Assembly: GCA_963575745.1 (NCBI GenBank)
Contig: CAUYUJ010000294.1
Span: forward strand, 62,001 to 115,713
Direction: 5' to 3'
DNA: 53,713 nt
Source: Prorocentrum cordatum
Lineage: Eukaryota
Below are positions 1-53,713 of this stretch, one piece after another (within the stretch, counting starts at the first letter, position 1; each line of letters begins with the position of its first letter). Both the position numbers and the translations under genes were made by a program. The notes under the pieces are model-generated. The model saw only the letters and a list, made by a program, of their open reading frames with translations, did not search any database and had not been told where the DNA came from.

Positions 1-29
1 GGCACGCCAGGACGCTTCGCCACTGCTTG

Positions 30-205
30 AGAGAAGGGGCGGGCTTTCTCAGAAGGCTAGGAAGCCCCCCGGCCTCCTGAAACGTGTTCTAAGCCTGCCC
101 CGAAGACACAGAAGAACCTCTCGGAAGGCCAGAGGGCTTCCGAGAAGTCCCGCCGCACTCCGAGCAGGCCGTCTCCTTCGCACTTCCCCCCTCGCTCGCC
201 GCCGA
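30..205. mobile_element. MITE-like family B copy (left end degraded)
   Basis: Internal TTCTCAGAAGGC repeats and right end CACTTCCCCCCTCGCTCGCCGCCGA are shared with 10070-10233 and 14770-14966. Confidence 0.55.
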
Positions 206-569
206 GTTGGACGAGGATGATGTCATGATCGGATCGGCTCAGGATGATGCGCTTCAGGACTGCACGGGTGCCTGGCGGCGCTCGTCTCTGGAGCCCGCGC
301 GGAGCCGTTGGGCATCTGAGAGGCCCTGGAGATCCTGGGAGCCCTTCGGCATACCATTCTCAGGACCCCTTGCTCCTCTGAGCTGGGCAGCTGCTCCGCC
401 CCGGGCCCCGACGAGCGAACCGGGACTGTCTTGGCGCCCCTGCGGGTGGCCTGTGGGCTCTGCGTGGCATTCTCGGGTGGGCGCTGGACCCCCCCTCCCG
501 AGCGGCGCGAGGCGCGCCTCAGGGGCCCTTCTTTCGACGATGTGATGCTCGTGCCGCTGCCCGCTCTTC

Positions 570-846
570 CGATGAAGAGCCCCATGAGCATGCAGACCTC
601 GGGGCGCGCCAGCCAGGCAAACTCCGGGGACAGCGGGTACGCCGCCGCGTCCAGCTGGTGGAAGAGGCTCAGCAGGAACGCGGGCATCGTGGCGCGGATG
701 CCAGCCCCGCCGCTCAGCACAGCCGCCACCGCGAAATGGTGGAAACTGCACAGCGATGCTGTGCCCGGAGCATCCGGACCTCCAGCGCCCGCAGACGCAG
801 CGGCTTGCCACGGCTCGTCGGCGAACTCGAACCCGGACGCGGGCAT
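570..846 (-). CDS. Probable first exon of a DUF4126-like membrane protein gene (continues leftwards, probably off-window)
   Basis: ORF 223..846(-) contains FAVAAVLSGGAGIRATMPAFLLSLFH...YPLSPEFAWLARPEVCMLMGLFI, which resembles the DUF4126 N-terminus (AGlRaylPll...lppgFeWL..p.v....g). The resemblance stops at about 570, taken as the exon end (inferred). A relict spliced leader lies 60 nt upstream of the ATG. Confidence 0.5.
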
Positions 847-899
847 GGCCCGCTGCTGGACTCCTCCCCGCAGGCCCGTTCGGAAGGCCAGAGGCGCCC

Positions 900-917
900 C
901 TCGGACAAAATGGCTGA
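900..917 (-). promoter_or_regulatory. Relict dinoflagellate spliced-leader (DinoSL)-like sequence / trans-splice acceptor region
   Basis: Minus strand reads TCAGCCATTTTGTCCGAG. AGCCATTTTG (906-915) is an exact 10-mer of DinoSL DCCGTAGCCATTTTGGCTCAAG and lies just upstream of the ATG at 846. Confidence 0.5.
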
Positions 918-1158
918 GGATAGGCGAGTGGGTATGGGGTCCAGGACGAGGATGACGACGATGGTGACAGTGACAGCGACACGGATGACGAGGGAGGGCG
1001 GGTGGGGGGACGCAGCAGAAGGAGAAGCACTGGCATAAGACAACCCCCGTCGCTCACGCACCCCTGGCAGGGGGGGAAGACGGGCGAGCACCACCGGGCC
1101 CCCACACGCCCCAGGCAGGCGTGGACTCCTGGTCAGGCTGGCGTGCCAACACCTGAGC

Positions 1159-1327
1159 TTAAGTCGGGCCTGCCCCCCTACAGGCCGACTTGAACGAAAA
1201 ATCAAAAAAATAGTCAAAACATATTCGACCCTACTCAGAAATGGTTTTAAACAATCATATCGTCGGCATAACATGTTTTCTGACTATGCTTGACTCTTCC
1301 TCCTGTAGAAGGACACGCCCGACTTGA
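1159..1327. mobile_element. MITE family A copy
   Basis: TIRs TTAAGTCGGGCCTGCCCCCCTACAGG ... CCTGTAGAAGGACACGCCCGACTTGA around an AT-rich, quasi-palindromic core. Confidence 0.75.
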
Positions 1328-1483
1328 GCCTGGCGTGCCATCTCGAGAGGTCGCCCGGCTCCGCGCCTCCGTGCGCGGGCCCGAGCGGGTTGCCTGCGCG
1401 CCCTCGCAGAGGGCTCCCTGGAGTCCTGGAGAGAATGCCAGCTCGGCGGCCCTGGCCGCGACGCGCCAAACGCGCGGTGATCT

Positions 1484-1640
1484 TTAGGTCGGGCCTGTCC
1501 CCCTACAGGCCGATTTTGGACCAAAAATCGAAAATAGAGAAATGCCCCAAAATGACCCAAAAATGCGCAACAAAATAGTCCACTAACTATGTTTTGACTG
1601 GTTTTGAAGATTCCCCTGCAGAGGGACAGGCCCGACTTGA
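1484..1640. mobile_element. MITE family A copy
   Basis: TTAGGTCGGGCCTGTCCCCCTACAGG ... CCTGCAGAGGGACAGGCCCGACTTGA. Confidence 0.75.
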
Positions 1641-3147
1641 GGTTATCTTCGCCCCCCATTGGGAAGCCCGAAGGTACCGACGCTGCTACTCCCCCGACCT
1701 CTCCCGGGGTGCGTTCTGGCCAGAATTCCGAGGCGGTGGCGGCGAGGGCCTCCCAGGAGGCCCCCAAAGAGAGGAAACGGGCGAAGGGTAGAGGTGTGGG
1801 GTGGGTACCTGATCCTCCCCTCCGACACCGCCGGTGCATCGGCGATGTGGCGCGATCCTGCGACCTGGTCGGCGGAGCTCCCCGGGACCTTGGTCCCTGG
1901 GGGCGCGGGGGGGGGGCCCGCGCCCCGTGGGAGAGGCGGCGTGGTCAGCAAGAGGAGCCAGCGCGTGCGGAGCCTGGAGAGCACACACGCAATGGTCATG
2001 CCTCAAGCGATCCCCACCCGGCGCTCCTCGATTGTGAACGTTTTCTTATTCGGCGTTTCGACATTGGGCGGAAGGGGGTGTTTTACTATTATTGAATGCT
2101 CCTCCTGTAGAGGGACAGGCCCGACTTAACGTTAGGGGGACCGGCTCAAGGGGAGGAATCATCGACCTGGAATGGGCAATGCATCGCCGACAGATCAACG
2201 ATGGGCTCCCGATAGAAAATCCGCACGCTCCTTGGCGGGGTGGGGCAACCAGGCTCCCGTCGGCGATCAGTGGGGTCGGTGCAGCCTCCCCTGAGCCTCC
2301 GTCCCCCCAACGTTGCCCCTCAGGGAAGGGGATCGAAGGGGCCAGGCAGGAGGGAGGTTACTGCTCTCGTCGACTAAGCCACCCTGGCGATCGGCCTTCG
2401 GTGGTACTTCTCGGCACGCCGAGCTGCTGCTGGCACTGTGCAGGGCGAAAAACGGCGGGACGCCTGCTGCCGCCCGCTTGGCCCCTGAAGGCCGCGAGCA
2501 CGGAAAATCGTATCCCTTTTTGAGGGCGGCTCAAAACCAGGCTCTCGCCTGCCTGCCTGCTGCGATTTTCTTCGGAAAGCTACACGTACATAATAGAGGG
2601 GGGGGGGGGGATTGAAGGCATAATGAGGACAGGATCCATCGCGGCTGGACCTAAACGCTTTTTCTGTTTGCTTTGTTTTCGCTGTGTTTTTGTCGCGCAT
2701 CCCTGCCAACACGAAAAACAAGCCACAGCTGAAGACCAGCAAAACCGCGTCAGGTCCAGCCCTGGGCAGGATGAATCAGCGTCGAGTCAGCATATCGGGT
2801 CGAATCGAAATTCGGCTACACGTAAGAAAGACCCTGGGTAAGAGTGACCTTTGGTGCGCGGCTTTCTGGGGGCCAGAGGGGGAACAAACCTGGGCGCGCA
2901 AGCCGCTGCTCCTGCTTCGTTTTCAGCCATCTGGAGACCCATCTGTGCCCGCACCAAAGGTCAGTCCGGCGAAAGGTCACTCTTACGTCTAGTCGAGAAG
3001 TGCGCGTCAGACCAGGCTGCACCGGCACGCCTCATCGAATCGCACCGGCCACGCCAGGACGCACGACGGAGCCGTGCGAGCATCGGGCCACATCGGATCG
3101 CAGGAGCCTCGGAATCGAATCGGACGAGGCTGGAGACGATACTGGTG

Positions 3148-3302
3148 AAGGGGCCCTGGGACACACACATACATAGATACAAATAACAGGATTATTTTCA
3201 CATTTGTTCGGATATGTTGTCTCCCCGCCACTTCCCATATTTTCCCACACTCTCTGGGGAATCGACGATTAATTGTGTCTGTGTTTTTGTTTCCCTCCTG
3301 AA
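3148..3302 (+). repeat. About 155-bp dispersed repeat family C (also about 7349-7510, 7679-7865, 46353-46497, 50544-50704)
   Basis: Shared pattern AAGGGGCCCTGGGACACACA...AGGATT...CCACTTCCCA...GGAATCGACGAT...TGTGTCTGTGT...CCCTCCTGA. All five copies are in the same orientation. Confidence 0.7.
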
Positions 3303-3408
3303 ATAGACTGGACGGATCTGGTCGGAATTGGGCCTGGGAGGGAGAGCGGAGGTGGGCGGGGGGAAAACGGGAGAGCGGAGGGGGGACGGAGGACGGCTGG
3401 CGGAAATG

Positions 3409-3551
3409 GCAGGTCGGGGCTGTCCCCCTACAGGGTGATTGTGGGCGAGTGATAAAACATATTCAAAAAATATCCCCAAATGGTCAAAACACATTCAAAC
3501 ACTTTGACCATTTTTGAATTTGCCTCCTGTAGAGGGACAGGCCCAACTTAA
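3409..3551. mobile_element. MITE family A copy
   Basis: AGGTCGGGGCTGTCCCCCTACAGG ... CCTGTAGAGGGACAGGCCCAACTTAA. Confidence 0.7.
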
Positions 3552-3724
3552 CGGAAATGGAATGAAGGAGCAGGGAGGAGCGGAATAGCGTAGGACGGTG
3601 ATCAAGAAACATCCGTGGGCCCTTTACACGGCAGCCCCGGGCGATGCTCACTGCGTTGGGTCCTCGGCATGACTTTGAGTAAATCGTTCCCAACGGCATA
3701 TGATTCGGCGGTGGACAAATCTCC

Positions 3725-3875
3725 CTTTAGTAAACCTCCCTTTCATGAAAACGGCCTGGGACCGAAACCGACGGACCTGGACCCGCGAAAATGACGGCCG
3801 CGACGCCCTCTCGCGAACCGAAACCGGCCGATTCGCTAATCGACGTGTCAGGGCAGGAGGTCCGTCCACCCCCGA
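3725..3875 (+). repeat. Dispersed repeat family D (also about 15555-15710 and 53285-53390)
   Basis: Shared TTTAG.AAAC...AAAACGGCCT.GG.CC.AAA...TGACGGCCGCGACGCCCTCTCG.GAACCGA...ATCGACGTGTCAGGGC. Confidence 0.65.
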
Positions 3876-4206
3876 ATGAGTGTTTGAAACAGCCTCCCGT
3901 GTTTGCGTGCGTATTCCTCGTCCCTCGTCCTCCCCCTCCCTCGTCCTCCTCGTCCTCCCTCCCCCCCCTCGTCCTCCTCGTCCTCCCCGCGGGGCTCTGG
4001 GCGTGTCTGTAAAAAAGTGTTTGCGTGCATATTCCTCGTCCCTCACTCTTCTGCGGTCACCCTCTTGTCCGCTCGTGCACAGCTCGCCCATCGACGCGCC
4101 CGCTCAGGCCACGGCCTCGGTGCGCCCTCGCAGCCGCCGCGAGACTCCGAGAAAAATGAGGACTCACCGGCATCCGGAAATGACGGGCGGGTTGATGTCT
4201 TTAGAG

Positions 4207-4362
4207 GAAAGAGAGCTGTGCACATACACCGATTCTGGCCAGGACCATCCTGAGCCCAGGATCGGTGCGTACGCCCTCTTACCTTGGCCAGGAAGGTATA
4301 TGCACCGATCCTGGGTCAAGGATGGGCGTTGTCAGGATCGGTGCATGTGCATAGTTCTCTTC
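4207..4362. other. Long imperfect hairpin (about 73-bp arms, 9-nt loop) with nested internal palindromes
   Basis: 4207-4280 is the imperfect reverse complement of 4290-4362. Each arm also self-pairs (CACCGATTCTGG...CCAGGATCGGTG). Confidence 0.75.
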
Positions 4363-4513
4363 GCCCGAGTCTTGGCGACTTCAGCGCTGGTTTCTGACAC
4401 CAGACGGATGGTTCTACCTTGAGAAGGCGGCGGCTTTTCGATCGCCAAACCACTCCATGTTGGCCGATTCTGGGCCGCTGGCGGCGTTCGACCCGGGACG
4501 CCGGCGGAGGAGG

Positions 4514-4711
4514 TGGCCGCCTCGTCGGCACGACCCGAACCTTTCCCGTGTGGGGAGCCCCGAAAACGTGTGATAAACAACACGTGTGATAAAAAACACT
4601 TGTTTTTGTTCACGTGTTTTTTATCACACTTGTTTTTATCACACTTGTTTTTTATCACACTTGGCCGCCTCGTCGGCACGACACGAACCTTTCCCGTGTT
4701 GGGGGAAGCCC
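4514..4711. repeat. About 48-bp direct repeats flanking an AT-rich palindromic GTGTGATAAAAAACAC mini-array
   Basis: TGGCCGCCTCGTCGGCACGAC.CGAACCTTTCCCGTGT...GCCC at 4514-4560 and 4662-4711. The intervening 100 bp is GTGTGATAA units followed by inverted TTATCACAC units. Confidence 0.75.
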
Positions 4712-5241
4712 TGTTAACAAAAACACCGATCGGGAGGAAGCGGCTTCTGGGGGGAAGCATCAACCTGGCATAGGCGATGCGCATCGCCGGTGGCGAAAGG
4801 GCCCCGCGCGATGGCGACGCCACTTGCCCCCCTGGGCTCGGTGGGGCACCCACCACCATCGGCGATGAATGAGCGATTGGGGGTCGACGCATCCCCACGG
4901 GGCCTCTTACCCCCCCTGAAGTTGCCCCTCACGGTCATGGGCGGGGTGGGGCATCTCGGCTCCTATCGGCGATCGATGGGCGATTGGGGGTCCACGCATC
5001 AGCCCCCTGGGCCTGTGACCCCTCCACTGACGCTGCCCCGTGGCTTTCGGGCCAAAGCTCGGCCATCAAGCGGCCGCTCGGGACGACTCTGGCACCCCCG
5101 GAACGCCCTCGACGAGGTGCAGCTGATGGAAGCCATTCTTGGGCTCTGGGCCAGCCTTGAAACCTCGGGCCTCGAGCCTCGAGCCCCAAATCTCGTGCAA
5201 ACTCCAGCCTCGAGCCTCGCGCCCCCCCGAGCTGTGCCCCT

Positions 5242-5500
5242 GGAGGAGGGGAGGAGGAGGAGGAGGAGGAGGAGGAGGAGGAGGAGGAGGAGGAGGAGGA
5301 GGAGGAGAAGGAGGAGGAGGAAGAGTAGGAGGAGGAGGAGGAGGGAGAGGGAGGAGGAGGAGGAGAGGAGGAGAGAGGAGGAGGAGGAGGAGGAAGGAGG
5401 GAGGAGGGGGAGGAGGGTTGAGGGTTGAGGCAATACGGAAGCGCGCCGATACGCGGGAGGAGCGGGAGGAGGAGGAGGAGGAGGAGGAGGAGGAGGAGGA
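5242..5500. repeat. (GGA)n microsatellite region
   Basis: Direct reading. Similar (GGA/CCT)n tracts occur at about 8940-9010, 10762-11162, 12260-12345, 12710-12825, 13220-13263, 16737-16805, 19484-19605, 26120-26445, 26620-26841, 44725-45445, 47638-47682 and 51503-51567. Confidence 0.9.
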
Positions 5501-6032
5501 ACCTCCCCCCCCGCGCCCGCAGGCCTTGGGCGACGCGCCCGCGTCCGCGTCGTCGTCGGAGCGCGCCTCCACGGGCGGCGCGGCCTTCCGCCTCACAACG
5601 GGGGAGTGGGCATGGCGCGGGGGTCGCGCGCGGACGGCAGGCGGCGGGCGGCGACGGCGACGGCGTCGCCCGAGGCTCGGAGGTGGGCACGCACTTTTTG
5701 CGTCGGCGGCTGGGCAGGGGTCGTCTGCGCTGGCGAGATGAGCTGAACGGGGACGCCGTTGAAGCGCATCGATCAGCCACCAGGCGGGAATCGTGGGCAC
5801 ACACACACACACATGTCGGCGGCGAGCGAGGGGGGGAAGCGAGAGGCAGGAGGCCCTCTCCGGAGACGGAGTGGCTTCGAAAGCTTCTCGGAAAGCCGGG
5901 GTACTTCCAGGCCTTCTGAGAAGGCCTGCCTCCCCTCACTTCCCCCCCACGCACACGCACACGCGCAAACACACAAGCACACAAACACACAAACACACGC
6001 GCACGCACGCACGCACGCACGCTCGCTCACGC

Positions 6033-6064
<32 letters not shown>

Positions 6065-6730
6065 GCGCGCAAACAAACACACAGTGAGCGACAAGCCGAC
6101 CTGGGTGAGCTGGCCAACGCCGAGTCACGGCACTCCCATGGCTGAAAACGAGGCAGAAGCTAAGCTGCACAGACAAGTTGGCAGGGCCCACCCTGCGACG
6201 GCGACGACGTCGTCCGAGGCTCAGGGGCTTCGAGGAACAAGCAATGACTGCTACATAACCCTCGGAGGTCCGCGCGGCGTCCTCAGATCGGCGCCCGGGC
6301 CCTCCTGCCGGTGCCTCCAGGGCCGACCCAGGAGATCTGGTGCGGATCTCCGAGAGCCTATGCATGTGCCAAAGCTTGGCTGAACACCCATATCGGCGGC
6401 GGCTGCCTCCACCGAGGGGAGACCATCCCAATAGCGCCATATTCGGGGAGGGCAGCAAGGCTGGCGCGAAGGGCACGTCACGAACGGCAAACGTATCCGT
6501 TTGGACGCCCGAAATGGGCACGGAAAACATGAGTACAATGCCCAACAACAAATGTTGTCCCAAACCAACAGCGGCAGCTGTTGGGCAGGCGGCCTTCTGT
6601 CCCAAATGGACACGGGCCGAGGCGGCGCGGACAGCGAGCCCTGCTCAGAATGAGCAGGAACTGCTGCTGGGTAGGCATTGTACCCACTCCTTCCGTACCC
6701 ATTTCGTTCGTGCAGAATCCATATCCGCGC

Positions 6731-6954
6731 TCGGGGATCTTCTGACCCGGGTCAATCCAGACACGGGTCAGCAGGAAACCAAAAACTGCAATGCATGAAA
6801 AAAACTGCAACGCAGGTCTTCGCAAACCCGGGTCAGCCAGTAGGCGCGGCCGCCTCGCGGCCACGAGCGGCTCGCTAACCCGGGTCAGCCAGACGGGGTC
6901 TTCGCAGGATCCTGCAGGATCCGGCGCTCTGGCTAACCCCCGTCTGCATTGACC
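6731..6954 (+). repeat. About 225-bp dispersed repeat, second copy at 51270-51495
   Basis: TCGGGGATCTTCTGACCCGGGTCAATCCA...GCAGGAAACCAAAAACTGCAA...TCTTCGCAAACCCGGGTC...GGGGTCTTCGCAGGATCCTGC...TGCATTGACC at both loci. Confidence 0.85.
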
Positions 6955-7115
6955 CCCGTCTCAAGGCTCCCGACGCGCCCTCGCGGTCTGGATTCCGGGG
7001 CGCGGCCCCGAGGACACGCGGCCGCCCGGCGGCGCCCCGCGCGGGGCCTCTGCGGAGGAGCGCGCTGCACCCGCGGGGCCCTGCGGCCCAGGGGCCAGGC
7101 CCGCGAGGGCAACGG

Positions 7116-7310
7116 TTAAGTCGGGCCTGTCCCCCTACAGGGGGATTTTCGACGAAGAATAATACATACCCCCAAAATAATCAAAAAACAAATCAAAAAA
7201 TAGTCTGGGTACTATTTTAGGGGGTATGTTGTTGACCTTTGGGGGGCATTGTTGGGGTATTTTGTTATTTTCGTCGAAAATCCCCCTGTAGGGGGCCACG
7301 CCCGACATCA
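7116..7310. mobile_element. MITE family A copy (long-TIR subtype)
   Basis: TTAAGTCGGGCCTGTCCCCCTACAGGGGGATTTTCGACGAA ... TTCGTCGAAAATCCCCCTGTAGGGGGCCACGCCCGACATCA. Confidence 0.8.
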
Positions 7311-10069
7311 GGCAACGGGGTACGGCGCTGCCTGTCGCCCACCACTGAAAGGGGCCCTGGGACACACAAATACATAGACACCATCAACAGGATTCCCAAT
7401 GCTTTCCCATACTTCCTGGGTGCTTGTTTCCCCCCCCACTTCCCACATTTTTCCACATCCTCCTGGGAATCGGCGATCACCTGTGTCTGTGTGTGTTTTC
7501 CCCTCCTGAGATGCCCGTCGCCCACCACGTGCGTCGGATAGGGCGCCGCGCCGGCACGGAGTCGGAGTCGGATCGGGTCGCCCGCGCCAGGCCGCGAAGC
7601 AGCGCCAGACGAGCATACATCACCCAGCATCTCGAGATCGAAGCGGATCGGCGGAGGCAACGTCGGCTTCTAGACTTGAAGGGGGCCCAGGACACACACA
7701 CACACACACACACACATACACACATATATATATATAAATACACACAAATAGAACGATTCCCCATATTTCCCCACATGTTCTGGGTTGCTGTATTCCACCC
7801 CCACTTCCCATATGTTCCGATATTTTCTGAGGAATCGAGGGTTGATTGTGTCTGTGTGTTTCCAGGGCCCCCGAGAGCGCGGCGGGCGCCGTCGAGCAGA
7901 GTGGGGCGTGCGCAGAGCTGCCAGGCAGGAGCGGCTGGGCACGCGCAGACGCGGGTCAAGGGTCCGTGGATCTGGCGCGCGGGCGTTATCTCCGTGGCTC
8001 GGGGGCAGTATCGCGTCGGGCGAAGGGGGGGGGGACAACAAAGGGGGGGTTTGAGAATCAGCTCACGCAGCTGATTTTTTCCCGGCGCCTCCCGGCGCCG
8101 GAGGCGGCCAGGTATCGAGGGATGGGCCCCTCGGTGAGGCCGAAACCAGCTGCATGCAGCAAATTTCGTAGCCCCCCCTTTTCCAATCCCCCCCTTTCGC
8201 CCGGCCCGGCAGTACCACCCGGGACATGGAACCAGGGACACGATCTGGCGACAGACTGCACAGACTTTGAGTGGAAATGGAACCCGTCGCCAGTGTGATC
8301 GCGTTTGTATTCCTCGTTTTGCCGATCGGCGCGGGCCCCCGAACACCCCCATCCCCCCTGGAGTGGATCTTGGCTTCTTTTTGGCGCCTGTTTCGAGCGG
8401 GCGGAGTCTCCCCAAGAGGCAGCACTCTTGCAAACAGTCGCCCGAAGCAGAGGTCTTGAGCCGGACCCCCCCCACCAATGTCGAAACGCCGAATAGAACA
8501 GCGCTCACAATCTACGCGCCGCAATCCGTGGTTTCGCCTCCTCGAGCACGGGCTGAGCCCATGGAGGCCGTGCACGGCCACATGAAGGAGGACGCGAGTC
8601 CTGGGGCCGGGCCACGTGCCCTGGATTCCAGGGCTCCGCCCCAGGACGAGTTCGCCCTTGCTCTCTTCCCAAGACGACGCCCTCATCTTGGGGGTCCTCC
8701 CCAGGACGAGCTCCTTCCTGTGGTCTGCCCAGGACGACGAGATCGTCCTGGGGGGGCTCTTCCCACGTACGCCTTCGCCGTCCCGAGAACTGTCTTGACA
8801 GCTCCAGTGGGCCCGCGGCGGGGCCAGGGCGGCCCGAGGAGCGGGGAAGTCATCTCGGGACCCGTCCACGCCCCTGTCCTCCGTGGCCGCCTCCGCCCTC
8901 CCCCGCCGACCCTCCCCCTCCCGCCCGCCTCCTCGGCCCTCCACCTCCTCCTCCTCCTCCTCCTTCTCCTCCTCCTCCTCCTCCTCCTCCTCCTCCTCCT
9001 CTTCCTCCTGCATCCCTCCCCCCTCCTGCTGCCTCCTCCTGCATTCCTCCCCCCTTCTCCGCCTCCTCCCGGGCTCCCCAGACGGAGTCAAGGCCCCCGC
9101 GGTCGCGCGGCTGGGGGCCGGGCGTGCGGGGCGGCGAGACCCGTCGCCCCCCGCCTCGCGCTCTCGCTCCTCGGACCCCCGACGTCGTGGCGGTGCCACA
9201 GCGTATACAGCGTCTGCCCGACCACGAGAAGCCTTCCACGAGAGACCCAACACTGGGGAACCCCAGTGGCGCCCATTGTGTTTTGCTGTGGGCACGCAAC
9301 GCTTCCCTTGGCAAAACCATCGAAACCCAAGAAAGCCAGGGCACCCTGGAGGCAAGCAGGGTGTTTCTTGGCATGGGTCTTCACTGTCGATCCACGGGGA
9401 GGTCTGGCCAGGGACGAGAATAAGGGGGGGGGCAGGGACGTAATGAAATAGGACAGGCGCCCCGAGTATACCCCCCTCTTTGCCTTCCCCCCCCTGGTCA
9501 TCACCACCCTCTTTGCCGCCCCCGAGTATACCCTCGACCAGGATAGTAAGGATGCGCGGCAAGGATGCGAGGGCCTTGGAACGCCATGGGCGCAGCGGCT
9601 GGAAAGCATCCCGAAGCAAAGGACCACCTCCCGGGGTCAACGAAAACGTCTGCCAACCTCCAGCACAAACTCCCGCAAACATATTGGGCGGCGCGCCCGG
9701 GGGAGGGTGAGAACGGGTGGGCCTTGTGGGAAGGCTCGGAGGTCCTTCGGCCTTCCGAGAAATTGCCTGACCCCCCCCGAAGGCGCAAACAGCTTATCAG
9801 AAGGCCGGAGGGCTTCTGAGAAGCCCCGCCGCCTTCACGAAGACGCCTGACGACCTCCAACACAAACTTCCGCAACACACATGAACGACAAGAAGAAACG
9901 GGTCTTATGCCCGAGATGGCATGGCGACCGTACGCGTGATGGCTTACGCGGGCCACCAGCGCGGCACGCTACTTTGGAGAGGAAGACGCTTACGCGCGAA
10001 CTTCCGCGAGAAGCTTACGCGCCAATGTCGGCGCAGACGGTCCCGATCTGTTGGCGTCGCTCACATATG

Positions 10070-10233
10070 TCGGCGGCGAGCGGGGGGGAAGTGAGAAGGA
10101 GAGGGCCCTCTCAGGAGGCGACGTGACTTATCAGAAACCCTCGCGCCTTCTGAGAAGATTTCTTTTGTCTTCGGGGAAGGCTTAGCAAACTTCTCAGCGC
10201 CCCTTCTCACTTCCCCCCCGGGCTCGCCGCCAA
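10070..10233. mobile_element. MITE-like family B copy
   Basis: TCGGCGGCGAGCGGGGGGGAAGTGAGAAG ... CTTCTCACTTCCCCCCCGGGCTCGCCGCCAA terminal inverted repeats. Related copies at about 5816-5950, 9686-9850, 25270-25410 and 43859-44035. Confidence 0.7.
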
Positions 10234-11051
10234 CAAAGGTCACTCTGGAGATGGGCCCCTCTGACGTGCAGCCGAAAGCCCTGGGCGATGCCATACTGAG
10301 CCGAATGCGCAAACGGGAGGGGGGACAAAGGAAGGTAAACCCTCCGTGCACCTTTATAGGTCTCCTAGATGAGGTCTGAGTAGATGGGGTCCAAGGACCG
10401 CGCCACATCGGCGATTCATCGGCGACGTCGGCGATGCATCGGCGCCGTCGCAGTGGTGAAAATCGGGCTCCACATCGAGCCGCATCGGCGATGCATCGGC
10501 GATGCGGCGCGATCCTCCGACCCCACGTGCTCGGACCCCATCTGGGAGGCCTAGAACCTTTCAGGGCCCCTTGCCTGCAGCCCTCAATCCGCCCCCGCGT
10601 ACCAGGGCAGAACCTAAGAGGTGTTTTGCATGTTCGTTTTATGTGTCCGTTCTTCCTCGTTGTACTTTCGCTTCGCCTTGAACGCAGAAAAAAAAAACGA
10701 CACACCTAACAGCCCACCAAATGGCCAAACAACCGTTTAGGTCCAGCCCTTCCGTGGCCGCCCTCCTCTCCTCCTCCTCCTCCTCCTCCTCCTCCTCCTC
10801 CTCCTCCTCCTCCTCTCCTCCTCCTCCTCCTCCTCCTCCTCCTCCTCCTCCTCCTCCTCCTCCTCCTCCTCCTCCTCCTCCTCCTCCTCCCTCCACCACC
10901 TCCTCCTCCTCCTCCTCCTCCTCCTCCTCCTCCTCCTCCTCCTTCCTCCACCTCCTCCTCCTCCTCCTCCTCTCCTCCTCCTCCTCCTCCTCCTCCTCCT
11001 CCTCCTCCCCTCCTCCTCCTCCTCCTCCCTCCTCCTCCTCCTCCTCCTCCC

Positions 11052-11083
<32 letters not shown>

Positions 11084-14000
11084 TCCTCCTCCTCCTCCTC
11101 CTCCTCTCCTCCTCCGTCCTCCGTCCTCCGTCCTCCGCCCTCCTCCTCCTCCTCCTCCTCCTCTTTCCCCCAGTCGCCTCTGTGCCCCCTCCCCGCATGA
11201 CGCCCGAGAGCCCGCCCCTTGCCCGGAGCCGCTGGCCTCGGGGGCGGTGCCGGCTCCTCCTCCTCGCTGGCGTCCCGCGCGGCGGCGCGCCGGGTGCGGG
11301 GCGGGGGCTCCGGGCTGGCCTGGCGGAGCCCCCCAGCGGGGGTGGGGGAGGAGGCTGCTGCCGCTGCTTCCCATCCCTCCTCTTCCCTCCTCTTCCTGGA
11401 CCCCGCGCAAGGCTCGCTGCCAGAGGCTGCAGGCGGCGTGCGGCGCCCCCGGAGCGCCCGCGGAGCCGGAAGCTCGGGGCGGGTCGGCCCCCCTCGGCTG
11501 GCGGCGACCGACTGTGCCTGCGTGCTTCCCTCCCGAGTGCACCCCGAGCCCTGACCCTCCTCTTGGGCACCACCCCCCTCGCCCCTGGTCCTGCTCCTTC
11601 CTCCTCGAGATCCTCCGCGGCCAGGTGGGTGCCGCACCGTGGCGTCCACCTCCCACCAGGTTGGGAGGCCAGCCGTCTGCAGAGCATCGGCCCTCACTTC
11701 GCACGTCGTCCTCCGCTTCCTCGTGCCCAGCGAGTTTCGTGTTCTTCGATGCTCGCAGGTTGATTCACAGGGCGGGGAGGGGGGAGGGGCAATTCACGGG
11801 GGGTAAAGCAAGGTGCGCCTTTCTGGCACCTTGGGGGCCCCAGGGGGCTCCTGGAGGGCCCCTTCAGGGCCCTGTACTGCAACCTTCGACCCCCCAATTC
11901 ATCGCCCCCCTCACTGCGATACGCCCGAGATGGCACTATCCGCCTCGCCGCCAGAACGCGAGAATCTGCCGGGCTGCGTTCTGACCAACATGTCGAAGAG
12001 AATCAAGCCGTGGCGACGAGGGCTCTCCAGGACGAGCAGCGGTATCGGTATCTTCCCAAGCAACCGGCGCCTTGATCTGTTCAACACGGGGTCCCCAGGC
12101 GCCCCAACCCTTCCCTCGGGGCCAATTGCTTCATCCCGAGTCGGTTTGACGGTCCCGGGGCCAAGCGAGGGCCCCTGGAGGCCGAGAACCTCCAAAAACC
12201 GTCCGTCGTGATCTGTTGATGGACCCACTTTCAAACACCACTACCATAGGTAGGAGAGGGAGGAGGAGGAGGAGGAGGAGGAGGAGGAGGAGGAGGAGGA
12301 GGAGAAGGAGGAGGAAGAGGAGAAGGAGGAGGAAGAGAAGGAGGACGAGAACCTCCTCATCCTCCCGTCTCCCCCGTCCTACATACATATGGTAGTGGTG
12401 GTGGAACACTTGCCCATCATCTGTTCACGACGCGAGCGCGCCTGGTTCCTTGCCCCTCGCTGCCCCACTCCGCCGATGCTCGGCCGTTGCGGTGGCTTCC
12501 GGGCCCCCACTCCGGCCTCTGGCGGCCGCCCGGCACGATCCGGGCATCCCCCGGTGCGCCCTCGACGAGGCGCAGCTGCTGGAGAGCCTCCCAGGGCTGG
12601 AACGCCGCCAAGAGCCGACGAAAACGCAACAAAAAACCTCAACCTCCACCCCCACCCCCCCTTGTCGCCCCGCCCCGCCCATTGTACGAAACGCCCAAGA
12701 TGCCCCTCGCCTCCTCCTCCTCCTCCTCCTCCTCCTCCTCCTCCTCCTTTTTCCTCCTCCGCCTCCCCCTCTTCCTCCTCCTCCTCCTCCTCCTCCTCCT
12801 CCTCCTCCTCCTCCTCCTCCTGCTCCTCCCTGGATCCACCCCGACCCTCACCGACCCTCCTCTTCCTCCGCCTCCTCCTCGCTCCCGGAGCCTCCTCCGC
12901 ATCTTCGACTCTCCTCGATCCGGCTCGATCCTCGATCCCCCCTCGAGCCTCGATCCTACAGAACCCCCCCGCGCCTCGCCGCGAGAGCGCGAGGATGTCC
13001 CTCCCCCCCCGCGGGCGGCCTCGCGGTGCCTGCCGCGGCCGCGGCTGCGCGTCCGGGAACGCCGCCTCCCCGCCGCGCTTCCGCGCGCGGGCGGTCGGAG
13101 CCGCCGGTTGTGGCCAGTCCGCGGCCTCCCGAGACCCCCCACTGATGGGCCTGCTTTCCACCGCCACCACCACGAGTTGGACGGGGGAAGGAGGAGTAGG
13201 ACGAGGAGGAGGACGGAGAGGAGGAGGAGGAGGAGGAGGAGGAGGAGGAGGAGGAGGAGGAGGACCCCCCCTCCAACTTCTGGTGGTGGTGGTGGAAAAC
13301 TCGCCCATCAGTGGAGCCGCCCGTTTGGGTCCATCTTCGGCCTCCCGAGACCCTCAACGGGCCCAGGGACAGGCAGAACACGTCCTAAGGCAAAAAAACG
13401 TCCCTAGAGTTGGTCTGGGATCTCTGGGGATCCACGCGTAAACAGACACTGGCGCCCTTGCTGCCGAAGGCCCTTAGCAGCTTCACGCGTGGTGTTCTAT
13501 ACCACTCGGAGCAGCCCAGCGGCAAAACAGGAATCGGGCGTTGGCAGAGCAATGTTTGGTGGGACCCGGTTTAGTAATGTGTACTGGGGGACGCTTCCCG
13601 CGCCCCGTTCCACCAACCGGAATTGCCGCCACCCGGAACAAAAACTTAAACTATCTGGCTCAGGGCTCCGGGACCCTGCTACTAACCGCGTCCCCTTTTC
13701 CTGGGGTCCTGGCAATCTGAGTATCGTTTAACCGATCCCCATCCCCAGTGGCGTGGCCTGGGCCCCACTGCCCGATTTACCCCCCTAGATGGGGATGTAG
13801 GTCGTTCCCTTCGGGTTTCGAGGGGTGCATCCCCAATTGGAGAGGTGATTTGGTGGGGGGTATCGAGGGGGACAGGGATGGGGATTGGTTAAACTATATC
13901 GAGGCTATACCCGACGAAAGAGAAACCAAAAGAGAGCGGCGCCCGCGGGCGACGCAAACAAGTCACAAAGCAGTGCGGCGGGCCAAGTGGGCTCCTGCAG

Positions 14001-14769
14001 CCGGCGGCGCTGTCGCCGGGCGCCCCTCGCCCTCGCGCCTGGACCCTAGCAGCAGCAGCAGCAGCGGCGGCGGCAGCAGCAGCAGCCTGGCTCGGAATTG
14101 GGAGACACGATTGCAGAGGCCTCCCCACACGATGTCCGAGTCTTCATGGGCCCCGGAAGCGGCAGAGCCGTTTTTTGTTTCTGCCGTATCCGTAAACATC
14201 TTAATCATAGAAACGGCAAAAACGGCAACCGGGAACGGCAACATAAACAACTCCAGGATTGGAACCAAACTTGGAACCGGTAACAAAAACGGCGACGGAA
14301 CCTGTAAACAACGGCGTCGGAACCGGCAACACAAACAGCAAAACAAAAACGGCCCTGTCGTTTTCAGGACCCACGGAGGTCCGACTTGCACGAACAAGCT
14401 TCGAAATGGCCTTCCAAGGCCCTGGCATCCTCATCGTGCGTCCCTATTCTACGGGTTGACTGGAGACAGGGTCAGAAGATCGCACCGCATCGCCGACGCG
14501 TCGGTAACGTCGGCGCCCGCACGCCCGCGCGGGGCGGGGAGGGCAGAGAGAGATTTGAAAAAGTTGTACCCTTTGCAGACGAAGGCACCAGATACCTTCT
14601 CAGACCGAGTAGATGTGGTTGGAGGATCGAGTCGCATCTCCATGCATCAACGATGCATCGGCGATGCATCGGGCTCCGAGATCGAGCCGCATCGCCGATG
14701 CATCGGCGACGCGACGCGATCCTCCGACCCCATCTACTCGGACCCCATCTAGGAGGCCTAGACCATTAA

Positions 14770-14966
14770 TCGGCGGCGAGCCCGGGAGGAAGTGGGGAGG
14801 GGCGGGCCTTCTCAGGAGGCTAGGAAGTCGCAGGGCCTTCTGAAAGTGTACGAAGCCTTTCCCGCAAGACGCAAAGAGACTCTGAAGGCGCGAGGGCTTC
14901 TGGAAAATCCCACCGCCTTCTGAGAAGACCTTCTCCATCTCACTTCCTCCCATCGCTCGCCGCCGA
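14770..14966. mobile_element. MITE-like family B copy
   Basis: TCGGCGGCGAGCCCGGGAGGAAGTG ... CACTTCCTCCCATCGCTCGCCGCCGA terminal inverted repeats. Confidence 0.7.
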
Positions 14967-15894
14967 ATAAAGAACACGATTATCGGGCCCTGGGGGTCCT
15001 CGTCGGTCCCCAACACCATTAAAAACTATTCAGGGTGAATCGATGGTCCCTGGTCGGAAACTGGCACATTTAACTTTACCAGTGGCGAGCTGCTTGTGAA
15101 TCCCACGACATTTCGACGGTCGGGACGACGTCGGGGTGGTGTGGTGTGTACTTTTGTTTATTCGTTTCCCGGATAGACAGCGAAAACATGTGTACACCAG
15201 GGCCGCGTATGCACCAAGATCCGACTTCCTGTGCACATTTCAGTGCAGGGCTGGGGAAAAGCGTCGGTGTGTAGAGTTCGGTTCCCTGCCCGGGAATGGG
15301 TCGAGACCTCTGTCTGAAGGGAATGCGTCGGAGGACAGAAGCCCAGCACTGGTTCCAGGCCAGCAGAACGGAGGGACAAAAAAGGTGTCCCCTCGTCGCC
15401 ACGGCTGGACACGGCTGGCCCACCCAACATATTGTCAGCTTCGAGCCCAGATAAAATCTTGGGACCGATTTTGAATGAATTTGCCCTCATCCTCCCCCCC
15501 CCCCGCGACTACCTCTGGGCCTAGCAATCCAGCTCAGATCCCCGGCCGGACAGAACCCACTTTAGCAAAACGTGGTTTATTGAAAACGGCCTCGGGCCCA
15601 AATCTGGCGGGCGCAAGCCTGGAACATGACGGCCGCGACGCCCTCTCGAGAACCGAAGCGGACAATTCACGAATCGACGTGTCAGGGCTGGGGTTCTGCC
15701 CACCCCCAAGATTAGGGGTCCGTGAATATTGCGCGCGGGTGCCAGATCCATGGATCGGGGACAGTACCACCCGGCACATGAGGGTTCCGCCCGATTTCGC
15801 GACGGCGTGGGGCGACTCTGCATGGAAGCAAGACCCATCGCGCATCCACGCGCCCGAATTGATCAATGTCTTCTTGCTAATCGGTGGCGATGGG

Positions 15895-16051
15895 TTATGA
15901 GGCCGACGCTGGTTATAATAATGCTGGTGATGATGTTGGTGATGACAGCGATGGTGATGATGATGATGATGCTGATGATGATGATGATGATGATGATGAT
16001 GAGTATTAGGATGATGGTGATGATGATGATGATGCTGATGATGATGATGAC

Positions 16052-16085
<34 letters not shown>

Positions 16086-16600
16086 GCGGTGCTGCTGATG
16101 ATGCTGATGTTGATGATGATGCTGTTGCTGATACTGCTGATGATGATGATTATGAGACGTATGATTATGATGAAGGGGGACATGATGATAGGTAGCCGCG
16201 TCTGGAGGCACAATGGTCGTGCGGAACCATAATCCCAGAAGGTGATGTTAATACTCAAACTGGTGATGATGATGAAGATGGTGATGCTGATGATGCTGCT
16301 GTTGATGATGATGGCGATGCTGATAATGATGATGCTGTTGTTGCTTATGATGATGGTGGTGATGATGGTGCTGACGATGACGATGACGATTAGGATGACG
16401 ACTATGAGGAAGATGATCATGGTGATGATGCTGATGCTGATGGTGATGATGATGATGGTGGTGATGATGACGACGATGATGAGGAGGATGAGGAGGACGA
16501 GGAGGGTGATGATGATGGTGGTGATGATGCTGCTGATGACGATGATGAGAAGAAGGATGATGACGACGACGACGACGAGGAGGAGGACAAGGAGGACGAG
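15895..16600. repeat. Degenerate (GAT)n microsatellite
   Basis: Direct reading. Complementary (CAT)n tracts lie at about 44048-44330 and 49672-49935. Confidence 0.9.
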
Positions 16601-18045
16601 GAGGAAGCCGAGGGGGCCCTGTGGGCGGCCGGCCCCCCCGCCCCCGCCGCTTGCCGCCGCGCTCCTCCGAGCGCCCGGGCCGGGGCTGGAGCCTGGCCGC
16701 CGCGGGCGGCAGCCGCGCGACGCCCGTTGGGGGGGCCTCCTCCTCCTCCTCCTCCTCCTCCTCCTCCTCCTCCTCCTCCTCCTCCTCCTCCTCCTCCTCC
16801 TCCTCCCCCTCCTCCCCCTCCCCAGGGCGAGGACGAGCTCGGGAGAGGAGAGGTCACTCCTGCTGCTCCCCCCTCCGCCCTCTCCACCGACTCCGGCTCC
16901 TGCTCCTCCTCGCCCCCCTCGCACCCGCCCTCCTCGCCCTCGCCCTGGCCCGCCTCGTGCTCTCCTCCCTCCTGCTCCCTCTTCCCTGCACCCGCTTCCT
17001 CTCTCCCCCCCTCCTCCTGTCGAGACGAAGCCAGAAAGACAGCATCAGTCAGAGATACATCGGGAAGCTCTGGAGGATGTCTCTGGCGCCGCGGCCTTCT
17101 TTGAGCGTTCTGGAACGCTCTGAGAGCGCTACAAAGCGCTCTGGAACGGAATCATCCTGATCCAGCCCCGCCCAGAACTAGGAGGCAACTCCCGGGATGG
17201 CCTCGTAAGAAGGATCAAGGCCTCTTCGGCCAGTTTACGCGCCATTTGCTAGAGTAAGCGGGATTAGGCCACACTGGTCGGGAGTACACATACCATATTA
17301 AGCCTGTTTTGACCGTGGATATGCCAGCGCCAATGCTGAACTTCACCTCCTAGGAGTCTAACCAGGGGGGGTGCAGATGCGAGGACTCTTTTTTTACCAT
17401 CGCGACGCCCAAACTTGTTCGCTCACGACGGAAGGATTCTAGCCGTGTTCGACTTCTGGCCCTTGCGGAGCCCCGTGAGGCCGTGAACACAAATGATTCT
17501 CGGGTTGGAAAAGCTGGGTCGGAATTTCTGGGGATCCCTGCCGAAAGAAAACAAGACATCGGATGTCTGGGCTTTCTCCCCATTGTGAAGGGGCCCAGCG
17601 GCAAAGTATGTAAACGACGACAGCGACGAGGAGGACGAGAGGGGGGGTAGTAATGGGAGAAGGGGGGAAGCGCGGCGGCCGCGCCACCGCATGCGAGGGC
17701 AGCGCGGGACGGGGAAGGGAAAGCGCGGCGAGGACGCGGCTGAGCATCCGCTGTCCGATCCCCGTGATCACTGGCATGGCCTCGGCCCAACTGGCCAGCT
17801 CGACCCCTTGCGGTGTGTGTGTGTGTGTGTGCGTGCGTGTGTGTGTGTGCTATCCCTGTGGGACCGCGTCCCCCTGCTCCAGTCCACGGCGTACCTTGTC
17901 CTGTGCAAGATCTTCGGCACCGCCTGTTTTCTGAGGCATCCGGCCGCCTGAGGCCCCGCCCCCCGCGCCCTGTCTCCCCAATTCCCGCGTCCCGTTTAGC
18001 TCTTGACCGGAAGGGGCCAGCTCCCGACCCGCCGACCAAAAAAAA

Positions 18046-18140
18046 GTGTGTGTGTGTGTGTGTGTGTGTGTGTCCGTGTGTGTGTGTGTGTGTCCGTGTG
18101 TGTGTGTGTGAGTGCTTGTGTGTGTGTTTGTGTGTGTGTG
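18046..18140. repeat. (GT)n microsatellite
   Basis: Direct reading. Confidence 0.9.
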
Positions 18141-21058
18141 CTAGTTCCCTTCGGGCTTCACTTCACGGGCCCACACCACCCGGGCGGGTGGCGTGGTGGG
18201 ACCGAGGTGCCCTGGCCCAGTGGGAAGAGGGGGTCGCGTAGGCCACGCGGAACGACGGGCAGAGAGGTGCCGGAGAAGCAGAGCTGCAATGGGCAAGGGG
18301 GGGGGCCCGGAAGGACGCACTCTACGGGGGGCCAGTCGAGACAACGGCGGCACTCCCAGGCGTTCTTCGTGCTTCCTGGCCCCCTGAGGCTTCTCGCTGC
18401 CACGGCTGGATTCGCTTCGAAAACGGAGGCAAGATGGACCACAAGGGAGGTCTGGGGACGGATTTCGAGACAGGGCCGGGCGGAAGAGCCGCCGTTGTCC
18501 CAACCGTAGTGGGGAGCAAGCGGGACAAGCAGTAAGGAAGGACAGACGAGGAAGGATGCGAGAGGGAGCTTCCGCAGTGGGAAGACAGGAGAAGTGTAGG
18601 GAGCAGGCAGGGAGAGGCAGGAGGGGAGGTGGGGGGACAAGAGGAACGTTTCAGTCAGACAGGGCTGGACCTAAACGATGTTGTTCATGTTGTGTTTGCT
18701 TTCTTGTTCGTTCTCCTCTACCTGTGTTCCTGTAGATCCCAGCCAAAACGAAACACAAAGCACAGCCGAAGTCCAGCAAAACAGCGCTCAGGTCGAGCCA
18801 TGCAGTCAGAATGAGGCCTGGAGTCAGGCCAGGCAAGGCGCCCGCAGCCACGACGGATCGTAACTCTCGGTAGGCGCACCAGGCCCAACCACTCGAGGCA
18901 TGACGGAGCATGAAGATGCAAGGAAGGCCCAGGTCTCGCACTGAATCGATTGGGAAGGCTATCTGTGCCTCCCGGCGCCCGACACCCACTTCGTCCCCTG
19001 CCCACCCTCACCCCCTCCATCTGGCCTCTCGCAAGTCGCAGGAGGGCGCCATCCGCGAGAAGGGAACTCGCACGCATGCGACGGAACTCGCACAGCACGG
19101 ACTCGCACGCGCAGACATCGCACTGACCTGCCTCTTATGATGCAACTCGAGCGGCGGAGCTCGCATTGACGGAGCTTGCGCGGCCGAGACCGCTCGAGGA
19201 GCGGCTCCGCAGCGGCGGGGGCGCTCCACTGGGCCTCGTGCGAGCTCCGCCTCGTGCGAGCTCCGCCTCGTGCGAGTGCCGTGCGAGTGCCGTGCCATCT
19301 CAGTGCGAGCTCCGCCCCCCGTGCGAGCTCCGCCCGTGAGCAAGCTCCAGCGCGTGCGGGGCTCCGCGGCCTCCGCTGGCAAGAGAAGTATGGCGACTCC
19401 GCAAGACCTTCGACTGGACGAGACATGCGGGGGGCCCGACTCGGGGATGCCCGATAGGGGGTCGTCCACCCTGGATGGGGGTGCCTCCTCCTCCTCCTCC
19501 TCCTCCTTCTCCTCCTCCTCCTCCTCCTCCTCCTCCTCCTCCTCATCCCCCTCCTCCTCCTCCTCCTCCTCCTCCTCCTCCTCCTGCTCCTCCTTCCTCC
19601 CTCCTCCTAGCGCCAAGGCAAAGCATCCCCCACGCCCCTTCTGTTCTGAACGCCAAGACTGCATGGAGGACCTCGGGGACCTGGGGCCAAACATGGAGTG
19701 CGAACCTCCTCTCCCATCCTCATCCTGCGCGTCTGACAGCAGCTAGCTAACCGTAAGACTGTCGTCTGACCTCAGTCGCTTCACCCCGGGACTTTGCCAT
19801 GACGGGCGCGCACGGCGCGATTCTCTGGCGGGCCGCGGCGGATAACCATGCCAGGGCTGACGGTGGTCCGTCGCCAGGCCTATAGCGCTCCTGGGGAAGG
19901 GGGGGCATCGAAGGTGGGCGCGACAGAGGGAAGGAAGCAGAGCGGAAGGGAGGGATGGAACAAACATAGGGAGGCAGGGACTGAGGAAGGGAGGGGGGAA
20001 AAGAGGAGGAAAGGGAGAGAGCGAGCAAGGTAGCAAACCATATTGAGGGGTAGAGATGGAATAGCTGAATACACGTGGCACGGCGATAAAGGTGGGCTGG
20101 CAAGCAAGTAAGGGGATGACGCGAGCAGAAAGAGTGCGGACAGGGCGAATGCAAAGATCCTCGACCCGTCATGATCCGTCGCCCCCCACGCAAAAACGGG
20201 TGTTCATGTTCGTCGCGCATCGGGCATGAGTCGCGGGTCGAGTAGCGCTTGGGGCTGCAACGGATGCCAAATCACACTTCCTGTGCAAAGGCGTCGGTCG
20301 TGCCCGTCGTGGTGCCGTTTTGCGATACGAAGGGGGTGCGGACAAGGAGCGCATGGCAGGGGTCGGTGGGTTCGTCGCCAACCCGAGCTGCAGACCACCA
20401 ACTGTGATCCTTGACGGCCCAACGGGCCAGAGGCGTGCTAAGATCTCCGGTAACTACTTAACAATATTTCTAGTTCGCGCGCGCGGGGCGGCCCCTGGGG
20501 GGCCCCGGGCGAAAAGTACCCCGGCTGGGTCCCGGGCGATCCCCAGGGGGGGGAGGCTATTTTCGCCACCCCTCACGAGGATCGTGGCCTCCGATGGGGG
20601 GGAGGCTGCAATCGACTACCCCCCCTCCCGCCCCAAAGGGCCCCCAAGAGTTCCCCAAGATGCCCCAGGGGAGCCCACTGCGCCGCCAGGGAGCCCCAAG
20701 ACGCTCCCAAGAAGCCCCTAAGAAGCCCCCAAGACGGCCCCAAGAGGCCCCAAATAGCGCTCCAGGGCTGGCGGAATGAGCGAAACGATTAAATAAGCGT
20801 TCGTTCTCAATTATCCGCGGAAAAAACACCCGTGACTGGCCCCGCCCACCTCCCCCCCTGGTCACGTCACGACTTGGGCCAGCGCCGTCTGGGAATTAGA
20901 CATCCCTAGTATTATGTCGGGCGTGTCCCCCTACAGGGGGATTTTCGACGAAAAATAAAATGAACCCCAAAACTACCCAAAAAGGTAAACAAATACTCAA
21001 AACATAGTCCCCAAACTATTTTTGGACAATTGTTTGATTATTTTGGGGGTATTTTTTT

Positions 21059-22817
21059 GCCCAACCCTCCTTGGTTGGGTTTTCGTTTTGAATAGAGCAG
21101 TGTGGTCTCCACTCTCTCCTTCCCTCCTTCCCTCTTTCCTGCCTCCCTCTTGCCTCCTCCTGTCTTGCCTGCGGAAGGCTGCGATCTGTGAAACTGTCGC
21201 CACTTTCGAGGCCTGCTGGGGGGCCCAGCACAGTGACGCCACGGGCAGATTCAAACTAGACCTCGCCATCCCTGGGGGGCTGCGATCTGTGAAACTGTCG
21301 CCACTTTCGAGGCCTGCTGGGGAGCCCAGCGCAGTGACGCCACGGGCAGATTCAAATTAGACCTCGCCATCCCTGGGGGGCTGCGATCTGTGAAACCGTC
21401 GCCATTTTCGAAGCCTCCTGGAGGGCCCAGCACAGTGACGCCACGGGCAGATTCAAATTAGACCTCGCCATCCCTGGGGGGCTGCGATCTGTGAAACTGT
21501 CGCCACTGTCGAGGCCTGCTGGCGGGCCCAGCACAGTGACGCCACGGGCAGATTCAAATTAGACCTCGCCATCCCTGGGGGGGCTGCGATCTGTGAAACT
21601 GTCGCCACTTTCGAGGTTTGCTGGGGGGCCCACCACAGTGACGCCACGCGCAGATTCAAATTAGACCTCGCCATCCCTGGGGGGCTGCGATCTGTGAAAC
21701 CGTCGCCACTTTCGAGGCCTGCTGGGGGGCCCAGCACAGTGACGCCACACGGAGATTCACACTAGACCTCGCCATCCCTGGGGGGGCTGCGATCTGTGAA
21801 ACCCTCGCCAATTTCGAAGCCTGCTGGGGGGCCCAGCACAGTGACGCCACGGGCAGATTCAAATTAGACCTCGCCATCCCTGGGGGGGCTGCGATCTGTG
21901 AAACTGTCGCCACTTTCGAGGCCTGCTGGCGGGCCCAGCACAGTGACGCCACGGGCATATTCAAATTAGACCTCGCCATCCCTGGGGGGCTGCGATCTGT
22001 GAAACTGTCGCCACTTTCGAGGCCTGCTGGGGGGCCCAGCACAGTGACGCCACGGGCAGATTCAGATTAGACCTCGCCATCCCTGGGGGGCTGCGATCTG
22101 TGAAACCGTCGCCACTTTCGAGGCCTGCTGGGGGGGCCAGCACAGTGACGCCACGGGCAAATTCAAATTAGACCTCGCCATCCCTGGGGGGCTGCGATCT
22201 GTGAAACTGTCGCCACTTTCGAAGCCTGCTGGGGGGCCTAACACAATGACGCCACGCGCGGACCCAAATTAGACCTCGCCATCCCCGGGGGGCTGCGATC
22301 TGTGAAACTGTCGCAATTTTCGAGGCCTTCTGGGGGGCCCAGCACAGTGACGCCACGGGCAAATTCAAATTAGACCTCGCCATCCCTGGGGGGCTGCGAT
22401 CTGTGAAACTGTCGCCACTTTCGAAGCCTGCTGGGGGGCCCAGCGCAGTGACGCCACGGGCAGATTCAAATCAGACCTCGCCATACCTGGGGGGCTGCGA
22501 TCTGTGAAACTGTCGCCACTTTCGAGGCCTGCTGGCGGGCCCAGCACAGTGACGCCACGCGCGGACCCAAATTAGACCTCGCCATCCCTGGGGGGCTACG
22601 ATCTGAGATTCCCGCTTTCGAAGTGGCTAGGGTTGCTCAGGGATTGTAACTAATCAGCTTTATCTAGTCCTTGTCCTGTAGCCAGTGTCCTGCGACTCTC
22701 CCGAATTCCGTTTGCAGACATATGTAGACCCTCGCTCCGTCATCGCCCTCCTTATAAAGTGTCCTAAACTATTTGCGCCCCGCGTTTGCGCAGGGGTTGG
22801 GTACGTCGCCAAGGTGA
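21059..22817 (-). mobile_element. Putative non-autonomous Helitron2/Helentron-like element carrying the 101-bp satellite
   Basis: Minus strand starts TC(ACCTTGGCGACGTACCCAACCCC) and ends ...TTCAAAACGAAAA-CCCAACC-AAGGAG-GGTTGGG-C (terminal hairpin). It has a subterminal inverted repeat CCCAACCC/GGGTTGGG and is inserted in a T-rich site without an obvious TSD. Confidence 0.5.
21177..22605. repeat. Tandem satellite, 14 full units of 101-102 bp plus a partial unit
   Basis: Unit GGCTGCGATCTGTGAAACTGTCGCCACTTTCGAGGCCTGCTGGGGGGCCCAGCACAGTGACGCCACGGGCAGATTCAAATTAGACCTCGCCATCCCTGGGG, with only a few substitutions per unit. Confidence 0.95.
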
Positions 22818-23509
22818 TTATTTTTCGTCGAAAATCCCCCTGTAGGGGGACAGGCCCGACCTAACCCTAGTACCCTCGCCCCTCCTCCCCCTCCCCCTGG
22901 TCACGCCCCTGAACAGGACAGTTGCTCTCTGGGGTTGCGCTCTCGGCGGCATGGTGGTACGCGTCCCGAGGCTGGAAAAACGCCAAGAACCGACGAGAGC
23001 GTCCACAATCCTGATTATCATAGCATCGCTGCCCTGACTCTGGGGAGACGACAGAGTATCAATACAGCTACTCTGTGAACCTTTCATGGGATGCGTCTTC
23101 GCCGAAATTCCGAGGCGAATCCGGCCATGGCGACGAAGGCGGCCCAGAAGATCCGAAAAAACGAAAACCAGACATAACTATATGTACACTATATATATAT
23201 ATATGTATCTATAAATGTGTATCCTCTTCCCCTGTGATCTTGGACGCCCCCGAAGATTTTTGATGAATCTTTGTTGGGCCTTGTCTGTCCCATCGCGCCC
23301 GCACCCGCGTCGAATCCGTGTCAGACTCGTCGAATCCGCGTCGAACCCGCGTCAACTCCACGCCACGCCTGCGTCGAGTTCGCTCCAGGAGGCACCAATG
23401 GGGGGGACCGACGAGGCCCCTCGACACGGACGCCCGCTGGGGGGTACGGGCAAAATTGGGTACGACGCCCAACATCAGAGACATTGGCCCAAACCGGCAG
23501 CGGCCACTG

Positions 23510-25090
23510 TTACGTTGGCGACGTGTGTCTCACAAGGGCAAGGCCCGCGGCGACGCCGACAGCGATTCGCGTAACACATTTGCAGGAACCGCTGCCGGCC
23601 TCGGTACCGATCTTTCCATACACATCTCGACCGCACCGAAAAAAAACGACACCAACAGGGGAACAAACAATGACATGAGCAAAAGTAGCCTGGCGAAGGA
23701 ACCAACCCAATGCTTGTGCATCCCACACTTGTGGGTATCGTCTTCGGTGGAGCTCCGTATGAATCACGAAACGCTGTACTGGGTGGGGGGGCGCATGCGA
23801 ACTTTGTCACTGGTGCCTTCGGTGGAGCTCTCTATGGGGCCACGAAGCGCTGTACTGGGGAGGGACGAACTTCGCCACTGGGGCCTTCGGAGGAGCTCCC
23901 TCTGGGGCAACGAAACGCTGTACTGGGCGGGAGAGACGCATGCGGGCGGTAGCACTTGGGCCTTCGGTGGAACTCCCTATGGGCCACGAGACGTTGTACT
24001 GGGTGGGGGAAGCGCATGTGGACTTTGCCACTGGGGCCTTCGGTGGAGCTCCCGATGGGGCCACGAAACGCTGCACTGAGTGGGGGGGACGCATGTGGAC
24101 TGTGCCATTGGGACCTTCGGGGAGGACCCTGTGGTGCCACGGAACGCTGTACTGGGTGGTAACGGCGCAGGCGGGAGCACTTGGGCCTTCGGTGGAGCTC
24201 CCTACGGGGCCAAGAGACGTTGTACTGGGTGGGGGAGAACCATGCGGGCGGTAGCACTGGGGCACTCGGTGGAGCTCCCTGTGGGGCCACGAAGCGCTGT
24301 ACTGGGTGAGGGGGGCGCATGCGGGCGGTTGCACTGGGGCCGTCCGTGGAGCTCCTTGTGGGGCAACGAGACGCTGCACTGGGTGAGGGGGACGCATGCG
24401 GGCGGTAGCATTGGGACCTTCGGTGGAGCTCCCGATGGGGCCACGAAACGCTGTACTGGGTGGTAAAGGCGCATGCGGGCGGTAACACTTGCGCCTTCGG
24501 TGGGGCTGTACTGGGTTGGGGGGGAACGCATGCGGGCGGTAACACTGGGACCTTCGGTGGAGCTCCCTGTGGGGCCACAAAACGCTGTACTGCGTGGGGG
24601 GACGCATGCGGGCGATAGCAGTGGGACCTTGCGTGGAGCTCCCTATGAGGCACGAAACGCTGCACTGGGTGGGAGAAACGCATGTAAGCAATAGCACTTG
24701 GGCCTTCGGTGGAACTCCCTGTGGGGCCACGGAACGCTGTACTGGGTGGAAGAGGCGCCTGCGGGCGGTAGCACTGGGGCCGTCGGTGGAGCTCCCGGTG
24801 CGGCCACGAGACGCTGTACTGAATGGGGGGGATCCATGCGAGCGGTAGCCCTGGGATCTTCGGTGGAGCTCCCAATTCGACCACGAAACTCTGTACTAGG
24901 TTGGGGGGACATTTGCGAGCGGTAGCACATGGGCCTTCAGTGGAGCTCCCTATGGGGCCACGAAACGTGTGAGGGGTGCAAGGGATGGGAAGAGCGGGAG
25001 CAGGAAGGAGGGGGCGGAGGAGGAAGGAGGAAGGAACGTGGGGCGCCGTCTCTTCAAAACGAGGACCCAACACAACAGGATGGTTTGGAA
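23510..25090 (+). mobile_element. Second putative Helitron/Helentron-like element carrying the about 76-bp satellite
   Basis: 5' TTACGTTGGCGACGT matches the first element's start at 13/15. 3' CTCTTCAAAACGAGGACCCAACACAACAGGATGGTTTGGAA is similar to the first element's end. Confidence 0.4.
23738..24968. repeat. Tandem satellite, about 16-17 diverged units of about 76 bp
   Basis: Unit approximately GGGCCTTCGGTGGAGCTCCCTATGGGGCCACGAAACGCTGTACTGGGTGGGGGGACGCATGCGGGCGGTAGCACT. Confidence 0.92.
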
Positions 25091-25095
25091 CAAAA

Positions 25096-25229
25096 CTCGG
25101 AGGTCCGCGCGGATTCTTCGGATCGGCGCTGGGGCCCCCTGGCGGCGCGTCCGGCGCCGCCCATGGCGCGCAGAGCGCGCCAGGAATGGGGTCCAACGCC
25201 GATCCGAGAAATCCGCGCGGACCTGAGAG
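25096..25229. repeat. Inverted-repeat (foldback/MITE-like) element
   Basis: AGGTCCGCGCGGATTCTTCGGATCGGCGCTGGGGCCC ... GGGTCCAACGCCGATCCGAGAAATCCGCGCGGACCT. Confidence 0.65.
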
Positions 25230-27010
25230 TTTTTTTTTTGGGGGTCGGCGCGCACAAGGAGGTAATTAGGGGGAAGGGGGAAGGCTTCTTTGGAGGCTGC
25301 TTCTTAGACGGCGCGGGCCCCACATCTTATGACAAGGCCCGCGCCTTCTGGGAAGCAAGGGTGCTTCTGAGAAGCCCTCCCTCCTCTTCCACCTCCTCTG
25401 CGCGTCGCTATTGTTCCTCGACCCAAAGATGCAGCGTTAGACGGTACCCCCCCAGCCTAGACAAGCGCGCTCCACCCCCTGCAAACTAGCTGCTCGCTAA
25501 TGGCCTGTCTCCGCCGCGGGGGATTGACGATCCATTGCATCGGGGCAAGCACGTGTTTTCTCTGACGCTTGCGAGTGGAAACTTTGCGAACAGCTTGGCT
25601 ACAACCAAGAGTGACCAAGGCAAGAGTGAGCTGTAGTGCGCGTATTATGGGGCGCAAGGATCGCATCGCGCTAAACGATCGGGGGAATCCAATGAGCCCG
25701 CACCAAAGGTCACTCCGGCGAAGGGTCACCCTTGCGTGCGCAGTCGGACCTGGGCCAGAACTCACGAACACCATACCCTCCGTCGGCCAAAACAAACAGA
25801 ACATCCAAGGGTACCCTCCCCAGGGTGCACGAGAACATCCAACAAACACGAGGAACACCAGGGTACCCTCCCTGAACCGACCTCGATCTTATACCTCGGC
25901 TCGACTGTAGTCGAATAGCCCTGAGATCCGACGTTGCAACAAAAAATGCAAACTTGCAAAGTATCACGACCAGACCCCCAGACCCCATCTTCCTGTGTCC
26001 TTTCTCGAGCTGGATCGATCCAGTGCGCGAAACATTGAGCGACAACACCCGGCTCGAAAAACCTGAGACGCCAGGATCTCGGGGAGTGCAACGCGCTCGG
26101 AAGGATGGAGGAGGGCAAGGAGGAGGAGCAGGAGGAGGAGGAGGAGGAGGAGGGGGCGCAGGATGAAGGGGCGTAGGGGAAGGAGGAGGAGGACGAGGAC
26201 GAGGACGAGGAGGAGGAGGAGGAGGAGGAGGAGGAGGAGGAGGAGGAGGAGGAGGGGGAAGGAGGAGGAGGAGAGGAGGAGGAGGAGGAGCAGGAGAGGA
26301 GGAGGAGGAGGAGGAGAAAGAGGAGGAGGAGGCGGAGGAGGAGGAGGAGAAGGAGGAGAAGGAGGAGGAGGAGGAGGAGGAGCAGGAGGAGGAGGAGGAG
26401 GAGGAGGCGCAGGAGGAGGAGGAGGAGGAGGAAAAGGAGGAGGAGGGGGCCCCCGCGGCCGGCCGCCGGCGCCTCGCCCCTGCCGCGGCCGTGCCGGCCG
26501 CCCTCCCGCGCGCCCCAGGGCGGCGGCGGCGGCTGCCCCCACGCACCTCGGGCTCCGCGCCCGCTCGCGCGAGGGGGGCTGCCTCCCGCCCTCCTCCAGC
26601 CTCCCCCTTCCTGCGCCAGCCCTCCTCCTCCTCCTCTTCCTCCTCCTCCTGCCCCTCCTCCTCCTCCTCCTCCTCCTCCTCCTCCTCCTCCTCGTCCTCC
26701 TCGTCCTCCTCCCGCTCCTGCACCTCCTCATTATCCGTCTCCTCCTCCTCCTCCTCCTCCTCCTCCTCGTCCTCCTCCTCCTCCTCCTCCCCCTCCTCCT
26801 CCTCCTCCTCCTCCTCCTCCTCCTCCTCCTCCTCCTCCTCCTGGCTCAAGCATTGCCATCCAGGGAAGGCCCTGGGTGTTCGGACCCAAGCATTTTGCTT
26901 TGCCCAGTGCCAGCCTGGTCCGCCCCAGGCAGCGGCACAGCCACGTCCCGCACTAGTGCCAACAGTTGGGCCCATTTCCTGCGCGCGCTGCCGCACAAGG
27001 GAGTCAGGAG

Positions 27011-28168
27011 ATGGCGACGGCCCAGAGGAAGTATGTCGTTTGCTCGAAGCGAGGCTGCAAAGGGTGGGCTTGGTGCTTTACTAATGCTCGCCACTGCATT
27101 CAGTGTGGCAGCCGTTTCAAGCAGCGTTCGGAGTCAGTGTCGCATGCAGACCGCCCAGCAGGGGGAGGAGGTGGAGCTCTGGACATTCGGCCAGACGTTC
27201 ATGAGCCACCGTCCAAGCCAGGCCGCTGGAGACACAGCTCCCGTGGGCCTGAGCCCCCCCCTGGCCTGGGCCGCGGAGGAGGTCGCAAGGTCACCTTCGC
27301 GGAGGACGACACCCCCAGTGAAGATCCAGTGGCCCTGGCCCAAACGCAGGTCACTTTCTGGAAGAAGTGGGAACCAGACGGAGAAGAGCACAAGTCGGCG
27401 ATCAGCAAGCTCAAGCATGCCAAAGCGCAGGCCCTGTCAGCCAAGAGCCTGGAGCAGCAGGCGCAGTCACTGTCAGATCAGTTGCAGGTTGCGCGCCAGA
27501 AGCTCATGGCCCAGAAGAAGGAAGCGACGGAGCTTGTCCACACCATCGTCGAGGCGAGTGAACACCACGGCAAGCTGGTCGCGGAGATTGAGACCAACAC
27601 CCAAGAAGTGCAGTCATTGGAGTCTCAGCACAATATGGCCGCCCAGGCGGCAGCGTACGAGGCATCCAAAGATGAAGATGTAATCACCACTCTCCAAGGC
27701 ATGCTGGCAGCGCGCGTGCCTGAGGGTGGGGAGGCCCCACCAGAACTACGTGCCAAATTTTCGGAGCTGGCGCAGCTGTTCGACAACATGCAGCACCAAC
27801 ACACCATGTTTGTGGAGTCACCGGCGAAAGGTGCTAGCAAGGGCAATGGGTCCCAGCCAGCGCAGGAGCCCGATGACTTCCCCGCAGTTGGTGAACGTGC
27901 TGATGAGCCCGATGAAGCCATGCCCATCCCAGGTGAGTATGTCCCGACGCCGGTGGACGACAAGGAGCTGGAGGAGACCTCGCCCGCAGACGGCGTCGAA
28001 GCGGCCCCGGTGGACGAGTCGCAGGGCCGAGTTCGTGCTGCTGCGGCTCTGGAGATGGTCGCCAGCGGCATGGCCAAGATCCAGGGCGATGGGGGCCCTG
28101 TGGCCAAGAAGGCCAAGGCGGCTGCAGCGGCCGCCGCGGCCGCAAGTGACGGCCCATCGCCAGGGTAG
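27011..28168 (+). CDS. LINE ORF1-like protein (N-terminal Cys4 zinc finger, coiled coil), 385 aa
   Basis: Open frame with coding-like codon usage. CSKRGC..W.W......CIQC motif, heptad-rich AISKLKHAKAQ...LEQQAQSLSDQLQVARQKL... segment and acidic/Ala tail, directly upstream of endonuclease remnants. Confidence 0.7.
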   Translation: MATAQRKYVVCSKRGCKGWAWCFTNARHCIQCGSRFKQRSESVSHADRPAGGGGGALDIRPDVHEPPSKPGRWRHSSRGPEPPPGLGRGGGRKVTFAEDDTPSEDPVALAQTQVTFWKKWEPDGEEHKSAISKLKHAKAQALSAKSLEQQAQSLSDQLQVARQKLMAQKKEATELVHTIVEASEHHGKLVAEIETNTQEVQSLESQHNMAAQAAAYEASKDEDVITTLQGMLAARVPEGGEAPPELRAKFSELAQLFDNMQHQHTMFVESPAKGASKGNGSQPAQEPDDFPAVGERADEPDEAMPIPGEYVPTPVDDKELEETSPADGVEAAPVDESQGRVRAAAALEMVASGMAKIQGDGGPVAKKAKAAAAAAAAASDGPSPG

Positions 28169-28169
28169 C

Positions 28170-29874
28170 CAGAATTATAGGCTAGCCACCACCAGCGGAT
28201 CTCGCCGGCCTGCCGCGCATAAGTTTTTGCAAAACCCGCAGGCCAGAGAACCCACCATCGTTTGTGCCTGTGCCCAGGAGTGTAAGTTAGCCGAAGGCGA
28301 TAGCATTGTACAGCAGATACAATGGTGCGCGCCTCAAGGGTGGCTGGCCTACGCAACTCCTGCTACGGTGAACCCCGCCTTTGAGCTGGCTTCAGGAGCC
28401 GAGTTTTTGTTTCGGGAGGGTTTGGACCTGGGGGTTCAACCTCTGCTGTTTCCCTCGGATTGTGTGCCCGCTCGCTTGTCTGGAGAGACCCTTGTGATCC
28501 CTGGGTCCCCAAAATTCGCTTTGTGTTACGTATCTTCATGCCGCTGCGGGTCCAAGGCTAATTTAAACCGCGTGGCCACCAACGGCCAACCTCAGGATGA
28601 CTCAGTGTATTCAGTTACTTTAAAAGCCCCTCGCTGCATAGGCCCCAGAAGCTGCTTGCTCACAACCCAGTGGGCCCGCAAGCGCCAGAAGTGAGACGGC
28701 GCCAGACTGCCGCGAACGTGAATTATGCCTCGCAGTTGATTGATGATGCCCAACGGCCGCTCACCGATCAGCAGCCGACGTCGATCCTGGACCACGCGCA
28801 CTACACCCTGGCCCAGGACTTGGAAGCTACAATCAATAGAAGAACCAACGCGCCCTTTAAACCCAGTAAGTGTCCCAAGGATCAGCCCCCCCAGTTTAAT
28901 AAGGCCCCCGCGGTGGCCAAAGAGGCTCGTAGCAGAGCCAACGGGGCGGCGCTTACGGGCACGTTCAGAGGGTTGCGTAATCAAGTTCAGGAATGTAGGA
29001 GCTGTATTCAGGGCTGGAATGTGATTGAATTTCAGGACGCCCTGGACAGCCCGGAGGATTGCCCCGAGTCGTGCTCCACCGTGGTGCCCCTCAAGGAGGG
29101 GATTCAGGATGTCCGAGTAGCCGCAGGTTAGCTTCTTACTGAATTCCAGGTCGGCGTTCCAAATCAGACGCTGGCGCAGCAAGTGTTAGACGAGTTGCTG
29201 GAGCAGGTTACCAAGCACCTGCAACAGGAGCTGGCTGGCCACTATATTGTTGAATTGATCTACGAACAATCCTTGGGATGCGTGTTCAACAGCTCTACCG
29301 AAGATCAACAACACAGCGCCCAGGTCCCTTACGAGCTATATAACTATTACTATTATGTTTATGCTGACCGGCCTTATCTTGCGCATCGTGCTGTTGAGCC
29401 TGGTGTTTCAAGTTGTTTACTACAAATCATTCTATCCCAGTGCGCCAGCGAACACATCGTTTCATTGCAAGATTGTGCGGTCAGCGGCGGTAAACCTTGG
29501 AGGGGTGTTACTGCTGGCAGCATTGTGACCACGAGCCTTGTGCAGTTGTATATCATCGCCCCCTCGGTCATATGGACACAGGCCCATAGTCACAGTAGGC
29601 TCGCGACGCTCATTGATAATATGTTGATCCAGTGCCACGGCCGCAGTGTCAGCCTCATCGTCAGCCAGATGAACACAGCCGCCAGACGGAAGGCGAATTG
29701 CATCAGCCACGAGTCTAAGTGCCAGATGGACAGCAAGAAGACCCAGGTGCCAGCGTCTCACCAATCCCTGCAGGACCAGCTCAGGACTAAGATGGGGCCC
29801 CTTGCAGGCCCGAACCCTGATCGTTCGGGATCCAACCTGGGAAAAGAAACGGGGGCTGGCCGACCCCAGAGAAG
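28170..29874 (+). pseudogene. LINE ORF2 5' part: APE endonuclease and reverse transcriptase remnants
   Basis: CAQECKL...QWCAPQGWLAYATPA...ASGA is like the APE N-terminus. In 29183..29890, RGVTAGSIVTTSL (G..aG motif), LIDNM (decayed YxDD), SKKTQV and NLGKETGAG are RT-like. There are frameshifts and stops. Confidence 0.6.
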
Positions 29875-30572
29875 CTCGTATAGCTGCTAGTCGGCCGCGC
29901 AGGCCGGGAAAGAGCTAACACATTCGCAGATACATCTTCCTCCATCGTTGTATCGTGTGGGAGACAGTTGATGTAGGGATGTGACGATACAGGTTCGTTT
30001 TACTCGCTCAACTGCTGCAGTCCAGTTGACAGATCTTGAGCCAAATAACGACGGATGCTTTGCCCGTCCTGCTCTCTATGGCAGATTTGCCGCAAGAGCG
30101 CTGCAAGAAATTATATGTTACAACATACTACAAGTACAAGGGGCGAGAAAGGATGCGCGATTATCGTGGCGCCTTTGCGTGCCTTCGCACGCTCTTGTCG
30201 CACCGGCAATCCCACGGTCGCACCAGCAGACAGATGGTCGCACCAGCAGACAGATGGTCGCACCAGCAGCCAGGTGACGCCACAGCGTCGCGCGCTTCGG
30301 GGAGGTTGCTCAGGTTCTAGCGGAGGAGGGGATACACAAGAAAGAGAAATAGAGAAAGAGATTATGCTACAACGTGCTTTGGCGACAGAGCACTCGTCCC
30401 GTGACACCCGAGGGCGGGGGGACGTTGAGCAACCATCCAGTGACACCCGAGGGCGGATGGACGGTCGCTCAGTAGTGCAAGGCTGCTGCTACGTGATGCT
30501 CACTCAGAAACGCTCCATGATACAAATCATGCTGACACTTGTATCGTCACATGTTTCGGGGGTCTCTACGCA
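29875..30572 (-). repeat. 3' LTR (698 bp)
   Basis: Matches 39373-40070 at offset 9498 with no differences seen. ORF-track translations from both copies are identical. Sense termini are TGCGTAGAG...CTATACGAG. Confidence 0.97.
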
Positions 30573-30580
30573 CTCCCCCT
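30573..30580 (-). promoter_or_regulatory. Polypurine tract
   Basis: Minus strand AGGGGGAG immediately before the TG of the 3' LTR, which is typical of copia. Confidence 0.9.
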
Positions 30581-30623
30581 GATCTGGTGCTCAAAGTGCC
30601 GGATCATATGGTAGAGAACCCAT

Positions 30624-33600
30624 TCAAGCCGCCTTTGGCTTCTCTGTTGCACCAGGCGTCCAGCATGGCGGAGGGTACTCTCCCCGCATCGCCTTCCGGA
30701 TGTTCTCCAACACATCCGTGCTGGCAAGTTTTGTCAAGGCGTCTGAGACCATAGTCTTGGTCGGCTCGTGTCCGAGAAGAAGTCTGCCCTTGAGGAGTTC
30801 TTCCTGGATCCTGGAAGCCCTGACCCCGAAGTACCGGGTGCGCCAATTCGACCCCTGCTCCGCGATCGCCAGGGCGGCGTCGTTGTCCAGCAGAAGCTTG
30901 ATTGGCTCCAGCTCGATACCCCATTCCTCGAGTAACGCCCGGATGCCTTCGACGATCTGCCACGCGAGCGCTGCTGCACCTAGCTCCGCCTCTGCTGTGC
31001 TGAGAGAGCTGACAGTCTGGCGCGACGAGCGCCACAGCAGCGGAGCTCCTGCCCAACTCAGGAAAACACCTGACTGAGCTCTGGTACTCACTCCTGCATA
31101 GCCAGCGTCTGACCAAGCTACCAAAGAAGCCTCATTTCCACCGCTGGGCAGAAATAGCCCACAGTCACGTGTACCCTTAAGGTATCGCAAGATTTTCTTC
31201 GCCAGCTGCTCGCTCCACTTGGCGTGCTTGCTCAGGGCGGAGGCTAACAGGCAGGTGAAATAGGCGAGGTCAGCCCGTGTTCTTGTGGATAGCCAATTAA
31301 ACTCTCCTGCGTAACTCTGAAGCTCGCGAAGTTTGTCTTGACCTGGCTGGTCCTCCTCTCCCGGGGGGTCCATGGTGACTGTGTTCAACGCCTTCGCATC
31401 GGACATACCATGCTTCTCAAGGATCATATCAATGAAGTGCTTCTGGTGGAGGACAATCCCATCGGCGAGCCGCTGGATCTGGAGGCCAAGAAACGTGATC
31501 TCGGTGCCAGCCTCAAGCTTCACCTCTTGCTTCATTGTCCAGTGCTTGGCCAGGGCTTCCTTGAAGTTCGTCCGCATCTCGTCCTGCGGGCAGGCCAGCA
31601 AGAAGTCGTCTACGTAGACAATGAGCAATCCGAGCACTACATTCACGCCCTTCTCGGTTATCTTCCACACCTGACTGTCCTCAGCGCACTGTTCGAGGCA
31701 ATAAGTTTTGCCCTGAGCCTTCCAAGTAAGATTCCGGAACACCCGGTCCCGCTCTTTGCCCCAAGCCCTGGGTGCGACCCTCAAGCCGTACACTGCACGT
31801 TGTAAGACCCACACTTCTCCGGGTACTACGAGCCCGGCTTCGACGAAGGCTTTGGGCGGATTCACCAGGACGAGGACGGTCTCAGGGAGCGGCGCGTACA
31901 TGAATGCACCTGACACGTCAAGAGTGCCGAAGTCCCATCCTCGCAGGAGTCCCATACGTAATCCGGCGAGCAAGCTGGACGTCTCGGCTTGCGCTGTCCA
32001 CAGGGCCTGGCTGGGGTCGTTGCGCTCGAAGTTGCCGCACACGACTGCCCGGACTCTGTAGATGCCTCCCTGCTTCTTCGTGTACACGAGCTTCATCGGC
32101 AAGGGAGGGCCATGGCGTCTCTTGTCCGCCTCTGTGGCGGTCCTGTATACATTTCGCTGAACGAAATTCTCGACGTATTCCTTCTCTGTGGCAGCGCGCC
32201 ACTGCTCAGCTTCACGCCCAGTGGTCTCGCGTACTTCGGCAGCTGGGACTGTCACAGACCCCGGGCCGTCCATGAGATTGACATCGTGTTCTGTAGACAA
32301 CCCATGAACAACGTCGGGAGGCACATCGACCGCCTCGCCGTGAGCTCCGGTCAGGAGCGCCCTCACGGTGACCATCCTCTCCGTCACGGAGCGTTTTTCT
32401 TTGAACCTCTTACGGCGGTGAGGCTGCATGAGGACTGATGTTCCGGGAAGTGGGTGCTCTTCGTCCTCTTCGTTCTGCTCCTCTGGCAACGCTGCCACGG
32501 CCTTCTCCGTAGCAGGCGAATCGTCATCACCACCATCAGGTCCTGCGTGTTCTTCGTCCAGAGACTGGCCAGTGATGTGCACAAGCCCCGAGCCGCTGAT
32601 CCACTCGTCCGCATCGAAATCTGTGTCAGACTCGGTGTCCGTCTGAACGGGGGCGTGGTCTGGGCTGCATGTTGTGTCTGACCAAGTGCCTCCAGTGGCT
32701 CCCACAGAAGACGGTCCTGCATGGCTGCTCGAACACTCAGACATGGCCACAGCAGCGTGCGGGAAGATCGCCAGACGCCGATGTACATCATCAGGTACCT
32801 TCTGTATTGTTATTTTTCGGTGGGAAGGTCTCCCAGGCAAACTCGCTGACGAAACAGATGCTACTGCAGCTTGGAATGACGGGTCCTCCATAAACGGGAC
32901 GATCTGTGGAGAGTTGCCGAGCTGCTCAACCAGTTCCTCTAGCCTAACAAGGACTGGAGGCGGCTTTTCTTCCACGTTCAGATCTTCAGGGGGGTGCTCG
33001 GGCAACGACTCGTCTGGCAGCACCGCTGAAGCAGGAACAGGACCTCCAGGGGCACGATTGCCTGCATGATCATGCTCTGGAAAATCCACAGCTGCAGCGT
33101 CGAAGAGGGATGCTTGTGGAGGAGGCATCGCCGCAATCGGCGTTTCGTACTCGTCCCAGCTGGCCTTGACGATGACAAGCTCGTCTTGCGTCAGCCCGGC
33201 CGTCTGGATGTTGACCTTCGGCACGACCTTCCCAGACTGGTACACCCACAGAGCATCCGGAATGTTCTCACATGGGCCAAAACACGTGGCCGGAAGCGCT
33301 CTCGGAAGGAACGCGTTGCGTGGCGCTGGCGTAAGGTTGACCATCACACGTGTACCAAAAGGCACTTTAGGCGGCCTTGCTTCTCCGGCGTCCACCCGAC
33401 TGAGATGAGCTGCCGCCAAGACTGCCATGCCCCACCACCGTGTGGGGAGCCGGTTCAGGCTGAGAAGGTATCTGCCTCTGGGTTTGATGACTCCCACAGA
33501 TGCCTCAGCAGTGCCATTGCTGCTGGGGTCGTACCCCTGTGTCGTAGCGAAGTGGATAGCATGGTACTTTAGATAATCAGCCAGCGCTGCATTGACGAAC

Positions 33601-36600
33601 TCGCCGCCGCGGTCTGAATGAAGCCGATACACGATCCTATTCGGTAAGTTTCCAAATTCAGACCGTATCTGGGCCAAAATTTCTTGGATCTTGGCCGGGG
33701 CCTCGTTTTTCTTGACCAGTAGGGCCACGTAGTACAACGCCTTCACATTGTCATCCGGAGGCTGGTCGGCAGCACCAGGCGGTAAGTCAGCCGCCGGCTG
33801 GGCCATGCCAATTTCTGCCGCACCCTCACCAGGCGGCTCCTTCGGAAACTTCACCGTGAGCACAAGAAAGTAGTGTGCCGGCGAAGACCCAACCTTCTGG
33901 CCTGGCTGCGGGGTGGCCTCGTGCGGGCCGCTGAGGTCCACGCTAGCCACTCCAAGGCTCTGGTTATGGTACCGTCTGTGGTAGTGTTTCCTTTGGGCCG
34001 CCGCTTGCCAGACAGCGTCTCGTTTGTCGTAGGTTTTCGGTTGCACCGCGCCTTCTGGGAGCTCCCCCACGATCCTCGGCACTGCGGGGGCACCAGGCTG
34101 TTCTGGAGGCGGTTGTGGTGCAGCCTGTGGTTCCTGTGGTGGTGCAGCTTGTAGTACTTGAGGTGGTAGTTCCTGTTGTGGTGGAGCCTGTTGTGGTGGA
34201 TCCTGCACTTCGTTCCTCTGCTCCCCCTGTGTCGCCGCCGATGCCAACCCGAAGCGCGGCTTGTGTTGGTTCAGCCACGGGTCGACCAGCCTTGTCCAGA
34301 CATGCAGGTGGCCACGTTGCGCCGCCACTGTCTTCAAGCTGTCCAGAGCTGCGCTGATGGAGTCGACTTTTCGGGATACTCCCTCGTCTGTCCAGCAACC
34401 GGAGGTGGACAAATCCTGCCCCCCCTCCTCCCGATTCATTCGCGGGCGGCCCGATGGCGAAAGACTCCCCCCATCGGCGGTGGTCAGGGGTACTTCGTTG
34501 AGGATGTCGTCGCAGAACTCGTCCGGGTAGGATGCTGATTGCGCTGTCCTGGACCCTCCGGGGCCAGAACCACGAAGGTGCAGGTGGGCATGTGACCCGT
34601 CACACAGCACATCTTGCTGCTGCGACTGGTTCGACTGGAGCTCCGTCCCCTTGCGTATCGGATAGCCTTCAATCGTAGCTCCGCGTTGGCATTGATCGAC
34701 TCGTCTCTTGGACCTGCCAAGGCCCGAAAGAAATCTGAGCGGCGATTCGGCGGAGTCGAATATGTCCGAGAAAGCAGGGTTCTCCAGTACATATTTCCTG
34801 TCCAAGAGTGTCTGCACGAAGCAGCACATTCCAATGAACTGTAATACTGGGAGCTCCGACTGGCGCATGGCAGGGCGCACTTCTGGTGCGAGGCCCCTCG
34901 CGTTCGCGCCCCACGGGTGGCAGTTGGGAGCTGCAAAGAGCATTGCTACTCCGATGAACAGCAGCGCGTGCAGCAAATGCACCTGGTCAACGAAGCGGGA
35001 CAAATTCCAGCCATACCTGTAGTCGACTGGTGGCATATGCGCAACTCCTTGTGCGCGAGCCCTGGTCGACAAGTTGCTGGATCCTGAACACCATTCCCAC
35101 AAACGGAACTTCGGCCCCTCCCCGTGACACCCGAGGGCGGGGGGGAGGAACCACCTCGTGACACCCGAGGGCGGGGAGGTGTCCGAATGTGGTTTTGGGT
35201 ATGAGTCGGCGGGCCTTCGCTCGAGCAGAGTCTGCGCCTGTTGCTCCCCCGGCTGGCACTTCTCCTCAAACCAGTCGGTGAAGGAGTCCGGGCCGACGTG
35301 CTCGGAGGTGTCCTGGTAGTACCTGTCCGGGATGCACTTGTACTTCCTCACCATCTGGGTGACCGTCTTGCTGTCCACCTCGCCTTCGAGATGCTTCAGC
35401 GAGTCGCGGATATCCCGTGTAGTAAGGGCCATCGTGCGCGCCACGCGGGCGCTGCTGACTACCGGAACAGTCGGTTTCCCATCCCTGCCTGGAGCGTCTT
35501 TGTTGGGAAGGTCCTTGAACAAGCGTTTGAATCCTTGCACTGATATGTACGGCAAGCAGCCCCACATATGCACCTCCACACTGTTGCCCTTGGGCGTCTT
35601 CAAGTAGGAGGAACCAATGGCGTACTCGCAGCCACGCGTCCATAGCCATCCCAATGGCAGAAGGTCGATGTTGTCATCTCCAGCCCTCTTCTCCACCCTG
35701 CAGATGGGGACGCCCTTCGGCCCCTGTCCTGTCTGGCACGGGCAGCTCCCCCAGGCGAGTTTCAAGGAGTCGGTCCAGCTGGAGGTCTCCTTGCTCGGCT
35801 CCTGGTGCACCAGGTAAACGTTGGCCCAGCTGTCCAGGCCGACCGCGCCCAGCGGGAACTTGTCTCCTTCAGGGCCGGCAGCGGCCGCGATGCAAGACTT
35901 GCTGGTGGAGCCCGGGCCCTTGTTGCCGTCGTAGCCCTTGCCCCCGCCGTCTTTCTTCCCTTTCGTTTTGCCTTTACCGCCTTTGTCTTGGGCAGCCTTC
36001 TGTTGAGCTTCGTCCCGTCTCTTGCGGTACTCCGTCCAGTTCTTGTCGAAGTCAGGGTCTTTCCCACCGCCAGGGGCCGTGCACTCTTTCGTGCTGTGGC
36101 CCTCTTCTCCACATATGAAACACCGATTCGCATTGGTAGGGATTCCCTCGTGCTTGAAGAAGCAGTTGATGCCTCGACTGCAGGACCCCTTTTTCCAATT
36201 GCGGCACTCCGGTGCCCATTTGGACGTCGTGGTAGAAACCTTCTCCCTGATGCCTGCTGCGGCTTGTGGTGCCGCCGAATCGCCTTGGCCACTGGTGGCA
36301 TCCGCATTCGCCTTGGCAGCTGCGGCTCTCCTTGCCTGCTCCTTCTTCTGGGTCTCCTGTCTCTTCTGGCTCTCCGTGAGAGGCAAGCCTGGGTTGCCGG
36401 TGCTCTTGCCCTGCAGCGCCAAGTACGAAAGCTCCCCCTCGGCGAACTCTGCTACTTTCCTCATGGAAGCGACGCTGATGACCTGTGGCAGGCCCAGGTT
36501 GTTCTCCAAGGCGACCCACCGGAGCCTTAGGTTCTCGTCTGCGTGCGCAAACACTCCAGAGAATATGCTTCGCATAGCTGTATACAAGATGGTCACGTCT

Positions 36601-39443
36601 GGAATTGCCATTCCCAGCTGACGGCATCTCCGGGCAGCCGCCCAGTACTTCTGGAGCTCGTTCAAAGCAGTCTCTGCCTTGGAACAGGGCTGAGGGTCAG
36701 TGAGCTGTTTAAGCACCGACGCCTTCTCATCCGCCGCTCCGGAGCAGCAGAGCTTCAGGAGTAAGTAGAGAATGTCCTGGGCCTCGTCGCGGATCCCCTG
36801 GACACCTCTCTGCGTCAGCTGTTTCTTCAGCTGCTGGGGCAATGAGGCCAAGAGGCGGGGCTTGATCCACGTCTCTATCTGGCACCATTTCTGCTGGTTC
36901 CTCGGCCCCACTGTGATCCCCTCCCTGGTCATGATGGGAGTAGATAGGTATCTGGAATGGGTCTCTTCGGCCGCCTTCCAACACCACACCCACCACTCGA
37001 CCACTGCTGGCCCTGCGGCCTCCAGAATCTGGAACACCGCGTAGCGCCACTTTCGAAGGTGCTCCGGGCGGTCTTGGATCGCCCCGAGCTCCAACACTGG
37101 GAATTCCCCGACACAGGCCTGGACGGCCCGGAGGATGAAGTTCAGCTCGGCTGAAGAGAGACTCGTTGACACCGGGACGACTGTCTCCCCCAGTCCGTGG
37201 GAGCTGCTGCCCTGCCCACCTGTGGGCGCCGCCCCGGCTTGCGGAGCGTGGCTCTGAGGATCTCCCGGTGGAGCTTGTCCAGGGTAGTGGGCGCCATCCC
37301 CTGACCCTCCACCAGCCGACCCTGCGAAGAACGAGAAGACATCATCAAAACATCGTGGAGCTTCTTCATGCTGCGGTGCACGCTGGTGCCATACCTGTAC
37401 GGCCAGACTCGGGTCTCCCGTGCCTCCCAGCAGCATGTGTTCCTGTGTCCTGACGCCTCCTCCCAGAGCTGCGATTCCCCCTCCTCCTTGAGTCCCCACA
37501 GGCCTAGTGTCGAAGGCCGCCAAGGGCAGGTCTTGGAAGGGCGCGAGCCCTGGTGGTACTGGTGCAGTCTGGGATCCTTGACGATGCACTCCTTGCTGCA
37601 GTCTGGAATGCGTGTTGGGGATGTCCCGCTGCGTGTGGGATGCCAGTGCTGCTGCGGTGAGGTCGCCCGGCTGCGCTTGCACAGCCACGCGATCTGCCAG
37701 CGCTGGCACCTGCGGCCCCATTGAGAAGGGGGCTCGTTGTGGATTGGGCAACGACAGTGGTGTCGCTGACGATGCGTCAGTAGTTAACTGATTCACACCC
37801 ATGACATTCTGCCAGAAATCGTCGCCTTCTCCCTGCTCTGTGCCCCCATCCCGGGGTGTGCTACCCGAGCTGAGGACGTAGTTTTGTACTCCCCGGCGCC
37901 CTGGCTCAGCCGCAGTCGGCTGCTCCGCGCCGCCGGAGCACTGGCCAGACACTTGAAGGTTGTGGTCCTCCGTGCCGGGGCTCCAGTAGTCGTTCCAGTT
38001 CTGAACCTCCGCCTCGATCTTATCAAGACGCGCAGCCATCTCTGCCAGCCCTGTGGTGCACGCGTGGTCGGTGCGGGTCACAGCCAGCTCAATGGACTCG
38101 ACTTTCTCGAGTACCTGCTTGAGGATCTCTGGAATGTAGTCGTTGGACGTCTGGGGAACTTGTTCCCGTCCAGGCGGAGGTGCGCGCGCAGACTGCCCCG
38201 TGACACCCGAGGGCGGGGGGACAGCCAACGCGCCTTCCTCGACCGACAGTCCCGTGACACCCGAGGGCGGGGGGACAGCCAGTGCGCCTTCCTCGACCGA
38301 CAGTCCCGTGACACCCGAGGGCGGGGGGACAGCCAGTGCGCCTTCCTCGACCGACAGTCCCGTGACACCCGAGGGCGGGGGGACAGCCAGTGCGCCTTCC
38401 TCGACCGACAGTCCCGTGACACCCGAGGGCGGGGGGACAGCCAGCGCGCCTTCCTCGACCGACAGTCCCGTGACACCCGAGGGCGGGGGGACAGCCAGTG
38501 CGCCTTCGTCTGCTGCAGTGGTGCTGGCCTGAGGCGCGAGCGCAGCCTGCTGCGCCACGCCAGGCACTACTTCTGGCCCCTCTGCAGAGACGAATGATTG
38601 ATCCGCCGTGGAACCGTGCTTCTGAGCGTAGTATGTAGAGCCTGGAAACCCTACACAATCTCCAGTCCGGAGGTGTGGTAGATGACCGGTATTCCTTGAA
38701 TGGCAAGCCAAACAGTGTCCCTCCATCCTTGCCCTCGCAGGGGTCATGGTGATCAAGGGGTTCGGCCTTGCACCAAGAGAATGAGGACGCATCCTCCGCT
38801 TCGAGACTGGCGCTACTGGGTGTGGAGATGGAGGCACCGGCACTTGCAGCGCAGGTGTTGGTACTGCTTGTGCGAGTTCGTCTAACGCTGCGTGTGATGT
38901 AGGTGCCGCCTCTGTTGGGGCGTCTTGGAGAGCCCGTTGGGTGCGGTCGCGGCCCCGAGGGCTGGCACTGGCTACTGCTGCCACTGCGCCACTCGCAAAG
39001 CCCACTGCGGCTCCAGCCACGGCAACGGCAGCTCCCCCCACCGCGGCGCCCACAGCTGTGGAAAGCCCCAGGGCTTGTGTTGCTCTGGTCTTCCAGGTCG
39101 CCAGCTGCTCCACGTAGTAGCGTTTCCACTGCTCCCTCATCTGTTGGTCGTGCTGTTGGGAGTAGTTGACGATGACCTGCCTCATGCACTCGCCGCAGAA
39201 TGGGACGCCCTGGAAGCGCTCCAGCTGCAAGCAAGATGCGTGCCCATAGGACCCGCACTGGCTGCAAGTCACCGGGTCCGTGACCATGGTGTGGCACTTA
39301 GGGCAATCGCACTGGAAGCCCCTGTACGTGCTGAGGTACTCGACGCACTGCAGTGACGTTGGGTTATGAGCCCTCGTATAGCTGCTAGTCGGCCGCGCAG
39401 GCCGGGAAAGAGCTAACACATTCGCAGATACATCTTCCTCCAT
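30624..39443 (-). CDS. Copia Gag-Pol polyprotein, 2939 aa: PHD - Gag(CCCH, CCHC) - PR - C5-MTase-like - IN - RT - RNase H
   Basis: PHD CPKC..CSQC....H..C..CGEC (about 39186-39305). CCCH CRNWKKGSCSRGINCFFKH (about 36150-36206). CCHC CFICGEEGHSTKEC (about 36081-36123). Protease LDSWAN (about 35830). MTase-like (about 34495-35110). Integrase VDLSGP / HSDRGGEF / SNGTAE (about 33250-33960). RT LDVSGAF, YGLRVAPRAW, YVDD (31605-31616). RNase H WSDAGYAG, LSTAEAE, LDNDAA. Confidence 0.97.
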   Translation of the reverse strand: MEEDVSANVLALSRPARPTSSYTRAHNPTSLQCVEYLSTYRGFQCDCPKCHTMVTDPVTCSQCGSYGHASCLQLERFQGVPFCGECMRQVIVNYSQQHDQQMREQWKRYYVEQLATWKTRATQALGLSTAVGAAVGGAAVAVAGAAVGFASGAVAAVASASPRGRDRTQRALQDAPTEAAPTSHAALDELAQAVPTPALQVPVPPSPHPVAPVSKRRMRPHSLGARPNPLITMTPARARMEGHCLACHSRNTGHLPHLRTGDCVGFPGSTYYAQKHGSTADQSFVSAEGPEVVPGVAQQAALAPQASTTAADEGALAVPPPSGVTGLSVEEGALAVPPPSGVTGLSVEEGALAVPPPSGVTGLSVEEGALAVPPPSGVTGLSVEEGALAVPPPSGVTGLSVEEGALAVPPPSGVTGQSARAPPPGREQVPQTSNDYIPEILKQVLEKVESIELAVTRTDHACTTGLAEMAARLDKIEAEVQNWNDYWSPGTEDHNLQVSGQCSGGAEQPTAAEPGRRGVQNYVLSSGSTPRDGGTEQGEGDDFWQNVMGVNQLTTDASSATPLSLPNPQRAPFSMGPQVPALADRVAVQAQPGDLTAAALASHTQRDIPNTHSRLQQGVHRQGSQTAPVPPGLAPFQDLPLAAFDTRPVGTQGGGGIAALGGGVRTQEHMLLGGTGDPSLAVQVWHQRAPQHEEAPRCFDDVFSFFAGSAGGGSGDGAHYPGQAPPGDPQSHAPQAGAAPTGGQGSSSHGLGETVVPVSTSLSSAELNFILRAVQACVGEFPVLELGAIQDRPEHLRKWRYAVFQILEAAGPAVVEWWVWCWKAAEETHSRYLSTPIMTREGITVGPRNQQKWCQIETWIKPRLLASLPQQLKKQLTQRGVQGIRDEAQDILYLLLKLCCSGAADEKASVLKQLTDPQPCSKAETALNELQKYWAAARRCRQLGMAIPDVTILYTAMRSIFSGVFAHADENLRLRWVALENNLGLPQVISVASMRKVAEFAEGELSYLALQGKSTGNPGLPLTESQKRQETQKKEQARRAAAAKANADATSGQGDSAAPQAAAGIREKVSTTTSKWAPECRNWKKGSCSRGINCFFKHEGIPTNANRCFICGEEGHSTKECTAPGGGKDPDFDKNWTEYRKRRDEAQQKAAQDKGGKGKTKGKKDGGGKGYDGNKGPGSTSKSCIAAAAGPEGDKFPLGAVGLDSWANVYLVHQEPSKETSSWTDSLKLAWGSCPCQTGQGPKGVPICRVEKRAGDDNIDLLPLGWLWTRGCEYAIGSSYLKTPKGNSVEVHMWGCLPYISVQGFKRLFKDLPNKDAPGRDGKPTVPVVSSARVARTMALTTRDIRDSLKHLEGEVDSKTVTQMVRKYKCIPDRYYQDTSEHVGPDSFTDWFEEKCQPGEQQAQTLLERRPADSYPKPHSDTSPPSGVTRWFLPPALGCHGEGPKFRLWEWCSGSSNLSTRARAQGVAHMPPVDYRYGWNLSRFVDQVHLLHALLFIGVAMLFAAPNCHPWGANARGLAPEVRPAMRQSELPVLQFIGMCCFVQTLLDRKYVLENPAFSDIFDSAESPLRFLSGLGRSKRRVDQCQRGATIEGYPIRKGTELQSNQSQQQDVLCDGSHAHLHLRGSGPGGSRTAQSASYPDEFCDDILNEVPLTTADGGSLSPSGRPRMNREEGGQDLSTSGCWTDEGVSRKVDSISAALDSLKTVAAQRGHLHVWTRLVDPWLNQHKPRFGLASAATQGEQRNEVQDPPQQAPPQQELPPQVLQAAPPQEPQAAPQPPPEQPGAPAVPRIVGELPEGAVQPKTYDKRDAVWQAAAQRKHYHRRYHNQSLGVASVDLSGPHEATPQPGQKVGSSPAHYFLVLTVKFPKEPPGEGAAEIGMAQPAADLPPGAADQPPDDNVKALYYVALLVKKNEAPAKIQEILAQIRSEFGNLPNRIVYRLHSDRGGEFVNAALADYLKYHAIHFATTQGYDPSSNGTAEASVGVIKPRGRYLLSLNRLPTRWWGMAVLAAAHLSRVDAGEARPPKVPFGTRVMVNLTPAPRNAFLPRALPATCFGPCENIPDALWVYQSGKVVPKVNIQTAGLTQDELVIVKASWDEYETPIAAMPPPQASLFDAAAVDFPEHDHAGNRAPGGPVPASAVLPDESLPEHPPEDLNVEEKPPPVLVRLEELVEQLGNSPQIVPFMEDPSFQAAVASVSSASLPGRPSHRKITIQKVPDDVHRRLAIFPHAAVAMSECSSSHAGPSSVGATGGTWSDTTCSPDHAPVQTDTESDTDFDADEWISGSGLVHITGQSLDEEHAGPDGGDDDSPATEKAVAALPEEQNEEDEEHPLPGTSVLMQPHRRKRFKEKRSVTERMVTVRALLTGAHGEAVDVPPDVVHGLSTEHDVNLMDGPGSVTVPAAEVRETTGREAEQWRAATEKEYVENFVQRNVYRTATEADKRRHGPPLPMKLVYTKKQGGIYRVRAVVCGNFERNDPSQALWTAQAETSSLLAGLRMGLLRGWDFGTLDVSGAFMYAPLPETVLVLVNPPKAFVEAGLVVPGEVWVLQRAVYGLRVAPRAWGKERDRVFRNLTWKAQGKTYCLEQCAEDSQVWKITEKGVNVVLGLLIVYVDDFLLACPQDEMRTNFKEALAKHWTMKQEVKLEAGTEITFLGLQIQRLADGIVLHQKHFIDMILEKHGMSDAKALNTVTMDPPGEEDQPGQDKLRELQSYAGEFNWLSTRTRADLAYFTCLLASALSKHAKWSEQLAKKILRYLKGTRDCGLFLPSGGNEASLVAWSDAGYAGVSTRAQSGVFLSWAGAPLLWRSSRQTVSSLSTAEAELGAAALAWQIVEGIRALLEEWGIELEPIKLLLDNDAALAIAEQGSNWRTRYFGVRASRIQEELLKGRLLLGHEPTKTMVSDALTKLASTDVLENIRKAMRGEYPPPCWTPGATEKPKAA
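34495..35110 (-). other. C5 cytosine DNA methyltransferase-like domain within the polyprotein
   Basis: Motifs in the expected order: I LWEWCSGSS, II/III VDYRYGWNL, IV FAAPNCHPW (Cys at 34920-34922), VI VLENP (34776-34784), VIII VDQCQRG..IRKGT, X AQSASYPDEFCDDI. Confidence 0.8.
38190..38507 (-). repeat. Six 54-bp tandem repeats in gag (EEGALAVPPPSGVTGLSV)
   Basis: Near-identical units with cores at 38200, 38254, 38308, 38362, 38416 and 38470. Confidence 0.95.
39361..39373 (-). promoter_or_regulatory. PBS position: GGGCTCATAACCC, tRNAiMet anticodon-arm sequence in sense orientation
   Basis: Immediately follows (and overlaps by 1 nt) the 5' LTR on the coding strand. It is the reverse complement of the GGTTATGAGCCC-type half-tRNA PBS. 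Confidence 0.6.
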
Positions 39444-40070
39444 CGTTGTATCGTGTGGGAGACAGTTGATGTAGGGATGTGACGATACAGGTTCGTTTTA
39501 CTCGCTCAACTGCTGCAGTCCAGTTGACAGATCTTGAGCCAAATAACGACGGATGCTTTGCCCGTCCTGCTCTCTATGGCAGATTTGCCGCAAGAGCGCT
39601 GCAAGAAATTATATGTTACAACATACTACAAGTACAAGGGGCGAGAAAGGATGCGCGATTATCGTGGCGCCTTTGCGTGCCTTCGCACGCTCTTGTCGCA
39701 CCGGCAATCCCACGGTCGCACCAGCAGACAGATGGTCGCACCAGCAGACAGATGGTCGCACCAGCAGCCAGGTGACGCCACAGCGTCGCGCGCTTCGGGG
39801 AGGTTGCTCAGGTTCTAGCGGAGGAGGGGATACACAAGAAAGAGAAATAGAGAAAGAGATTATGCTACAACGTGCTTTGGCGACAGAGCACTCGTCCCGT
39901 GACACCCGAGGGCGGGGGGACGTTGAGCAACCATCCAGTGACACCCGAGGGCGGATGGACGGTCGCTCAGTAGTGCAAGGCTGCTGCTACGTGATGCTCA
40001 CTCAGAAACGCTCCATGATACAAATCATGCTGACACTTGTATCGTCACATGTTTCGGGGGTCTCTACGCA
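39373..40070 (-). repeat. 5' LTR (698 bp)
   Basis: Copy of 29875-30572. It contains the polyprotein ATG (39443). Confidence 0.97.
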
Positions 40071-40075
40071 AGAAG

Positions 40076-41832
40076 ATGGGCGAATGTTCGGAAACCTGCG
40101 GAGCGTCTTGGAAAGATGCGTAACATACATAACAAGGTCCGTATGTTGAAACGCGCTGGGGGTTACACTCAGAATGGCCTTGAAGCGGCCACTACCCCTG
40201 GAGTTGAGGTCGCTGGCACCAGCGGCACTCAACTTGTTGCAGCTAGGTCGCAGTTTCCTGCTGCCGCGGGCCCGAGACGCTCGACTCGCAGCAGCAGCTT
40301 GGCGTGGCTCATCCTCCAAGACCCCTGTGGAAAGCTACCCTAGGCCCCCCGCCCTTAGGGGGGCAACGTTTAGTTTGGGATGCGTCCACCCGCCCGCTCT
40401 TAGCCGTGGCCAGTTGCCCGCAGCTGTGGGTCTGGACGAAAAACATCCCCCCGATTGTTCCTAAATCGTGGGGTCCCGCCTGGGGCCCCCTCTGTGTGGC
40501 GTCGCTTTCGCGTAAACGTGTTGGTTGGAAAATCCAAGGGCCGTTTCCCTTTGTGACTACCCCAGGTCTTGAGTATTCACTCCCAGGACACATCCCCACC
40601 TTCCTCCGAATGCCCATGGATCACGACTGGCACGGCCAGCTCGCGTCCACGGCGGCCGACAAGTTCGACCACGCGGACGCTCAGCTAGATATCGCTGCTG
40701 CTCGGACTGCCCTCTCGCCAGACCGCGCTGGGCACCAGAATGGCACCCTGCGCACCGACCTCAACCAAAGTATCTGGGCCATGGAAAGAGCCAGAACAGC
40801 TGGATATGAGAAAAATGAATAAAGCAGAGCCACTCACTTCTTGGCTGCGGAGCTTCTGCGTTTACTTGAGCCCCCTCCCCTGGCCCCTCAATTGCAACTT
40901 GGGCCCCCGCTGGTTCCTGAGTTCCGTTGAGCGCCTCCTCTTGGCTCTCGTTTGTCTTTTGGGGAGTTTTTGGTGTGCTCAAGTAGGAAGCAACACACAC
41001 GAGGCCTTCAGCGAAGGGGAAATGTATAAAGATGGCAGTTGCACCAAGCACGCGAACTATGTGCTCAACGCTGCTGGTATCGCTTTTGCGTGTATCAGAG
41101 ATGGTGAAGTTTTTTACCACATTCAGAGGCCGAGGCGGCCAGATTTTTTACTCTGACCGCAAGGGAGTGCTGAGGCTGCATCAAGGCACCGAGTACCCCC
41201 GTGTCCGCCGCCTGGCGGAAGGTAAACATGATGAGGACCGTTTCACGAAGGCAGCTACGCACAAGGGCGTTCAGCCCAGACAAGATGAGATGTGCAATTT
41301 CGATGAATATATGAAGTTTGTTTCTAAGTATCTCAAGTATGTGGCGCAGGCTCTGGGAGAGTGGCTCGTGACCGCCCCCAGCAAGTACAAAGGTCTGGCC
41401 GCCCCAGAAAGGAACCTTACTCCCCCCGCGGGTGCTGCCTCTGCCCTGGCGGCGTGGCCGCCGCCGTCGGTAGGGCATCATCCTCCTCCGTCGCCTGTGC
41501 CTCACGAAGTCTCTTGGGAGCCCAGAGAGCCTTGGGGTATTCACGCGTGGGCGAAAATTTCGCGGTATTCTCGCTGCACTCTGTGTAGGGTACAGACGAA
41601 GTCATTCAAACAGAGTGCAGGCTTTTGCGGCCAAGGAATGACCAGGCCACCACAAGCAGATGTCAAACCTGTGCATGATAATAAAGGCAAAGAATTCTTT
41701 TATTTTGAGCACCTTGAGCAGCCCACGGGTATTCGGGTGTGCCACAAGTGTGGATCCTACTCCGAGGGGTTGGGTCGAGGGCTCACTAGAGGCTACGGCA
41801 CTCGAGTGAGCCACCAAGGCGCGGCCACTTAG
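40076..41832 (+). pseudogene. LINE ORF2 3' part: post-RT region and RNase H remnants
   Basis: NKVRMLKRAG, GTLRTDLNQSIWAMERARTAGY, EMYKDGSCTKHANYVLNAAGIA (like YTDGS...RAG of RNase H) and Cys-rich CTLC / CHKC segments, fragmented across frames. Confidence 0.55.
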
Positions 41833-42229
41833 CTTGCCTGTGGCCAGGAAGGTCATGATCCCGTGGGCTCAAAGCCGCCCCCGATCATATATAAGACCCC
41901 ACTATTTCCCAGGCCAGAGTGGTAAGCGAAGCGCCAACCAAGGTCTGAGGAGAGGAGGCACCACCGCCTCCTTACTCTGCCGTGCTCTCTCTCTCGGCGG
42001 ACATCGAACTCTTCATAATTCATGTGCGTGTCCTCCTCCTCCTCCTCCTCTTCCTCCTCCTCCTCCAGCACCTACTCCTCCTCATCGTCCTCCTCCTCCT
42101 CTACTCCTTTTCTTTATAAGCAACTTCCCCTGTCGCACCCCGGGGCCAATTTCTAGGGCGGCCCAGGCGTGTCGCCTGAGACTTCCTCACCATTTATGGC
42201 CGTGAAATTGAAACAGTGGCAACAAATTC

Positions 42230-42600
42230 ACGGAAAAAGGGCGGGTCGTTTTCAAAATGTGGCTTGGCTGGGCGCAGCGCACATTCGTTCTAAACATTTA
42301 CAACAATTTCATGGATTGAGGCCGGTCCGTTTTCAAAATGTGACTTTCGCTGGAGCGCTCCGCACATTCGCTGTAAGCATGTGCAAGAGCTCTACGGATT
42401 GAGGCTGGTCCGTTTTCAAAGTGTGGCTCTCACCTGAGCGCTGCGCACATTCGTTCTAAACATGTGCAAGAACTATACGGATTGAGGGCGGTCCGTTTTC
42501 AACATGTGGCTCTCGCCTTATTGCCGAGTGCACTTGTCTTAGACACGTGCAAGAGCTCTACGGATTGAGGGCGGTTCCTTGTCAAAATGTGATTACGACA
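42230..42600. repeat. Diverged tandem repeat, about 83-bp unit, about 5 copies (further decayed units at about 43080-43320)
   Basis: GGATTGAGG.CGGTCCGTTTTCAAAATGTG recurs at about 42313, 42397, 42479 and 42562. Confidence 0.75.
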
Positions 42601-44257
42601 AATTCAAGAATTTACCAGATTCTCATGACCAGCGTACCAAACATGGGGTATGGGAAGGATTCAGGATTATGAGGGTGCAAGCAGTTACGACGACTTGCGG
42701 TGTTGAGATCCCAGGAATGGCGTTCTGGCGCGATTCTGGATCGTCGAGACCCAACAGTCAGGCTGATCCGCGGCCTTGGAATCCCGAGGACAATGTTTTG
42801 GCATGCTTCAGGGTCTTCAAACGGTTGTCTTCCAACGAGGCAGCCCCCTCAATGGAAATGAACCGTTGTAGGGGTCTGTGAAAAGGGAGCTAGGGGGGAG
42901 GGTTTATTCCAACATCGTTGATGACTTTTGGGTTTACACTGGTCCTATTGCTCCTCCTCCTGCGCCTCCCCCTCTCAACTCCTCCATCCGTTTTCCTTCT
43001 GGAGAACTCCTCCCTGTACCCCGAAACGTGTCGGCAAGGCGGACCAAGCGCTTCGCCTGAAAATTCCGCACCATCTACGATCCTGAAACTGAGAAATTGC
43101 AATAACTTCGCGGATGGATGGCGGGCCGTTTCCAAAATGTGATTCTCGCCTTAGCGCCACGCACACTCGTGATACGCTTTGCAAGAGTTTCACAAATTCA
43201 GAACGGGTCCTTTTGGAATGTGGCGTTCGCTATCGCGTGGTGCATTTTCGCCGTAACAGTTTACATCACATTCAAAGACTTTTATCGTTGACATTGAGTC
43301 GGGTCGGCCGCGCCAACATGCGCAGCAACACCACGCAAACATCGTGCTACACACCAGAACGCCGAGAATTCGAAAACGAACCGGGTATCGAGCCAGTCGA
43401 AATCGATATCAGCTCGGATCCACCGGATCGAAGAGGGCCCTGGGAGGAGGGCGAGGAGATCCGATCCCCGAACGACCCCCTGGTGACTGCATCAGGGAAG
43501 CACGCCTGCCCACTCGACAAGTCCTCCTGCTGTTCACCCACCTTAATATTAGGTCTGGCGTGTGTTCCTGCAGGCTGATCTCGGACGAAGAAAACAAAAC
43601 ATACAAGAATATTCAAGTACCAAAAATCCTCCCCATCCTATTGTTGACTATGTTTGTATATTCCTCCTGCAGAGGGAAAGGCCCGACTTCACCTGAATCC
43701 TCGTTCTCTCCCCCGAGCCTAGAATGTCGATCTACGAGCCTGTCGACCCACGGAGTTCGATCCTCGAAACCTCGAGGCTTCGAAACCACGGAAACTCGAA
43801 ACCTCGACCCTCTCCCCTCGATCCGCGATCCCCGAAGCGCGCTCCACGCAACCTCGCTTTGGCGGCGAGCGAGGGGGCGAAGTGAGGAGGATAAGCAGCT
43901 CTCAGGAGGCCCGGAGGTCACCCGGCCTCCTGAGAAGGTTTCTAAGCCTTCCCCGACGACGCAGAAAACCTCTCAGAAGGCGCGATGGCTTCTGAGAAGT
44001 CCCGCCGCCTTTTGAAAAGGCCCTCCTCCACTTCCTCCTCCTCCTCCTCATCATAAGCATCATCATCAGCATCATCATCATCATCAGCATCATCATCATC
44101 ATCATCAGCATCATCAGCATCATGAGCATCATCAGCATCATCAGCATCATCATCATCAGCAGCATCAGCATCATCATCATCATCACCATCACCATCACCA
44201 TCACCATCACCATCACCATCACCATCATCATCATCATCAGCATCATCATCATCATCC

Positions 44258-44290
<33 letters not shown>

Positions 44291-46314
44291 GCATCATCAT
44301 CATCAACATCATAATCATGATCATCATCATCCTTCCCTTCCTCCTCTCCTTCTCGCTCCTCGCTCCTCCTCCTTCCTCGCTCCTCCTCATTCTCCCCCTC
44401 CATCCTCATCCACCTCCCCTCCTCGCTCCTCCTCCTCCTCCTCCTCCTCCCCATGCTCGCTCCTCTCCCTCCTCGCTCCTCCTCCGTCCTCGCTCCTCCT
44501 CCTCCTCCACCCTCCTCCTCCTCCCCGTCCTCGTCTCCTTCTCACTTCCCCCCCAACGCACGCCGCCGATCGATCCTCGGACCTTCGATCCTCGAGCCTG
44601 CGGCCCTCGAGCGCCCCTGCTGGGTGGGCGCCTGCGCGGCCGCCCCAGGACTGCTGCTGGCCCCAGGGCGGCACGGGGGGGCCTTTGGGCGGGTCCAGCA
44701 GGGGAGGGGGGGAGAATCGTTCTCGATCCTCCTCCTCCTCCTCCTCCTCCTCCTCCTCCTCCTCCTCCTCCGCCTCCGCTCGCCCCCGGCCTCGCCCCCT
44801 CCTCCCCTCCTCCTCCTCCTCCTCCGCCTCCTCCTCCTCCTCCTCCTCCTCCTCCTCCTCCTCCCCTCCGCTTCCTCCTCTTCCTCCTCCCTCTCCTCCT
44901 CCTTCTCCTCCTCGCTCCTCCTCCTTCCTCCTCCCTCCTCCTCCTCCTCCTCCTCCTCGTCTTCCTCCTCCTCCTGCTCTCCTCCTCTCCTCCTCCTCCG
45001 CTTCCTCTTCCTCCTCCCTTCTCCTCCTCCTTCTCCTCCTCCTCCTCCTCCTCCTCCTCCTCCGCCTCCTCCCTCCTCGTCCTCCGCCTCCCCTCCTCCT
45101 CGTCTTCCTCCTCGTCCTCGCCTTCTCTCCTCCTCCTCCTCTCCTCCTCTCCTCTTCCTCCGCCTCCTCCTCTCTCCCCTCCTCCTCCTCCTCCCCACCC
45201 CCTCCTCCTCGCCCTCCGCCCTCTCCTCCCCCTCCTCCTCCTCCTCCTCCCTCATTCTCCTCCTCCCCCTCTTCCTCCTCGTCCTCCTCCTCATCCTCCT
45301 CCTCCTCCTCTCCTCCTCCCGCCTCCTCTCCTCCTCCTCCTCCCCCTCCTCCTCCTCCTCCTCCCCCCCCCCCACCCCCTCCTCCTCGCCCTCCGCCCCC
45401 GCCTTCTCCTGCTTATCTTCCTCCGCCTCCTCATCCTCCTCCTCATCCTCGTATTCGTCTTCTTAGTATTCGTATTGTTCTAAGTATTCATAGTCTTCTC
45501 GCTCGTACGAACAGAATTGTTATTTAATGATCAAAGTCTCCTTCATTGTTGCGTCATTAGTAGGATGATTATTACCATGATTCCTCTCATTATTATTCGT
45601 CATCTGCTGTTTCCTCCTCCTCCTCCAATCCTCCTCCCCCCTTCTCCTCCTCCCCCTCCTCTTCCTTCTCCTCCTTCTCCCCCCTTCCGCCCCCTCCTCC
45701 TCATCCTCCTCCCACCCTCCGCCCCCCCCCCTCCTCCTCCCCCCCTCCCCTCCCCTCCCCCGTCCCTCGTCCCCCGTTCCCCCGTCCCCCCGTCCCCCTC
45801 CGCTCTCCCTTCCCCCCTCCTCCTCTTCCTGCTCCCTCTCCTCCTCCTCCTTCTCCTCCTCCTCCTTCTCCTCCTCCCCCCCTCCCTCCTCCTTCCCTTT
45901 CTTTTCCTTTTCCGTCTCCTCCTCCGCCTCCTCCTCCCGTTTCGCCGTTCCTCCTCCTGCACCCTCCTCCTCCTGCTCCTGCTCCTGCTCCTGTTCCTGC
46001 TCCTGTTCCTGCTCCTGCTCCTCCTCCTCCTCCTCCTCCTCCTCCTGCTCCTCCTCCTCCTCCTCCTGTCGTCTGTCGTCTCTAAAGGTCGTTGCTGCAC
46101 TCGGTGCGTGTCGGGACGACGTGACATGGTGACGCCTGCCGTGTATGCCGCGGCAGCGCTCTGGACGTCATCGCACAACGCTCGTGCCATCAGGACACGC
46201 GCCCAGCACCGGCAGGAAGGGCAACACTCGGCCGCGGCGCCAGGGAGGAAAAGGTGGAGAAGGCGGAGGAGGAGGAAGAAGAGGAGGACGAGGAGGAGGA
46301 GGAAGAGGAGGAAA

Positions 46315-46345
<31 letters not shown>

Positions 46346-48506
46346 GGATGAAGAGGCCCTGGGGCACACAAGTAAATAGACGCACATAACAGGATTCCCC
46401 ATATATTTCCATACTTTCTGGGAGCTTGTCTTGCCCCCCACTTCCTATCGTTTCCCACATTTTCGGGGGAATCGACGATAAATTGTGTCTGTGTGTTGAG
46501 AAGAGGAAGGCGAACCTGCACGGCGCTCCGAAGTATGGCAGGGACAAACAGCCCTGGCACGGGGACCGGCACCGCCGCAGACGCACGCGCACACAAACGC
46601 AGATCCACACATTTGCACACTTCTGGCGCATCCTCAACGGGCAGGGTGAATCAACAAAGACTGGCATCGATCGGAGAAAGACACACACACACACTCACTC
46701 TCTGTGGGCCGGCAAAAGCAAAACCTGGCGGCGGCATGTCAACCGAGTGTGACGATGAGGACGAGAACGAGGGGAGACAGAGCCCCAACCCCCATGTACC
46801 AAGGTCCCCAAACTGTGGCCAGGGCGAGCAGGTGTCGGAGGACCGCATGGCATCGCCATCGGCAATGCATCGGCGACGCCAAGACGGATACCATCGGGCT
46901 TCACACGCGCCTCATAGCCGCTGCCTTGGCGATGCGGCAACACTCTCTAGCCCCATGTACACCAGTCCAGTCCCCCGATCCCCGTCGTCATGATTTGTTT
47001 CACAACGTCGGCGAAAATCTCGACCACTTCCGGAGTCGCTCTGTGACGGCCCGAGTGCCCAGCGAGGGCCCCCAGAGGCTGAAAACACAGCGAACGAAAC
47101 GTCCGTCGTGATCTCATCAGAACGGCGAGGGGTCTACAGCCATGGTCCTGTTCTTAGCGTGTGTGTGATTTCGGGCCCTGGGAAGCCGAATCCATTGATA
47201 CGCCAAGCAGCGCAGTGGTCCACACGCTCAGTAGGGTCTTTGGGGCATCGACGCTGGGTACCGACCGCGCAGGACACAAGCCAAGCGCAGCACACTTGAC
47301 GTGCACAAGCGCATTCGCAACTACACGTGAATAGCACAAAGACGGTGAGCTTAATTCCGAATTCGCCCCCCCAAAATCCAAAAAACGACAACACGATTCA
47401 AACATAGTAAAACAAAATCAAACACAATCAAAAAATAATCAAGTCCCCTTGCAGGAGGACACGCCCGACCCAACACGAAGCTTGGGGCTGCCCGAAGCGC
47501 TGCCGCGATGCCCGCAGGGGGCGCCTCCCCACGGCGGCATGCCGCCCCAGGCGCCCCAGGCGGCACCGCCCTGCCAGCCGTCCAGCGCCGAACGGTCCTG
47601 CAGAGGACACCCTCCCCTCCTCCTCCGCCGCCTCCGGGAGGAGGAGGAGGAGGAGGAGGAGGAGGAGGAGGAGGAGGAGGAGAAGGCCGGCTCGGCTGGC
47701 TCCGAGGCTGTTCCTCCTCCATCCTCCTGCGCCCTCAGCATCCTTCTCGTCCTCCATACTCCTCCACGAGTCTGCACCCTCCTCATCTCGCCATCGCTCG
47801 GTTGCCCATTCCCCGCGCATGCTTTAGATTTCGCGCGTGCTTCTTTTGCCAGGTGATCCAGGATGCTCCTCGATGGTCCTCGCAGAGAAAGAATGCCCAC
47901 GTCCGAACGATGCCAAGTCATCCTTCACTTCCTCCTCCTCCTTTCCCAGGCAACTTCAAACAGCGAGTGTGGACATAGGGGCATCTGCAGGTCTTCGTCG
48001 TCGATCTCCCTCCCCAGCTCCCCTTCCGCACCCTCTTTTCCTTCCTTTCGGCATTCCGCCTTCTGCCTCCTCGCCCTCCTCGCCACCCTCGCCCAGCTCG
48101 CTCGACGCGCTCCCCTCGTCATCCTCGTCCTCGCCCTTCTCGTCCTCATCCCTGCTCCTGGGTTCTCTTGTCTCCCTCCCCCTTGCCCTCCCTCTCCATC
48201 CTCCTCACGCCCCCTTCTGGGACGCAGAAGGACATCCCAATACTACGCGTCCTCCTCGGAGGCGAGCGTCCGACCCAAAAACAGTCGCAGCACCTGCATC
48301 CTGTGGTAGACCAGTTCCCAATCGGTGTGGCCACCGGACAGCGCCCGCCAGGGAGCTTATACAACCAGCTTTCTCGGCGACGTCGCCCCTGAGGGGGTGG
48401 GGAAGGGGCGACGCACACACAGACGATTGACATGTTAGCGGGACGCCGACCGTCATCTGCTCCGCTCTCCCACCCCCTGCTCCTCCACCACCACGCCCTC
48501 CTACGT

Positions 48507-48652
48507 TTAGATCGGGCATGCCCCCCTACAGGCGGGACTTTTGACACATACGATACAATCAACCCAGACATCATTTCTAAAACAAAGCTCGCCTGCAGGC
48601 GATGCCTACTTCGTTCGAACCTTCCTCCTTCAGAGGGACATGCCCCACTTCG
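48507..48652. mobile_element. MITE family A copy, diverged (right-end remnants also at about 2101-2129, 43663-43692, 47446-47472, 50806-50834)
   Basis: TTAGATCGGGCATGCCCCCCTACAGG ... CCTTCAGAGGGACATGCCCCACTTCG. Confidence 0.6.
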
Positions 48653-49671
48653 TGCCGTCGCTCGGACGTCCATGTCCCGTGCATTTGTCGGTTTCGTGCG
48701 TGTTTGTTTTGCTCGATGGTCCAGGATGGTCCTCGATGGTTCTCGCCGAGAACCAATTCACACGTCCGAGCGATGCCAAGACTGACTCCCACGTCCAGGG
48801 GTCGCCCTCCTCCCAGACCTGCGGAGAGCGGCGGGCGCGCTTGGCCCTCGACCACCCCCCCCTCTTTGTCAGGGGCGCCCGACTTCGCGCCCCGCGCTGC
48901 GCGCTGCGCGAAGCGCGAACAAATTCGCGCTCTCGCGTCGCCCCCCCCCCCCCCAGGGGAGAAGAGACGGATGCGGAGGAATCGGGGCCGAACAGCGACG
49001 CGCGAAGAACTTCGGGCCCTCGAGGGCGCCCCGGTTTGCTGAGGGCTGCAGCAACGGGGAACGGGGGGGGGGGAGGGGACGGGACGGGGGTGGCGGGAGC
49101 GAGGATCCAGGCACGGCGGAGCGGAAAGAGAGGAGGGAGGGAGAAATGGGTGGTGGGCCCCCTCGCGCGCCGTCCTGCTCGTCTCGTCTCTCCCCCGGTC
49201 TCCCCTCGCCGCCCACCCAGATTCCCCCCCCCCCTTCTCCTCGTCCCAGTCGCCGACCTCCCGCTCACTCCTCCTCTCGCTCCTCCTCCCCTTCCTCCTC
49301 CGTGCTCGTTATCCTGCGCCTTCGCCTCCCCCTCCGCCCGATCCTCGTGCTTCTCCTGCTTTACGCACCCCCTTCAGCTGCAGGCGCCCCCATCCTCTCT
49401 TTTCGTGCCACCTCCTTTTCCTCCTCCAACGCATACTGATCCGCCCGTTCCTCCTAATCTGGACTTTCCTCCTCCCACACCTCAAACACATCCTCAACAA
49501 TCACCACCACCTCTTCTCCGACTCCGCCTCCACCTCCGCCTGCTTCTGGGGCGAGTCCAAAGTATCTCTTCCCCCCCCCTTCACAACCTCGCGTGCATCA
49601 TTATCAGGATTCGACACCATACTACACAACTACGTGTTATCTGTATTACACCCGAGCCCCACATTCGTGTG

Positions 49672-49709
<38 letters not shown>

Positions 49710-49880
49710 GCATCATCATCAGCATCATCATCATCATCAGCAGCATCATCATCAGCATCAGCATCATCAACATCAGCATCATCATCATCATCAGCATCAC
49801 ATCATCATCAGCAGCATCAGCATCAGCATCAGCATCAGCATCAGCATCAGCATCAGCATCAGCATCAGCATCAGCATCAG

Positions 49881-49937
<57 letters not shown>

Positions 49938-50164
49938 GGCCATCCTCGCCATCGTTCACAATATCACGACCACCATCGTCGACCTTAACATCGCCAGAAT
50001 CATCAACGCCGCCGTTAGCATCCGCCCTCATTCCTCACATGATCATCATGCCCGTGCTGAAAGACGAGGAGGGAGGGAAGAAAGGAGGAAGGAGGGAATG
50101 AGGATGGGATGGGGGAGGATTCGAGGGAGGCGGAGGGCTCCTAGGGAGTCAGCCAAAAAAAGCA

Positions 50165-50335
50165 AGAGAAGAGAGAGACAGAGAGAGAGAGAGAGAGGGT
50201 GGAGAAGGGAGAGAGAGCGAGAGGGAGAGGGGGAGAGACAGAGAGGAGGAGGGTCGCGATAAAGATAGAGAGAGAGGGAGAGAGAGGGAGAGAGAGAGAG
50301 AGAGAGGGAGAGAAGGCGAGAAAGAGAGAGAGGGG
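50165..50335. repeat. (GA)n-rich microsatellite
   Basis: Direct reading. Confidence 0.85.
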
Positions 50336-50892
50336 GATGGGGGGAGCGGCAGGGAGGGCACGAGGCAGGGCGGGCGGCGACGAGAGCCGCGGAGGAGCGG
50401 CACGGGCGGAGGGCGGAGGGAGAACGCCGGGCGGGGCGGGGCGGCCCCGGAGCGCTGCTGCGCGCGCGGGGGGGGGCGGTCCCCCTCGTCGACGAAGTCG
50501 ACGTTGAGGTACCTCCAGGCGGATCTTGGACGAAGAAATTTGGAAGGGGCCCCAGGGCGCACGAATAGCTACACACAAGTCCCAGGATCTCCCATCTTTT
50601 CCCATGCTTTCTGGGTTTTCGTCTTCCCCCCCACTTCCCATGTATTCCCATACTTTCCTGGGAGTCGACGATTCATTGTGTCTGTGTGTATTTCCCCCTC
50701 CTGAAAATTGTTTTTCAAAGACATACGCGGAAAAATATCACAAAATCCCCCAAATGCAAAACAAATCGTCCCCAGACTATTTTGTTGACTATCTTTGATG
50801 ATATTCCCCCTGGAGAGGGACAGGCCCGACTTCACGCCGGGGCCGACGGTCGGGTCGGACGCAAGGAGGGGCTGGCTGGTATGACTGGCCAT

Positions 50893-51147
50893 GCAAGGAC
50901 CCCCGAACCCTCTGGGAGGGGACCTGAGTCGGGAGGGCCAACAACGTCAGGACCAGGGGGTCTCTTCTGCCGATGCAAGGCAAGGACCCCCGAACCCTCT
51001 GGGACGGGACCCAAGTCGGGAGGGCCAACGACGTCAGGACCATGGGGTCTTTTCTGCCGATGCGAGGCAAGGACCCCCGAACCCTCTGGGAGGGGACCTA
51101 AGTCGGGAGGGCCAACAACATCAGGGCCAGGGGGTCTTTTCTGCCGA
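50893..51147. repeat. Three tandem 87-bp units
   Basis: GCAAGGACCCCCGAACCCTCTGGGA.GGGACC..AGTCGGGAGGGCCAAC... at about 50893, 50980 and 51067. Confidence 0.9.
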
Positions 51148-52079
51148 GGTACCCAAAAAAGACCGCCCAGCATGAGCACCCCTGATGCTGAGACGGGCAT
51201 CGGAGTAAGGCCACGCCTTCACCGTGGTGTTAGGGTTAAGGGCTCTTGTATCCTCGATGATGGCAGAATTCGGGGATCTTCTGACCCGGGTCAATCCAAA
51301 CCCGGGCCGGCAGGAAACCAAAAACTGCAACGCAGGAAAAAAAGTGCAAGGCAAATCTTCGCAAACCCGGGTCCGCCAATGTGCGCGGCCGGCCCCGCGG
51401 CCTCGAGCGGCTCGCTGACCCGGGCCAGCCAAGAGGGGGTCTTCGCAGGATCCTGCCGGATCTGGCGCCCTGGCTGACCCCCGTTTGCATTGACCGAGGA
51501 AATGGAGGAGGAGGAGGAAATGGAGGAGGAGGAGGAGGAGGAGGAGGAGGAGGAGGAGGAGGAGGAGGGCTCCCGTGGCAGAGACGTGGGGAGGTCCCGG
51601 AAGACTCGGCTCCCGCGGCCTGACACTCCCGGCGCCCCCCGGGGCTGAGAGAGGGCCGCGGGCGCGCGGGCAGCGGGAGAGCGCGCCCGGCGGCGGGGCC
51701 GCTGGCCCAGCTGCCCGCGGCAGCTCTCGCAAATTGCCCCGCGCTCCCTTCCCGGCCCGGCCCACTTCGCCCGAGCCTGGCCATCGCTCGGACGTCCACT
51801 CCCTGTGGTTGTGTTCGGTTTCGTGCGTGGTTTTGTCGTCAAATGGTCAGGGATGCTCCTCGATGGTCCCCGCCGAAGGGAAAAGGCACACGTCCGAGCG
51901 CCGCCAAGGAGCAGGCAGGGACAGAGAAACCTCGGCCACGAACTCGGGTCCACGACCCGAGATCTGGGGCCGAACGGATGGCAAACCGTGCGCACAGCGG
52001 TGCGTGGGCACGAACGCTGGAGTTGGGATCGGCAAGAGCGACTGCAGGCGGTCCGCCGCCATCTCGGGCGAAGAAACGC

Positions 52080-52830
52080 AAACTCTAAAAAACTGCCCCA
52101 AAACAGTCTGAACCAAAATCTGCGGCGAACATCTCGAACTCTGGAAAAACGTCCAAAAATCTCTAAGCCAAAACCTGCGAAAATCTCAAACTCTAAAACA
52201 CATAGCAATATCCAAACAAAAGCCTGCGAACATCTCAAACTCTAGAACACGTCCAACAATATCTAAGCCCAAGCCTGCGAAAACCTCAAACATAAAACAA
52301 CTTCCAAAACTCCAAACCGAAACATGAGGAAACCGAAAGTCTAAAACAACTCGAGACAACTATAAGTGTTATTAAAAACGATTGAAACAAATAATTCTGA
52401 ACGCCTAAACACTCTAAACAATATGTATAGCAACTCTAAGCAAACTCCAAACGCCTGAAAACTCTGAAAACCATGTTTCAAAGTTTAAAAGCTAGATGGA
52501 AACAACAACTCTAACAACTGAACACATTACTGACCGCCTGACGAATTCGAAAACAACTCTCGGACAACTCTAACAACACTCTGAATGCAATCCCCGACGG
52601 CCTAAACTTAAAACCGCCCAAGCATCAAGCATCTGGTGTTCAATCTCCATGCTTCAAGTGTTTCTGGACTTTCGGTTTCAAGTGCTTTCAGGGTTGAGAG
52701 GTTCCCAGGTTTTGGCTTCAAGAGGTCTTGCATGTTTTTTTAGGTTTGAGAGTTTCGCAAGTTTTGGCGTAGAGATGGTTTGAAGATGTTGGAGAGGTTG
52801 ATCTTCCTGCTGAAGATGTTCCGAAGATTT
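52080..52830. repeat. AT-rich degenerate AAACTCTAAAA-type repeat with an inverted right arm
   Basis: A/C-rich short units at 52080-52620 switch to T/G-rich complementary-type units at about 52655-52830. Confidence 0.55.
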
Positions 52831-53624
52831 CGGCTGGCTTTCTCGATGGGCCTCTTGTAGTAGAATTGCCGAACCTAACGCTGGATTGTCGAAGAGCCCA
52901 GGCATGAATGTTGGCAAATAGAAATAGAGGGCAGACGATCCAACACGATAATCACCACCCCGACAAGCGAAACCGTTTAGTAAACGAGCCCAAAGAAGGA
53001 ATCGAACAGGGCGGGGCTGTTTAGTACACGCCAAGGGCAGTTTAAGAAACATCAAGTGCCGGGTCCTTGAAGACGAGCCCAGGCTTAGGCTACAAGCTGG
53101 GGCCACTGCACTGCATCAGGCCACTGAGATCCAGCGAGCGGCCCGAAAGCCAAGGCCGCACCACCCCGAGCCCATGTGGTCCGAGTGTCGGCGTCTTGGC
53201 TGCGTATCGCTTCCAGTTCTGGCGCAGCCCCCGTCCACTTTCGCCCGACCCGAGATGATGACGAGGACAGTCGGGGATGGACAGAACCCCCTTTAGTCAA
53301 ACGTGGTTTAGTGAGAACGATCTCGGGCCCAAACCTGGCGGGCGCAAGCCTGGAAAACGACGGCCGCGGCGCCCTCCCGAGAACCGATCACGGAGGAGGA
53401 GGAGGAAGAGGATGTGAACAAGGAGGAGGGAGGACGATGCGGACGAGGAGGAGGGGGGAGGAGGAGGAGGAGGAGGGGGGGGGAGGCAAAATAGGTGCGC
53501 GCGCGTCATATCTGACGTCCTACCCCTCCCTCCCATCCCTTACCATGGCGCTGATTTTCTCTATCCGCGGACTAGTGGGTGGTGGTGCGCGTGCGTGCGT
53601 GCGTGCGTGTGTGCGTGGTTGTGG

Positions 53625-53713
53625 TGGTGCTGGTGCTGGTGCTGGTGCTGGTGCTGGTGCTGGTGCTGGTGCTGGTGCTGGTGCTGTTGTTGGTGCTGGT
53701 GCTGGTGCTGGTG
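53625..53713. repeat. (GGTGCT)n microsatellite
   Basis: Direct reading; runs to the window end. Confidence 0.9.

What the first reader, a model, noticed from the sequence alone, without database searches (positions are those of the whole stretch)
34495..35110. Intact young copia retrotransposon carries its own C5 cytosine methyltransferase-like domain between protease and integrase
Seen: an in-frame segment of about 205 aa has C5-MTase-like motifs I, IV (APNC), VI (ENP), VIII (DQC..G..RK.T) and X in order, inside an uninterrupted 2939-aa ORF with apparently identical LTRs. Known: retrotransposon-borne DNMTs have been reported in Symbiodinium dinoflagellates and in charophytes, and are proposed to methylate the cDNA. 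Inference: this is a compact variant with almost no target-recognition domain and divergent motifs (WCSGSS for FxGxG, NC for PC). It is either an active enzyme with altered specificity or a repurposed DNA-binding pseudo-enzyme delivered with the integrase.
Basis: partly seen in the sequence, partly recalled or inferred. Interest (0 to 1): 0.85.

Follow-up and report, generated by a model that had tools for sequence, protein, structure and literature searches.

The report
Copia retrotransposon with cryptic cytosine-methyltransferase-like domain
A recently inserted, intact Copia-type jumping gene of a marine eukaryote carries, just upstream of its integrase, a small domain with the fold and key residues of DNA cytosine methyltransferases, and it belongs to a large family of such elements that standard domain searches do not recognise.

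Summary
On the minus strand a 10,196-bp LTR retrotransposon (29875-40070) has two 698-bp LTRs that are 100% identical, a 5-bp target duplication, an empty-site allele in a sequencing run, and one 2939-aa ORF ordered zinc knuckles > MTase-like domain > integrase > RVT_2 reverse transcriptase > RNase H. The segment (ORF aa 1442-1657, window 34473-35120) has no Pfam hit. With an alignment of 105 relatives it folds confidently (pLDDT 88). All 40 listed Foldseek PDB matches and the top 13 VIA-align matches are C5 cytosine methyltransferases. The closest viral models are compact 199-225-aa putative cytosine methylases. The domain defines a large family (465 representative clusters) that recurs in Copia-type polyproteins at the same position. 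The SAM-loop Gly, the acidic residue, a P-x-C cysteine, the ENV-like Glu and the motif VIII Gln are each kept in 92-99% of sequences, and one pair gives dN/dS of about 0.09. PF00145 membership by sequence is not met: the loop is P-x-C rather than P-C, the motif VIII arginines are absent, and a Cys/His cluster replaces the TRD. Enzymatic activity is inferred, not shown. The protease is not confirmed. I rate this a new variant of a known kind (retrotransposon-borne DNMT).

The parts
29875..40070 (-). Complete Ty1/Copia-type LTR retrotransposon, 10,196 bp
   Evidence: Bounded by identical LTRs and a 5-bp target-site duplication. One copy in the window.
39373..40070 (-). 5' LTR (698 nt), starts TG on the element strand. 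The ORF's ATG (39443) lies inside it.
   Evidence: 100% identical to the 3' LTR. ORF residues 1-23 are repeated in the 3' LTR.
29875..30572 (-). 3' LTR (698 nt)
29870..29874 (.). Target-site duplication AGAAG (second copy at 40071-40075)
   Evidence: flank print. table 5: an X1 contig joins 29869 to 40071, skipping 10,201 nt, with 5 letters shared by both sides. This is an empty-site allele.
30573..30583 (-). Polypurine tract next to the 3' LTR (element strand ...CAGGGGGAG|TG)
   Evidence: Read from the flank printed. Its role is inferred from position.
30624..39443 (-). Single Gag-Pol ORF, 2939 aa (P0001)
36078..36212 (-). Gag zinc fingers: zf-CCCH (aa 1078-1098) and zf-CCHC knuckle (aa 1107-1122)
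   Evidence: Pfam, E 0.0019-0.0063, below gathering score. The same pair is seen in related loci L004 and L012.
35454..35861 (-). Presumed protease region (aa 1195-1330) with a G-L-D-S-W-A-N motif at aa 1202-1208
   Evidence: No Pfam hit. D-(S/T)-W-A-N is conserved in the window and its 5 closest long relatives. ESM-Atlas gives a lead to Pol_BBD at 0.86, under the 0.9 mark. The role is inferred, not shown.
35316..35345 (-). Conserved K-Y-x-x-x-P-(D/E)-x-Y-Y motif (aa 1367-1376) preceding the MTase-like core in all clades
   Evidence: Alignment of 24 upstream regions
34473..35120 (-). Compact C5-cytosine-methyltransferase-like domain (aa 1442-1657)
   Evidence: AF2 pLDDT 88. Fold matches. Family of 465 representatives. 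Key residues: G1454 (35082-35084), D1474, P1506-N-C1508 (C at 34920-34922), E1554 (34782-34784), Q1584-C1585, K1598.
34512..34691 (-). Cys/His cluster C1585...C1614...H1620...C1644 in place of a target-recognition domain. Candidate zinc site.
   Evidence: Conservation 111/111, 97/102, 96/100 and 80/91. Metal binding is inferred only.
33414..33962 (-). Integrase catalytic core (approx. aa 1828-2010; Pfam rve aa 1906-1973)
   Evidence: rve E 0.011, below gathering score. rve sits at the same relative place in relatives.
31380..32108 (-). Copia-type reverse transcriptase (RVT_2, aa 2446-2688)
   Evidence: Pfam E 3.3e-21, 76.5 bits against a cut-off of 31.6
30744..31241 (-). RNase H-like C-terminal region (approx. 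aa 2735-2900)
   Evidence: Assigned by position and by eye from the translation. No Pfam hit.
38137..38564 (-). 54-nt tandem repeat coding an 18-aa repeat (EEGALAVPPPSGVTGLSV) in the N-terminal part of the ORF

Best explanation
This is an intact, very recently transposed Ty1/Copia-type LTR retrotransposon of a marine eukaryote. Its single Gag-Pol polyprotein contains a roughly 215-aa compact member of the C5 cytosine methyltransferase fold superfamily. The domain lies between the Gag zinc knuckles (plus a presumed protease) and the integrase. It is a stable, selected module of a large lineage of Copia-type elements, not a one-off capture. It keeps a SAM-binding Gly loop after strand 1, an acidic residue at the end of strand 2, a nucleophile Cys in a P-x-C loop after strand 4, an E-N/Q-P motif at the end of strand 5, and a Gln at the motif VIII position. 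The target-recognition domain is reduced to about 30 residues holding a conserved Cys/His cluster. Shown here: the element's anatomy and youth, the fold, the family, the conserved position and purifying selection. Inferred: the domain is an active SAM-dependent methyltransferase that attacks C5 of cytosine through Cys1508 with Glu1554. It would be made with, or stay tethered to, the integrase, and would methylate the element's own cDNA or the DNA at the integration site. Its nearest structural relatives are compact viral (phage and algal giant-virus) putative cytosine methylases, so a viral origin independent of the DNMT3 captures known in other retrotransposons is likely.
For: Element: the LTRs are 698 nt each and 100% identical, with an AGAAG duplication. 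An empty-site contig in run X1 joins 29869 to 40071 with 5 shared letters. RVT_2 scores 76.5 bits and rve lies upstream of RVT_2.

Fold: AF2 with 105 sequences gives pLDDT 88.2 and pTM 0.83. In Foldseek against PDB, 50 hits have E<=1e-3 and all 40 listed rows are C5-MTases, the best at 1.8e-5. In the VIA-align wide search, ranks 1-13 are all C5-MTase-family chains, for example DNMT3A Z 11.3/rmsd 3.8/185 aligned and M.HhaI Z 11.1/4.0/191. They span model residues 22-240 and the whole catalytic domain of the targets. In BFVD the best matches are 199-225-aa viral proteins: E 5e-9 with TMt 0.65, the Tetraselmis virus 1 'putative cytosine DNA methyltransferase', and the Lactococcus phage P087 'putative DNA methylase'.

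Sequence bridges: 14 of 35 family members hit phrog_757 'DNA methyltransferase' (best E 3e-7, over profile positions 9-225 of 247) and 6 of 35 hit phrog_2882. E. coli Dcm hits the same two PHROGs weakly, at E 0.055 and 0.14. hhalign of the family against Dcm is not significant (E 0.09-0.13). Even so, it places G1454 on the motif I Gly, C1508 on the catalytic Cys and E1554-N on E-N of ENV, all collinear. The first ESM-Atlas cluster (0.96) is auto-named DNA (cytosine-5-)-methyltransferase family.

Family and selection: there are 465 representatives at E<=1e-3 and 212 at <=1e-10. Conservation is G 118/119, D 129/140, P 143/148, C 138/146, E 132/134 and Q 107/111, and 59 of 72 full-span sequences keep all six key residues. 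For L005 vs L007 the domain gives dN 0.125 and dS 1.39, a ratio of about 0.09. The integrase windows give 0.07-0.14 and the linkers 0.20-0.28.

Position: in 5 of 7 metagenome loci scanned, and in the 6 of 20 long hits that had any RVT_2 or rve hit, the order is MT-like > rve and/or RVT_2.
Against: Sequence membership is not supported. There is no Pfam hit for the segment at E<=10. PF00145 is found in 0 of 105 members. A profile of the family finds nothing among PDB sequences, and none of its 29 database hits carries a precomputed Pfam domain. The window's own segment hits no PHROG.

The motifs depart from the canonical ones. The universal Pro-Cys dipeptide is P-x-C. The motif VIII arginines are not present (D-Q-C-x-x-G instead). 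One beta-alpha unit of the canonical sheet appears to be missing in the model. There is essentially no TRD. The second Gly of the SAM loop is Ser in this copy, as in 28 of 120 relatives.

The structural margin is modest: the Z advantage over generic Rossmann folds is only about 2 units and TM-scores to PDB DNMTs are 0.3-0.46.

No activity, SAM-binding, processing or host-methylation data exist. CpG observed/expected is 0.81 in the element and 0.79-0.82 in the flanks, so there is no self-methylation signature, although none is expected in so young a copy. The dN/dS rests on one pair with dS>1.
Confidence: 0.6

Rival explanations
1. Pseudo-enzyme: the domain keeps the C5-MTase fold but no longer methylates. 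It would serve as a DNA- or chromatin-binding or targeting module for the integrase, as DNMT3L does for DNMT3A, perhaps recognising cytosine or 5mC or tethering the intasome.
For: P-x-C replaces P-C, the motif VIII arginines are absent, there is almost no TRD, and a Cys/His cluster typical of binding modules is present. The domain sits directly upstream of the integrase in all relatives examined.
Against: Residues needed only for cofactor binding and chemistry are the best conserved columns over sequences only about 30% identical: Gly 118/119, Asp 129/140, Cys 138/146 and Glu 132/134. From recalled knowledge, not from a call: known pseudo-MTases such as DNMT3L have lost these residues.
Confidence: 0.2
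2. Active methyltransferase, but acting on RNA rather than DNA, as Dnmt2 does. The substrate could be the tRNA primer or the element's genomic RNA, with a role in replication or evasion of host sensing.
For: DNMT2 chains are the first Foldseek hits (9hgm, E 1.8e-5) and are among the top VIA rows (6fdf Z 9.9). A minimal TRD fits a structured RNA substrate. No canonical TGG primer-binding site follows the 5' LTR (by eye).
Against: DNMT3A/B and M.HhaI score as high or higher. The closest viral models are annotated as DNA methylases, though those names are untested. Nothing here discriminates between substrates.
Confidence: 0.12
3. Not specifically a C5-MTase relative: a generic Rossmann-fold nucleotide-binding domain (NAD(P)- or SAM-binding, of another class) whose motif resemblance is convergent.
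For: SDR-type Rossmann proteins reach Z 8-9.1 over the same residues. No significant sequence match to PF00145 or to PDB C5-MTases was found.
Against: Two independent structure searches rank only C5-MTases first and BFVD gives cytosine methylases. PHROG 'DNA methyltransferase' profiles hit 14 of 35 members, and E. coli Dcm hits the same profiles. The Cys follows strand 4 and the Glu ends strand 5, exactly as in C5-MTases.
Confidence: 0.05
4. Neutral passenger: a captured viral or host gene fragment carried along without any function for the element.
For: Retrotransposons do pick up foreign sequence. No function has been demonstrated here.
Against: The domain occupies the same position in deeply diverged elements, with domain identity down to about 27-30%. 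dN/dS is about 0.09, as low as in the integrase. The key residues are conserved. It is intact in an element that transposed recently.
Confidence: 0.03

Closest known systems
Retrotransposon-encoded DNMTs: SymbioLINE-Dnmt, SymbioDIRS-Dnmt3 (Symbiodinium), KnitGypsy-Dnmt3 (Klebsormidium) and EpiLTRs (Cymbomonas, Euglena)
   Same: A C5-MTase-fold domain is encoded in frame within a retrotransposon's coding region, is conserved under purifying selection, and has been proposed to methylate retrotranscribed DNA. Sources: PMC5890265, abstract and sections 6 and 9 read; bioRxiv 10.64898/2026.05.21.726589, abstract, section 8 and passages read.
   Different: Those were found with PF00145 and fall in DNMT3, DNMT4-sister or orphan DNMT clades, and they sit in LINE, DIRS or Gypsy/chromovirus elements. 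The domain here is in a Copia-type element upstream of the integrase. It is invisible to PF00145, has P-x-C instead of P-C and a Cys/His cluster instead of a TRD, and is structurally nearest to compact viral proteins. One paper (PMC12344493, passages read) mentions DNMT3 members in 'LTR Copia and DIRS' elements with reference to the 2018 work. Those are DNMT3-type, not this family.
Compact viral putative C5 methylases (phrog_757 and phrog_2882; BFVD A0A0A0RJX0, 210 aa; Tetraselmis virus 1 putative cytosine DNA methyltransferase, 218 aa; Lactococcus phage P087 putative DNA methylase, 212 aa)
   Same: They have about the same size as the domain, give the best structural matches (E 5e-9 to 1e-6, TM normalised to target 0.54-0.65), and give the only significant profile hits (14 of 35 members, best E 3e-7).
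   Different: They are free-standing viral proteins, not part of a retroelement polyprotein. The window's own segment does not reach them by sequence, and tblastn of a relative (P0007) against 50,697 phage records finds nothing. Their activity is, to my knowledge (recalled), not characterised.
Canonical C5 DNA methyltransferases (M.HhaI, Dcm, DNMT3A/B, DNMT1; Pfam PF00145)
   Same: The overall fold matches, the order of motifs I, II, IV, VI, VIII and the C-terminal helix is the same, and the Gly, acidic residue, Cys, Glu and Gln are conserved.
   Different: There is no PF00145 match. The catalytic loop is P-x-C, motif VIII lacks the arginines, one beta-alpha unit is missing, and the TRD is about 30 residues.
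Ty1/Copia LTR retrotransposons, including Symbiodinium SmTCL elements (PMC5776459, passages read)
   Same: LTRs, a 5-bp target duplication, integrase upstream of an RVT_2 reverse transcriptase, RNase H at the end, and Gag with a CCHC knuckle.
   Different: The ORF is very long (2939 aa) and starts inside the 5' LTR. There is an extra MTase-like domain and an extra CCCH finger, no recognisable protease family hit, and D-S-W-A in place of D-S/T-G-A. The SmTCL description lists RT, integrase, RNase H and LTRs only.

Membership tests
C5 cytosine DNA methyltransferase (Pfam PF00145 DNA_methylase) | Match to the family profile at or above its threshold | tested here: not met
   0 families for the segment at E<=10. 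PF00145 is found in 0 of 105 family members at E<=10. The profile of A1 finds 0 PDB sequences.
C5 cytosine DNA methyltransferase (Pfam PF00145 DNA_methylase) | Class I SAM-MTase fold most similar to solved C5-MTases | tested here: met
   All 40 listed Foldseek rows are C5-MTases. VIA ranks 1-13 are C5-MTases at Z 9.4-11.3, with SDRs at <=9.1. The structure is a prediction (pLDDT 88).
C5 cytosine DNA methyltransferase (Pfam PF00145 DNA_methylase) | Motif I FxGxG SAM loop and the motif II acidic residue | tested here: met
   The first Gly is kept in 118/119. The second position is G 64, S 28 and A 27 of 120 (Ser in this copy). Asp at the end of strand 2 is kept in 129/140. Motif names are from recalled knowledge of the family.
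C5 cytosine DNA methyltransferase (Pfam PF00145 DNA_methylase) | Motif IV Pro-Cys dipeptide carrying the catalytic nucleophile | tested here: not met
   The family has P-x-C (P 143/148, C 138/146) and the window has P-N-C. The Cys is conserved and falls on the Dcm catalytic Cys in a non-significant hhalign, but the canonical dipeptide is absent.
C5 cytosine DNA methyltransferase (Pfam PF00145 DNA_methylase) | Motif VI E-N-V glutamate | tested here: met
   E is kept in 132/134, followed by N 71 or Q 50 and then P 96 or S 31. It aligns to E-N of Dcm ENV.
C5 cytosine DNA methyltransferase (Pfam PF00145 DNA_methylase) | Motif VIII Q-x-R-x-R | tested here: not met
   Q is kept in 107/111, but it is followed by an invariant Cys (111/111) and no conserved arginines. 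A Lys 14 residues later is conserved in 106/111.
C5 cytosine DNA methyltransferase (Pfam PF00145 DNA_methylase) | Target-recognition domain between motifs VIII and IX | tested here: not met
   Only about 30 residues separate K1598 and R1632, and they carry C1614, H1618 and H1620.
C5 cytosine DNA methyltransferase (Pfam PF00145 DNA_methylase) | SAM-dependent transfer of methyl to cytosine C5 | not testable with these tools
   This needs biochemistry or a methylome.
Ty1/Copia LTR retrotransposon | Long terminal repeats with a short target-site duplication | tested here: met
   698-nt LTRs, 100% identical, with a 5-bp AGAAG duplication and an empty-site contig.
Ty1/Copia LTR retrotransposon | RVT_2-type reverse transcriptase with the integrase upstream of it | tested here: met
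   RVT_2 at aa 2446-2688 scores 76.5 bits against a cut-off of 31.6. rve at aa 1906-1973 has E 0.011, below its cut-off. The same order is seen in relatives.
Ty1/Copia LTR retrotransposon | Aspartic protease between Gag and integrase | tested here: inconclusive
   No Pfam hit. A conserved D-S-W-A-N motif is present. ESM-Atlas gives Pol_BBD at 0.86, a lead only.
Ty1/Copia LTR retrotransposon | tRNA primer-binding site after the 5' LTR and a polypurine tract before the 3' LTR | tested here: inconclusive
   A purine run GGGGGAG abuts the 3' LTR. The sequence after the 5' LTR has no TGG start (by eye). No tRNA comparison was made.
Described retrotransposon DNMT lineages (SymbioLINE, SymbioDIRS-Dnmt3, KnitGypsy-Dnmt3, EpiLTR) | PF00145-detectable DNMT in a LINE, DIRS or Gypsy/chromovirus element | tested here: not met
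   The element here is Copia-type and the domain is not detected by PF00145. The lineages are as listed in PMC5890265 and bioRxiv 10.64898/2026.05.21.726589.
phrog_757 / phrog_2882 (phage 'DNA methyltransferase') | Significant match to the PHROG profile | tested here: inconclusive
   The window's segment hits 0 families at E<=1. Relatives hit phrog_757 in 14 of 35 (best E 3e-7) and phrog_2882 in 6 of 35.

The most novel reading that the evidence does not exclude
A large, so far unannotated class of Copia-type retrotransposons in marine eukaryotes carries an active 'mini-DNMT' of viral ancestry. Its catalytic loop is P-x-C and a zinc knuckle replaces the TRD. It is made next to, or fused with, the integrase, so each new cDNA or insertion site is methylated by the element itself. 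Because the domain escapes PF00145, surveys of eukaryotic DNMT repertoires and of TE-borne epigenetic modules have missed it. It would be a fifth, independent and mechanistically distinct capture of cytosine methylation by retroelements.
Probability: 0.4. Interest if true: 0.8.

Novelty: new variant of a known kind. Interest (0 to 1): 0.66.

Why it matters
Retrotransposons that bring their own DNA methyltransferase overturn the simple picture of methylation as a purely host-side defence. So far only LINE, DIRS and Gypsy-type examples with ordinary, Pfam-detectable DNMTs are described. This finding adds Copia-type elements. It also adds a compact, divergent branch of the C5-MTase superfamily that standard annotation does not see, with hundreds of representative clusters in marine (meta)genomes. 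If the domain is active, it offers three things. It would be a minimal cytosine methyltransferase scaffold of about 215 aa with almost no TRD. It would be a test case for self-methylation of cDNA at integration. It would also be a reason to re-survey DNMT repertoires in protists with structure-aware methods. The copy in this window is intact and polymorphic (an empty-site allele exists), so it is a good starting construct for experiments.

Tried and rejected
- Single-sequence AF2 of the segment gave pLDDT 45 and was useless.
- Sequence searches against PDB gave only a chance ubiquitin hit at E 2.1 with phmmer and no hits with the family profile.
- NCBIfam on 35 members gave nothing relevant.
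- tblastn of relative P0007 against 50,697 phage records gave no match.
- hhalign of the family against a narrow Dcm alignment (10 sequences, >=74% identical) gave E 0.09-0.13 and probability <1%. This is not significant and is used only for the register of the motifs. A diverse C5-MTase profile could not be assembled, because the Dcm search returned only close orthologues and the control genomes of the genome search gave no loci.
- A word-indexed profile search with A1 gave 29 hits, all without Pfam domains, so no bridge to PF00145. The single-sequence search gave 6 hits, all unnamed.
- No whole genome is held for the window, so sister copies in the same genome, copy number and within-family dN/dS could not be obtained. 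dN/dS rests on one metagenomic pair.
- Host identity: the search for a recalled dinoflagellate spliced-leader fragment was negative. Twelve long ORFs elsewhere in the window have no Pfam family. Rfam found nothing. The organism stays unknown, and runs are coded.
- Expression: no RNA holder is listed. Two runs guessed to be RNA (X5, X10) hold relatives at 85-99% identity, but this does not show transcription.
- CpG depletion as a signature of self-methylation was not informative: 0.81 in the element against 0.79-0.82 in the flanks.
- The N-terminal Cys/His-rich region was tested as a PHD finger: Pfam PHD E 6.3, not supported.
- Earlier findings of this scan returned nothing by place, sequence or words.
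- Complex prediction was not used, because no protein-protein binding is claimed.


Full report
**1. What is at the coordinates**

The window has one very long ORF, 39443..30624 on the minus strand, 2939 aa. The stated interval is a few bases out of frame. The domain as later delimited is aa 1442-1657 = window 34473-35120.

Pfam on the whole ORF gives:
- RVT_2 at aa 2446-2688 (76.5 bits against a cut-off of 31.6)
- a weak rve at aa 1906-1973
- weak zf-CCCH and zf-CCHC at aa 1078-1122

The order is therefore Gag knuckles > candidate domain > integrase > Copia-type RT, with an RNase H-like C-terminus seen by eye.

**2. The element is complete and young**

- The direct repeats run 698 nt (29875-30572 and 39373-40070) without a single mismatch, and are flanked by a 5-bp duplication AGAAG. 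The repeat tool had shown only 300 nt.
- On the element strand the LTR starts with TG.
- A purine run abuts the 3' LTR.
- The ORF's ATG lies 71 nt inside the 5' LTR, so residues 1-23 recur in the 3' LTR.
- When contigs of four public runs were laid on the element, one contig of the best holder (X1) joined 29869 directly to 40071. It skipped 10,201 nt, with 5 letters shared by both sides. That is the empty site with a single AGAAG, so the insertion is polymorphic.
- Relatives at 85-99% identity occur in the other three runs laid: a marine metagenome (X2) and two runs under coded organism names (X5, X10).

**3. Sequence searches for the domain**

The 261-aa segment (aa 1420-1680) has no Pfam family at E<=10 and no meaningful PDB sequence match.

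An exhaustive phmmer search of 1.84 billion representatives found 465 proteins at E<=1e-3, 212 at <=1e-10 and 38 at <=1e-30. The hits cover query residues about 20-240.

No PF00145 link was found:
- None of 105 aligned members hits PF00145 at E<=10.
- A profile of 35 members finds nothing among PDB sequences.
- All 29 hits of that profile in the word-indexed database lack precomputed Pfam domains.

PHROGs gave the only significant profile link:
- phrog_757 'DNA methyltransferase' is hit by 14 of 35 members (best E 3e-7), over almost the whole profile in one case (positions 9-225 of 247).
- phrog_2882 is hit by 6 of 35 members.
- The window's own segment hits neither.
- E. coli Dcm, a textbook C5-MTase, touches the same two PHROGs weakly, at E 0.055 and 0.14. 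Its match to phrog_757 runs from its motif I to its ENV motif.

hhalign of the family against a narrow Dcm alignment is not significant (E 0.09-0.13). Its single alignment nonetheless puts the family's Gly loop on F-A-G-I-G-G, its Cys on the catalytic Cys of P-C-Q, and E-N-P on E-N-V, all collinear.

The first ESM-Atlas cluster (score 0.96) carries the automatic name 'DNA (cytosine-5-)-methyltransferase family protein'. The nearest cluster with a Pfam family is a 217-aa, mostly viral cluster with PF00145 on 12% of members.

**4. Fold**

Without an alignment AF2 failed (pLDDT 45). With 105 sequences it gave pLDDT 88.2 and pTM 0.83, with a beta-alpha-beta sheet ending in a hairpin.

- Foldseek against the PDB: 50 hits at E<=1e-3. 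All 40 listed rows are C5-MTase family members: DNMT2, DNMT3A/B, DIM2, DNMT1, MET1 and EhMeth. TM-scores are 0.30-0.46.
- VIA-align against 48,161 representative chains, independent of Foldseek: ranks 1-13 are all C5-MTase-family chains. Examples:

| Chain | Z | rmsd (Å) | aligned residues |
|---|---|---|---|
| DNMT3A 4u7t | 11.3 | 3.8 | 185 |
| DNMT3B | 11.2 | | |
| M.HhaI 10mh | 11.1 | 4.0 | 191 |

  DNMT5, M.MpeI, DNMT1, MET1 and others also fall in ranks 1-13. These matches span the targets' entire catalytic domains. Generic Rossmann SDRs begin at Z 9.1, so the margin is real but modest.
- Foldseek against BFVD: the best matches are compact viral proteins of 199-225 aa. They are A0A0A0RJX0 (E 5e-9, TM to target 0.65), the Tetraselmis virus 1 'putative cytosine DNA methyltransferase' (218 aa) and the Lactococcus phage P087 'putative DNA methylase' (212 aa).

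**5. Conservation and selection**

I aligned 165 domain sequences to a profile: 150 representatives, 14 metagenome loci and the window. The best conserved columns are the MTase-motif positions.

| Residue (window numbering) | Kept in |
|---|---|
| G1454 | 118/119 |
| D1474 | 129/140 |
| P1506 | 143/148 |
| C1508 | 138/146 |
| W1511 | 141/144 |
| E1554 | 132/134 |
| Q1584 | 107/111 |
| C1585 | 111/111 |
| K1598 | 106/111 |
| C1614 | 97/102 |
| H1620 | 96/100 |
| C1644 | 80/91 |

- Of 72 sequences spanning all six of G, D, C, E, Q and C, 59 keep all six.
- The 'odd' features of this copy are family traits. At the residue between Pro and Cys, Asn is the commonest (47/148). At the second Gly position, Ser occurs in 28 of 120.
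- For the one pair of loci close enough (L005 and L007, 80% identical in the domain), the domain has dN 0.125 and dS 1.39, a ratio of about 0.09. Integrase windows give 0.07-0.14 and linkers 0.20-0.28. dS is above 1, so the ratio is approximate.

**6. Context in relatives**

- Of 20 long hits scanned, 5 have RVT_2 and 4 have rve, always downstream of the MT-like domain. The remaining 13 had no RVT_2 or rve hit, and one of them had only a C2H2 finger.
- A metagenome scan returned 14 loci with GC 46-59%.
- Seven of these open frames were scanned. L004 (3109 aa), L005 (2913 aa), L007, L012 and L014 repeat the order zf-CCCH > MT-like > rve > RVT_2 as far as each contig reaches. L006 and L016 had no Pfam hit.
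- A K-Y-x-x-x-P-(D/E)-x-Y-Y motif precedes the core in all clades.
- In the window's own clade, a G-L-D-(S/T)-W-A-N motif lies about 240 aa upstream. That region has no Pfam protease hit and only a sub-threshold Atlas lead to the Copia Pol beta-barrel domain. 'Between protease and integrase' is therefore plausible but not shown.

**7. Interpretation**

Shown: an active-looking Copia-type element with a conserved, selected, compact domain of the C5-MTase fold at a fixed position upstream of the integrase.

Inferred: the domain is a working SAM-dependent enzyme using C1508 and E1554. The conserved residues are those needed for cofactor binding and chemistry rather than for fold alone. I put this at roughly 0.6.

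Against the inference: the universal P-C dipeptide is P-x-C, the motif VIII arginines are missing, the TRD is reduced to about 30 residues with a Cys/His cluster, and nothing here measures activity.

Rivals: a pseudo-enzyme or targeting module (0.2), an RNA methyltransferase of the Dnmt2 kind (0.12), a generic Rossmann domain (0.05), or a neutral passenger (0.03).

**8. Comparison with what is in print**

- de Mendoza et al. 2018 (PMC5890265; abstract and sections 6 and 9 read) describe SymbioLINE-Dnmt, SymbioDIRS-Dnmt3 and KnitGypsy-Dnmt3. All were found through PF00145, with Ka/Ks<0.2 and de novo CG activity.
- The 2026 preprint 10.64898/2026.05.21.726589 (abstract, section 8 and passages read) adds EpiLTRs and lists the same earlier cases. 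'Copia' does not occur in its text.
- PMC12344493 (passages read) mentions DNMT3 members in 'LTR Copia and DIRS' elements, citing the 2018 paper.
- The Symbiodinium Ty1-copia paper PMC5776459 (passages read) lists RT, integrase, RNase H and LTRs only.
- Full-text searches turned up no description of a Copia-borne, PF00145-negative MTase-like domain. Supplements were not read.

I therefore rate this a new variant of a known kind: the phenomenon is known, while this element class, domain lineage and architecture are apparently not.

**9. Limits**

No genome is held for the window. The host is unidentified. The structure is predicted. I could not inspect model coordinates or run a full profile-profile search against Pfam and PDB libraries.

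Noticed in passing
window 29869/40071: A contig in run X1 joins the two flanks directly with one copy of AGAAG (an empty-site allele), so the insertion is polymorphic. A second joint (29874>40087, with 11 other letters between the two sides) may be another allele or a paralogous site.
   Followed up: partly
window 39373-39443: The polyprotein's ATG lies inside the 5' LTR, so the first 23 codons are also present in the 3' LTR. The ORF therefore reads through the LTR end and the expected primer-binding site.
   Followed up: partly
window 39345-39372 (minus strand, just after the 5' LTR): No canonical TGG... primer-binding site is present. The first bases after the LTR read GGCTCATAACCC on the element strand. 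From memory this resembles, in the sense orientation, a tRNA-Met anticodon arm (CTCATAA loop). This is unexplained.
   Followed up: no
window 39174-39347 (aa 33-90): An N-terminal Cys/His-rich stretch with several C-x2-C pairs lies at the start of the polyprotein. There is no significant family (PHD E 6.3, zinc ribbon E 0.27).
   Followed up: partly
window 38137-38564: A 54-nt tandem repeat (about 6 copies, 96-100% identical in the core) encodes an 18-aa repeat, EEGALAVPPPSGVTGLSV, in the Gag N-terminal region. One X1 contig lacks 12 nt at 38178.
   Followed up: no
window 35820-35840 (aa 1202-1208): G-L-D-S-W-A-N, with Trp where retropepsins have Gly (D-S/T-G-A, recalled), is conserved in the window and its 5 closest long relatives. 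It may be an unusual protease active site, or not a protease at all.
   Followed up: partly
window 33960-34470 (aa ~1660-1830): The roughly 170 aa between the MTase-like domain and the integrase core are Pro/Gln-rich. By eye they lack the H-H-C-C zinc finger usual at the N-terminus of integrases. The MTase-like domain's own Cys/His cluster sits where that finger would be expected.
   Followed up: no
window 21177-22605; 23742-24967; 42240-42591; 50893-51147: Several satellite arrays are present: 101 nt x 14 (92% matches), a 77/154-nt family, 83 nt x 4 just right of the element, and 87 nt x 3.
   Followed up: no
window 44048-46067 and 10762-11163, 26102-26842: Long TCC/CCT/AGG/TCATCA microsatellite-like tracts give extreme strand skew (GC skew -0.72 and AT skew -0.54 at 44-46 kb). 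They create many spurious long ORFs, and none of the 12 ORFs tested had a Pfam family.
   Followed up: partly
relatives P0059, P0063, P0076, P0088, P0089: In a deeper clade (E-Q-P instead of E-N-P), the MTase-like domain is followed by a conserved C-E-R-C-Q-L-G-R ... E-H-T-x-x-P-G-E-C-R-Y-G motif. This looks like an extra zinc finger and is absent from the window's clade.
   Followed up: no

What the first reader, a model, noticed from the sequence alone, without database searches (positions are those of the whole stretch)
39355..39380. Primer-binding site is 'backwards': the coding strand carries the tRNAiMet anticodon stem-loop itself
Seen: right after the 5' LTR the sense strand reads ACGA-GGG-CTCATAA-CCC-AACGT, a hairpin with a CAT anticodon loop closed by three G-C pairs and extendable by ACG/CGT. 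There is no TGG-type PBS. Known: Drosophila copia and yeast Ty5 prime with a half tRNAiMet through a sense-strand GGTTATG(G/A)GCCC, and three G-C pairs are the initiator-tRNA hallmark. Here the sequence is the reverse complement of that PBS, so the tRNA half cannot anneal, yet the element appears to have transposed recently. Inference: a possible undescribed priming mode (tRNA-mimic cleavage/self-priming or an antisense primer), or a local hairpin inversion.
Basis: partly seen in the sequence, partly recalled or inferred. Interest (0 to 1): 0.8.

Follow-up and report, generated by a model that had tools for sequence, protein, structure and literature searches.

The report
Flipped primer site in one retrotransposon copy
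One young copy of a copia-type jumping gene has the 7-base loop of its primer-binding site turned around, while its sister copies and many related families keep the ordinary initiator-tRNA site, so this is a private mutation (or an assembly error) and not a new way of starting reverse transcription.

Summary
The window holds a 10,196-bp Ty1/copia element on the minus strand, with identical 698-bp LTRs, a 5-bp target duplication and a 2,957-aa ORF. Directly after the 5' LTR, its sense strand reads GGGCTCATAACCC, the same sense as a tRNAiMet anticodon arm.

- Contigs from three public runs of three studies cover the site. All differ from the window by four edits, which together equal an exact reverse complement of the 7-nt loop (39364-39370). 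Their sense strand therefore reads GGTTATGAGCCC, the usual half-tRNAiMet primer-binding site.
- The site lies in frame with gag. A 94%-identical sister peptide reads TR-VMS-P where the window reads TR-AHN-P.
- Of the 150 best related proteins from a 1.84-billion-protein library, 93 carry VMSP, 2 carry VMRP, 7 start at MSP and none carries AHNP.

The family is therefore an ordinary copia/Ty5-type element primed by a half tRNAiMet. The window copy carries a private loop inversion, probably a template-switch mutation and less likely an assembly error. Interest is low.

The parts
39373..40070 (-). 5' LTR (698 bp). In sense orientation it starts TGCGTAGAG and ends CTATACGAG.
   Evidence: It is 698 of 698 identical to 29875-30572.
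29875..30572 (-). 3' LTR (698 bp).
40071..40075 (-). Target-site duplication, 5' copy (CTTCT in sense orientation).
29870..29874 (-). Target-site duplication, 3' copy (CTTCT in sense orientation).
39358..39372 (-). The primer-binding-site position, flush with the 5' LTR. In this copy the sense strand reads GG-CTCATAA-CCC-AAC, so only the stem bases and AAC keep the family's sequence.
39364..39370 (-). The 7-nt loop that is reverse-complemented relative to sister copies (window sense CTCATAA, sisters TTATGAG). It is flanked by GGG/CCC.
   Evidence: One search lists four edits: 39364 T>C, a C inserted behind 39365, 39368 G>A, and 39370 left out. They appear in the only contig over the site in each of X1, X2 and X3. 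One search shows that these four edits equal an exact reverse complement of the loop.
30573..30580 (-). Polypurine-tract-like AGGGGGAG directly 5' of the 3' LTR.
   Evidence: read from the sequence
30624..39497 (-). A single stop-free frame of 2957 codons that runs from inside the 5' LTR through the primer-binding site into gag-pol.
39441..39443 (-). First in-frame ATG, inside the 5' LTR (MEEDVSAN...). In sister copies a second in-frame ATG lies inside the primer-binding site itself.
38137..38564 (-). 54-nt tandem repeats (18-aa units EEGALAVPPPSGVTGLSV) in the gag region.
36081..36122 (-). CCHC zinc knuckle of gag, preceded by a CCCH finger.
   Evidence: E = 0.00049, 20.5 bits against a cut-off of 20.8
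33525..33728 (-). Weak match to the integrase core, including HSDRGGEF. It lies upstream of the RT, which is the copia order.
   Evidence: rve, E = 0.0014, 19.3 bits, below the 32.6 cut-off
31380..32108 (-). Copia-type reverse transcriptase (RVT_2, with YVDD).
   Evidence: E = 3.3e-21, 76.4 bits

Best explanation
The element belongs to a large group of Ty1/copia retrotransposons of marine protists. [quoted passage not shown] A 5' half of that tRNA, cut in the anticodon stem, primes minus-strand DNA synthesis.

The copy in the window carries a private mutation. The 7-nt loop between GGG and CCC has been reverse-complemented, so the sense strand now looks like the tRNA instead of its complement.

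Shown: the flip is exact, it is absent from sister copies, and the normal orientation is conserved across the group.

Inferred, origin: the flip is a real quasi-palindrome template-switch mutation. It arose either during chromosomal replication or, more attractively for so young a copy, during the reverse transcription that made it. In that case, minus-strand synthesis reaching the genomic primer-binding site jumped at GGG onto the still-annealed primer tRNA, copied its loop, and jumped back at CCC. This yields exactly the window's + strand.

Inferred, consequence: the flipped site leaves only GG and CCCAAC matching the family site, plus 2 of 7 loop positions. This copy is therefore probably impaired for priming further rounds.
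For: (1). In each of X1, X2 and X3 (three studies), the only contig over 39364-39370 carries the same four edits. No contig listed in the four runs carries the window's form. In X4, the one listed piece that reaches the LTR edge (39373) runs on unlike the window before it, so it does not cover the site.

(2). The four edits equal an exact reverse complement of 39364-39370. The sister sense strand carries GGTTATGAGCCC after the LTR, and the frame is kept (TSSYTR-VMS-PTSLQC against the window's TSSYTR-AHN-PTSLQC).

(3). P0086, from an independent protein collection, is 59 of 63 identical to the window. Three of the four differences are AHN>VMS. The fourth (Y>F) matches the 39337 T>A change seen in X1.

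(4). All 3 homologues that cover the place read VMSP or VMRP. The fourth hit starts further downstream.

(5). A profile search found 236 hits at E <= 0.001. Among the best 150:
- 93 carry VMSP and 2 carry VMRP, placed 5-82 aa (median 22) upstream of the Cys-rich gag domain.
- The motif is preceded by T in 83 of 95 and R in 87 of 95, within otherwise variable sequence.
- 7 more start at MSP.
- 4 show one-residue variants of TRVMSP (TRDMSP, TRVVSP, TRAMSP, TRVTSP).
- 0 of 150 carry AHNP.

(6) Half-tRNAiMet priming is established for copia and Ty5 (passages in PMC5371799 and PMC10886601) and for the plant Osser, Bryco and part of the Gymco-II lineages (passages in PMC6317226).

(7) LTRs identical at 698 of 698 bases and an open frame show a very young insertion. 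That leaves little time for a mutation after insertion.
Against: - I saw difference tables, not contig sequences. The X2 and X3 contigs end only 24-35 nt from the changed letters. Only the X1 contig bridges the site widely (159 nt or more on each side).
- Logan contigs drop rare variants, so the absence of the window's form in X1-X4 does not show that it is absent from those samples.
- X1 may be the source organism or a close strain, so it is not fully independent.
- For the 150 relatives I saw only protein. That VMSP is encoded by GTT ATG AGC CC is inferred.
- No host genome is held and no tRNA gene lies in the window. Complementarity to the host's own tRNAiMet is therefore untested.
- Nothing here separates a real mutation from an assembly or consensus error.
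- The reverse-transcription origin gives the same product as any other hairpin inversion, so the sequence alone cannot prove it.
Confidence: 0.72

Rival explanations
1. The flip is not in the organism's DNA. It is an assembly, polishing or consensus error at a small quasi-palindrome in a multi-copy element.
For: No listed contig of the four runs laid carries the window's form. The best holder, X1, has only 0.66 of the sampled words of the stretch. The element is multi-copy, which makes consensus errors easier.
Against: A clean 7-nt reverse complement with unchanged length is not a usual error of short-read or long-read assembly (my knowledge, not tested). The stems are only 3 bp, too short to confuse a k-mer graph. 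Contigs drop rare variants, so the absence seen is weak evidence.
Confidence: 0.18
2. The flipped site marks a heritable sub-lineage that still transposes. It would prime through the remaining stem and flank matches, or be rescued because the plus-strand copy of the site is templated by the tRNA.
For: The LTRs are identical and the frame is open, so this copy moved recently. If the flip had been in the parent RNA, that parent was mobile.
Against: 0 of 3 sister contigs, 0 of 150 relatives and the sister peptide P0086 show the flipped form. A flip made during or after the last round explains the same facts without any functional claim.
Confidence: 0.07
3. A new priming mode. The sense-strand tRNAiMet-like hairpin would be a functional tRNA mimic, cleaved to self-prime or bound by an antisense primer.
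For: Only the sequence itself: a 13-nt identity in sense to a tRNAiMet anticodon arm, flush with the LTR.
Against: - The feature is private to one copy.
- No complement of 8 nt or more to the post-LTR 60 nt exists in the LTR, so there is no Tf1-type self-primer (the only match is one 7-mer).
- No Rfam tRNA or other family match at or near the site at E <= 10 (the only match is narK at E = 4.9, elsewhere in the stretch).
- The hairpin is no more stable than shuffles.
Confidence: 0.03

Closest known systems
Saccharomyces Ty5 and Drosophila copia (Ty1/copia elements primed by a 5' half of initiator tRNA-Met)
   Same: In sister copies and relatives, the primer-binding site abuts the 5' LTR and is the complement of the tRNAiMet anticodon stem-loop. 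The elements have a copia-type RT (RVT_2), a 5-bp target duplication and a purine tract before the 3' LTR. I could not check that motif in print: Ke et al. 1999 is not held.
   Different: - The window copy has the loop flipped.
- The element is far larger (10.2 kb, with a 2957-codon frame).
- The LTR ends in AG, not CA.
- The frame runs from the LTR through the primer-binding site.
- Priming has not been shown experimentally here, and the host tRNA was not seen.
Plant Osser, Bryco and part of the Gymco-II copia lineages (half-tRNA-Met primer-binding sites; PMC6317226, passages read)
   Same: They have the same type of primer-binding site within Ty1/copia, and it is lineage-specific.
   Different: The hosts and families differ, and I built no phylogeny.
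Candida albicans Tca5 (Ty5-like; PMC4139406, passages read)
   Same: Its primer-binding site is complementary to tRNAiMet, and its single long ORF starts inside the left LTR, so it runs through the site.
   Different: It is a fungal element of about 5 kb. No flip is reported for it.
Hairpin-loop (quasi-palindrome) inversions by template switching, as known from organelle and bacterial DNA (recalled, not looked up here)
   Same: The loop between short inverted repeats is exactly reverse-complemented, with unchanged length.
   Different: Here the stems are only 3 bp. The site is one where a complementary RNA (the primer tRNA) is annealed during reverse transcription, which offers a specific second template.

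Membership tests
Ty1/copia LTR retrotransposon | Two direct LTRs flanked by a short target-site duplication | tested here: met
   The LTRs are 698 bp and 698 of 698 identical. The 5-bp duplication is CTTCT.
Ty1/copia LTR retrotransposon | Copia-type reverse transcriptase (Pfam RVT_2) | tested here: met
   E = 3.3e-21, 76.4 bits against a cut-off of 31.6, at aa 2464-2706.
Ty1/copia LTR retrotransposon | Integrase encoded upstream of the reverse transcriptase | tested here: inconclusive
   There is an rve match at aa ~1924-1991, upstream of the RT, but it is weak (E = 0.0014, 19.3 bits, below the 32.6 cut-off). The HSDRGGEF motif is present.
Ty1/copia LTR retrotransposon | LTR termini TG...CA (usual, not strictly defining) | tested here: not met
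   The LTR starts TG but ends ...ACGAG. The conserved T-R before VMSP in relatives (83 and 87 of 95) suggests that this terminus is typical of the group.
Copia/Ty5-type elements primed by half tRNAiMet | [quoted passage not shown] | tested here: not met
   For the window copy as it stands, the loop is in tRNA sense. For the family the feature is met at motif level: 3 of 3 sister contigs, P0086, and 95 of 150 relatives with VMSP or VMRP.
Copia/Ty5-type elements primed by half tRNAiMet | Complementarity to the host's own initiator tRNA | not testable with these tools
   No genome is held and there is no tRNA gene in the window.
Copia/Ty5-type elements primed by half tRNAiMet | A cleaved 5' tRNA half found joined to minus-strand strong-stop DNA | not testable with these tools
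   This needs wet-lab cDNA mapping.
Tf1-type self-priming elements | The 5' end of the transcript is complementary to the primer-binding site (about 11 nt) | tested here: not met
   The longest complement between the LTR and the 60 nt after it is one 7-mer.

The most novel reading that the evidence does not exclude
The flip was written by the element's own reverse transcriptase. Minus-strand synthesis, on reaching the genomic primer-binding site that was still paired with the primer, jumped at GGG onto the tRNAiMet half, copied its anticodon loop, and jumped back at CCC. The sense strand of this copy would then carry sequence templated by the primer tRNA itself. Such copies would be natural records of primer identity and of template switching at the primer-binding site, and they could be searched for across genomes.
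Probability: 0.3. Interest if true: 0.4.

Novelty: new member of a known kind. Interest (0 to 1): 0.18.

Why it matters
The finding removes a claimed new mode of retrotransposon priming. The family uses the long-known half-tRNAiMet primer, and the 'backwards' site is a one-copy lesion.

Two smaller points may be useful.
- The primer-binding site is in frame with gag in this group, so it shows up as an invariant TRVMSP island in otherwise variable peptides. This gives a cheap protein-level marker for this type of site in metagenomic data.
- An exact loop flip in a brand-new insertion is a candidate footprint of reverse-transcriptase template switching onto the primer tRNA.

Tried and rejected
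- **Host genome.** None is held. No tRNA gene lies in the window. The host tRNAiMet could therefore not be compared.
- **DNA of relatives.**
  - A pattern with a free 7-nt loop found 0 loci in viral contigs and 0 in metagenome contigs.
  - The gag N-terminal profile A1 found no relative in metagenome contigs (188 pattern matches, none confirmed) or in viral contigs (39 matches, none confirmed).
- **Protein searches.** The 'longer' search gave nothing. A 130-aa query returned only P0005.
- **Earlier findings of this scan.** None.
- **Symbiodinium SmTCL elements (PMC5776459).**
  - My 10-13-nt motifs were absent from the 12 of 18 supplementary files that were searched.
  - The LTR ends of this element were absent from the SmTCL3 alignment, so SmTCL3 is a different family.
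  - Six files were not searched, and motifs broken by line ends would be missed.
- **Tf1-type self-priming.** Rejected.
- **Full tRNA mimic.** Rejected: no Rfam match at the site.
- **Hairpin stability.** Not above shuffles.
- **Second near-match at 15892-15904.** Chance, in a simple repeat.
- **Taxon of the host.** The Atlas neighbours of the RT region carry too few taxon records to say: Haptophyta for 2 members and Bacteria for 1.
- **Parts of the stretch without cover in X2-X4.** These say nothing.
Full report
**What is there**

The window holds one full-length LTR retrotransposon of 10,196 bp on the minus strand.
- Two 698-bp LTRs (29875-30572 and 39373-40070) are identical at all 698 positions.
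- They are flanked by a 5-bp duplication, CTTCT in sense orientation.
- A single stop-free frame of 2957 codons runs from inside the 5' LTR (39497) to 30624.
- The frame holds a CCHC zinc knuckle (aa 1126-1139) and a weak integrase-core match at aa ~1924-1991 (E = 0.0014, below Pfam's cut-off).
- It also holds a clear copia-type RT (RVT_2, E = 3.3e-21, aa 2464-2706).
- AGGGGGAG sits directly 5' of the 3' LTR.

This is a young Ty1/copia-type element.

**The observation**

Directly after the 5' LTR, which ends ...ACGAG, the sense strand reads GGCTCATAACCCAACGTC. With the last LTR base this gives GGGCTCATAACCC, the same sense as a yeast- or plant-type tRNAiMet anticodon arm.
- No TGG occurs in the next 60 nt.
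- The exact 13-mer is unique in the window. A 1-mismatch hit at 15892-15904 lies in a CAT-rich simple repeat and is chance.
- The hairpin appears in the predicted fold, but the region folds no better than shuffled sequence (z = -0.49).
- No Rfam family matches at the site, and ARAGORN finds no tRNA in the window.
- The LTR holds no complement longer than 7 nt to the 60 nt after it, so there is no Tf1-type self-primer.

**Sister copies**

No genome is held for this window, so I used public runs. The stretch 39100-39700 is held in part by 20 listed runs of 15 studies. Most are marine or estuary metagenomes.

I laid Logan contigs of X1-X4 on 38900-40100. In X1, X2 and X3 (three studies), one contig per run covers 39364-39370, and each shows the same four differences from the window:
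- 39364 T>C
- a C put in behind 39365
- 39368 G>A
- 39370 left out

In each run these letters account for all the depth at the place. A script shows that the four edits together equal an exact reverse complement of the 7-nt loop 39364-39370, or equally of the 13-nt stem-loop.

The sisters' sense strand therefore carries GGTTATGAGCCC flush with the LTR.

Caveats:
- The X1 contig bridges the place by 159 nt or more on each side. The X2 and X3 contigs end 24-35 nt from the changed letters.
- In X4, the one listed piece that reaches the LTR edge (39373) runs on unlike the window before it, so it does not cover the site.
- No listed contig carries the window's form, but contigs drop rare variants, so that absence proves little.

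**Protein-level evidence**

The frame runs through the site, so its orientation can be read in peptides. The window gives TSSYTR-AHN-PTSLQC, and the sister DNA gives TSSYTR-VMS-PTSLQC.
- A word-indexed search with the first 315 aa found four proteins. The three that cover the place read TRVMSP (P0002) or TWVMRP (P0003, P0005).
- A profile of these was searched against 1.84 billion representatives and gave 236 hits at E <= 0.001. The best 150 were listed.
- Of those 150, 93 contain VMSP and 2 contain VMRP. The motif lies 5-82 aa (median 22) upstream of the Cys-rich gag domain.
- It is preceded by T in 83 of 95 and by R in 87 of 95, amid otherwise variable sequence.
- Seven more proteins begin at MSP. 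Four show one-residue variants (TRDMSP, TRVVSP, TRAMSP, TRVTSP).
- Most of the remainder start downstream of the place.
- None of the 150 contains AHNP.
- P0086 (63 aa) is 59 of 63 identical to the window. Three of its four differences are AHN>VMS, and the fourth (Y>F) corresponds to 39337 T>A seen in X1.

An invariant hexapeptide in hypervariable surroundings is what a nucleotide-level constraint would produce, here pairing with a tRNA. That the codons are GTT ATG AGC CC is shown for the sister DNA and inferred for the other relatives.

**Mechanism**

The family is best read as an ordinary copia/Ty5-type element. A 5' half of tRNAiMet, cut in the 3' strand of the anticodon stem, would anneal to GGTTATGAGCCC(AAC) and prime minus-strand DNA. 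The U5 boundary falls exactly at the first base of the site, as that model requires.

Half-tRNAiMet priming is documented for the following (passages read in each paper):
- copia and Ty5 (PMC5371799, PMC10886601)
- a Ty5 family in Saccharomycodes (bioRxiv 10.1101/2025.04.25.647736)
- the plant lineages Osser, Bryco and part of Gymco-II (PMC6317226)

The primary papers (Kikuchi 1986; Ke 1999) I saw only in reference lists, and PMC1369817 is not held.

The window copy carries an exact loop inversion between GGG and CCC. The inversion keeps length and frame.

**Origin of the flip (inference)**

The LTRs show no substitution in 2 x 698 bp, so little time has passed since insertion. That makes an event during the founding reverse transcription attractive.

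When minus-strand DNA synthesis reaches the genomic site, that site is still paired with the primer. A jump at GGG onto the tRNA, copying of its loop, and a jump back at CCC would yield exactly the window's + strand. The sense-strand loop would then be tRNA-identical.

An ordinary replication template switch, or an assembly error, gives the same product. I put these at about 0.3 for reverse-transcription origin (within the 0.72 for a real private mutation) and 0.18 for an artefact.

In the flipped site, only GG, CCCAAC and 2 of 7 loop positions still match the family site. This copy is probably a poor template for another round.

**Comparison and novelty**

The kind is known. This is a new, unusually large member of it from a marine protist, with one damaged copy.
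- Its LTR ends in AG rather than CA. The conserved T-R codons before VMSP suggest that this terminus is shared by the group.
- An ORF that starts inside the left LTR and so crosses a tRNAiMet primer-binding site is reported for Candida Tca5 (PMC4139406, passages read), so that feature is not new either.
- The 'dinoflagellate' label was not tested. The Symbiodinium element SmTCL3 is a different family, and the Atlas neighbours give no usable taxon.

**Verdict**

Interest is low.

Noticed in passing
window 39358-39372 and proteins P0002-P0151: In this group the primer-binding site lies in frame with gag, and its ATG (the complement of the CAU anticodon) is in frame. It appears as an invariant TRVMSP island in 93 of the 150 relatives. 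Gene callers start 7 further proteins exactly at this M. The ATG inside the site may be the real gag start codon, so the same AUG would serve both initiator-tRNA decoding and primer annealing. In the window copy this ATG is destroyed by the flip, and only the upstream LTR ATG (39441-39443) remains.
   Followed up: partly
window 39373-39377 and 40066-40070: The LTR termini are TG...AG, not TG...CA. The terminal inverted repeat is imperfect (TGCGTA / TACGAG). The conserved T-R codons before VMSP in relatives suggest that the ...ACNAG end is typical of the group.
   Followed up: partly
window 34398-35897 (minus strand; aa ~1201-1700 of the polyprotein): About 500 aa between the zinc knuckle and the integrase match no Pfam family at E <= 1. 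The polyprotein (2957 aa) is about twice the usual copia length, so it may hold the protease and an extra, unrecognised domain.
   Followed up: partly
window 38137-38564: Six tandem 54-nt units (96-97% alike in the core) encode 18-aa repeats EEGALAVPPPSGVTGLSV inside the gag region.
   Followed up: no
window 39100-39700: Parts of the stretch are held by marine and estuary metagenomes and by six RNA runs of several studies. The family appears widespread in marine plankton and may be transcribed.
   Followed up: no
window 8800-16600, 26000-26800, 42000-46100, 49500-50100: There are long tracts of degenerate trinucleotide-type simple repeats (CAT/GAT-rich and CCT-rich) on both sides of the element. 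Tandem arrays of 101 nt (21076-22691), 77 nt (24099-25044), 83 nt (42268-42599) and 87 nt (50888-51147) are also present.
   Followed up: no
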